This document shows positions 1 through 64,000 of a stretch of DNA of 64,000 nucleotides, piece by piece. Position 1 is the first letter of the stretch; each line of letters opens with the position of its first letter. Made by a program: the position numbers and the translations under genes. The notes beneath the pieces are model-generated. The model did not search any database and was not told where the DNA came from. It saw nothing but the letters and a program-made list of their open reading frames with translations. Origin of the DNA: Schmidtea polychroa (lineage: Eukaryota); contig CM097886.1 in assembly GCA_044892525.1 (NCBI GenBank), positions 158,162,001 through 158,226,000 of the forward strand, written 5' to 3'.

Positions 1-2217
1 TCCGTGCTCTTCTGGCAACAGGTAAGCCCAGTATTGCGGAATACCACGGCGAATAAATTATATATAGGCAGATCCGAAACGACGTCAAGCTTTAGGTTTG
101 TTAGTGATTCCAAAGTCTGAATGCATAAAAGTAAGATGTACATCACACTAGAGTCCAGTGGTACATGTGGGATGAACAATTTTCTAATTTTTGTGTAGAT
201 AACTATCAAAATTGGTATCAAATTGATGCATCTTTTTTTTCCAAACTATTCATTTTAAAATTCCTATAACATTCAAAATTTTATTTGAGTTTCACAAAAT
301 TTGAATCAAAATTACAATACAAAGATAAACAAAGTTCGATCATATATATTCCACCAATTTCGATTTAAAATTCAAATGATTCAAAAAATAGCATCTAGAA
401 ACAGAAATCCAAATAGATACAATCTACAAATTCCAGAAATCAATAATCGAGTCACCAAAAAGAACAAAATTTGAAAAGCAATGCGGCAATAACTCGGCAC
501 ATGCACAATCAAATACAAAGATCAGTCGAAACACCGGGTTATTACCATTTCCTACTATTTATGGACTATATTTTTGATAACTACTTTTCGAAGGTTGATA
601 AACAAATTTTATAAATTGGAGGCATTCAGATTTAGGAGAAACCAGATTATGAACAGAATGCAAAGTGACATCGAACTATTAGAGATAACGGATGTCATGA
701 AAATCGAACCACAATACAATGAGCTCACGGAGCTCTATTTAAAACTTCTAATTTTAAATTTGATGAAGATAAAATTATTTTTTTGCGAATTGAAACCTAG
801 TTGTTATAATAGTAAATAGGTCGACTTAAATATAATGCAAATACATTTTTGCATAATAGATTACAAAGAAACAATAACATCATAAGTTGATAAGATATTT
901 GACAAAAAGGAGGTAATTTCATTGACCTCGCGAGTATAGTGAATAATAATCGATAAACACGCTGTTTTAATAACCTGGAATGGACCAAATGGAGAAATTA
1001 CACTAAGATGTGGCACGATATCCTGCATAAACAACACGCCAAGCCGAGAAAGCTGAATATCTGCTAGAAAGTGCAGACTAATCGAGGGAACACGCTTTAG
1101 ATCGGAACAGGTACAGAAGCTCCGCTAGAAGATTGCAGCTCTGGAGAATGCTCGATCTGAGGATCAAGTAACAATCAAAGACCAAATTAACTATCCGAGA
1201 CCAAGTTCAGGAAATCATAGAATTCCAAGCAGGAACCCATATCACGTTGAAGTTGGTAGAGTTCCGTCGTACAGAGCAGCTCTGATCTCCTGAATACGGC
1301 TAAAAACTCCAATACGAAAGAAGCCTCATGCGATTTGATAGACGATTGTAATTACATAATTTTAAAGCTTTATCGGATTCTTTGAAATTCTTTGAAAATT
1401 TTGCAATAATATTTCAAAGTATATGGTGACAAAACAAACGAGCCACGACACCTTTTACCATAGCCTATGAACTGGTGAATCGCCGGGTAATTAGCAGTTC
1501 TCGTTGTAGATCTCACCTTTTGCCGACGGTTACCACTACATCGCAGCACTAACGTTACTAGCGACCGGCATTTAGTGCCTAGTTAAAATAATTATGCGCG
1601 GTTGCATAGGGACATATGAAATTAGGAAAACATTGTTGAGCAAGAGCCAATAAGTGAAAGATCTTCCCAACATATAACCCACCAATCTTAAGAATAGAAA
1701 TGTTATGATATTTAATTATAATTGATGTTTAAACAATTGATTGTTATCAATTTTAAAAAACTAGAAATTGTAATAAATAAACTTTTAACGGAAACCAAGA
1801 TTTTTAAAAATGATTTGAGTTTAACTCTAAGCAATATAAATTATTGTAAATATAAAGGAAACTTAAATCAAAAAAAACTAATATTTTGAATTCATAATTT
1901 GCCTCTATACTTAAATAATTAATACATTTCTAAAATCTAATAAATATTTTTGTTAAATTTCTTCGAAAATTACATTCCTTTTCTTCATTTTCCAAAAACT
2001 TAGTTATTAAATAATAAAGTTACTTATTTAGATAATATGATTTCAACTTTTTAATTATTGATCGTCTATTTTGAAAATTTTTAAAGCATTTTTATGTCGA
2101 TATAATTAAATATTCTATTTATAATTAATGATAAATTTATATTCATTATTACTTTTATGTCACTTTGTTTAAATTTATCTGCAAATTTCACAATTTTAAA
2201 TTTATTTCATCATCGTT

Positions 2218-3699
2218 ATGACTGGTTTATTAAATAATATTAATGAAAATATTGTAAGTATTTTATTTTTCATTCTATTATTAAGAAATGAAATATTAAG
2301 GATGTTAGCAAATTACATCCATTAATGCCCGAAATTATCGGCAAACAAGCTACAATTAATATTGGTACGATTGGCCATGTCGCACATGGTAAGACAACAG
2401 TCGTAAGAGCTATTTCAGGTGTTCACACAATTAGACATAAAAATGAATTAATTCGTAATATTACCATTAAATTGGGTTATGCCAATGCAAAAATTTATGA
2501 ATGCAATAATCCAGATTGTCCAAGACCAGAAAGATATTCTTCTGCTGGAAGTGCAAGTCTAGATATTTTATCCTGTCAAAGAACCAACTGTTCTGGTAAG
2601 CGTGTAGTTACTCGTCATGTTTCGTTTGTCGACTGTCCTGGTCACGACATTTTGATGGCTACAATGTTAAATGGAGCTGCTGTTATGGATGCCGCTTTGC
2701 TGTTAATTGCCGGTAATGAATCTTGTCCACAACCTCAGACCAAAGAACATTTGGCTGCAATAGATATTATGAAATTGAAACATATTTGTATTCTTCAAAA
2801 CAAAGTAGATCTTATCAAAGAACAACAAGCTCGTGATCAGCATCAGGATATTTTAAATTTTATAAATGGAACTCCAGCACAAAATGCACCGATTATTCCA
2901 ATTTCTGCTCAACTAAAATATAACATAGATGCTGTTTGTGATTATATTGTTAATAGAATCCCGGTTCCTATTAGAGATTTCAGTTCTGATCCACGAATGA
3001 TTGGTAAGATTTAAAGTTTATTGTGATAATAGGTTTAATTGAATACAATAATTTTTAGTTATTCGATCCTTTGATGTCAATAAACCTGGATGTGAGGCCG
3101 GTGAAATGAGAGGTGGTGTAGCTGGTGGAAGTATATTAAGAGGAGTGTTGAGAGTCGGTCAAAAAATCGAAATCAGACCGGGTATTATTTCCAAGGATTC
3201 AGAAAACCAATTCACTTGCAGACCTATTATTTCAACAATCATCCAATTGCGTGCTGAAGAAAACAGTTTAGATTATGCCGTCCCTGGAGGTTTGATTGCA
3301 GTAGGAACGAAAATCGATGCACAAATTTGCCGTGCTGATCGTCTTGTTGGACAGGTGTTGGGCAGTGTCGGACATTTGCCAGCCATTTTCAAAGACATTG
3401 AAATATCTTTCTATTTACTTCGACGATTGCTCGGAGTGCGAACGACTGGAACGAAAAAAGGTGCCAAAGTAGAAAAGTTACAAAAGGGAGAAATGCTAAT
3501 GGTAAATATCGGCTCATTGTCAAGTGCTGGTAAAGTTGAAGCAGTGAGGAATGATTTGGCAAAGATCAGTTTGCAAAATCCGGTTTGCACGGAAGTCGGA
3601 GAGAAAATGGCACTGAGCAGGAAAATCGACAAGCATTGGCGGTTAATTGGTTGGGGAGATATTCGGCGGGGCACTCCAATTATTCCAGCGGATCAATAG
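2218..3699 (+). CDS. EIF2S3: Translation initiation factor eIF2 gamma subunit; exons 2218-2253, 2301-3003, 3059-3699; 459 aa
   Basis: Motifs [41 protein letters not shown] (formed across the GT-AG intron 3004-3058) and C-terminal [10 protein letters not shown] 47-nt GT-AG intron (2254-2300) extends the frame upstream to ATG 2218 ([12 protein letters not shown]|[13 protein letters not shown]). Exon lengths sum to 1380 nt. Confidence 0.96.
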
Positions 3700-3760
3700 A
3701 TTTTTCACTGGTTTATTTTTTGATTTGAGTGATGATTGGAATCGATTGGCATTTAATAAA

Positions 3761-3816
3761 TTTGTCGATTGAAGAGTTTTTGGAAATTTTTGTCGATTGA
3801 AGAGTTTTTGGAAATT
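3761..3816. repeat. 28-bp perfect tandem duplication in the eIF2-gamma 3' region
   Basis: TTTGTCGATTGAAGAGTTTTTGGAAATT occurs twice in tandem. Confidence 0.9.
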
Positions 3817-4869
3817 TTTCTAAAATTGTTTTATTGTTACAAAAATTGATTTTTAAATTTTGCGGCATTATATTAAATGTTGAAATTTGTACAGCTGCTC
3901 CTTTGTATTAAAGGAGCTTGAGTACTAAATTGTCTTAAGTTACCAAATAATTTCACCTTTGTTTTGATCTTTTGAATACCAAGTCTTCGCATTGCTATTT
4001 AGGTTTACTTTTAATTTGTCTATTTTACTTTCAAGCAAAATACATAGTCGTGTATTTCTTATTAAGGAGTAACTGAAGGGTCTTATATTCTTTAAAAGAG
4101 ATTGAAGATATTTATAATTTCCAATTCTCACAAAAACAATTCCATTTAGTAGTGGTTGACTGTAACGCTATTTAAAATGAAAACTAATTGATTATTATAA
4201 TTTGGAATATTAAAATAGAGAATTGCGTGTTTTGATTTATATTCCACTAGGGCATAAATAGCTAATTATCTAAAGTTGAAATTATAATTAAAAAGGCTGG
4301 ACAGACTAAATCAACTGTGCAAGTGTAACATAAATTTTACACTGATACAAAATTGGTCAGTTTGTTTGGTTAATTAATTTTTGGTGTATGCGATAACTCG
4401 TGAAAGAACGTTGGTTGTAACTAATAAATTTATAACACCTTAAAAAATAAAATTTCTGGAACTAAAGTAAAAAGCGAAATGCGCCATAAAATATTTTCTA
4501 AAATTCAGATTGTTCATAATCTAAGCTCGGGTTAAATGTCTTTTGACACTCAATAAATTCTTTTATTTTTCTTTGTTGAAATTACATTTAGTATCATTAT
4601 AATAAAAGATGAAAAAAATTTGTGTTGCATAGAAAATTATTCTTTTTGTCACAATGGAAATAAATGTTTATGAAAATTAGCAATTGATCAATGAAGTAAA
4701 TTTGTATCTTTACACGTAATAAACACTCAATATGAAAAAGCCACAACATTTTTATCGAATGTTAGAGGAGAGATTATTATTACCACCTATTAAGGAAAGA
4801 GTTTTGAAATTATCATAATACCAGATTCAGTTAAAAGTAATTCATGTTTTTAGGAAAGTATTTTATTTA

Positions 4870-5340
4870 CATAAATTGTTATAACACTGATAATATTATT
4901 ATTCAAAATATAGCTCATCGTTTTAAATGACTCCAAGTCATATATTTCCAAATTACTCAATACCATGGTAATAACACTCTGGTGTAGTGGAGGCGAAAAT
5001 TTTTTACATTTTCCTCTGAACCGAAGCGTCTTTTTTTGTAATAAGTGTATGATACAAAGAAACAAATGATAATCAGAAGTTGCAAGGTCTGGGCGAGAAA
5101 TAACTTTGATGCCTTGCAGTTCCTGAAATTTCGGCATCACCCTTAGTGATGTATTGTCGTGCTGTTGGACTGCTTTGCCACGGTTTATCAGTCATGAATA
5201 GCGAGTGCTCAAAGCATCATGAACTCGATGTAGTTGTTTAGAATAAAGATTACTGTTGGGTAGTCGACTAGGTCAACAAGCATTCAGGGGGTGAAGGTCA
5301 GATCAAAAACAAACATACACTCTTAGTTGACCGCAAATCA
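4870..5340 (-). mobile_element. Decayed mariner (DD34D) transposase fragment
   Basis: Minus strand reads YSKQLHRVHDALSTRYS*LINRGKAVQQHDNT...ELQGIKVISRPDLATSDYHLF. This matches the mariner motifs HDNARPH and YSPDLAPSDYHLF, with stops and deletions. Confidence 0.85.
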
Positions 5341-5907
5341 AGAACCCACATGACCATTTTCTCACCATTTACATCATGTTAGTGCTGTGACATGATGGCG
5401 GGATAGGATGAAGCAGGTGAGTCCCTATCTTAGGACTACTCCTTCACCCTATCTCGACTTCTTTTTCCATGAAGGCCGATAGAAGGGCTTAAGTCTCTTT
5501 CGTTATTCGAAGTATCGATCAAGGTTATTTGACTTCACTATTAATTTCCCATTCATCATCACACTTTTACTCGATTTAACAACACTACAGAAAACTTCGG
5601 AAGAATAGAACTCTACCTCCGCGTAACTCAATATTTATTTAAATAAACACATTTTACCATAGACCACCACACACCACAGAAGTACGCCCTCATAGGTCAC
5701 TATAATACAACAGATTTAGGTGAAAAGAATTCCATAACAGTCAGCACATTCGTTTTCCAACATCAGTTCCGTATTATTACAAAGTCGACGGAGAAGCTTC
5801 GGCGAAAATTGTGTCAAGGTCGAAGAAGTCCCTTGCATTCTCTTTCCAGTCACGCGAAACGGGAGCTGCGATGAAGCTGTTATTTCAGCTGGCGCCTGTC
5901 GATGTGC

Positions 5908-6483
5908 CTATATAGCTTCAGTGACCAGTTTCGTCCCTCCCTCAGTCTGAAGCAACTTTCGTTTTTTGTTCCGTATGGCCCGTGTTGGTTGCCGGCGCTT
6001 AGGAGTCTTCTTTAGTACTGGAGAAGGGACCGGATTTAGGGGTACGATGGGCCTTGGGGTCACTTGACTGATGCGAACGTCAGATGTCGTGGGAGATAAG
6101 AGGTCGTCCACGCAACTTCTAGATGCTCTACCTTCTAACTGAATTGAGTTCACTGCCTGATGATGACTAGGAAAGACGTTGTCTTCTTCCGAAATTGGTA
6201 TAGAGACGATCTTTTTCGTGACCGTTACCTGCACGAAGACTTCGTGCAGGGCCTCAGATTGTTCCTTGACCAGCAATCGCAACGAGCGACTCTCTTCAAT
6301 CAGACTATCGCGACAGTGCTCGGTTCGCCACAACTTCATCCGCATTTCTTTCATTTGGGCTGGCGTGAAATATGTTCCTTCAAGATAGTCGGTCTTCTTC
6401 TTCAGCAGGCCTATCTGTGTCTGCAGAGTTTTGATAATTGAATTTTTGTCGGCGCACGAGAAACATATGGAAATTCGACATTT
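5908..6483 (-). other. GC-rich orphan ORF (about 190 aa): CxxxxCxxC start, coiled coil, Pro/basic tail; probably of mobile-element origin
   Basis: The frame of the 148-aa ORF stays open upstream to KCRISICFSCADKNSIIKTLQTQIGLLKKK, preceded by TTTACTTTAG (possible acceptor). GC is visibly higher than in the flanks. No family recognised. Confidence 0.4.
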
Positions 6484-7189
6484 CTAAAGTAAACAAGTAG
6501 GGATGGTAAATTTATACAACAAAATTATACGCAGTAAAGTACTATAATCTCGGATCGTTTCCCATGATCGTTAATAACAGACAAAAATTAATTCCCCATA
6601 CATTCGCACTGGAGTGATTTCGCCCCTTTTGTAAGGAGTAAAATTGTTATTTAACTAAAATTTTATTTGATTGATTTTAACTAGGAGCAAAAACAAAAAA
6701 AATTAATTCAAATTTATATATTTTGTTAATTTTTCTTGTCTTTTTTGGTTTTTCTTAAAATTGTATTAATTTTCCTAAATCTTTTCTATTAACTGCATAT
6801 TTTTAGTGTCGTCTTTCTATTTTTATTGGCGCTGTTGGATGATGAGGGTAGGCCCATCCCCACATTTAACCTCAACAGATATTATGAGACAGGGCCCAAG
6901 AGATACAGGGTCAATGTGTACGCTGAAGAGCGTAGATAAATAAAATCCTCTCCAAAAGCTCAACAATCCAATTTCCCAACAATTCAACAATCCAATTCCT
7001 CAAACAACAACAATAACCAACAATCCAATTCCTCAAATAATAACAACGTCTGTGTGTTAAACTTTATCAAATTTTATTTTTATTGACATCGACCAACGTT
7101 CTCTGTGTTTTTTAACTTTATTGAATTTCATTGTGTATAAATTTTTAGATGTATTTTATTATAAATTTTATGTACACTTATAATTTGTA

Positions 7190-7192
<3 letters not shown>

Positions 7193-7265
<73 letters not shown>
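7193..7265. repeat. (AT)n microsatellite
   Basis: About 36 uninterrupted AT units. Confidence 0.98.
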
Positions 7266-7268
<3 letters not shown>

Positions 7269-8109
7269 GGTATTTAAAAAAAAAGAAATTGATATTTATA
7301 AATAATATTAATAATTTAAAAAGTATTAATTTTTACAAGTAATAATTAATTAAAGCCATAATTTCATATTAATAATTAAGGCCAAGTTAAATGAAATTTA
7401 ATATCAGTCTGACGAGACTGAAATAAATAAAATTAATTTATTCAAAATATTTTAGTATATAAACGACTCACAAAATCAGTGTAGTCGCCCAAAAATTTAG
7501 CGTTAAAACATTTATTCGAAGGTTAATCCTAAGAATATTATAAAATCTGAATCAGACAGAAAGGATTCACATTTTGACCAAACTTACTAAGACACAGCAC
7601 GCACTACATAACATAAAACACAACATATATATATATTTTTTGCAAGCAGTTTGAAAAGAAGTGATCAAAGAAATAATTGTTCAAGTTTGCGAATTATTCT
7701 GGAACTGAAATTGTCTATATTTGGTAAATTTTAATTATAATAAATATTTATATAAAGATTTGTTTTGATTTATATCTATATAAGAACCAGACAAGTTGAG
7801 TGTTTTCGATTATCGAGACCTCAACAGTACTTAATGTTTTTGATTCTTTTAATTTATTGTTTTAATTTTCTGTTTTGTTTTTCATATATTTTCAATTAAA
7901 ATACTCGTTTTATATTTATTTTTTAATTTGTTTTTGATTTTTGAGGTAGTTTTTTGTTGTTTCCTATTGTTTTACTCTTTTTACTTATTTATATTATTTC
8001 ATTTTTTTCATTTGTGCCTTCACTCAGCCCAACATTACCATCGAATATGTAAAACACTGAATAAAAATGATTCTAAATTTATTTTACAATTTTTTGGGTT
8101 TTGATGATA

Positions 8110-8245
8110 ACTAAAGGTTTTCGTCAATTACAAGATAAATTAGCATCGGTTAGATAGTTATGGTACAAGGTCCAAATTAATTTTAAAAAGTTTTTATTCT
8201 GATGAAAATCTGGCTGTTGACGAGCAACTTGCATATTTTGTGTTA
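8110..8245 (+). mobile_element. piggyBac transposase remnant
   Basis: Reads KGFRQLQDKLASVR*LW... then SDENLAVDEQLAYF. This matches the piggyBac segment DKLAPIR..W and EN.TVDEQL, which contains the first catalytic Asp. Confidence 0.65.
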
Positions 8246-8595
8246 ACGATTAGTTTTCTCTTTATTTTAATACATTATATTGTATACAATTATTTTTGAA
8301 TACTGAAGGATTAAAATTTATATTTTTTATATTATTATTTATATTATACAATATTTACAATGGCATAAAAATTATGTTTGTTGCATACATATAAATTTTA
8401 TATTAAAATTTATGAAGCATGTTATATGATATTTGTTTAAATAATATTTTAAGTATTACTTTGAAATAAACCAAATATTTAAATGGCAAACTTTTAAATT
8501 AACTTAATTATATTAATAAAATCATCTAATTTATTCAGTTATTTAATATCTTCTCATTAACCATAGATATTGGTATTTAATCATTTGTAATTAAG

Positions 8596-11500
8596 GATTT
8601 GGGCGAATCATTTAATGAAAAATTTTTGCTAAACAATATACAGCCGAAATATATTCCACTTCGACCACCTAATTTTAGTTGGGTAATTCCGGGAATATTG
8701 GCTGCAAGCGCCAGGCCAGTTCTGAGGGAGCATTTGTCCTTTTTAATGAAAGAAGGAGTTAGGGCAATTATTACACTATATTCACCATTTTCCGATAAAT
8801 GTTTACCCCCAGTGTATGAAGAGCCAGGTGAAAATTTAAAACAATCAAATCATAACTTTTGAAATAAATTTCTTCAGATATTTATTGGCACATTGCTACT
8901 GTTTGTGATCGCAGTTATTTTACAATTGCTGAAATGTTTCTCATTCAAAAAGTAATAGATTATTATATTACAAGAGATGTTGTAAGTTATTTAATTTTTT
9001 TACAATTATATTTTTACAATAAAATCATTAAGTCCCAATAATAATTACACAACATTTACACCCAGAAATACTCACAAATAATAAAGTAAAAATATCATGA
9101 ATAGTTTTCATAAAGTAATCAATACAAGCGTCATTAATGCTGATAATATATTGAATTTGATATTGCAGAGATTTTATTTGGTTGGTTGATTACATTTCTG
9201 TTTGCCATCTTGCTTCATCATTTTCCCACGTATATATTCCCGCGATATTTGTTTGCCCCTACCCTGGAGTACTTTGTTAACTCAAAGCTTTCAATTGGTC
9301 GTCATGTTATACAACACCATTTAACATGTCAATTAACTTCAGTTTGATTCATAATTGAAACAAGAAAAGACTTTGAAAAAGATTTATTTTTCAATATAAA
9401 AATTCCAGAAACAAAACAACATTCAGCAACAGAAATCCAAATAGAAACTCGAAAGTTCCAGAAAACTGACTTTTTAATTAGCTGACCAAATCGATAAGAA
9501 TCGATTCTCCAACAATATTAAAAAAAAGCAAGAAGAACGGTGGCACACAGGCGTGGGGGCAAGATGCTCCAAGCACCATAATAATAAGAATTAATGTACC
9601 TTTCTTAATACCCTTCCTTTCTTTGTGGGTGTATTAAAACAGATTTTGACAGTTGAAAATGTTTTCAATGGTGAGGGGTGGGTGGACGCTATATTAATAC
9701 ATTTGTATACATCTTACTGACTATTGTTATTGTGGTTTCAGTAGTTAGAATTTATTTATTTTATTATCCCCGTTTTATGATTGATAATGTTTTATTTTTT
9801 AGTATTGACTACTCCTGTTTTCATAAATAGTTGGAGGACACAAAATTTAAATATTGACCCCGTGCGTTTGATACCATCGCTACGTCACTGTTATTAATAT
9901 ATAAATCTTTAAATATTAATGGCATTTGCGTCTGGCATACATTGAAAAAGAGCCACAAAGAGGCCTTCATAAAAAATAAAGAATACCTACATTGACTTTA
10001 ATAAGTTGTAATAGTAATGATATTACATTAGAGGCCAAAGACCAAATGTGAAGAAGTTCAGAGTATATTGCGTAATTCAATACAATGTGTTAGTTATTGC
10101 GTAATATTCATCACTCTGTGTTAATATATAATAAATCTTTAGATGGAACCGATCGTTGTAACTGACGACCACGCCGAAAATGTTCACACAATGACGACTC
10201 GAGGAGAAGGGAAAAAATCTACAAGAGACGCACTACCGAAACGTGCTCAAGAACTCTTCGATATGGAAATTAGAAGATAAGACGGCAGATGTACCAAGGA
10301 AGCTGAAAAATGGATACAGACAATTGATGATTGGATCGCTAGAAATGATTTGAAGAGGACAGAAGCATTCGATTTTCTCCTATGCGATTAAGCGTCTACG
10401 CAGTAGAAAAATTTCAAAACAGAAAAAACAACCGATAAAGCAGCTAAAGAATGGTTTCCCGAAACATTTACAATTAAATTGACAATTATAGACAAGATTA
10501 AAGAACTTGCTGCAATGAGACAAGAGGAAAATGAGAGATATGTAACCTTTGAAATCAGGGTATTGAAATTAGTGAGTGAAGTTATTAATTCAGGAATGAG
10601 AGTAGAGGAGATTGCAAATGAAATTATAACTAGACGAGTCAGAGACAGAAGATTAAAAGATTCGCTAACAATGAAACCAACGATGACAGCAAAAGAAAGA
10701 AATCAACTGGCCAAAATTTACGAAAAAGTGGAATCAAAAGAAAAGCCGAAAGAAATTATGGTAATAAAGAAGAATAGTTACGCCGAAGCAACAAGGAGTA
10801 GGAATTTAGAAACGTTTACAAGAGAAACAAATGGAAGTAACAAGAATGTATTAAGAAGCCAAGGAAATTTTTAGATTCATTTACCAGATTATTTGTATAA
10901 CAAAAATAACGAAATGAATCATACAGTCGAACGGAATGTGCAGAGGACACCAACGTTTCGCTTAAACACATCGCCACGAGATTATACAATCGATCTAGAG
11001 GCCTTCCTGATCCAAGAAACGGCGAATTACAGTTAGGCCAATGTTTTTGCTGTGGAGAAAATGGTCATAGAAGATATGAATGTCCACTAAAAGATATATG
11101 TTTGATATGTGGTAAAGGAGGGAATAATTTCCGTGATTGTTATTTATTAAGAAAGAAAGACTAACAAGAAAATGATAGCATGTGTACATGACGAAGAAAA
11201 CGGAAGAAATTACTCGGACGATGCAGAAACAAGAGAATCAATTAATGATGTGGAAACTGAAAACACGAGGAACTCTATTGCATACATTTCGTCCATAGGG
11301 TTGTAAAGAAATTAGTGCTTCCGACATTACAAGTATTAAATGTATTAATTTTATAAATAAATTACAAGTGCATTATTAAATTCATTATAGCATTTATAGA
11401 TTTATTATAGTATCAACACCAATTTCCATATTCTTGAAATACTCACGTGCCATCAATATTCGAAGCTCTATTAATGAAAATACAGTAATTATATAGCAAG

Positions 11501-13739
11501 TTACACAATTAAAAATCCGAATCAAGCCAATAGACTGATCAATAATTTGTTGGTGATGTTGATGTGAATTTCAAATTAATCTAATGTATTAATATTGTAC
11601 CATATTTTTATAAAATTAGTAAGTTAGTCCAAAATGAAAAGAAAATTAGAAAGTGGAGCAAGTGAAATACGTCGAAATGACAATTTAAAAGTTAAAGGAA
11701 ACCAATTTCTAAATGGGTTAGTGTTTCTTCTGAACTCTGAAAGGATCTGCATATCGATTCAACAATATTTAAGAAAATACCTAAAATCGTCAAAATAGAA
11801 GTTGTTTAAATATTCAATTTAACAATGAGCAGATTTTTAAATTAAATAGTTTTTTTGACAACTTTGAATTCTTAGTAAGCGGCCAGATTTGTAACAGCTG
11901 TGCTTCCAATATTTTTACCATTGATAATAATTTAAATGAATTTAAGGGCATCTATAAAGAATGATTTAATTGAAGTCATTCTGTTCCTTAGAACATTTTT
12001 TTTTATGTCATATTTATTTTTAATAAAAAACTGTTCTCATTTTGTTCCATGTCGGAGACCGGAGTCTCTTTAGTTTTAGTATTAGGTTCTGTAAACAACT
12101 CAATTTTGTTTTGTCTATTTAAAAATTTACTCATCCTTTCTCTGCTCTTACTCATATACTTTTTCCCTTGAAGAGGAAAAGTAAAGGGAAGTAGATAGAA
12201 AATCACCAATCAAAAAATATCTAATTCAAATTCAGTACAACATTTGATTCCTACAAGTTCTTTATAGATTTTTTTTCGTTTTTACTAATACACTTTAAAA
12301 TCAAAATGCCAGTTTAATATTGTAGATTTGGAGCTGGAGTAGAATACTTTTTTAAACCAATGTATCATCCCTTATTATTTAAAATTTAAAATATTTAAAA
12401 ATTATTATTTAAAATTTTAATTAAATTAAATTTCGGTGTTGAGTTCGTATTAACACGTGGAGTCAAATTAGCAACTCTATCATACAGAACTATATAAATA
12501 TATTCAACAATATCAAATAAGTTCTGATGTAATACATAAGCTATTAAATTATCGTTTACATCATGCTTATATTTCTATTATTACCCTTTACTTGAAACTA
12601 TAAATCTTTTCAAAAACTATTGAAAATATAAACATTTCTGCTGTTACAACTGAAATAAAGTAACACCATCATTGTCTGAAATGTATTGATCTTCACTACC
12701 ATCATTTGGAAAAATATAGAAAAGAGTTTCTTACTAATAAAGAAGTTTTCATGATTATAAGTAATTAGTAATTTGAAAAATTGATAACGCAGAGTTAAAT
12801 GCTATTTTGATTTTAAAAAACAGAGACTTCAGAAAAGAGTGTAGAAAAATCATAAATGAAAATAATAATCTCAAACTTGATTAAATAAAATGGTATCCTT
12901 CAATTAGAAATTACCATTAATTGTAACGTACAAAAATGTGAACAGTAAATCAATATAGTAAAAACATCTGGTATAAATAAAATTTCGATATGATATTTTT
13001 TAAAAATAATATTCAGTCAGATATTTTTCAACTACTTTCCTCCAAAAATCCTAAGAAATTTAATAATTCCTTCAACGAATAAATCGGAAGCATAAAATAC
13101 TTTCCAATTTGTCACTCTTATTTTAATTTTAAAGAAATTATATTTATAATTTTTATTTTTTCAGTTTGTAAACAACTGATATTAAAACTATTAGAGAAGA
13201 TCTCTACATTAATTTAATTATTCTTTTGTATTGTGCTAGTCAACAAATATATATTTCCAATTTTACAATAATTCCTATATTATAAATTAACTATTAATTT
13301 TTACTTTAATATTTTTGGTTTATCTCAGCCTATTTTGATTCACTGCTCTTGGGGTCGGGGTCGAACTGGAACAGTTCTTGCATGCTTCTTTATCATTCAA
13401 ACAAAAATGAAAGCTAAAGAAAGCATAAACTTCGTTAGAACAATAAGACCGGAGTCTGTGGAAACGACTCCTCAAATGAAAATGATTTACAATTTTCACC
13501 TGAATATGAAGCAGTACTATAAATCATCCAAAACACATATATTAGATGGAGTGTTTAAAACCAAATCCTTAAAAAGAAAATTTGAAATTCCGAAATCTTT
13601 TTCTCGAAATATATTTGAGGCAACGATATTCTGTAGACAAAATAAAATATTGCGCACACTGAAGAAACATCACTCTAATTCCCAAGTACCAATTTCAAAA
13701 AATAAACAAAATACTCGCAATGGACGAAAAACGAAATAA
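8596..13739 (+). CDS. DUSP23-like atypical dual-specificity phosphatase; exons 8596-8827, 8878-8981, 13329-13739; first exon and start not resolved
   Basis: PPNFSWVIPGILAASARP N-terminus, intact HCSWGRGRTG (HCxxGxxR) loop and IRTIRPESVET motif, all DUSP23-like. GT-AG introns 8828-8877 and 8982-13328 give one continuous frame. Confidence 0.88.
10141..11310 (+). mobile_element. LTR-retrotransposon gag remnant with two zinc knuckles, in DUSP intron 2
   Basis: Gag-like LAAMRQEENERYVTFEIRV. At 11042-11140 it reads CFCCGENGHRRYEC (perfect CX2CX4HX4C) followed by a degenerate knuckle CLICGKGGNNFRDC. Several stops. Confidence 0.8.
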
Positions 13740-14193
13740 TTGAAAATTAAAAAAATTATGCATTATCTAACATTGTAAATAAATTTCAAAAATCTTATTT
13801 GTGAAATATTTCAACTAATAAACATTTGAAATTAATAATCATTTGTTTTTATAAAACTATAATTTTATAGAAATCTCAACTGTCAAACGTGTGAAACAAA
13901 ATTAGCATGAATAAAATAATTTCATAGAATTACAGAAATAATATATTGATAACTATTGGATAAAACAAGACTAGTAAAATGTGAATTAAATCAATCCATA
14001 TTACTATTTACTCAAGCAAATATCAACCAATCAAATTATCTCATTTTATTGATTAATAAGTGCATTAATTATGGAATAATAAATTCAAAAACTAAATAGA
14101 AGCACATGTATATTTCAATTTAATTGTCACAGAAAGAAGAAACTCTACATGCTAGTTATAGAGAATATCTAATCGAAATTAAAAAAAATCATT

Positions 14194-17100
14194 CTAAGAT
14201 CTAGTCGAAATAGCTTGTCTCATAAACTGACTTATTTCCATCAAATGTATAAATTTGTTTCCCGCAGCTGCTGCAGCACTCGGCGGTCGACCAACGTAAC
14301 TAAAATAAAATAATTATAAACTTTTATATTCCAAAATATTAAAAAATCTCATGTTAGATCGTCACTTGACATTAAAATAAAATTTTTTAATACTTAAGTT
14401 ATAACACCATAATTCTTTCGCTGCGTTATTTGTGCGTGACATAGTATGAAATAAGTTCAGTATCTTCATATATTTACGTTTTCAGCATACAAACAACTAC
14501 TCGTATGTATATTTATGGAAATAGAAGCAAAATGTATGGATAGAAGCAAAAGGTTAAAGATACACACAAAAGTTACAAAGATACACAAGAGTTAAAGATT
14601 TACACACTAGTAGGTATAATATGTATATATCCATTATGATTTTTATAATTTGAGATAGTAAATGGATTATTTAAAAGCAAACAACTCTTGGGATAGCCAA
14701 AAAAGTCTTAGCTGAAAAATAAATTCAACCCATTTTAACATGTCACTGTTTCCATATAAAAATGCCTGTAACCCGTACGTCTGCTTTTTTAATAGATTAT
14801 CACACCTAACGTTTGCTTCTGTATTATTTTTTTCCTAGTATTTGACAATATGTTTGAAAAAAATATGCCAATTAACACCCAAGATAAATAAATTGTCTTG
14901 ATTTGCTACATTCACATTGTATGCGGTCCTATACTGTTTTAATCCAATTGCACTGGAGATTTAAAGTTTCAAACATTGTATAATATTTTTATTGAAAAGA
15001 ACAACAAAGATAGTTAGTTATAACCCTATAGTTATTACAAATTAATGTTACTCATTAAAAATTAGAAAAATATCTAATGAATAGAAAATTATTTAAAAAA
15101 ATGATCATTGTTTCTACGCTCCTTGAGATCCTGCGCCTTTGGTAGGAGCACCATTCGCTTATCTCGTACCGGCGCTGTCTGTGGTAAATAAATAATACCA
15201 AAATTGTAAAAATAAGTTCCTAAAAAGACAATATTATGAATTATTTCTTTCAACGAGCGTTTGAAAAATTATTGACAATGACTAAAAAGAAGGCGTAGTT
15301 GGAATAGTCTATATGATAAAATTCAATACTTCGCCAATCGAGTGGAAGAAGATATTTCTCCTCGGGATAAGTTGGGATAGACTAGGCGTTGTGTTTCTCC
15401 TTCAAAATATCAAAATCCATGATGAGAGTTAACAAATCTGTAAACAGGAATTAGGAAAAAGTAACATTCAAAACTTGGAAATTTATTTTTATGCTAATAA
15501 ATTTTTTTAATATTTTATTTAAAGTTGATAACAAAAACAAAATCATAAAAATTTACCTAATTTTCGGTTTCCTGTGATTAGGTAATTTAACCTTAATTAA
15601 ATTGTTGACTCGAGGTTCAACATAAAACCACGCACCCATATTTTTGTGCTCTTCTTGAACCCATTGAACTGCTGCTTCACTGTATTTGTTCAATTCTTCG
15701 AATAATAAATCATAAGGAAACGGAGATATTTGTTCGACTCGTAATATTGCTATTCTATCTTGGAGACTTCGACGTTCTCTTTCTTTAATAAGCTCATAAT
15801 AAACCTGTTTTACAAGCATATTATATTGGAAAATATGTTCTCAGCGATTCCTACCTTGCCTGAACACAAAATGACCTTTTCGACTTTTTCAGGATTTTCT
15901 GTAGCTATGCCAGTTTCAGAAATAAGCCTTTTAAATTTAGTATCTCCAATCATTTCATCAAATGACGATTTAGCTTCTGGGAGACGTAGAAGCGATTTAG
16001 GAGTCATTGCTATCAACTGTGTAGCATGAAAAGTATTGTTAAATTAAATTTTATGATTAGTTGTTACCGGTTTTCTAAATGATAACAAAACTTGACGCCG
16101 GAGAACATGGAACATATTAGCCGGAGTAGTACAGTTAACTACAAACCAATTGATATCATGCAATTGTTGAACTTCAAAATGTTCTCCAAACGGCTAAAAG
16201 TATAATTAATAATAAGTATCCTAAATGAAAAATCCCTAATGAAAAATTTAATTAGTTGTATTCGCACACTGCTAAATGTTTGTAGAAATCGCTATATTTT
16301 CACTTAATATAAACTTAATATAAAATCCATGACGGGAGTTAACAAATCTGTAAACAACAAATAAGAAAAAGTAACATTCAAATTTATGGAAATTATGGAA
16401 ATTTATTTTTGTGCTAATAAATTTTTTTAATATTTTATTTAAAGTTGATAACAAAAACAAAATCAAGAATGCAAATTTAAATCTTGACATTAATTCATTT
16501 ATTGACAACAAATATTTTTAATTGATTTTAATATAATGTATCAAATTTAAATCGTTATTTTAATTAATTTAATGTAATTCCTTAAACTATTCACCATTGA
16601 TCGATTTTCATTTATATTTCTATAGTTCAATCAAACAAACTTTTACATAAGGTTTATATAATTTTTTTAATTTATTGAGAATCTCCATTTTGCCAAGGAC
16701 CACTCGTAGCAGACCACCACATCTTTCTTATTTGGTACTAGGAAAACCTTCAAGTTCCGAAACATATTCATGTACTCCACTTGCTTGGACATCGAACTTA
16801 GGAAATGAAAGTAATTATATTTCCACAAATACTACATTTTTATAAGAAAAAAAATGTAAATTTAAATCTTCACATTAATAATTTTATTGACAACAAATAT
16901 TTTTAATTGATTTTAATATAATGTATCAAATTTAAATCGTTATTTTAATTAATTTAATATAATGCAATTAGTTTTAATTTTAAGTGTTTATTAATTCCTT
17001 AAACTATTCACCATTGATTGATTTTCATTTTCATTTCTTTTCAGACTACAAATCAATATCTTTTTAAAAATATTCTAAATGCAGTTATTTTGATAAAAAT

Positions 17101-20100
17101 TGTTAAGTATACACAAATATAGAATATTTATATAATTTCAAAAATGTGCATTTTATGTCAATATCTAGCTAATGATTTTAAGGCATTAAATTATTTTGTA
17201 CACTTTTTTATTAAATCAAATAAATTGATGAGAAAACTAATATGATTTTTGTATTTCAAAATAATTTTCATACCGGTATATAATCTTGATCATCATTTGA
17301 CATTTGGAGAAATCGTTCTAAGCGTGCACTAGAGTGCTCTGGACCCATTCCTTCATATCCATGAGGCAAAAGCATAACTAATCCAGATTGCCTAACCCAT
17401 TTTGATTGTCCAGAAGCTATGAATTGATCGATAATACATTGAGCAGTATTGTTAAAATCGCCGAATTGAGCTTCCCAAATAACAAGTGAGTTAGGATCAG
17501 TTTGAGAAAACCCCAATTCAAATCCAAGAGCAGCATATTCACTCAGAGATGAGTTACTGACAGAAAACTCTGCTTGGCCAGCATAAAGGTTATTCAAAGG
17601 AACATGAACTACAAGATCTTTTTCCTACAGTTAAAATGCGATGACAATTTATCTAATTAAAAGATAAAAATAAATATATCAATCTAAAAATTGAAATATG
17701 ATTTTCATAGCGTGCTTTTTCATACAAATTTCAAAAATAAAAGGACATTTTTGAGCATATTAATGTATAGTTTTTATTTGTTTATTTGTTCTCTTTACTA
17801 ATTAATGATAGGACTCAAATGATCTTCTAACTCTTCGTGTTTTTATGTTCAAAAACTAAAGCCCAACAATATTGAAAAACAATATTCACAATTCCAATTT
17901 TACAATAATCATAAATTTATCAGGCCTGTCCTTTGATAACCTCTTTAGATGCTCGCTTCGAAACTATGAATAAATTATTGCCATAACTGTTTGTCAAACC
18001 AATATTTTTCTCTTCATACGATAATAAGGACTAAGAACGTACTGTTCATGACAGTACGCTGATTAATATGTGCTGTAGTTAAATTGTACAGTGTTTGAAA
18101 TGATTTTCAAGAGCGATTCTAGAGTAAAAAAAAATTTGTTAAAGAATAGATAGGCAAAATTCGCTGCTGACAACGGATTAATCGATTTATAGTTTATGGG
18201 GAAAATTGTTCGACATTCATCGTAGCCTCAGGAACGGATTAATGATGAATATTGGAGTTCAACTGTATATATTTGTCATTTTTATAAATTATTAAAGTAT
18301 TATTAATCCATCCTATCCACTGGTAGATTATTTTCTTTTTTCATTTGTTTTTTAATTTTTTATATATAAATTAATAAATCACTAATCATTAAGTAAATGA
18401 TCAATAAATCTCTTTTCATTTTCAATATTGTATCAATTTCTGATTATAAATCAATATTTTAATATTTTTGTCATTTTTATCAATTAATATAATATTATTA
18501 ATCCATCCTATCCATTGGTAGATTATTTTCTTTTTTCATTTTTTTCAATTTTTATTATTTTATCAATTAATAAATCATTAATCATTAAGTAAATTATCAA
18601 TCAATCTCTTTTCAATTTCAATATTGTATCAATTTCTGATTATAAATCAATATTTTAATATTTTTGTCATTTTTATCAATTAATAAAGTATTATTAATCA
18701 TTAAATAACGACATACAAGTAAAATCTTTTACCATCCTTTTCATTGGCCAATTATTTTCATTTATTTTTTAGACCAATCAATATTTTTATTTTTTTTATT
18801 ATTTTATCAATTAATAAATCATTAAAAATAAGTAAGATCTCTTACCCTCCTTTCCATTGGTCGATTATTTGCATTTCCAAATTTTTATCCATTTCAATTT
18901 ATAAATCAATATTTTGACTTATTAAACACAAATATTAATCAATAGTACGAAATGAAAAGAAAAGAAATTGTAACATATTTTATCGATTAATCATAAAATA
19001 CCTACTTGGTCATGCAGTACGGTATGTCTATGGGAAAAGGTACCCCGTTCTACATCTTGTCCACTAAGCCGAACATGAATTCCATGTTTCAAAAGACTAC
19101 CAAAAGCAAATGCTTCACCCAACGCCCAATTAGCCATTCTTTCTGATATAAATTGTTCTCGTTCTTTAAGACTTCGTTTCAATCCAGAATGGATATTGAA
19201 ATTCTCAGGAACCGAAGAAACAACTTTGCCTAAAAATATTTCAAGTAAACAAAACAAATAGCTCTAATCAATAGACCAATGTGCTGTAAAATTGATTCAT
19301 CTACTCCCGTTACCGGAATCTTCATGGGATCCTTATTATCAAAAAACCCATCCCATGGAGAATCAAGCCATTCTCTATTTCGAATGGCAGTTTCTTTCTT
19401 TGCAAGCATGTAAGCTTCCTCGCATATTTTGTCATATTTCTCAATCTCTTCCTTTAATAATTAATGAATATAGAAATATAGAAAATCCTATGAAGTAAAA
19501 ACTTGATATTGCTGCGAGGATACCACTTTTTCTGAAATTAACTTTTCACGATATTGATTTAAAACTGTTGGTTGACTGTGAATTTTTTTATACATCAATG
19601 GTTGAGTAAACATTGGCTCATCCATTTCGTTATGTCCAAATCTCCTATAGCACACAAGATCAATGACAACGTCTTTGTTAAACTCATAGCGCCATTCAGC
19701 AGCAACCTAACCCGAAATAGGATCATATACCACACGAATTAAATCTATGAACCTTTGAAACATAAACTACAGCCTCAGGGTCATCTGCATTAACGTGGAA
19801 AATGGGTGCATTTGTTACTCGAGCCACATCTGTACAGTATGGAGAAGATCGAGCAACACGGGGATCAGTTGTAAATCCAATCTTATTACATCACTATTTC
19901 ACATAAATATATTTTTAGAAAATACTTGATTATTGACAACAATATGTATTGTTCCTCTTGTTGAATAAGATGGCAAATCACTTAAATGAAAAGTTTCAAA
20001 AACTACACCCTGTCCGCAGAAAGCTGCATCCCCATGTAACATGATACTCATGACTTTCTTTCCTTTTTTATCTTTACTAGAAATTTAAAAAGTAAAAAGT

Positions 20101-23100
20101 CACTAAAGAAGATTGATTCAAAAGAATATTTATTACTATATAAATAAAAACAAAGGATAAAAATCTAGCTTTATTTTATAATCAATGTCGTTGATATACT
20201 CTGTCTCTCAGTTTAAAACCAAACATTTTCAATAATATTGAAAAATATAGTAACGGTAAATATTTTGTAATAATGTATGTTTGACATGGCTCATAAACTG
20301 AAATCAACTAACAATCAGTGAGTAAAAGATAAGGTTTTATATCAAATTTATAAAAGCCTATTGAGGTTTCTAAACGTGGTACCAAATTGTATCATATGAA
20401 ACACTAAAATTCACTCAATAATTGTTAGTCGCAACAACATCAAATTCGTTTTCAAATTCCATAAAATCAATAAAATTACCAAATAAAATTACTTCAATAA
20501 AATTTATTTTATTCAAAAAAACTGCACTTATCGTAATATTCAAAGAAAAATATCTTCGAGGCTTTTTATTTTAATATTTTAAACTTTAATTTATTAATTT
20601 AAATATTTATATAAAAATTTATACAATCTGATAAATACAATTTAAATGTTTATTAGCAATGTTCCGTTTTAACTTAAACACGAATTCTACCCTTTCAATA
20701 ATCATTACTAAAATGTCGATAAAACACAGCTAACGGGCATATGATTGGTTTACATTTACTGTCAAAGCTTTCTAATAAGTTAATTAGTCACAATGAAGGT
20801 ATATGAAGATTTAAAACGACTCCTTATTCGAACAATTTCAATACAATTTCAATTGAAAAGAAATCAGTGGCGAAAATTGAAAAATTGGAACCGGTACAAT
20901 TTCCAAATTTTTATTGATTTGTAAAATGAAAAATCCGTACGCACTTGCTAGAACTTATTAGGAACCAGTACGACCGTACTGACTGAAGCCTATTGTAGTG
21001 AGTCGTTACACGGCCTTAACACAATCTATATAAATATTATATTATATATAAATGGGCGATCATTAACGAATAAGGATCAATCAGAACACAAATATGGCCA
21101 ATCAAATATCACCTATAATTGCACATTAGCTGGAACATCGCAGTCTACTCTATCTCATTCCAAGAGTCAATCAAAATTCATGCAATCAGCTAATACTTCT
21201 GCTTATCAATCAGGCTCTATTAATCAATCTCAGGCGAGTAAAGCAAATTCGATGCCATGTTATTATTATCAAGATTAACTGTATTCGGCTCCTAATAGTT
21301 TTAGTGTTGGCTCTCATAGACCAACATCTTCATCCATCATAATTCGCGAATATGTAATAAATCCTAACAATAATATGAACCCGAATAGATTTGTTATCCA
21401 ACCACTACACAAATCAATTATGGATCCAAGAAATAACGAACAAATAATTTGATTGGGATATCTGAATAAATTGGAAGCTTGATAATTAATTGTTACTTTT
21501 TATGATCAGTAGTGAACTATTAAATACACTTTTTGTGGATCAAGGAATATCGTATTTTTTTTAGTTATAATGCTTTATAAATAAATCATTTTTATTTATT
21601 GATGTTAAATAAAAGTATGTTTTACTTTTTCCGGTAAATTAGAGAATTTTGAAAACTGGTGAATTTTAAGAAGCTTTGTAATTTAAAAATAATTGGAAAT
21701 TAAATGTTTTCTCGTTTATTTTGTAGTTCTATTAATATTTGTGACTTCATGACTTCATCATCTAATTCTTTAAAAGCAAGGAAACCAGATTTGCTTAATA
21801 AATTTGGAAAATTTGAGTGTGATATTAACTATGCATTTATTATTCCCAATGAAGATATTGTAATTGTTCTTGCGGTAGTGTTAGGATCTATATTAAAAGA
21901 GAGGCTGGTGGCTATTGGCCTGCCGCATACCATTATTTACCAAGTCCTGGTACATGCTTGCAATATTGCAATGTCAGTAAACATATTTTCATCGGGTGCG
22001 ATAACGGAACTATCATGGAGTTTAAATTAAAAGATGATTTTAATGCTATAGTACATAGACGTGACTACTTGCCTCATGTAGCCAGAGTTACGGAGCTGAT
22101 TATATCACAAAAATCTAATTGGTTGCTTTCATGTAGTAAAGACAAATTATTTACTATATATTCACTCGAATCATTTGGTATAGCGTTCTTATGAATGATT
22201 NNNNNNNNNNNNNNNNNNNNNNNNNNNNNNNNNNNNNNNNNNNNNNNNNNNNNNNNNNNNNNNNNNNNNNNNNNNNNNNNNNNNNNNNNNNNNNNNNNNN
22301 NNNNNNNNNNNNNNNNNNNNNNNNNNNNNNNNNNNNNNNNNNNNNNNNNNNNNNNNNNNNNNNATACCCAGTGTAAATCCCTAATAGTAGATTAGTTTGA
22401 AGCTTTTGCCTCTCATCAGAACTATGCAGATTTCTCTTCGCGCCAGGTAAGTATACAATATTGCTGATTCAACTCTATTGCGTGCTTTCCCTGGTACACT
22501 GGAAATCACATCACTTGCAAATATATATTGGTCACAGAAAATATATCTGCAAACTTGTAAACATTGTGTATGAAAAATCATATTCGCCACTGGAGACACC
22601 GTCTATACACAGAAACTGTTTACAAGTGCATCCGTAAACCTTTAGCTTGTAATGGAGTAAAGATTTTGTTTACGGATGTCTACCGTTAAATTAATATAAT
22701 CATTACAAGCTAATTTGCAAGTGATGTGATATATCGCCAAAAAACGAAATTACTTTTTACTCAACTCATGTATTGTTTTTCATATCTTTAAGTTATTTAA
22801 TTTACTATGAATTTAATTACAATATAATATTGTAATAAGTATTTAATCTTATGTATTAGTGCTATATAAGTCTAAAAATACTTATCTAAAAAGAGAAATA
22901 TCGATTATTGTGTGAATGTAGGTGAATATGCAAGTATTTACACGCGTCGTTATTTTTTCAGGTTAATTAATTTAGGTTAAGAATAAATATAAATAGAATT
23001 TATACTAACTTCGTAATTTAAATCGTTTTTAATATAAAAATAATTCATCAACCAATTAATCGATGAAAAAATCTAAAAAGCACCCTTTTGTTCATTAAAA

Positions 23101-26100
23101 ATTAATATAAAATAAATAAGGTTAAAAATAACAATTAACGTTATTTTTTTTATTTATTATCAATTATCCTTTTAATAAATACAATGTCAATTGAAAAGAA
23201 ATCAGTGGTGAAAATTGACTTTGTATTTATTAAAAATCAGTAAATATATCGATGTTTTTTTGATATATAAAATTCTTGATGATCAATATCACTTGAAAAA
23301 AGGCAGTGCCAAAAATTCGTGAATATCAAAAATACATCGATATATAAAAATATTTAGAGGTCCCTTAAGAATATCGATTTTCTTGTGACAGAAAAAGAAA
23401 AATTGAGACCCAAAAGAAAATAAATAAAAACCAACTTATAATATTGCTCAGCATAGGTTTTTCCTTGCAAAACTGGATCAACGGCTTCTAAATGACTGGG
23501 ATTAGCACACACTGCTACTTTGATCATTTTATTATTTATTCTGTTGATTCTTTTATGAGACATTCCTAAATGATATTTCACATCACCACTGCCTTCATCA
23601 CTCGGCTCCAATTTTGAATCAAATTGACAAAACAATTGTTCTAATGGCTTACGGCAAACATTTGCTAAAACATTTAATCGTCCCCTAATTAATTCAAAGT
23701 TTCTGTTGGGTTTTTTGTCTGATTAAACTATTACCTGTGAGGCATTCCAATGTTAAAGCTTTCGACACCCAAATCACTCGACGCATCTATCACAGTTTTC
23801 ATTGACGGAATTAAGACTTCACAACCCTCAAGTCCAAATCTTTTTTCCGCACTCCATTTTTTTGCAAGAAATTCTTCAAATCGAGTAGATCGAATTAATC
23901 GAGCCATTATCAATCGTTTTTCTTCACCACTAAATTTCATGATACCAGGAGTTTCAAACTTCCTTCGTATCCAATCGCATTTGTTTAGATCATTAATGAA
24001 CATATATTCCACTCCAATATGACGACAGTACGCATTCTAAATTTTGAAAATTATTTAATTACAACCCAATCAAAGACTTAAATTTTATCTGTATTTCTAA
24101 ATTCCATGTTTAGCTAACTATTATATGATTTATGGGCTAGAAATAGTATAGAAATGAATATTATGAAAATTGTGTCTATAAGCTAAACTAAGACTTAAGT
24201 AAATAAAGTAATGTATTTCAGTTCTAGAATTTCTTTTCTATTATTTGCATATAGGAATAATGTTAATAGGTTTAAAAACTAAAAACTTGTATTAATATAT
24301 TAAAGAAGAGTTAAATTATTAAATAATGTTTCTAACCTTTTTCGTTGCAAAGTAGTTAATTGCATCATCAAAATTTACAGAATTTGTTATCTCACTTTTG
24401 ATAAACAGCATAGACAGATGTATAAAACGGTTTTCTGCATATGGAAGGTAATTCTTAATTAATTTTAACCGTGAAAAATTATGCTAGACTGAACCTAAGG
24501 CGTATTTGTAAATTGTAACGTAAGACCTAATAAAGCACAAAGTCAGGTTCTGCGGAACCCACCTCACGCCCCCATACATGAGTAGACAACCACACCATTA
24601 CCTTATTTGATTTTTATTTTTCTAATTCATTTAGTTGCTAAAAATAATCAAATTCTATTTGGTAAAATAACTTACATTCGCCTAAATTATAAAGATTATT
24701 TCTCACAAGATTGGTTATGTTTAACGCATTCCCGGACAAGACGGTAGTACAGTCATTTAATAAATCATCTATTATGACAAGACGAGAACGCCCGACAGCC
24801 AATGCTTTACCATCTATATAACAATTTTATGTGTGTCCATATAGAAAGATGTCTTTAAAAAAACTGATAAAAGGATATATAAAGATTCAAAATAATTTTT
24901 CATACAATGTAGTCTTTATTTTATACTTTTATCTTTCATATTCAATCTATAGATAAAAGTATGTCCGGGAATGCGTAAATAATATAATTATCACTTATCA
25001 TTTTATTTATATTACTGAATCAGACTTTTTAGTAATTTGTAATTTTAAACTTTGTAATTTTATCCATTTCTTTAAATGTTATGAGTCAATTGTTAAAAAA
25101 ATACAATTGATTTTTGGTTCTACCATTTTCTTTCAACATTTCATCTTTAAAAGAATTATCAGTCTGTTATCTTAGAAATAAATTTAAGTCTCAAATTATT
25201 TTTTTTTCATTTACGACAATAGATAATAAATTTCTTTGGTCTTTCGTAAATGTGTCAAAATGTCACTACTCAAATAATATTTTGAAAATTGAATATATGA
25301 AGCTATTTTTAGAATTTTGTTTCCGGGAAAATAAAACAATCAAAAATAAATAGACGTTTTGTTTTCATATATAAACATTATAAATGTTTTCTGTAAATAC
25401 TGTCTAATATTTTTCTCGGATTTTTGAGAAAAGTTTGTTTAGGAAATATCTAATTTAGAAATAATAATTATAATAACAAAATAATTGAGAATGGAATAAA
25501 TGAATCAGGTATTTTATTAATTATCACTTTATTTATGTTATATGCGCAATTGAAACAATACTAAATTAGAATGAACCAGTGACAGTTATTATGAACTTCG
25601 ACATTACATAAAATTAAATAATTTTAGATATCAATGCAGTATATAGTAACAAATTTACTTGATTAAAATCCAAAATACATTTTAATTAAAATAGAATTAC
25701 AATAGAGCTATTGAATATGATAAAGAAGCATTTAAAAGTGATATAGATTATATTTGATACAGTCAAATTCCACCACATCCCTTTGAGTGCCACGGACCTT
25801 TGTAAACATAGACAAAGAGCGATTGCATACACTTAAAGCATTTTGGTTAGTTAACCCTCTCAACAAACTAAAAAATTATAGAATTACTATATCCCGGCCG
25901 GTATCACATATCAAACGAACTGCTTCATAAAACTATTTGAAAAAAAAATAAAACTAAATAATATTATTTTAAAGATGAAACTTTTACTATTGATCGCTGT
26001 TTACATAATTTTACATAATTTTGCTTACAAAACAAATTGGCCTATGATATTTCTAAAACGCACAGAATATTTTTCTTTATAATTTTTTAGAACAGCAGTA

Positions 26101-29100
26101 AACATTTCACTAATTATTTGTTTTTACTTTTCTTGTTCTTCAACTTTGTCAAGTAATGTCGTTAATACAAACCATCAGATCATGAGATTTCCATGTTCTA
26201 TGTTTTAGTTGTCAGTGAGGTGTAATTAAACAAAAAACTGGATAATAAGTAATCGTAAAATTCTTAGGATCCAAATGACTTTAGTGCACTGCTTTTCACT
26301 TACAAACAACTGGTTTAGCAGAAAGGTTCCATAAAACATTAAAAACTCGCTTTGTACACTGGCAGTAAATAATGATTGGTACATTGCAATTTCATTCCTA
26401 TTTCTGAGACGGAGAAACATACCCAATACATCTATTTTATCCATACGCCGTACCAAACGATGAACATCTAAGAACAAAAAGAAACTACTTTAATAACACA
26501 CTACTACCCCTCTTTATGGCTAAGATACGTTTCAGAAAAATTAGCCGCAAAGCAAAATGCCGTATATCAAATCATTTATTTTAATACAAACTCACTAAAT
26601 TAATAAAGTTACAAGAAATTACAATGAAAATAATGAATTTAATATATCAATACCAACATAGTTTTCTAGTTATTAAGTTGAAATATAAACCAAAGCCAAA
26701 AAAGAAACCAAATATGTATTTGCGATAAATTTTGATTCTTTTTCAAATATGTCAATGCATAGTTGATCTAAAGTTATTCCTATTTTAATTTTTTTCCATA
26801 TTAGCGAAAAGCCGTATAGAGAGCGGCCATGTAGCGAGGTACTAGTGCAATGGTGGGTAAACCTTTACAAGCCATGAAAAATAGGAATTTTTTTACCGCG
26901 AAACAGCAATGTATTTTATATAACCTCCATCATATTTGGGCTTTTTTTTGCTGTCGCTGAACCGTCTTATATGCTTTATTTTAGAAATCTCTTCATTATT
27001 AGATTAAAAAAAAATCTATTGAATTGAAATAAAAATCTGAGAATAAGCTGCTTACGGATATATATTAATTAGTTTATTAAGAATCAAAAAAATCCAGTGA
27101 GAATAATGATTTTTAGAATTCAATAATTGTTTTTAAATTTACACTTACCGTTTAGGAATTTTTATCACAAGCATTTTGGCAATTTTAAAATTTTTGCGCG
27201 ACACACCATTTGCCCACCACTGTATTAGTGAATTACCGTATTAGCCCGAATATAACGCGACATTTTTTAACATTTTATTTTTTTTTAAATAATACTATCT
27301 CGCGCTAAATTCGGGGTTTTAAAGTAATGTAATTTAAATAACGACATTCTCCTACGGAGATCAAAATGCGAATAAACTTCCGAACAACTCCTAGCTTGAC
27401 CAAACACGTCAAAATTCGGGATCGCGTTATATTCGGGCTAATACGGTAGTAATACACTAACAATGTTTCATATAAATATTCTATCCGATCGTTAACAGTG
27501 CCAAAATTTGTTTGGCTGCTAAGGCAATTCCTTACGTAATTACGTTGTACTGGTCCATCCAATTCCCCCATAAAAGAACACAATAACCATCGTCGTATAC
27601 AACCATTTTAAGACCGCTAATCTCTGTAAAATAAAACCTTATCATATCGATGAGATATGAATCACTGGCTAAAATGTCGGGAGGTATATACCATATTTTA
27701 TGTCATATGGGCTGATTTCACATTGGAATTATATAGTGTTAAATAAATGCAATGGAATAATAAATTATTAATAATAATTTCAAATTTGCAGTTGTCAATT
27801 AAAATAAAATATATTCTCCTTATTATCTCAGAGTGCAATATCAATATTTTATAATTAAAATTTATCAATACGATAGAACAAAAAAATTAAATTTACTTCT
27901 AGTCGATGAATGATTTCTCGCAGGGTCAATTCTTGCGCCCCTCCTCCAATATGTGTTGTAGTTGGTAATCGAAACACTTTGTCTAGATGAGGTTCACCTA
28001 GAATCAAAATGAATATGAAATTGATTCTTTTTTAACAATAGTAATTACTATTGTGCTGATAAGGTTCACATTATGAAAAATAAGATTGGTTAGAGAAAGA
28101 TCATTCAAAATATAAAATTGCAGACAGATAACGGAGTAATTATATTTTTTGGGTTCTAAAATCACAAAGTCACTGGACCTAATTCCAGATGAGATAGAAT
28201 TTTTAAAATGGAATCGATGATCGTCAAATAACCTTGAAACTAGCTTGTCATTATGAATAACATTATAAATTTTACTTTAAACAGTAAATCATTCGAAAAT
28301 CAGAATTTTAAAATCTAATCCGGTGTTATTATTTTTAGAATTGCAATGAATTTGCCTTTATTCTTGTAAAATATATAAAATTTGTTTAGAAAAACTTTAT
28401 AGTGTTAATCCTCTATGATATGTATATATGTTCCTATTCAAGAATAAGTGGACACTTTATTTGTAAAATACCACTTCAAATTTAATTACTTTCTGTTAAA
28501 TGATTTATAATAGTATTTTGAACTAATGTTATTTTATAACAATAAGTTACATTAGAAATTATATAATCGAAATCGGATAAAGATTTATTCAAATTTGAAA
28601 ATAATGATTGTACATTGAATAAAGATAAATAACTTCGAATGATTTCCAATGAATGATTTTCTTATCTACGGGACAATAATGAATTTTTGTTTCTAGATTT
28701 TGTTTATATAGAATTACAACGCGTTGACCAATAATGATAATCAAATAGTTTAAATCCACGTAACTTTAGAATGTTATCTAAAACTAGACAATTCACACAA
28801 GATTTATGTAAAGTATGTCTTAGGTTATAAGAACAAAAATTCATGATATTATTTAATAAGAAAAGATAACCGTATATTAAATAAGAGGTAACCCATATAT
28901 CAATACACACAAAATAAATAATTTTCACAACACTCCCCTGTTGCAATATATACCTTTTTTAATTCTGACTGTTCACCTACAACGCCCAACATGAATGCAT
29001 GCTCATAACTAAAAATTGAAAACTTCACTCAGGACTTTATTTAAATGCGTGATTAAACTGTATACGAGTTCATCATTAAATTTCTAAAGAATTGTAGATA

Positions 29101-32100
29101 ACTGTCAGAGATATTGATAAAAAATATTTGACATTTGGAAACCATAACCTAAAACACTCTAAAGACTTTGCCCCTTTCACCATTGATCTATTATTATATC
29201 TATCGATTTCTTTTTATATTCAATTGTAAATTTTGTCTTTCGAATTGTTCGAATGCATTAATTATTTAACTCTTTAAAATTTACGTCATGATTGAATTAT
29301 AAAATTTAGAAAAGAAGCTTTATATTTTTGGAAAAATGAATACTATAAAATAGTAAAAAAAATATCTTTGTTCTGCATATTATTAAAGGTTCGTAAGAAT
29401 ATAGAATGAAAAACAATTAAAACAAATCCAGTACCACAAAATCATCAAAATAGTTTTTCAAGATATACTTCACAATAACTACGTGCTAAGTATTATGGGC
29501 AAAACAAAAGCAGCAAAATGTTAAATATATAAATTAAATTATATTAATTAATATAGAATAAAAGATACAACTAAAACTTACGAAAATTGTGCTCTATAAA
29601 TATACAACAACAAATTAATGTCAACAACAAATCAAAATCATAAATGACAATATAACTTACCCAATGCTAGATAAATTAAAATTTATTAATAAATTTTTTA
29701 ACAGTTTTAAAATATAGTTTCTGAGCAAATATTTCAATGTGAGAATGTTGTATTAGATGAAAATAAAAGTGAGTGATAATACAAGGGAATTTAGTAAAAT
29801 GAATTACTGTAATCGAGTTATTTTAAGGCATATAATCCCAGGATTTCAGGAATAGCATTAGAACTTATTACATTGGGTCATCTAACTGGTCGAAGCTTAC
29901 CCATACGTTTCAGCATGCCTAATATTCGCATAATCTTTATTAGGATTATCAGAAAAATTCATAGATCTTAATCTTTTGGTATATTAACTTAAATTTTAAA
30001 GTAATAATTAACTTTGGAAAAGTAGTATTAAAAAAATCATATTTCGAACAAATAAAATTCAAAAATGATGAATATTCAAACATTATTATATTTCTATTAT
30101 TCAATTAGTGTAAAGGATACTTCATATAAATATATCTGGTTTGTGTGCTTAAGAACAAGATATTAGTGATAGAACGAACGATGTTGCAGGAGTCTGTCAA
30201 AGGAAACTTAAATTAAGCTGTAGTAGTACCATAGGTCACTCAAATTTATGGATTTTTATCAAAGGACTAGGAAAATCTTTAAGACTTATGATGTTGACTA
30301 AGAAAAATCAGTAGCACATTTTTAACATTATTACAACCATAAGCACAATGACGAAGGAATTTTGGTAAACGTTATGAATTACAAATTAGGATAATAAAGT
30401 TCAAGGTTCGTTCATAGTATCCAGTGAACTGCAGCGAACCAACATGGGATCCAAAGTATTCATTTAAAGCTTACTATTGATGGTATGGCTTCAATAATTA
30501 TATTTATTATTATTATATTCGGACCTTTCGATTTCGGGACATTTTTGAGCATAATTAAACGAGGAATAAGAAGTATTAAAATATGTATATAAAATATCTT
30601 TTCGGTAAAAATCAGATTGTCTTATTGTTGGGCTAATAAGGTACTTGAATAGGATCTACAATATTTGTTTTAGGCTATTTTTAAACATATGCAATACACA
30701 GCTATTTTATCTGAACATACAAAAATCATATATTTAATTCAATAAGAAAATAATTCCCATACTCATTATAAACCCGGAATTCACAGTAATCAAAAACTCA
30801 GATAAGATAAGAAAACCGAAATTAAAAGATCAAATAATATCAGGGGAAATATTAAAAAAACACCAGATACAAAATAGATTTTAATCTTTTTCAGCCTAGT
30901 AATTTTAGAATGTCCTTTTACAAAGAGATTTTTAAAGCAATTTATCGAATAAAAATAGTTGATCTTTTAATTTCTAAACAATCTAAATATTTTCTGCTAA
31001 GTATATCTTGACGAATAATTCAATGAATGCTTATTTCACATTAAAGATTTATAAAGAGTATATTAAGTAAACCTATTCCACTGCGTATCTAATTGCGTAT
31101 CCAGTTGATTCAAATTTTCCAATACGACACAATATATTTATTTAATTATTAACACGTTGACGGACACTCGGAACGAGTAAAGTTAAAAAATTGACACTCA
31201 ATGTTTTGAACTTTTTAGAGATGTTAGAACCATACTATTTATGTTTAAATAAACTTAGTTTGAACTGATTAAGCACTTAAACTGGGTTGCGGGTATAACA
31301 GTCATGGCGCCAGCCGAACGCGACAGACGATGTAATGTGACAATGACGGCAATTACCTTTTTATTTTTGACGGCTATCGCAGTCATGTTACATTGCGAAC
31401 TTGGCGTTAACGGTTATGGACGCAAGTGTCCGTCAACGTGTTAAACTGAGGTATCGTACTACGTCATTAAGATCACGGTGGAATAATGTCCGAGATAAAG
31501 AACTGTCTCCATATTCTGTGATAATAAGGTCTTCCACCTGCATCTCTTCTGCATATATCAAGCCAGAAAATGAAGCAAATACTGAAATAGTAATGTCTTC
31601 ACTGCCTTACTGATTCCAAATTCGGATATAGTCCATATAGTTCATTATAGTCCATAACGTCTAGCAAACACAATTAGCAATCATTATACCCTCTTCATAC
31701 CATAGACATCCTAAACTTCAAATATTTCTTCTTTCCGCTTGTCCACTGTCATATGCATTCTACACTAGTGTTGCAAACTTTATTAGGAACTCAGGACTTA
31801 TCCTAGGCGAATGCCAAAATACGAATGATATATTTGCTTTGCAATATAAGTTATATTCTTCAAGTAGTAGGATGTGGGCCATCCAGATCATGTCCCCTCC
31901 AGATCACATATACCCCCTCCCCCCCCCCCCCGGGGAAAAAATTTTTATTTTAAATAAAAGGTCAAGGTCATTTATTTTTTTTTAATTAAATTTTTTGTTT
32001 TAATTAAGTGATCCAGAGGGGACCTACTTTTTTTTCTTCCCAAAAATTAATGTTCCTGCCAACAGATTTTATTGACCGATACCTCATCTTAAAGCTCAGT

Positions 32101-33297
32101 CCAAGACCTTTCGAATGAGCTATAGGTATCATATATATCTTTAATAGTTTTAATGTTATTAACATTTAATGACCACCATCTTTTAAAGTTAAATTATTAT
32201 TATTTGTCAAAATATTATTAAGTGATCCAGAGGGGACCTACTTTTTGTCATCCCAAAGATTAATGTTCCCGCCAACATATTATATTGATCGATAGCTTAT
32301 TTTAAAGCTCTGTGCAAGACCTTTCTAAGGAGATATAGATTTCTATAATATGATGACTCATCACATTTTTAAAACAAAGACAATGACTCGTCATATTTTT
32401 AGAACGATGCCTAATATTTTTAGAATGATTACGTCATAATTTTAGAACGATGTCTATTATTTTTAGAATGATGTCTATTATTTTTAGAATGATGCCTAAT
32501 ATTTTTAGAATGATTACGTCATACTTTTAGAACGATGCCTATTATTTTTAGAATGATGTCTAATATTTTTAGAACGATTACATCATACTTTTAGAACGAT
32601 GCCTAATATTTTTAGAATGATGTCTAATATTTTAGAATGATGCCTAATATTTTTAGAATGATTACGTCATAATTTTAGAACGATGTCTATTATTTTTAGA
32701 ATGATGCCTAATATTTTTAGAATGATTACGTCATAATTTTAGAACGATGTCTATTATTTTTAGAATGATGCCTAATATTTTTAGAATGATTACGTCATAC
32801 TTTTAGAACGACGCCAAATACTTTTAGAACGATTACGTCATAATTTTAGAACGATGTCTATTATTTTTAGAATGATGCCTAATATTTTTAGAACTATTAC
32901 GTAATCGATGTCTAATATTTTTAGAACGATGCCAAATATTTTTAGAACGATGCCAAATATTTTTAGAACGATGCCAAATATTTTTAGAGCGATTACGTAA
33001 TACTTTTAGAACGATGCCTAATATTTTTAGAACGATGTCTATTATTTTTAGAACGATGCCTAATATTTTTAGAACGATGCCTAATATTTTTAGAACGATG
33101 CCAATTATTTTTAGAATGATTACATCATACTTTTAGAACGATGTCTAATATTTTTAGAATTAATAATTTTGTTTTAATTATCGATGATTATATAATTTGT
33201 TTAAATCATTGATTATATAATTCTTTTGTTTTAATTATAGAATACGTAATAATATAATTTTGTTTAAATCGTTGATTACATATTATTATTTTCTAAG

Positions 33298-33342
<45 letters not shown>

Positions 33343-33720
33343 CATATATATATACAGAGTCTATCCGACAAAATATTCTGTCCCCCTAAGGGTACTGCAC
33401 ACAAGGGCACTACTCACATGGGTAATTGTCACAAGGGTACTACTCACATTCAACAAGTCACAAGGGTACTGCTCACATTCAACATGTCTCAAAGGGTATA
33501 ATATAATTATTATTAAATTCCGACCAACTTAAATCAATGAAGGGGTAGAACAAAATATATTACGTTGCGGTATTTTAAAATTTAAATATATTTTAAAAAC
33601 GTATTTTGATACTAAAGTTTACTTAATTAACAAAGACATAATTATTGCACATGCTTTGCATAAATATTATTATTTTTTAAATTTTCAATATTTTCTTTTA
33701 AAGTATTAACACGCGCGGGA

Positions 33721-33756
<36 letters not shown>

Positions 33757-34032
33757 ATTATTATTATTATTATTATCATTATTAGTGAAAACCTAAAATA
33801 TTTTTTTACACACACACACACAACCCCTCAACCATTATTATTATTATCAATATTAAAAACCTAAAATATTTTCTACACACATGCACAACTCATTAACCAT
33901 TATTATTATCATTATTAGTGAAAACCTAAAATATGGTTTACACACACACACACACGACCCATTAACAATTATTTGTATCAATATTAGTGAAAACCTAAAA
34001 TATCTTCTACACACATATACAACCCATTAAAC

Positions 34033-34074
<42 letters not shown>

Positions 34075-34445
34075 GCAAATATTAGTCAAAAACATAAAAA
34101 CACACACTCAACCAATTAACAATTATTATTATCAATATTATTATTATTGCAAATACTAGTCAAAAACTTAAAATTTTATTTTTTTTTTTACACACACACA
34201 CAACCCATTAACCATTATTATTATTGCAAATATTAGTCAAAAACATAAAAACACTCATAAACCATTATTATTATCAATATTCGTGAAAACCTCAAATATT
34301 TTTTACACACACACACACAACCCATTAACCATTATTATTATTGCAAATATTAGTCAAAAACATAAAAACACTCATAAACCATTATTATTATCAATATTAG
34401 TGAAAACCTCAAATATTTTTTACACACATATACAACCCATTAAAC

Positions 34446-34508
<63 letters not shown>

Positions 34509-37500
34509 ATTATTATTATTATTAGTGAAAAAACCTTAAATAATTTTTACATACTAAGTTATGGGGTAGAGTATTATTATGTTTGCAGTATTCTGTGTTT
34601 GCCTTTACAGGAAGTTGTCAATAAGGAGCGATAATTTTACACACACATCCTATATACACATACCTTGTTTAACATGGGTGTATATACTCCTAGTCTATCC
34701 GACAAAATATTCTGTCCCCCTATGGGTATTGCTCACAAAGGTACTACTCACACTCAACATATCGCAAGGGTATATTAATTATGGTTAGTAAATAAAACCT
34801 ATCACACACACTTTTATATTTAAACTATAAAAATCAAGACAAGAGAGGACAAGGCAAAGTTTATGCATTTATTATTGCCAGGCCTAATGAGCAGTGACCA
34901 AATATCTGTGCCTGAAAGACACGGTGGATATTTGTTCGCGTCCACAAGGGTCGTCTGTGCCTCCCCCAAGTGGGGTCAAAAGAACCTGGGCATTATAGTT
35001 TTCCGTACGGAACATTACGCCTAGCATGGGTAGTCAACTACCAGTATATTCGAAACGTATAATTTCAAAATACATGCGTCATTGGCACTACAACCAAATT
35101 AATTAATGTTTTCACTAACACAAATATATATTTACAGAGGCCTCCCACTAGTTGGATTACAACCGCCCACCACGACGATCAGCTTGTAAATATATATTAA
35201 TTAAGGGATAAAGAGGACCCACCCAACCCTATTATATTTAATTTACAAATTTTTCTCGCTCTTCTGCTGGTAATCTATCTCAAAATTATCATCTCCATCG
35301 GGCCATTTGGAATACATCTTGCGAATTGGACGTATTTCTTAGTTTCTGATGCGGCGTCAACTATCATTGCTAAAATTTATATTGATTTAAAAGCAATTAA
35401 CTTACATTATCTAGCATTTTATCGTCACAGGCTTGATAAATTAGGCAACTGTTATTTGTGGTATACTTTTTCAATGTCATTTCCCACCATAAAACACCGA
35501 TACCTAAATATAATATATATATTTTAAAGAATTAATTCATGTCTTACATTAATAATAATATTCTTCAGGTAGTACTTTACAATATCTAATTGATAAAACA
35601 TCGGTTTTTTCCCATTTTTCTTGACATTCGTTGAAAGTTTACATAATTTAAGTCTGATAATTCATGTTGAAGGACACCCCCAATCAGCTAATTCATTTAA
35701 GAAATCCCGAACATAGCAATGTTTCACCATTTTGTCTGGTTCATTTTCTTCTATAATTCATGTTTTAATAAGAAATTTCTAAATCCAGAACATAAGTCAT
35801 TTAGTGTTTCACCATTTTGTTCATCTTCTTCATAATCATATAATTCATTTTCTTCATTACTAAGTAAAATAATTAAAATATTTTAGTAAATTCTTTATTT
35901 ACTTACTTTATGGATACTAAAACGAAAGAAATAACGTTATATCAGAATTATATTTAAATAATTTAAATTTAGTTATTTAAACATATTTAAACAATTTAGT
36001 TATTTAAGCATATTTAAACATTAACATTATTATATAGTATAATTTTATATAATATTATAATTTTATGTATTGTAAATTTAATATATCCTTCATTTAATTT
36101 TTTAAATTCAAAAATTTATAATGAAGATTCTTTGAATTAAAAAATATTCTGTTAGTATTTCCAGGCAGAAAACAACGAATTCAATAATTAAAATCTTAAT
36201 TTTCATGTTGTTAGGGTTGTGGCCAGAAGTTAATCGCCATCTAATCGTTTGTTCTCAATTTCGCTCATTTTTGTTCAAAACATTCAGGTGAGTTGTTATC
36301 TGGAAAGTTTCTTTGAGCTCAGTTTTGTTAAAACACTCACGGTATTTTTGAGGGACGTGACACTGGAAATAAATTAACAATGGGTGGTCTTGCATACATG
36401 TTGTTGGTTTGAACTGTTGATTTATTTTAGAAATATGTATATTAAAAACATTTAAGGTATCATTCAGTAAAATAATATAGTATTTTTGAGTATGTTTTAG
36501 TTGATTTATAAATAACAGTATTTTGATATATCAATAAAGACCATATACTCCGAGTTTATCCGACAAAATATTCAGTCCCCCTATAGGTATTGGTAGCAAG
36601 GGTACTGGTCACACTCAACATGTCGCAATATTAATCATTTAGAAATTCTTAGGTAAGATAATCAGAAATTTGTGAATATTTTAAATGTAACTTTACACTT
36701 ATGTCGAGCGACTAATTTATTGGTTAACTTTGTAGTCATTTAAAGCAAAAGGTAATTTATTCATCTAATGTTCGTTACAATAGTTAATAATATGAGAAAA
36801 ACATGGTCATTATTCATTGATAATTTTAAATTCTTTATCATTTGGAGTAAATTTGTTTGAGGCAAAAATATTTAAAGGAGTCATAATAGAAATATGGTTA
36901 TCATTTATCCAATTAAGGGGCTTATTAGTTAGAAATATAAAGTAACAATTCTTTTCTAATTTAATTAGATGATCATTAGACGTAGTATATCTTTGCGAGA
37001 AATTTAAGATGTTTGAGTAACCAAAACATGGATATTTTGTGCGATAAATTTATGAATATTGGTTAATTTTCTCATTTTTAGTGATTTAAAATAATATTTA
37101 GCAAAGGTAATTTGGCAAAATATCACTTATCCATCCGATAATAATATTCCTTCAATAGATTTTACCTTTAATATTCAACCGATTTAATTTCTAATTAAAA
37201 TCATAAAATTCCTTCAATAAAGATCAATTTTCTTTAACCGTTGTCGATTTCCAACTTTTAAGTCAATATTTCTCAAGTTTTGTCACTGATGTCCCCACAA
37301 TGAATAAAATAACTTCTTAAGTAAAATAATTTAAAGCAGTAACCTTTGATATCAATCCCAATTAATTCTAAAGATTTCAAATATTTCATTGTCAAAACCA
37401 AGTAAATTGATCATTAACCCTAAAAGACTTAATAAAACAGTGGATAATTAATAAAAAACTGGTTCTAAAACATAAATCTAAATTACTGTGCAAAGACATT

Positions 37501-40500
37501 CATCACAACCTAATAAACCTCTAAAACGATATAATTTCACAGGAACTATTATTAATTCATAGCTAAATACTGACTATTTCCCTTTAAAATTTTACCAATA
37601 AGATCATTGTCGATTTAAATAGAGATTTCAAACATTTCCACCTTAACCGATCCCTCACCAAATATTTCTACCATTTTAAAAACCCCCTTAAAAATCATAT
37701 ATTACCATTTTAACTGAACCTTCACTAATTCCATCCGGCTATAATATATCAGCCCTTTAATATATCAATTCTCTTAAAATCCATAGAAAATTCTTCAAAA
37801 TATGAATTGTATTTAATTGTTACAGACATTCTTCCATTGAAATAATTTAGTAGCTAAATTCAAAGAGTCCACTAAAAGATCAAAATTCATTAAAATAAAT
37901 ATTTAACCACATGTATCATCAAATACCTAACTAGAGATGATAATATCTCATTGATTGATCATAATTCTTCATCGATTCAACTAATTATAGCCATTACAAC
38001 ATGATATATCTTTCAAACTAAATTTCAGTATATTTTACAATAATTTTCAAGTAGATTTCAAATATATCATCATCATGAAAAAATTAGCTGGTTTCAACTT
38101 TAGATTTTCAATATTTTAAAGTTCATCAATGTGTAAATATTCTTAGAAAAATATATGAAAAATTATTTAGTCAAATTATCATTACAAAGTCATCATCAAA
38201 ATTAATTTTTATTTAAAATTTAAAAACAAGTCAATAAAACATAGCAAATTATCAAGAAATTAATTAAATTTATCTTAGAATTAACACTAAACCTTAAATA
38301 TTCTTTCAATTAACATAAAATTCACAAAAAATGTTAGTAAAATCCCGCTAACTCTAAAAAATTACCAATGAATTTATTGCCAAATAATAACCAAATATTT
38401 GCCTAAATAAAACACAACAGTACCTTTACGACCAGTACCCTTACGAGCAGTACCAATTGTGAACAGTACCCATAGAGGGAGAAAATATCTTGTCGGATAA
38501 ACTCAGAGTATATATAATAAAACGAATTAACAATAACTCCATCAAATTGAATCAGTCAAATTAACACAAATTTTGATAAAAAATCTTATTCTAAAATGGT
38601 AAGAAGCGTAAAGTCGAAAGATAATTTTAATAACACCGAGATAAATTAACAATATTATTCTCAGGTGGTAAGAATCTTCATTAAAGTTAGGAAATTATAA
38701 GAACTACCAATTGCTATAAAATATTTAAACGAATTTAGTTTTGTTGTTTTATAACTTTTGGTTATATTTGAGTGAGTTTTCGAGTATACCTTTTAACTTT
38801 CAGTGCTCATTTTCATTAAAAAGAGTAATGTATCTTAAATTATCTTTTGGAATATTTGTTTTTGAAATATTTAGTGTAAAATAGTAAATTTAATAATAAA
38901 TTGTTAATATTAAAGGACTTAATCAAAATTTAAAATCGGAATTTATCATAATTACTCTGTCAAATACAATTCACGGTTTCTTATGTAATAAAATAATCAT
39001 TTGGGGATTAAATACTTTATTAAATAAAAGTTTATCACATTATTAAAATATTTTAATTCGTTAGTAGCTCATATAATAGAAATAATTTTATATATCCTCA
39101 TCACTTATAGCCGCCGACTCTCGATTTCCCACTAATTATTATCATTTATATTCTCCTGGCAAATATTTCTTTTAAAATTGTATTAAATATTTTTTTATTA
39201 AAGTGAACGTTTTTTATGAATTTTTATGAAATTTATGAATTTTATGAAATAATTTTAAATAAATACAATTAATATATATCCATGCCACTTCTCAGTATAT
39301 TTTCATTAACCTTCCATAATCCAATAATGAATTATTCTAACACTTATTTTAACCCCTTTGAAGTTTATTATTAATTTATCACAGAATAATAAATAATTTC
39401 CTAACTTTAATGAAGATTCTTACCACCTGAGAATAATATTGTTAATTTATCTCGGTGTTATTAAAATTATCTTTCGACTTTACGCTTCTTACCATTTTAG
39501 AATAAGATTTTTTATCAAAATTTGTGTTAATTTGACTGATTCAATTTGATGGAGTTATTGTTAATTCGTTTTATTATATATACTCTGAGTTTATCCGACA
39601 AGATATTTTCTCCCTCTATGGGTACTGTTCACAATTGGTACTGCTCGTAAGGGTACTGGTCGTAAAGGTACTGGTGTGTTTTATTTAGGCAAATTTTTGG
39701 TTATTATTTAGCATTAAATTCGTTGGTAATTTTTAGAGTTAGCGGGATTTTACTAACATTATTACTAACCTTTTTGTGAATAATTGAAAGAATATTTTGA
39801 AATTTAACGTTTTAGTGTTAATTCTAAGACAAATTTAATTAATTTCTTGATAATTTGCTATATTTTATTGACTTGTTTTTAAATTTACTTTTAAATAATA
39901 ATATTTTTAATGACAGTTAGGTTAATAATTAGAGTTTTTACAATAATCAAGTTATTATTATTTAATTTTTGTAAAAATTATTGTAAAATATACTGAAATT
40001 TGTGATTTTGAAAGATATATCACGTTATAATTGCTATATAATTAGTTGAATCGATGAAGAATTATGATCAATCAATGAGATATTATCATCTCTAGTTAGG
40101 TATTTGATGGTAAATGTGGTGAAATATTTGTAGAAAATATTGATTTTAGTAAATTTTGATCTTTTAGTGGACTCTTTGAATTTAGATACTAAATTATTTC
40201 AATGGAAGGATGTCTGTAACAAATAAATACAATTCATATTTTGAAGAATTTTCTATGGATTTTAAGAGAATTGATATATTAAAGGGCTGATATATTATAG
40301 CCGGATGGAATTAGTGAAGGTTCAGTTAAAATGGTAATATATGATTTTTAAGGGGGTGTTTAAAATGGTAGAAATATTTGGTGAGGGATCGGTTAAGGTG
40401 GAAATGTTTGAAATCTCTATTTAAATCGACAATGATCTTATTGGTAAAATTTTAAAGGGAAATAGTCAGTATTTAGCTATGAATTAATAATAGTTCCTGT

Positions 40501-43500
40501 GAAATTATATCGTTTTAGAGGTTTATTAGGTTGTGATGAATGTCTTTGCACAGTAATTTAGATTTATGTTTTAGAACCAGTTTTTTATTAATTATCCACT
40601 GTTTTATTAAGTCTTTTAGGGTTAATGATCAATTTACTTGGTTTTGACAATGAAATATTTGAAATCTTTAGAATTAATTGGGATTGATATCAAAGGTTAT
40701 TGCTTTAAATTATTTTACTTAAGAAGTTATTTTATTCATTGTGGGGACATCAGTGACAAAACCTGAGAAATATTGACTTAAAAGTTGGAAATCGACAACG
40801 GTTAAAGAAAATTGATCTTTATTGAAGGAATTTTATGATTTTAATTAGAAATTAAATCGGTTGAATATTAAAGGTAAAATCTATTGAAGGAATATTATTA
40901 TCGGATGGATAAGTGATATTTTGCCAAATTACCTTTGCTAAATATTATTTTAAATCACTAAAAATGAGAAAATTAACCAATATTCATAAATTTATCGCAC
41001 AAAATATCCATGTTTTGGTTACTCAAACATCTTAAATTTCTCGCAAAGATATACTACGTCTAATGATCATCTAATTAAATTAGAAAAGAATTGTTACTTT
41101 ATATTTCTAACTAATAAGCCCCTTAATTGGATAAATGATAACCATATTTCTATTATGACTCCTTTAAATATTTTTGCCTCAAACAAATTTACTCCAAATG
41201 ATAAAGAATTTAAAATTATCAATGAATAATGACCATGTTTTTCTCATATTATTAACTATTGTAACGAACATTAGATGAATAAATTACCTTTTGCTTTAAA
41301 TGACTACAAAGTTAACCAATAAATTAGTCGCTCGACATAAGTGTAAAGTTACATTTAAAATATTCACAAATTTCTGATTATCTTACCTAAGAATTTCTAA
41401 ATGATTAATATTGCGACATGTTGAGTGTGACCAGTACCCTTGCTACCAATACCTATAGGGGGACTGAATATTTTGTCGGATAAACTCGGAGTATATGGTC
41501 TTTATTGATATATCAAAATACTGTTATTTATAAATCAACTAAAACATACTCAAAAATACTATATTATTTTACTGAATGATACCTTAAATGTTTTTAATAT
41601 ACATATTTCTAAAATAAATCAACAGTTCAAACCAACAACATGTATGCAAGACCACCCATTGTTAATTTATTTCCAGTGTCACGTCCCTCAAAAATACCGT
41701 GAGTGTTTTAACAAAACTGAGCTCAAAGAAACTTTCCAGATAACAACTCACCTGAATGTTTTGAACAAAAATGAGCGAAATTGAGAACAAACGATTAGAT
41801 GGCGATTAACTTCTGGCCACAACCCTAACAACATGAAAATTAAGATTTTAATTATTGAATTCGTTGTTTTCTGCCTGGAAATACTAACAGAATATTTTTT
41901 AATTCAAAGAATCTTCATTATAAATTTTTGAATTTAAAAAATTAAATGAAGGATATATTAAATTTACAATACATAAAATTATAATATTATATAAAATTAT
42001 ACTATATAATAATGTTAATGTTTAAATATGCTTAAATAACTAAATTGTTTAAATATGTTTAAATAACTAAATTTAAATTATTTAAATATAATTCTGATAT
42101 AACGTTATTTCTTTCGTTTTAGTATCCATAAAGTAAGTAAATAAAGAATTTACTAAAATATTTTAATTATTTTACTTAGTAATGAAGAAAATGAATTATA
42201 TGATTATGAAGAAGATGAACCAGACAAAATGGTGAAACACTAAATGACTTATGTTCTGGATTTAGAAATTTCTTATTAAAACATGAATTATAGAAGAAAA
42301 TGAACCAGACAAAATGGTGAAACATTGCTATGTTCGGGATTTCTTAAATGAATTAGCTGATTGGGGGTGTCCTTCAACATGAATTATCAGACTTAAATTA
42401 TGTAAACTTTCAACGAATGTCAAGAAAAATGGGAAAAAACCGATGTTTTATCAATTAGATATTGTAAAGTACTACCTGAAGAATATTATTATTAATGTAA
42501 GACATGAATTAATTCTTTAAAATATATATATTATATTTAGGTATCGGTGTTTTATGGTGGGAAATGACATTGAAAAAGTATACCACAAATAACAGTTGCC
42601 TAATTTATCAAGCCTGTGACGATAAAATGCTAGATAATGTAAGTTAATTGCTTTTAAATCAATATAAATTTTAGCAATGATAGTTGACGCCGCATCAGAA
42701 ACTAAGAAATACGTCCAATTCGCAAGATGTATTCCAAATGGCCCGATGGAGATGATAATTTTGAGATAGATTACCAGCAGAAGAGCGAGAAAAATTTGTA
42801 AATTAAATATAATAGGGTTGGGTGGGTCCTCTTTATCCCTTAATTAATATATATTTACAAGCTGATCGTCGTGGTGGGCGGTTGTAATCCAACTAGTGGG
42901 AGGCCTCTGTAAATATATATTTGTGTTAGTGAAAACATTAATTAATTTGGTTATAGTGCCAATGACGCATGTATTTTGAAATTATACGTTTCGAATATAC
43001 TGGTAGTTGACTACCCATGCTAGGCGTAATGTTCCGTACGGAAAACTATAATGCCCAGGTTCTTTTGACCCCACTTGGGGGAGGCACAGACGACCCTTGT
43101 GGACGCGAACAAATATCCACCGTGTCTTTCAGGCACAGATATTTGGTCACTGCTCATTAGGCCTGGCAATAATAAATGCATAAACTTTGCCTTGTCCTCT
43201 CTTGTCTTGATTTTTATAGTTTAAATATAAAAGTGTGTGTGATAGGTTTTATTTACTAACCATAATTAATATACCCTTGCGATATGTTGAGTGTGAGTAG
43301 TACCTTTGTGAGCAATACCCATAGGGGGACAGAATATTTTGTCGGATAGACTAGGAGTATATACACCCATGTTAAACAAGGTATGTGTATATAGGATGTG
43401 TGTGTAAAATTATCGCTCCTTATTGACAACTTCCTGTAAAGGCAAACACAGAATACTGCAAACATAATAATACTCTACCCCATAACTTAGTATGTAAAAA

Positions 43501-43535
43501 TTATTTAAGGTTTTTTCACTAATAATAATAATAAT

Positions 43536-43604
<69 letters not shown>

Positions 43605-43975
43605 GTTTAATGGGTTGTATATGTGTGTAAAAAATATTTGAGGTTTTCACTAATATTGATAATAATAATGGTTTATGAGTGTTTTTATGTTTTTGACTAA
43701 TATTTGCAATAATAATAATGGTTAATGGGTTGTGTGTGTGTGTGTAAAAAATATTTGAGGTTTTCACGAATATTGATAATAATAATGGTTTATGAGTGTT
43801 TTTATGTTTTTGACTAATATTTGCAATAATAATAATGGTTAATGGGTTGTGTGTGTGTGTAAAAAAAAAAATAAAATTTTAAGTTTTTGACTAGTATTTG
43901 CAATAATAATAATATTGATAATAATAATTGTTAATTGGTTGAGTGTGTGTTTTTATGTTTTTGACTAATATTTGC

Positions 43976-44023
<48 letters not shown>

Positions 44024-44304
44024 GTTTAATGGGTTGTATATGTGTGTAGAAGATATTTTAGGTTTTCACTAATATTGATACAAATAATTGTTAATGGGTC
44101 GTGTGTGTGTGTGTGTGTAAACCATATTTTAGGTTTTCACTAATAATGATAATAATAATGGTTAATGAGTTGTGCATGTGTGTAGAAAATATTTTAGGTT
44201 TTTAATATTGATAATAATAATAATGGTTGAGGGGTTGTGTGTGTGTGTGTAAAAAAATATTTTAGGTTTTCACTAATAATGATAATAATAATAATAATAA
44301 TAAT

Positions 44305-44340
<36 letters not shown>

Positions 44341-44720
44341 TCCCGCGCGTGTTAATACTTTAAAAGAAAATATTGAAAATTTAAAAAATAATAATATTTA
44401 TGCAAAGCATGTGCAATAATTATGTCTTTGTTAATTAAGTAAACTTTAGTATCAAAATACGTTTTTAAAATATATTTAAATTTTAAAATACCGCAACGTA
44501 ATATATTTTGTTCTACCCCTTCATTGATTTAAGTTGGTCGGAATTTAATAATAATTATATTATACCCTTTGAGACATGTTGAATGTGAGCAGTACCCTTG
44601 TGACTTGTTGAATGTGAGTAGTACCCTTGTGACAATTACCCATGTGAGTAGTGCCCTTGTGTGCAGTACCCTTAGGGGGACAGAATATTTTGTCGGATAG
44701 ACTCTGTATATATATATATG

Positions 44721-44771
<51 letters not shown>

Positions 44772-47700
44772 CTTAGAAAATAATAATATGTAATCAACGA
44801 TTTAAACAAAATTATATTATTACGTATTCTATAATTAAAACAAAAGAATTATATAATCAATGATTTAAACAAATTATATAATCATCGATAATTAAAACAA
44901 AATTATTAATTCTAAAAATATTAGACATCGTTCTAAAAGTATGATGTAATCATTCTAAAAATAATTGGCATCGTTCTAAAAATATTAGGCATCGTTCTAA
45001 AAATATTAGGCATCGTTCTAAAAATAATAGACATCGTTCTAAAAATATTAGGCATCGTTCTAAAAGTATTACGTAATCGCTCTAAAAATATTTGGCATCG
45101 TTCTAAAAATATTTGGCATCGTTCTAAAAATATTTGGCATCGTTCTAAAAATATTAGACATCGATTACGTAATAGTTCTAAAAATATTAGGCATCATTCT
45201 AAAAATAATAGACATCGTTCTAAAATTATGACGTAATCGTTCTAAAAGTATTTGGCGTCGTTCTAAAAGTATGACGTAATCATTCTAAAAATATTAGGCA
45301 TCATTCTAAAAATAATAGACATCGTTCTAAAATTATGACGTAATCATTCTAAAAATATTAGGCATCATTCTAAAAATAATAGACATCGTTCTAAAATTAT
45401 GACGTAATCATTCTAAAAATATTAGGCATCATTCTAAAATATTAGACATCATTCTAAAAATATTAGGCATCGTTCTAAAAGTATGACGTAATCGTTCTAA
45501 AAATATTAGACATCATTCTAAAAATAATAGGCATCGTTCTAAAAGTATGACGTAATCATTCTAAAAATATTAGGCATCATTCTAAAAATAATAGACATCA
45601 TTCTAAAAATAATAGACATCGTTCTAAAATTATGACGTAATCATTCTAAAAATATTAGGCATCGTTCTAAAAATATGACGAGTCATTGTCTTTGTTTTTA
45701 AAATGTGATGAGTCATCATATTATAGAAATCTATATCTCCTTAGAAAGGTCTTGCACAGAGCTTTAAAATAAGCTATCGATCAATATAATATGTTGGCGG
45801 GAACATTAATCTTTGGGATGACAAAAAGTAGGTCCCCTCTGGATCACTTAATAATATTTTGACAAATAATAATAATTTAACTTTAAAAGATGGTGGTCAT
45901 TAAATGTTAATAACATTAAAACTATTAAAGATATATATGATACCTATAGCTCATTCGAAAGGTCTTGGACTGAGCTTTAAGATGAGGTATCGGTCAATAA
46001 AATCTGTTGGCAGGAACATTAATTTTTGGGAAGAAAAAAAAGTAGGTCCCCTCTGGATCACTTAATTAAAACAAAAAATTTAATTAAAAAAAAATAAATG
46101 ACCTTGACCTTTTATTTAAAAAAAAATTTTTTCCCCGGGGGGGGGGGAGGGGGTATATGTGATCTGGAGGGGACATGATCTGGATGGCCCACATCCTACT
46201 ACTTCTTCATGTTCTGTTTAAGAGTATATCCCTCACATACATAACAATATGAATTTTGATGGTTTTAACTAAATTTTCTTGATAATTTCGTATGACATGA
46301 ACAATTGTTGCACAGGTTTTGAATAACTACTAACTAAACAGGTAAGTAAACAAATGTACAAAATTATAATTATTTTTGTAAACAACCGTGAGAATGTATT
46401 ATATTCTATGAAAAATAACATATTGTACAATATAATTTATAAATAGTACTATATTAACTTCTATTATTTGTAGTTTTCCAATGAATGACACCTAATGCGT
46501 ATGGATTTATTAACATTTTAGTTATTACAAACCATAAATATGTGAAAGTAGTTATCTGAAAAACTAGGGACAAATCGATTAAACTGAAGTCATTTTCCAA
46601 ATCAATGGCATGAAAAATATCCAAATTTCAAAATTCAATGTTATAAGCAAATTTAATTCTATAAATTGGTAGATAATTAGTAGTAAAAAATGCAGAAACC
46701 CCTAAAAGTCAAAAAGATAAAACAAAATTATATCAATAATTTTCGTCATTATTCCAAGAGATTGGAAAATAAATATAACGATTAAAGCTAACAGTTCTTA
46801 ACCCCTTGAACTCGAGGTCATTTTTTGAAAAAGATTTTCTTCTCAAAATCATTCATTTATTTCAAAAATGCTTTTTAAGTGTTTTACAGTTTGCTATAAC
46901 TCAAAACAATTGTATATGCACAACCATACATCACATTTAACACATTAATATATCGATTCCTTTTTGCATTTTTGTCCTCTGTGTTGTATTAGAACACATG
47001 CAACAACTCCTTCAAACATTTTATTATAAAATTATAAATAGGCCAAGAAACGTTGAATGACATAAAAAAGTAAATATTTACAATATTAGTTTTTATTTTG
47101 TTGTGCCTAATAAAAATGTTGCCTAATAAAAATACCAAAATAATTATAATTTTTTAATATAAATTATAAATCGATTTTAAAGATATAATATTTTTTTATA
47201 ATTCTAATGCCTGCATGAATTCAAATAAATACGGAAGCAGAGTTCAACTCTTATGTAAACTTTATGGTTGTTAACAAAAATTTACCTGATTTCGATACAA
47301 AATCACAACGAAATTTATTTTTAAAAAAAAGCAACTAGAATGAAGATATTAAATAACAGAATTTTTATTAAAATGGAAAATAATATTTTGCTAGAATATA
47401 TTGAAGATTACAATGATCCAAAGACAATTTTATGCGTTGAAGAGGTCCATTTAGCTTGGCATAGGGGTCTAAAGGCTATTTATAAAGAATTGCAACGCAG
47501 ATATTATAATGTTGTGCCTAATAAAAATGTATCGATTTTGTATCGAAATCAGGTAAATTTCCGTTAACCACAAAGTTTACACAAAGTTTCCGTAATTATT
47601 TGAATTCTTGCAGGCATTAGAATTATAAAAAAAATATTATATCTTTAAAATAGATTTAAAATTTATATTAAAAAATTATAATTATTTTGGTATTTTTATT

Positions 47701-50700
47701 AGGCACCACATATTAGTTTTTATTTTCCCACTATTATGATTTATTAGATATTATTTTAGTATTAATCGATTTAGTGATTTATTTAAAATAAATTAAAGCA
47801 ATAATTTTCCAATAATTTTCCAATTTCTGAATATATCGTTTTCACTTATAAAATAGAGTTTATCTATAAACGAATGGTTAACTCTGGATGCGTGAAAGCA
47901 TTTTCGGGAGTGCGAAAGAAGTTTTTTAATTTTTGATGGAAACTATTGCCTATGTAAAACTAGAAAACTCTACGTTGACTTTTAAGACTTCCATTCTCTA
48001 CTTTTGATTCAGCACATCACATGCAGTACACTCAATAAGAGACTGGTTGATACTCACAAATGTATACATACTCTGAGTACGAACGTTAACAGTGTGATCA
48101 GATGAAGAAACTAACATTAATGTTCTTTAATTTGTCTGTTTTTTATTAATAAAATTATCTTGAAATGGATGTAATTTCTTAAATAATGAAATAAACACAT
48201 TCAAGGGGATATCGACCACTAAAAAGGTTACGAGTCACTTATATAAATAGTAGAAATCAATATGATTTCAAAAAACCTCATTGAGTAATCCCTTATTAAC
48301 AGAAATATTAAAACATTACTAATTTTTATAACTTACTTTTATAAATATTAGCATATACTATATTTTTAGGATCGTCATTTATAACATCAATACCCAAAGG
48401 ATCCAATGGAGCAGCAAAATGACCTCGAACCTATTCGACAAAATTAAAACCGATAGAAAACCAAATTTAATCAAATTAATTTCAAAAATTTTAATAAAAA
48501 TAAAGATATTGTTACATTTAAATAAAGGGACAGTTGAGTATGGTACACAACGAAAATGTAACTGATAACGACAAAAATAATTAATTATTTTTAATATAAT
48601 TCTAAATATAAACTTTCTAATACATTTGATTTAAATAGGTAACAATGTGTAGTTGTTGTAAAACGAGATTGTACTAAATCAAGATTCTAGAAAATTAGAG
48701 TGGGAACTGGTCCAATGCTAATCTAATATATTTTTTTCCTGTGAAAAATGATCAAAAGAATTTGCGTTAAATCTCACACGTTATAGCGATGCTTCACTGT
48801 ATTTTTACAAAAAAACCATTGCTTGACAAGTATTTCACAAATAACATAGATATTAGAACATTAGTAAGTGAGGGCGAATAATTACATATATTGATTAGAT
48901 AATACAATCAATACAATTGGTTATTTCGGTGCCATTGATCAATAAACCAATAAACACAATCTAAAAATGCAAGGAATCAAAATTTAATAAAAATCGGACC
49001 AGAGCATTATTAAATCAGCATCATTAATTCAAAATACCACCAATCATTGATTCTGCTTACATAACATCTATTTGATTATTGAAAGCAAGCGAACAAGGGA
49101 AAATGCATATTAGAAAATCGTGCAGATGTAAATATTATAATCTAACATACCAAAATTATAATGTTTTAACGTTAACTCCTTAGGAATGCTGTCGTCTAAA
49201 TCAGCTGACAAAATTCCCAGCGGATCTAAGTCTGAAACATTATGACCCCGAGCCTGATTATGAAATGAAGCTAACAATCGATTTAAAATAAAATTTAATA
49301 GAATTTCATGATATGTTTATGATTCTTTACTATCCCTAATAATAGATTGATAGTAAAAAAACCATTACGTAAACCTTTATTCATATTAGATTTATTATTT
49401 TGTCAAAGTTAATCACCGTCACAAAATTTCCTTATGAATATTAAATCAATTTTCACAAAAATGGGAAATTGATTTAAGTTAATTCTTATTATTAGATAAC
49501 AATAAATCGTGTCACCTACATAGTACTGATGAGAGCCAAAAGCTCGAAACTAGTCTACTATTGGGATTCGCACTGGATATCACAAAGCTTGTAATGTTTA
49601 TAATATTTTAATGTTAGACATCCGTAAAAAAATGCCACAAACCTCCATCCCGATAGGGCAGTGCTGTTAGTTTAAATAAATATTGCCAATCTATTGCCAT
49701 CTAATAAAATAATCAATTTTCATTCAATAGTGTTATATAACTACTATGTAATCCAGATACCAATTATCGCTCGAATTAATATATTTAACTTATAACCTCA
49801 TGTTTAGAACTAATATTACCATACTATATTTTCTTCTAAAAATTTGTCGCTAAATTTTCAAAATGTTTTTCGCGACTTATTTTTGTATTCTAAACGCTAA
49901 AACAACATTTTCCAACATGATTCAAATAAACAGGCTGTTCTAATAATTCTGGGTTTCATTGCAAATTACAAACATTAAAATTATCACAGTAATAATAATT
50001 TATTAAACTTGACTGGAAAAAATATATTTTTCGAAACTAAAAAGTTTTGTTATTCATAATTTTTCGTTAATAAATTGATTTTCTTAATAAAAGAATTAAT
50101 ATGCACCGATTCTTCATTTTATACGGTTTCATTTTAATAGATTTAGAATTTTAAAAAAATGTTTATAATTAATAAAAATTAATTTTAAATCATTACATTG
50201 ATTTTAAATAATTTCACTTAAAATGTATTTGAATATATTATAAATCTAATTAGAATTAGAACTTCGATTTTGTTTTTGAGAGTTTCTGACATCTTTTTAA
50301 TAATCAATTTCAAATACTTTTCTGCTTCATCAACCTGTTCAGTCACCCATTGATCTTTTTTAATTATTAAATCTTTTTCAGTCTCTTCTATTTCAGAAAA
50401 TACAGTTTCAGGTGCAATTTCTTCAGGTTTTACTGGGCTATTGCTTGAAATGTCATAATTAGTTTGAATTTCATCGTCTTCGCTGTCTGAGTATTCAATT
50501 AAACCTTTCATGTGAATATTTATTTGATTGTTATCGTTTTCCAATTCTAATTGTTGTGATTCTTAACATTTTACAATTAAATCACGTAAGTAAGCTTCAT
50601 ATTTGATCATATAATCATTAGATTCTTTCGGCATATACCACACACTTTCTTTAGTATCTGAATTCCAATAAAAAGGAAAGTTTGTTCTAAAATCTATTAA

Positions 50701-53625
50701 AATGCTTGACTATGAATCAGTAAATATATCGATGTTTTGTTGATATTCACAAATTTTCGGCACTGCATTCTTCAAGTGATTTTTATTCAAATCCTCCATG
50801 GGGGATNNNNNNNNNNNNNNNNNNNNNNNNNNNNNNNNNNNNNNNNNNNNNNNNNNNNNNNNNNNNNNNNNNNNNNNNNNNNNNNNNNNNNNNNNNNNNN
50901 NNNNNNNNNNNNNNNNNNNNNNNNNNNNNNNNNNCTTTGACTTTGGATCTCCACGAACTTTTCCTATGATCAAAAGATCTCCTGACTTTAAAAAGGTTAA
51001 GATTCACTACTTTAATGCATTAAGAACTGGAAGCGTATTTTTTGAACAAAAATCATGATATTGAAAGAACTTTGAAATTTCAAAGGACAATGAAAATGAG
51101 CTTAGTCAATGTGAAAAAGTTTACAGAGATCTTCAAAAAATTAAATAAAAGTCGATCATGTATTTTGGAATATCAACAAATGAATTTTAGATTCTGAAAA
51201 CTATAATTATTTGGAAGATAAAAAATATTATAAATGGTCCCGTGCGGTGATGCTAAACTAACAAAGAAAAAGATAATTACATGAAAATTCACAATCTCAC
51301 CTTACCTAAACCTATTCACCGATACAATACCCATCCAGAAATACCGTAACGATAGAATGAAATAATAACGAGACAAAAAAGAAAAAAAGAAACGTTCTAA
51401 AATCGTCTAAAAAACGAATTTTCATGTATTTTTCGGATAAAAATTTTGATATTTTTTTCTCATTAGTCTAGTAAACAGAACGAATTAGAAGTTCAATCGG
51501 TCTTCTATTTTTTTAACTTGAAAAATTGAATACATTTGTTTTTTCCCATAAGATTATTGCCTAGTTTTACACGGTTATTATGAAGGTATCTGTGATTATT
51601 TCTTCAAGTGATTTGATTCAATTTACACGGTTTAAAATTAAGCTGAACCTATCATCCTTCACACAATATTTTTATGTATGCATTATATCGTTTCCTACCA
51701 TTTTGTTTGTAATGTATGTTGGCCACTTTAACCAAAACGGAGATAAATAAGTATATTACAGAGCAGAAGCGTAGCTAGGGGAGGACAATTTGCCACGGGC
51801 ACTGACACGATGAGGCTCCAGAAGAGGATTCATTGTATCCGAACTGGACTTAAAATTTTACAAAGTTCTCCTCGGACGTCAGAAAGAAACAACTGTAGTT
51901 TCCTTCCTTCGTCCATAATTTTGTTTAAAACAGATTTTGTTCATAGCCTTGTTCATAGAAGATGCTCTTATGCTCACTCAGATGTAATGGTATGTGATCC
52001 AGTTGTTAATGGTATGTGCCTAGCTGCGTGCAGGGACCGCCATAGTAATGTCATTAATCGTATAGATACATCTTGTTTCCTGGATGCTGATGACTTTTAA
52101 CAACTGCAATAGAGCTAATAGTTTCATATTTAAGGACCTCAATGGGACAAGATTGTCTCTGATCTTTTATGGAGAAGAAAAGAGTTGAAAAATAGACTTT
52201 TATGCTATAGGAATGGATGGATTGGGTAACATTTTTGTTGTAGTTGTAGCAGTTAAAATTAATTTTCTTCAAATTGTCTTTATATAGTGTCTTTTTTTGG
52301 TGAAGTTATTATGTTATATTTTGAGTATTGACTGATGTGATCCAATGTTTCAAATATTATAAATTTGTACTCGAATAAAGCTATTAATAGCGCTATTGTT
52401 TGACACTATATTAACCAGAAAGCAAATACTGAAGTTTAATATGGTTTCAATGTTTAATCTCGATTTGTCACTACTCAAGAAATCATTAATAATTGAATAT
52501 ACTCTTTCAACTGTCGCATTAGTCCCCTGTAAGCACAACATTGAAAATTCAACAAGTAATTTCTAATTTTTTTATACGAATATTCTCACAATATTTGTTT
52601 ATTTCTGTCCAACAAATGCTAATATTATACATGTTTATTCGCCTAACTTCATCGAAGAGTTCAATTCCGTGATTTTCTACCACATACTGAACTGGCTTTA
52701 ATAATTGATTTTCACAATATTATACAAACCAATACAAATGTCTAACATGAGAAAAGCAGTAAATGATAATTAATAAATAAAGCAGTATAAGGTAGATATG
52801 AGCCCCTTACGCCACCATTAGTTACCGCGCACTGGTTGGCAACAGAGGCCCCTTACCCCTTTATTTTTTTCAAGGTCAAGTCGTGAGTATTGATTTTCAT
52901 GATTATTGATTGTCGCGATTATTGATTTTCATGATTATTGATTGTCGTGATTATTGATTTTCACGATTATTGATTTTAAAAAATTTACTATTCTTCATTA
53001 TTTACTACTAAAAGAAAAGAAAATTTATCTATGTTATAATTTTTAAGATTTTCAAGCTATAAAAAATCATTTATCAATAATTGTCAAATAAACCGAAATA
53101 ATTATAATATTGTCAGATCTATTTCACAACAATAAATCAGGATACAAATCTGGAGTACAAATAATTCACACATATAACTCGCGATTGGCATTGATAAACA
53201 ATAGCAATTAATTAGTAAGCTAGAGCTTGCATTTATTACTGTGAACAATGATAATTTATTGAAAATAAACTTAAAGCTTTAGTTGTAATATAATTTACGT
53301 TATTCTTTGCGTATTATTATCAGTGGAGTAGCGAATGTAACTAGTGCGCCCGGGACACGATACCTTATTGGGAAATACGTCTAACTTACAGCCAGAATCA
53401 TATGGTCACACGTTGCATGTAACAAATTAGTCAAACAAGGTTATGCAAGGTTTTACACAAGAAGTTCAATAGATTTAGTACAACATATGAAAAATCACTA
53501 ATATTTGGTGTGCCTACCTCTCACCCGCATCACCACATGTACTCGATCAGATATCAATGCCACGTCCTTCAACCAAACATCTACGATGCCAGCATAGAGA
53601 TATTGTTTACTTGTAGCTATATTTT

Positions 53626-53662
<37 letters not shown>

Positions 53663-54417
53663 GTAATAATAATTAGGTAATAATTGTATTACATTTCACC
53701 CTAATTAGTATACAGTAATATTCGGATCTTTAATAAACTTGCCATGCTATACATATTCGAATAATAATAATAATAATCCATGAAAAATTAAAAAGCCACC
53801 TACAATTAATAAGTAATTCAAAATCCTATTAATAAATTTATTCTTATCATAATATTTGTTAAATAAATAAAACAGTTTAATGATAGTATTTAAATTAAAT
53901 ATGGCTGAATAAATTTTAAATTAAATATTCAAATTATAATTCAAAAGAGAAAAATAATTAAAACCTGATATGATCTTATAATTGCTTGGACGGCTAAATG
54001 TTCTTCAATTGTACTTTGATCAACAATCTCATGGGTTACAGAACTACTAACAGTTGGAACAGGTGTACCCATAACAGTTGGAAAATACTGATGTTTAGGT
54101 AAACTATACATAAAGTTCGGAGGTGGAGAAAATGCTTGTCCAACAGCTGCTCCTTTACTTACTTGACTAAAATACACATTCCAAGACTTAAACAAATGTT
54201 ACTACTCCAAGAATCCAAATCGATAAATTACTTTATGAACACTTGCAGGATTCTCTAACCAAGAATTGTACATTTCTTCTATATAAACCGACGAGCCTCC
54301 GTTAAGAAACGATTCGGCGCTAGCTGAGCTATACTTAACAGAATGTTTGCAAATTGAAAACCCATAATTAGAAAGTAATGATCTATGCTTTTGAGCGAGC
54401 AAACGTATTTTATACAT
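14194..54417 (-). CDS. OGDH: Mitochondrial 2-oxoglutarate dehydrogenase E1. Exons: 54417-54232, 54186-53965, [49253-49151 or 48430-48337], 27997-27897, 24036-23735, 23684-23436, 20076-19926, 19881-19753, 19706-19503, 19451-19277, 19229-19006, 17624-17274, 16193-16068, 16016-15855, 15804-15557, 14299-14194
   Basis: All junctions are GT-AG and phase-consistent; total 3039 nt (1012 aa) with exon 3A. Motifs: [31 protein letters not shown], ThDP motif [10 protein letters not shown]...[70 protein letters not shown]. Confidence 0.96.
15413..16465. repeat. Pair of dispersed ~140-bp direct repeats (about 15413-15545 and 16321-16465) in neighbouring OGDH introns
   Basis: Shared AAATCCATGA..GAGTTAACAAATCTGTAAACA...GCTAATAAATTTTTTTAATATTTTATTTAAAGTTGATAACAAAAACAAAATCA. 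Confidence 0.85.
16465..17040. repeat. Pair of ~150-180-bp direct repeats (about 16465-16620 and 16855-17040)
   Basis: Shared TTATTGACAACAAATATTTTTAATTGATTTTAATATAATGTATCAAATTTAAATCGTTATTTTAATTAATTTAAT and AATTCCTTAAACTATTCACCATTGAT. Confidence 0.85.
18297..18900. repeat. ~197-bp tandem duplication plus degenerate partial copies in an OGDH intron
   Basis: TATTATTAATCCATCCTATCCA(C/T)TGGTAGATTATTTTC begins both units (about 18297 and 18494). Weaker CATTGG..ATTATTT copies follow at about 18740 and 18855. Confidence 0.85.
21052..21452 (+). pseudogene. Decayed S/Q/N-rich reading frame, unidentified
   Basis: Codon-like run ([57 protein letters not shown]...) broken by TAA stops and a frameshift. 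Confidence 0.35.
21749..22177 (+). pseudogene. WDFY1/2-like (WD40-FYVE) N-terminal fragment with a frameshift, nested antisense in an OGDH intron
   Basis: RKPDLLNKF...[14 protein letters not shown], then a frameshift near 21865-21878, then [30 protein letters not shown]...[20 protein letters not shown]...HVARVT...WLLSCSKDK. Matches recalled WDFY2 RKPILL...VRVWLKRDSGQYWPSVYH...IGLDNGTISEF. Runs into an N gap. Confidence 0.8.
22201..22363. other. Assembly gap (others at 50807-50934, 55956-56239, 58373-58500)
   Basis: Runs of N. Confidence 1.
22384..22425 (-). ncRNA. Degenerate (probably inactive) hammerhead ribozyme, same family as 49520-49561
   Basis: Minus strand ATAGTT CTGATGA GAGG CAAAA GCTT CAAAC TAA TC TACTAT, versus intact ATAGTA CTGATGA GAGC CAAAA GCTC GAAAC TAG TC TACTAT. 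Confidence 0.8.
24330..24430 (-). mobile_element. hAT transposase C-terminal (dimerisation) remnant
   Basis: [28 protein letters not shown] matches the hAT/ZMYM-type terminus L..L.IE...+DFD.+I..FA..K.R. Confidence 0.6.
24725..24975. mobile_element. 251-bp MITE, piggyBac-like
   Basis: 14-bp perfect TIR CGCATTCCCGGACA / TGTCCGGGAATGCG, flanked by TTAA on the left and TAAA on the right. Confidence 0.7.
26848..27222. mobile_element. 375-bp hAT-type MITE
   Basis: TIRs CAATGGTGGGTAAA / TTTGCCCACCACTG (12 of 14 match); 8-bp TSD TACTAGTG / TATTAGTG (7 of 8 match). Confidence 0.75.
27236..27446. mobile_element. 211-bp pogo/Tigger-type MITE
   Basis: 24-bp perfect TIR CCGTATTAGCCCGAATATAACGCG, TA on both sides. 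Confidence 0.85.
30130..30300 (+). mobile_element. Mutator-like (MULE) transposase C-terminal remnant
   Basis: [34 protein letters not shown] resembles the MULE-type RTNN..EG.H..L......HP.+W.FI..L segment. Confidence 0.55.
31153..31440. mobile_element. 288-bp piggyBac-type MITE
   Basis: 16-bp perfect TIR CACGTTGACGGACACT, TTAA on both sides. Confidence 0.88.
31600..31862 (-). mobile_element. Chapaev-like DNA transposase remnant, distal half (proximal half at 46204-46290)
   Basis: ...[59 protein letters not shown]...LYPNLESVR. Matches the YFG..LGDQDK.WAPH.VC..C...L.QW..G...F..PMVWREP...DCYFC consensus, which I recall as Chapaev3-type (family name less certain than the TE call). Confidence 0.7.
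32395..33160. repeat. Minisatellite, about 36 units of 20-22 bp, left arm
   Basis: Constant TTTTAGAA(C/T)GAT followed by one of three tails: GCCTAATA, TACGTCATA or GTCTATTA. Confidence 0.95.
33295..34525. repeat. (TAT)n / (CA)n composite repeat modules, left arm (mirror about 43515-44770)
   Basis: Several (TAT)n tracts interleaved with ~60-bp AATATTAGT(G/C)AAAAC...ACACACAC..AACCCATTAAC modules. Confidence 0.9.
33357..33396 (+). promoter_or_regulatory. Conserved 40-bp motif, copy 1 of 8 (others at about 34691+, 36552+, 38466-, 39587+, 41448-, 43314-, 44665-); function unknown
   Basis: GAGT(C/T)TATCCGACAA(A/G)ATATT..(G/C)TCCC(C/T)CTA..GGTA(C/T)T, each copy followed by degenerate AAGGGTACT repeats. 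The regulatory role is inferred only. Confidence 0.5.
44910..45675. repeat. Mirror copy of the minisatellite, right arm
   Basis: Reverse complement of 32395-33160 (ATC(G/A)TTCTAAAA units). Confidence 0.95.
46204..46290 (-). mobile_element. Chapaev-like DNA transposase remnant, proximal half (N-terminal CxxC)
   Basis: Reads [25 protein letters not shown] and continues in frame into 31856 when the palindrome and one TSD copy are removed. Confidence 0.7.
47121..47704. mobile_element. Element with ~180-bp imperfect TIRs around an integrase zinc-binding remnant (Ginger/TDD-like)
   Basis: 47121-47304 is the reverse complement of 47534-47704, with indels. The central ORF has [25 protein letters not shown], the His half of an integrase H2C2 domain. 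Confidence 0.6.
48337..48430 (-). CDS. OGDH: OGDH alternative exon 3B ([31 protein letters not shown])
   Basis: AATAG acceptor ending at 48431, GTAAGT donor at 48336, phase 0 to 1, 94 nt. Paralogous RGH...LDPLG motif. Confidence 0.88.
49151..49253 (-). CDS. OGDH: OGDH alternative exon 3A ([34 protein letters not shown])
   Basis: AG acceptor at 49254-49255, GT donor at 49150, phase 0 to 1, 103 nt. Confidence 0.92.
49520..49561 (+). ncRNA. Minimal type I hammerhead ribozyme (Penelope/retrozyme type)
   Basis: Stem I ATAGTA/TACTAT; core CTGATGA (49526-49532); stem II GAGC-CAAAA-GCTC; GAAA; palindromic stem III CTAG; GTC cleavage triplet ending at 49555. Confidence 0.9.
50218..50800 (-). pseudogene. 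FNBP4-like (WW-domain) gene fragment with in-frame stops, nested in OGDH intron 2
   Basis: WW half-domain [17 protein letters not shown], acidic [12 protein letters not shown], and [16 protein letters not shown], similar to recalled FNBP4 QIGELANTLTSKFEFL. Two in-frame stops (DS*SS, KC*ES). An N gap lies directly upstream. Confidence 0.55.
51850..52010 (-). mobile_element. Possible Helitron Rep-helicase linker remnant
   Basis: GSHTI, then a frameshift, then [17 protein letters not shown], resembling SHT+.RL.VHLP.QQ.+.Y..G.E. Confidence 0.4.
52380..52560 (-). mobile_element. hAT dimerisation-domain remnant
   Basis: [33 protein letters not shown] matches the hATC motif S+A..ER.FS.......RS.L...T+. 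Confidence 0.7.
52883..52977. repeat. 16-bp tandem repeat, about 6 units, two alternating variants
   Basis: GATTATTGATTTTCAT alternates with GATTATTGATTGTCG(C/T). Confidence 0.9.
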
Positions 54418-57400
54418 ATTTATATAAATTATAATGAACTAAAATATCTAAAAAAGAAAAGTATAATATTTAAGAAAATGTAAAATTTAATTCTAATGTT
54501 TGTAAAAATTATTAATTAAGTTGATAAATTGATAAGAAAATTTACCTTAAAAGGTTAAATACTTTCAAAATCAACTTAAATATTTAATAAAATAATTTAA
54601 AATGGTTATTTTAAACAACTGTTTCTTAAGTTTATTAGACAAAAACAAAATGTATTAATAAATTTCGAAACGAAATACAAATATTTTATTTGTAGTTATA
54701 AATTTTAATTGGATTTATTTCTATAATATAATTTTGAAAAGTATTATAATACCAAAATCAATGGTAATATTTTCCAAAAAAAATCGGATATCTACTTGAT
54801 TTCCACAAATTTCATTTTGTTGATTACTAAAATATTTTTATTTCAAATGCTTGCTTGTTTCTTTTGTAGTTTATTATTAATTTGAAAAATTTTATTAATA
54901 ATTAAAATTTTAATTAAATAAAAATTAACACTTAGCACAATGTCAGTTTACACATATTTTACTCCAACCAAAATTTTCTCAAGTAATAATGAAAGTTTGT
55001 TAAAAAATTTGAAAATTTAGCATCATTTCATTGGTTGAAATTTCAGTGATTTAAATTGATAAATAAATTGTACTGATACATATTGATGTCTATAATATAT
55101 GTAATATATGCACACTGCACACACATAATAATCCACACACTATTTGTAATGATACTACTATTAATTTTCGATTTGGATTTTCGACCTAAGATAATTTATT
55201 TTTGGACGCTTAATAATTGACTTTGAAAGAAACATCTGATACTTCACTGCTAAACATTTTTTGGATATATATTTTTGTTTGAAATGGATAAATGTAAGCT
55301 TTTTTTTAATTTTAATTAATATTATTTAAAATTATCGATTATTTAAATAACAAAATTTTAATTTAAATTAAAATTTCACTTACATTAAAAAATAATGACT
55401 TGGAATATATTTTAATTATTTATAAAATTTTCTTATAATTTTCTAAATTAAATTGGTGAATTTAATAAAAATTATTGTTGATTCGATTTTAAACTCAGAA
55501 CTAATTAATTTTATTTTTAATTACTTTTAAATGACAATTGCTAAAAAAAGATTGTTAAATTAAATAAAATTTATTTTCATTATTATATTTAAATTTAGTT
55601 TTGTTGATTTTAATGAATAAAGTAAATTCAATACTGTTCTCAAAATAAGTTGAAAATATATATTTTATTATTTTTGTATTCTAGTAAAATAGCAAAAATG
55701 ATACTTAATTTTTATTATTCTTAAAATGAATCATTATTTCAATGAACATTTTTAAAATTTAAAATTCAATGCTTTAGAAAATACTTAGTATTTTTAAAAC
55801 GTTTTTTGTGTTGTTTTTACATTTATGAGAACATTAAATTTTAAAATCATTTTAGTACAAACATCTGGAAAATTTAAATGATATGTTAAATCTTAAACCT
55901 GTTAAATCTGTTTAACTTAAGTTATTTCTTAAATAATTTTTTACTTACACTTTGANNNNNNNNNNNNNNNNNNNNNNNNNNNNNNNNNNNNNNNNNNNNN
56001 NNNNNNNNNNNNNNNNNNNNNNNNNNNNNNNNNNNNNNNNNNNNNNNNNNNNNNNNNNNNNNNNNNNNNNNNNNNNNNNNNNNNNNNNNNNNNNNNNNNN
56101 NNNNNNNNNNNNNNNNNNNNNNNNNNNNNNNNNNNNNNNNNNNNNNNNNNNNNNNNNNNNNNNNNNNNNNNNNNNNNNNNNNNNNNNNNNNNNNNNNNNN
56201 NNNNNNNNNNNNNNNNNNNNNNNNNNNNNNNNNNNNNNNAACAATGCTAATATTTAATCACAATATGAAAAAATTTTTAGACTACACATTTAACAATAAT
56301 ATAAAAATTATCATATAATTCAGGATTCATTTTCTCTCTGAATTTGTCGAGGGTCCCAAAAAAGATCTACTTAAGTCTGATCAATCAAGATTTTAACTTC
56401 AAAATAATAAAATTTATTTGACTAATTGAATAATTTAAAATAAGTTTGCATTTCAAGAAAGTCTCATTATTCGATTTATTTTGTAACAATATTTGGGATA
56501 TTTAATAGAATTATCTATTAATTTCACCCTAATTTTCTATTAGTATAATTTTTAATGTTACATTCAAATTGGATGCCATACGGTTAAATGTAACTTAATT
56601 TAATTAAAAATTAATTATTTTAATTTATTTGCATATTGACCTCCATGATTTTCAAATATTGGTTAAATATAAAATAATTTAGAAAAATGTCAAAATTAAG
56701 TCTAGACCTTCTTAGAAGACCAAAAACAAAAGTAATGGCAAGCCCTTCACTTGGGGGATATTTAAGGTTTCAACTTTAAAATGCAATATTTTAAAAAGAA
56801 ATTTGAGATGTGGTTGCAACTTAACTTTCTTTTATGAAATTTTAAATTAAAAAATAATTAGTATAAAATTTGACATACAAAACGAAAATTCTTTAAAATT
56901 GTTAAAAAGGGCATTCAAAAAGTTGTGCTATTTTTATATTCTAATTTAAATTAAAAATCCTGAATAACTTGTGAAATGCTTCAAATATGTAAAAAGTTTT
57001 CAACACAACTATGGTCATTTGTGTACGTATGTCAGTACATACATACCTTGACTTTATATAAAAGGATTATTTAGTTATTTTAATAAGTAAGAATAATACC
57101 AATATATGGACATTTAAAAGACAGTACTTTTACAAAATATTAACTTTTTTACCATTTTATTTCGTCCTTTTTGACAAGCTATTGCTAGATTCCAGAGGTG
57201 GGACAATCCAAACTTGCACCGTAATCAAGGAACAAAATTTACGCCCTTTCAAAAAAGATTGTATACATTAAGAAACCAATCAGTTTTTACAATGAAATAA
57301 TAAATGCTTTTGTAACAATATTTTTTTTGAAAAGAACAAAAAAGAGCTAGCTACTCTTATAGTTATTACAAATTAATTTTCCTTATTGAAAATTATAATA

Positions 57401-57894
57401 CATTATAGGAAAATATCTAATTAATTGTCAAAATTTGAAAATTTCAGTAAAATTGATTTAAAAAATGATCATTATTTAGGCAGGAGCAGAGTTCATCTAG
57501 CCCTCATATCGGGGCTGGCTAATTTTACATATTTTTCAATTGAAATATTAGTCTCGATGAAACTACACGCTGGTTCACTTGTTGAAGTCATGATAGGTCT
57601 TTGAGTTATAAATTTTCCTGTTTCTTTTCTCTTAGAAGTTAAATCTTTTAAATGACCAACCTTTGACCTGTTACTTACTCATTCTCATTATTAAAATCTA
57701 GAGTCTAGTATGGAACATTCTATTCTATAATTCTGCATCATTTACTATTTTCTTTTTTGTGAAATATTTTTCTGAAATATTCATAGTACACAAATATTTG
57801 AAATGACATAAGAACTTTATTTATTATTTATTGGAGTTTAAAAGTGCGAATTTCAGAATTAATTTGTTTTAAACAATTGTCATTTAATAAAAAT

Positions 57895-58750
57895 ATTTCT
57901 AGATTTTTAATTTTTAAATATACCGGTCTAACAAACTCAATAAAAGAGGTCATTAAAGATTAAATTCCTCATTATCACATATAAGATTTATTTTGATGCC
58001 ATTAAAAATTTGTTTAGTAAGAAATAATTCCTTTCATTTTCACTTTTTATACATACTGCACTTTGTAGTTTTGTAGATTTTGAATTAGGGTGGATTAAAA
58101 AAAAGAATAGTTTTGAAAATATCTTTCAAATGCTTGTAATTAAAAAATAAAACTAAAAAATTCTATTAATAATAATGTATTATTTAATTAAATTATTTTT
58201 TAAATATTTTGAATTTTTTTCAATTTGAAAAATAATAAATGAGTTATTCTTTACTGAAATTGTTTTTATTGGCATAGAAATACAATTTACAGGTGAAAAA
58301 GATGACAATGTTTTTGAAAAAGAATTATTACCATTTAAAAGGTCTAAAATGTAAAAGTCTAAAAACAATTTCNNNNNNNNNNNNNNNNNNNNNNNNNNNN
58401 NNNNNNNNNNNNNNNNNNNNNNNNNNNNNNNNNNNNNNNNNNNNNNNNNNNNNNNNNNNNNNNNNNNNNNNNNNNNNNNNNNNNNNNNNNNNNNNNNNNN
58501 TTGGTTTTGTGACAGAAAATTAGTAATTTCTATTTAAAATATTTTATAAAACAAGGCGCATTTCACATAAGTATTAGAACAAGAAGATCAGTTGTTAAAA
58601 ATTAGACGATGGAAGAAAGAAGATTTTTAATTTTTAAATATACAGGTCTAACAAACCCAATAAACGAGGTCATAAAAGATTACATTCCGCTTTATCACAT
58701 ATAAGATTTGTTTTGATGCCATTAAAAATTTGTTTAGTAAGAAATAATTG
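57895..58750. repeat. Diverged ~130-bp direct repeats (about 57900-58030 and 58620-58750) on either side of an N gap
   Basis: Shared AGATTTTTAATTTTTAAATATAC.GGTCTAACAAAC.CAATAAA.GAGGTCAT...GATGCCATTAAAAATTTGTTTAGTAAGAAATAATT. Confidence 0.8.
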
Positions 58751-61700
58751 TCCTCTGATTTCCAACATCCAGATCTCAACTGAAAAATATTTTGTTTAAA
58801 ATTGTTCAAAATTCTTTTTTAAATTATTCCCACTTCGAAAATGGGATAACAATAATATGGGATTCTAATTATTATTTTATTAGTTGTTTACTTAAATTCT
58901 ACAAACTGGACAAAATAATACCTAGTACAGTTTTATGATAGAATAATACAAAAAAGTCTGCAAAATGTTGGCTTATATAAATAATTGATGTTTATATAGA
59001 AATATTATCAATCCGTCAAAGTGAAAATTGTGTGAAATCGATAGAATATTTTGTCAATTAAAATTTTACATATTATTTTATTTTTCCACACATGCATTCC
59101 GATGAAAACCTTTAAAAAATACTGAATTGGAATATTAGTTAATTGTTTAACTTCGAGTCTCTGATATTGTATTAGTAATTGTATGATAGAATATTTATTA
59201 GCATAAATTAAGTTTTAGGTGTAAGCGAAAGGTCTATTTGTAGAAAATAATTTTTCTAAATAATTTGTCTTCTAAAAAATCAAGTTAACTCATAACCTGC
59301 TTATTTCCCCTATGGAACTGTGACGATCATCTGTGACCGGAGCTACTATATATTTTAGAATGACAAAAGCAATGTGGATATCAGGGACTAAAAAATTGTA
59401 TTTTCGCCTCAAAGTTAAAAAAACGTAAAAAGTCCTTAATAAATATTACAAGCAAACAGCTTCGGCAAGAAAAATAAATATTATATTCAAACCAAAAAAA
59501 AATACAGAATACTATTTCATAAAAAGACAATAAGAAAATGATACATTTATTCAGTCAAAATAGTTTCCGTCGGCATCTATACATCTATACATCATAAATT
59601 CTTTTCTTGGAAAAGTCATCATTGAAGATCGTCACAACCTCAATCAAAATACGACTTCGATCAGACCAAAGCCGTCACAAGTGACGATGGTATTTTTTAG
59701 CTTCGGTGAAAGTAATTTCGGATTCCTCGTGTTCGTGTGCTAAGATAAGGCACTATACTCTTATTCACTAAGGTATTCTCCATAATCATTGCATACTTCC
59801 AAAATTCTTTATGTAAAACCTCATAATTTTCAATGTTAACGACATGAGTGACTGTAGATTTTCAATTCTTCATTTATAGGGAACAGAAATACAATTTCAT
59901 CTTTGCACTTTTATCCAGATTTCCCTATAAAATTTCTAAATAATAATAAGTAGACTAAAACAAAATTCGTAAATTTTGAAAACATTTTTATTGATGATTG
60001 AGAAAATAACCTTGTTAAATCAAATAATAACATTATCTATTTCTTTATACAATTGAAAATAAATTTCTGAAAGCGCATTTTGGTTGGACATTTGTTTTTT
60101 TAATAAAATTTCTTTATCAAATTTTTCATTGACAATTGAAAATGTTGTCGGAATTCTTCAGTTTCTATGTCGGTATTTCCGAAAAAAATTATTAAATTTT
60201 AAATTATTTTGATGTGAACAGTGCCATATGATTTCATTTATCAATTTTAAAATTAAAAGTTCAGTGAAGCATGTCTTTATTGATTTATTTTGTAATGGCA
60301 CATTGCTACAAAATTTCTACAAATCGCTACAAAATTGATGCTTAACAATTAAAGTATCAAGGATTTTTTTATTATTGGAAATGGTTTTTGAAGTCTTTGT
60401 AAAAAATTCTTTTTTGAAAGAGTCGTTCAAATATAATCTTCCGGAACAATAAAAATCTTTCGTAAGTCAAAAACATATAAATCTATCTTGTTCGTCTAGT
60501 TAAAATATTTTATAAACTTAATAAAAGATTTTATATCAGAAAAAGCTTTATTAAACACATCAAATAATTTAATTAAAGAAAAACAAACACATTTAAAAAT
60601 TAAACAGATAAACATAGCAAACATAATAAATACTTATAATATTTACATATTTTAAAAATACATTAAGAAAGACTGAAAAGAATGTAGTTATGTTAATATT
60701 TTTGGGATTTTTCTATAAATATTTAACTGCATACTTTAACAATAACGGAATTTCTGAAACCCTTTACGCCACTGCTAGGCCGTGAGAAGTTAATAAACTA
60801 TTTAAAATTGCTAATGTTTTTAAGGAAAATTAGAAAAACACTAAAAAGATTTTAACAGATTCTTAAACGACATTATTTATTTTATATAACATTTTCCAAT
60901 GTTTTCAAAGTGTTAAAAATTTTAAATATTTTATTTAAAAAAATTTTTAAATCCCATTTATCAAGGTATATTAATAAATTACTAATATATTATATTAATA
61001 TTATATTATATTATAATATAATATATTATAATATATTATTATTAATATTATATTATATTATCGAAAATTATATTGTACAGATTTTGAACAATAAAAAAAT
61101 AATAAAAATGATATATCATAGAACATTTGTCATAAGAAGTCTTTCCAGGTATCCCGCAAACATAGTGTGGCGCAAGTCAAAAAAAGGTTGAAAATCAATA
61201 CTTTACACTGAAGGTTTTCAACTGAGTTTTTTCTGAGGCTTGTTTAACCATAATTAAAGATAATAAATTATAAATATATATTTTTTGCTCGAAAGGAAAA
61301 TAAATTAAATATTTAACAAAATGGTAATTCTGTTGCTACTGGTAAACTTGAAATGATTGAATACTGCAAATTATAAAAATCAGCATTAATATGTAAAAAT
61401 TATATAGAAAAAAAATGAAATAATATACTAAAAAATATTTTAAATTGAAAAATGAATTAAATGACTGCTATTTTGTGAAAGGCTATATCTAGATCAACAA
61501 TTTACTTTTCGAACAAATCAAGACTTTTGTTTTACTAATAAGAAAATTTGCTTCAAAGATTTTTGTCAAAATTTTCTAAATATTATATTGAAAACTTATT
61601 AAAATTAAATTCATTAATATAATAATTTCAATATAAATATATAAAAAACATTAAAGATTGAATTTATATTTTAAGAAAATTAAAAATTAATCTTAGCCTA

Positions 61701-63289
61701 AGTGACTAGTGATAATAATTGTCAGCGTAATCTCTATTATGCAACTGTTTACATAAAAACAATTATTAAATCATTTATAATAAGATGCCAAAGTGTGCTG
61801 TGCATAAATTATTGATTTTATCGATTTCTACGAATGTTCTTTGACAATCAATACACAAACTAGCACAATAGATTTTATCAATAAATGTTTATCTTTAATT
61901 GATTAAAAATCAACTTTTTGATTATTTGTTTTGATCATTTTAATAAACTACTTATTTATGTTTATTTTTATATTTCTCTATTTACAGTAGAAAATGAAAA
62001 TTCTCAACAGCTGGTCTTTGCAAAGTGGTTCAATAACAAATTGAAAAAAGTGAATATTTTTATATTTTGTTTTTTTTTCATTGACAAAATGACAAAAAAA
62101 ATTTTGTTGTAAGATTTAAACATTTTAATATGTGTTTCTTTTTATGGTATCTGATTTATTTAATTTTGCTATTAATTTTAAATTTAAATAAATATTCAAA
62201 TAAATAAAACAAAAGTATTTTTAAACAGTTTAACTTTTGTTTTTTTCTTTATTTTAATGGTTCCAATTTTCTTGGATAAAGCGATATGTAATGTCGCTAG
62301 AGGGTGGCATCAAGAGTCAAGTCACGAATGTTTCACTATATTGTAGACATGTCTAAAATATTTATATTGAAATGCAAATAAATGACATGACACAATAATT
62401 GAATTATTGTCACAAAAACTTGAATTATTGTTTGAGATTCTTTACAAAATGAACACTAAATTTTGTTTTTATTATGATATTTTAATCAAAATAATTGTTT
62501 CTGAATTTGAGGAAAATAGTGAATAAATCTATTCTTTTCCGAAAAATCTGTAATATGCGGTGTACCAAAGAATTTATAAGACAGATGTAAAAATAAATAA
62601 GTAAACTCAATAGTATTATATTTCTATTACAAACTTTTCCAAAAATTAATTTCTTAATGTAAAACTTTCTCTCCAGCAGTATACTTCGCTTAAATTTTGG
62701 ATTAAATTGTGATTTTTTTAGGAAAACCTTCCGGGATAAAACCACAGAGAGGGCAACAATTGTCGACAACTCACTCGAAATTTGATAATATTGTTTAAGA
62801 CTTTTTTCCCTTATCAGATTTTAGTTATTTTAGATTAGGAAAATAAACTCTGTAACTCCCTAAACAATGTCATTCTTCTTATTGCAATTTTTCTAACAAA
62901 TATGAATGCTGATAAATATAATATAATATCTTCCAATCGTAAATTAGATTTAATTCTACTAAAAAAGTGTCATTTATGTAAAACAATTTCCTTACAAAAA
63001 AGTCTTTACAAAACTTTGTTTAAAATATTTTATATTTAGTCCTGATTACCTTAATTCAGTGGTTCTCAATTAATATAAAAGCGGAAACACTGACAAAAAA
63101 TACTTGCTCACAATGAGTGACCAATCACAAATTACTATAAATCTGTCGTAAACGTAAACCATGCCTTCTTAAAATACAACGTGCAACAATAACAAGCAAT
63201 AAAAACACTTTTATATCTTATAAAAAAATTAATTGAGGTTTTTGATAATATGTATCTTAAATGCAAATTTAAAGATAAAATGTCATTTT

Positions 63290-63357
63290 TTTCGCGGAAC
63301 ACTGGAAGCGTAATCACGGAACACTGATGTTCCGCGAAACACGGGTTGAGAACTACT
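63290..63357 (-). mobile_element. hAT-Charlie-type terminus with subterminal hairpin
   Basis: Minus strand CAGTAGTTCTCAACCCGTGTTTCGCGGAACA...TGTTCCGCGAAA; 12-bp stem 63290-63301 / 63328-63339. The other end was not found. Confidence 0.55.
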
Positions 63358-63371
63358 GCCGTAATTAAATA

Positions 63372-63506
63372 CAAGGTGTCCCAAAAAATTATTATAACGT
63401 TGTAGAGATTCTACACATTCCTAATTTATAGAATTTTAAGATGAATTTAAAAATTTGTGCTTCTAGTTTTTTTTTGAGAGTATTCAATGACATTTAGGAC
63501 ACGTTG
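63372..63506. mobile_element. 135-bp Tc1/mariner-type MITE
   Basis: TIR CAAGGTGTCCCAAA / TTTAGGACACGTTG (12 of 14 match), TA on both sides. Confidence 0.7.
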
Positions 63507-64000
63507 TATTTAATCATTATTATTAGAATCTAGCTTGAATCCAATATTTTATATTTATTAAATGATATATTTTTACCGAACTTCATGACTTTTCACTATT
63601 ACAAAATCATCCAAATCATCATATATAATAATATTATTTTTATTAATTCAGTTATACCAACCGTCAATTGAATCCTTGATTAATGGGTTTAGATCAGGAA
63701 GGCGATTCTATTCGATATCAAATATGATATGTCAAAGTGAAAATGTGAGCTTGAAAAATATTCTGGTAATGTTTTGATTTGATAACATTTCAGATGGAAA
63801 TACCTGAACAATTAACAGATCAACAGCTTATTTCGACTGGAATCGAAAATATTCTTGCCAAATTTTCAGTAATTTTTTTCAGTGATTTTTAGAAAAATTT
63901 TAATTTATTTTTTTAGACAACTCTACCCAAATCGTTGCAGGTATAGCACTTGATGAATTTGTTTATTTTCAAAAAAGTTGTTACAGAGAATAACTTTTTA

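Follow-up and report, generated by a model that had tools for sequence, protein, structure and literature searches.

How did an inverted repeat of more than 14 kb with no real open reading frame (ORF) come to lie in an intron of the host 2-oxoglutarate dehydrogenase (OGDH) gene, and to which class of mobile element does it belong? The element fills positions 31863-46203 of the window, by which we mean the whole 64-kb stretch of DNA that was analysed, and consists of two inverted arms about a unique spacer, with a GC content of 26% against 27% for the window. Collinear OGDH exons, encoded on the minus strand, flank it on either side, with the N-terminal motif of the protein in 54205-54438 and an exon at 23734-24036 that matches human OGDH (E 4e-49). 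This collinearity makes an assembly chimera unlikely, and the insertion, gene-less and flanked by a target-site duplication (TSD), is genuine. The window contains no paralogous empty site. An eIF2-gamma fragment groups with a trematode in a small tree, which does no more than hint at a flatworm host, and a homologue search with one lineage-specific ORF returned no homologues. The element divides as follows:

31863..46203, no strand: whole element, 14,341 bp
31863..38698, plus strand: left arm, 6,836 bp
37863..38362, plus strand: stretch of greatest arm divergence, differing from its partner at ~39735-40140 by 28 mismatches and 21 indels
38699..39392, no strand: spacer, 694 bp, unique, with no internal symmetry
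39393..46203, minus strand: right arm, an inverted copy of the left arm, 6,811 bp

The arms make up 95% of the element, and their identity to each other is uneven. Pairing of 31863-38047 with 46203-39974 gives 98.9% identity over 6,233 columns, and pairing of 38216-38698 with 39886-39393 gives 94.3%, while a global alignment of the full arms contains 42 mismatches and 30 indels, concentrated almost entirely in 37276-38417. The differences comprise substitutions, indels of 5 bp and 13 bp, microsatellite lengths and the diverged block. Read inward, an outer 5.4 kb with 3 substitutions gives way to this strongly diverged block of 0.5 kb, then to a perfect inner 0.28 kb and finally to the 694-bp spacer, with arm complementarity at 100% up to the spacer edge. 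The diverged block sets apart from the outer arms an inner inverted repeat (342 nt, 99%) that flanks the spacer. Terminal sequence is present at the two outer ends only, which rules out two nested or adjacent copies, and the centre of the element holds no terminal relic, which rules out a tail-to-tail dimer of a two-ended element. An inverted duplication made in place, with no transposition, is ruled out by reasoning, since a template switch along the arm would yield the complement of the left flank and no direct repeat.

The two junctions are built from the following parts:

31857..31862, no strand: left TSD copy, TCTTCA, 6 bp
31863..31870, plus strand: left terminal reiteration AGTAGTAG, which is (AGT)2 followed by AG, an 8-mer found nowhere else in the element
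46196..46203, plus strand: right terminal reiteration CTACTACT, which is CT followed by (ACT)2
46204..46209, no strand: right TSD copy, TCTTCA, 6 bp

The element starts with AGTAGTAGG and ends with CCTACTACT, its left terminus reading AGTAGTAGGATGTGGGCC... and its right terminus ...GGCCCACATCCTACTACT. Given the local base composition, a 6/6 match of the flanks has a chance of ~7e-4, and AGTAGT at a given position one of ~3e-4. TSD length and end motif both rest on a single insertion, and the boundary is ambiguous by 1 bp because the next base outward, A before the left end and T after the right end, also pairs between the arms; an alternative reading of the boundary gives AAG..CTT ends and a 4-bp CTTC duplication. 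Among longer duplications, a 7-bp TSD (TTCTTCA), the length made by Galileo, is possible only with a right end one base shorter and hence asymmetric termini, an 8-bp TSD matches at 7/8 positions with one mismatch, and a direct repeat of 9 or 10 bp is impossible at the element boundaries. If the boundaries are moved to TA..TA, the flanks stop matching and the duplication is lost. IS3EU/GingerRoot do not fit, since they share the TSD length but not the termini, and the TSD likewise argues against a Mutator-type foldback (FB/Tetris), whose duplications of 8-10 bp find no counterpart here other than the mismatched 8-bp reading.

Within the element, the ORFs of at least 70 aa are low-complexity microsatellite translations only, and a Pfam scan of its 20 longest stop-free stretches gave no match above the curated cutoff, with no pPolB, rve integrase, capsid, ATPase or protease domain among them. 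None of these five was found in the other scanned open stretches of the 64-kb window either, a scan that took in every ORF of at least 85 aa and those shorter pieces that looked most like coding sequence. In a composition-preserving shuffle test, the longest open stretch of the element lies within the shuffled range; the second to fifth longest modestly exceed the 95th percentile, an excess that we attribute to stop-free tandem repeats and microsatellites. An earlier sequence-only reading of this DNA had proposed inverted arms of ~6.8 kb about a 694-bp spacer, a perfect TCTTCA direct repeat on both flanks with the termini given above, and no real ORF. The arm alignment and the flanking positions bear out the first two claims, and the ORF list, the Pfam scan and the shuffle test agree with the third. 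With no genes, the element cannot be an autonomous Maverick/Polinton, but a non-autonomous derivative needs no gene.

Vertebrate Mavericks have conserved end motifs, the commonest of which is 5'-(AGT)2//(ACT)2-3', together with perfect 6-bp TSDs; (AG)3//(CT)3 is another reiterated motif of this kind, and it has been proposed that the reiterations serve jumping-back during protein-primed replication (PMC8097293). Polinton characteristically makes 6-bp TSDs (PMC10045372; PMC8969392). Planarians combine a very low GC content with abundant, transcribed Mavericks. Judging from the ends and TSD of one copy, we give an even chance to the reading that the element is a non-autonomous foldback-type derivative of a Maverick/Polinton that moved in trans. 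That it is a non-autonomous Polinton had been claimed before, and the gene-less insertion, the Maverick-type ends with their 6-bp TSD and the fitting length speak for the claim, whereas the failure to find an autonomous partner or a second copy speaks against it.

This failure has a defined scope. BLAST within the window with arm plus spacer and with the terminal 30-mer recovered no other copy, and exact scans showed the terminal 22-mer, the 21-bp unit and the 90-bp module of the arms (see below) to be absent from viral contigs, JGI metagenomes and prokaryote genomes. The search for other copies or an autonomous partner by way of the termini, which the sequence-only reading had suggested, returned neither in the window nor in the viral, metagenome and prokaryote collections. 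Exact-product look-ups with two element ORFs and two host ORFs found nothing on record. Two protein-level searches took open stretches of the arm as queries; one was empty, and the sole match of the other, P0121, proved spurious, a 21-residue match having been counted seven times in a tandem-repeat protein. In an incomplete set of papers, we found no description of non-autonomous, palindromic or foldback Polintons of such architecture.

What the arms are made of bears on how they may have grown:

32003..32343, plus strand: subterminal direct duplication with ~213-bp spacing (32003-32130 and 32217-32343, 83-88% identical)
32393..33159, plus strand: subterminal tandem array with a 21-bp unit in ~36 copies and higher-order periods of 43, 64 and 85 bp (TRF)
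33348..33433, plus strand: ~90-bp internal module, copy 1
33722..34524, plus strand: (TTA)n microsatellite block, interspersed with (CA)n and tandem repeats of 65, 117 and 134 bp
35117..35183, minus strand: SRP (7SL) RNA-like fragment, metazoan 5' domain (RF00017, 29.5 bits, model positions 1-44 aligned)
42861..42959, plus strand: mirror SRP-RNA-like fragment in the right arm (29.6 bits, E 8e-6)
44910..45676, minus strand: mirror of the 21-bp array in the right arm (TRF)

The ~90-bp module recurs in direct orientation at 34682-34767 and 36543-36628 and in inverted orientation at 38457-38513, and every copy has its mirror image in the right arm. The SRP-like fragment of the left arm, at 29.5 bits, scores far below the RF00017 gathering score of 70, with E values of 1e-4 in an 8.3-kb search and 9e-6 in a 0.7-kb search. 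With their 21-bp array, microsatellites, repeated 90-bp module and 7SL-RNA-like scrap, the arms resemble the terminal inverted repeats (TIRs) of foldback transposons. Separate transposable element lineages are thought to arrive at the foldback shape independently, through gene loss and TIR elongation (PMC4079207), and in Galileo it is the non-autonomous copies that have the longest TIRs, which lengthen through tandem repeats and the recruitment of inner sequence (PMC3573991).

If the element is a Maverick/Polinton derivative, then it would have been integrated as a unit by a retroviral-type integrase that an autonomous Maverick/Polinton provided in trans, this enzyme class being one that makes 6-bp duplications, and its terminal trinucleotide reiteration would permit jumping-back when the helper's polymerase carries out protein-primed replication. 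Loss of the genes and lengthening of the TIRs, the route of other foldback elements, would most likely have produced the hairpin shape, the TIRs growing through tandem-repeat expansion and by taking up inner or host sequence in both arms; the 7SL-like scrap fits such recruitment of host sequence. Once formed, the arms may be kept nearly identical by gene conversion or by pairing within the molecule, or else the element may simply be very young. The element is probably a hairpin-shaped, helper-dependent derivative of the Maverick/Polinton class, with an architecture that we did not find described.

Could the Maverick-like ends be a coincidence? A non-autonomous foldback element from a DDE superfamily of the cut-and-paste type, whether already described or not, with a 6-bp (or 4-, 7- or 8-bp) duplication and a fortuitous AGTAGT, would account for the long repetitive TIRs, the short middle and the missing ORF, all of which are foldback architecture, and most foldback elements have been assigned to Mutator (PMC4079207), with Galileo in the P superfamily (PMC3573991). 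A single copy also leaves the boundary ambiguous by one base. The TSDs of these families misfit, however, being 8-10 bp in Tetris and other Mutator-type foldbacks (PMC4079207) and 7 bp in Galileo (PMC3573991), and IS3EU/GingerRoot, which do make 6-bp duplications, have TA..TA or occasionally TG..CA ends (PMC10045372). That the end coincides exactly with a particular 6-nt motif published for Maverick ends, at a chance of ~3e-4, also weighs against this origin, which we regard as rather unlikely. The element could also be a Polinton with a different history, a copy-back (snap-back) or inverted-dimer defective virus genome whose doubled length was favoured as it neared the size of the helper's capsid and which was integrated in trans. 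Its ends are identical, each with the full end motif, and the absence of a terminus relic at the centre is what a one-ended copy-back, as opposed to a tail-to-tail dimer, predicts. Its 14.3 kb is a length found among intact Mavericks, which span 12.7-24.6 kb and appear to be constrained in size (PMC8097293), and in the related adenoviruses undersized gene-less genomes are known to form dimers (PMC4189039). Against this, 6.8 kb of arm without a trace of a viral gene implies a parent that was already non-coding, a single event does not predict uneven arm identity, the tandem-repeat make-up of the arms is typical of foldback TIRs that were gradually elongated, and one copy cannot show selection for length. 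The snap-back and capsid-length idea, which had been put forward earlier, is one of several routes to this shape; the lack of decayed viral genes and the uneven arms count against a single clean copy-back, and overall the idea, although it may hold, gains no support and we judge it improbable.

Two further accounts place the origin of the palindrome after insertion or outside the genome altogether. In one, a non-autonomous element with short TIRs inserted and the palindrome grew later in place, through gene conversion within the element or through template switching where a central inverted repeat already existed. The discrete inner repeat (342 nt, 99%) does resemble such a central hairpin, and the almost identical outer arms are consistent with recent conversion, but a conversion or copying tract of ~6 kb would have to end exactly at the termini, and we consider this course very improbable; its product would still be Maverick-ended and would differ from the preferred trans-mobilized derivative only in timing. 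In the other, a fold-back chimeric read entered the assembly. Long, near-perfect palindromes are a known class of artefact in long-read and whole-genome-amplified libraries, yet here the element meets its flanks cleanly at both ends, with a target duplication, the flanking sequence is unique and belongs to one collinear gene, and the arms differ by substitutions, by the 5-bp and 13-bp indels, in their microsatellites and in the diverged block around an asymmetric unique spacer. We consider an artefact scarcely credible.

Mavericks/Polintons sit between transposons and viruses, and their replication and spread have been inferred mostly from gene content. If the element is indeed a trans-mobilized foldback of this class, then Maverick-type ends alone would suffice for integration in trans, and the foldback architecture, so far tied to Mutator- and P-type transposons, would also arise in a self-synthesising class. 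A census of such copies, with their lengths, arm identities and duplications, could then test the length constraint and hence a capsid stage. Were the copy-back account correct instead, an integrated genome akin to a defective-interfering one, in which non-coding arms acted as stuffer and brought the length near to what the helper's capsid takes, would constitute sequence-level evidence of a length-selecting, encapsidated stage in animal Polintons. For the host, the insertion places a potential 6.8-kb hairpin within the primary transcript of an essential gene, and is therefore a plausible source of small RNAs against the element's family.

Among known systems, Drosophila FB, Tetris and Galileo share with the element a short middle without coding sequence and long TIRs that are repetitive inside and contain tandem arrays. 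Most copies of the Mutator-type foldbacks (FB/Tetris) likewise lack an ORF, and among foldbacks it is the non-autonomous copies that carry the longest TIRs. Their TIRs reach ~1.3 kb, in contrast to 6.8 kb here, their TSDs are 8-10 bp (Tetris/Mutator) or 7 bp (Galileo) rather than 6 bp, and the end motif of the element is Maverick-like. IS3EU/GingerRoot agree in the 6-bp TSD, but the element ends in AG..CT, and a TA..TA reading abolishes its duplication. Gene-less adenovirus vector genomes below ~27 kb rearrange towards wild-type length, and one of 15 kb was packaged as direct and inverted dimers (PMC4189039); there, as may be the case here, a gene-less, protein-primed linear dsDNA replicon gave rise to an inverted duplication that was roughly capsid-filling. 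Those dimers, however, were seen in vector production, non-integrated and formed from a two-ended genome, whereas the element has no internal end relics. Butterfly polintons (preprint 10.1101/2025.02.07.637071) likewise have TIRs of unusual length, with internal sequence present in each of the two arms, but these ~2-kb TIRs hold functional capsid and protease genes and the coding core is kept, whereas the arms described here are about three times as long, non-coding and without a core. Vertebrate Mavericks differ from the element in their genes for pPolB, integrase, capsid, ATPase and protease and in TIRs of 46-1,447 bp (mean 402; PMC8097293), the longest of them about one-fifth of the 6.8-kb TIRs that make up 95% of the element, and their end motif is documented in vertebrates, whereas the host here is an AT-rich, invertebrate-like metazoan. 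What the element has in common with them is a perfect 6-bp TSD, (AGT)2//(ACT)2 ends, the presence of TIRs and a length, at 14,341 bp, within their 12.7-24.6 kb.

The sequence between 31863 and 46203 (the element, 14,341 bp) is an almost complete palindrome. A repeat finder and self-BLAST both pair 31863-38047 with 46203-39974 in inverted orientation, 98.9% identical across 6,233 columns, and 38216-38698 with 39886-39393, likewise inverted, at 94.3% identity, confirming the ~6.8-kb arms around a 694-bp spacer that a sequence-only reading had placed here. The arms measure 6,836 and 6,811 bp, or 95% of the element, and that reading's estimate of about 95% terminal inverted repeat (TIR) holds. Arm complementarity is 100% up to the edges of the spacer (38699-39392), which is itself unique and without internal symmetry. 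The element starts with AGTAGTAGGATGTGGGCC, its other end is the exact reverse complement of AGTAGTAGGATGTGGGCC, and TCTTCA lies directly outside each end, so that the perfect 6-bp target-site duplication (TSD) described earlier is present on both flanks. Given local base composition, a match at six of six flanking positions has a chance of ~7e-4, and AGTAGT at a given position one of ~3e-4. Other boundaries can be drawn: the inverted repeat is extendable by 1 base per side (a left-hand A and a right-hand T), so that the ends become AAG..CTT and the duplication shrinks to the 4 bp CTTC, and there are also readings with a 7-bp duplication or with an 8-bp duplication matching at 7/8 positions. 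A perfect 6-bp duplication with symmetric ends is the simplest of these.

Identity between the arms is uneven along their length. Between 31863 and 37275 there are 3 substitutions and 9 small indels, the latter mostly length differences of microsatellites or homopolymers, and 37276-37862 adds 6 mismatches. A strongly diverged 0.5-kb block follows (37863-38362 against ~39735-40140), with 28 mismatches and 21 indels, and the inner 0.28 kb adjoining the spacer (38418-38698) is identical again. Because the arms differ in these ways, they are separate physical sequences. No single formation event accounts for a diverged block lying between near-perfect outer and perfect inner parts.

Components of the arms, from the outside in
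Outermost ~50 bp: unique end sequence in which the CCAGATCA motif is doubled, then a C-run, then a G-run
32003-32343: subterminal duplication of ~213 bp
32393-33159, mirror copy at 44910-45676: tandem array of ~36 copies of a 21-bp unit
33722-34524: (TTA)n microsatellites mixed with 65-, 117- and 134-bp repeats
Module of ~90 bp: three direct copies and one inverted
34.86-35.2 kb: GC-richer patch, holding the SRP/7SL-like match
35117-35183, minus strand: SRP/7SL-like match of ~45 nt (RF00017, 5' (Alu) domain, metazoan)
42861-42959, plus strand: SRP/7SL-like match of the other arm (RF00017)

Composed in this way, the arms match foldback-transposon TIRs, which are internally repetitive, and do not resemble decayed coding sequence. 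Overall GC is 26%, about equal to that of the window. The RF00017 match, found in both arms, scores 29.5 bits in local searches (E ~1e-5), well under the gathering score of 70, and could be a captured scrap of a host RNA gene or a fragment of a 7SL-headed SINE.

The earlier statement that the element holds no real ORF is borne out by an ORF listing, a Pfam scan and a comparison with shuffled sequence. ORFs of at least 70 aa are microsatellite translations only, and in the left arm and spacer a Pfam scan of the 20 stop-free stretches of greatest length gave no match above the curated cutoff. The longest open stretch is no longer than composition-preserving shuffles can give; those ranking second to fifth modestly exceed the 95th percentile, an excess attributable to stop-free repeats. 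Two database searches with the element's open stretches returned no true homologue. In the standard code, the host's eIF2-gamma gene has exons that stay open over 229 and 197 codons, so no unusual code is hiding genes in the element.

The genes of the window encode eIF2-gamma, a dual-specificity phosphatase and, on the minus strand, the E1 component of 2-oxoglutarate dehydrogenase (OGDH).

Positions of the eIF2-gamma and OGDH features
2325-3699, plus strand: eIF2-gamma, two long exons with an intron of ~90 bp between them
15553-54438, minus strand: OGDH E1 gene, spanning at least 39 kb
15.5-24.0 kb, minus strand: OGDH C-terminal, transketolase-like and E1 exons
23734-24036, minus strand: OGDH exon matching human OGDH (E 4e-49)
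Within 54205-54438, minus strand: OGDH N-terminal motif

OGDH exons are collinear on both sides of the element, which argues against a chimeric assembly and places the element in the intron region of an essential gene. Once transcribed, this intron could form a hairpin of 6.8 kb. The host is a metazoan whose GC is 27%, and in a small tree the GTPase fragment of its eIF2-gamma clusters with a trematode sequence and a Logan-assembly protein, a weak hint of a flatworm host. Very low GC occurs in planarians together with abundant, transcribed Mavericks (Polintons). A scan of window stretches, comprising every ORF of at least 85 aa and those shorter pieces that look most coding-like, turned up neither a Maverick domain nor any other transposase domain. 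A separate MITE-like element of ~600 bp (47101-47697) has 81-bp TIRs that are 96% complementary, 17-bp ATATTAGTTTTTATTTT on both flanks, an unusually long duplication, and an interior where one stretch very weakly resembles Integrase_H2C2 (E 0.089, short of the cutoff). At 18254-18944 and 16322-17038, OGDH introns carry short tandem or dispersed direct repeats with periods of ~196 and ~385 bp.

A direct repeat around an inverted repeat is a signature of transposition. In-place inverted duplication was considered and rejected, as it would not yield the flanking direct repeat. According to work on foldback elements, their architecture evolves independently in different transposon lineages through gene loss and TIR elongation (PMC4079207), and in Galileo the longest TIRs occur in non-autonomous copies, growing via tandem repeats and recruited inner sequence (PMC3573991). 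The anatomy of the arms fits such a history, in which the element would have lost its genes while its TIRs were elongated. Gene-less adenovirus genomes offer a real precedent for another route, a copy-back or inverted-dimer defective Polinton genome whose length is kept close to what fills the capsid (PMC4189039), but the arms carry no gene remnants, no end relic lies at the element's centre and the profile of arm identity is unlike that of one clean event; we consider this origin unlikely.

Duplication length bears on the transposon class: it is 6 bp in Polintons and usually 6 bp in IS3EU/GingerRoot, whose ends are TA..TA (PMC10045372), 7 bp in Galileo (PMC3573991) and 8-10 bp in Mutator-type foldbacks (PMC4079207). 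We put it at about an even chance that the element is a non-autonomous, foldback-type Maverick/Polinton derivative that was integrated in trans, a confidence set by the fact that all evidence comes from one copy. Non-autonomous Polintons and long-TIR Polintons are already known, and butterfly polintons have ~2-kb TIRs that carry genes (preprint 10.1101/2025.02.07.637071). A literature search of incomplete coverage, Repbase not included, turned up no Polinton described as lacking genes and being palindromic over nearly its whole length.

In vertebrate Mavericks the ends carry conserved reiterated motifs, most commonly 5'-(AGT)2//(ACT)2-3', with perfect 6-bp duplications, and the reiteration is interpreted as aiding the jumping-back step of protein-primed replication; intact copies measure 12.7-24.6 kb and have TIRs of 46-1,447 bp (PMC8097293). 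The non-autonomous Polinton proposed in the sequence-only reading is thus upheld in part: the element agrees with vertebrate Mavericks in end motif, duplication length and size range, and departs from them only in gene content, its genes being absent, and in TIR length, which lies beyond the described range.
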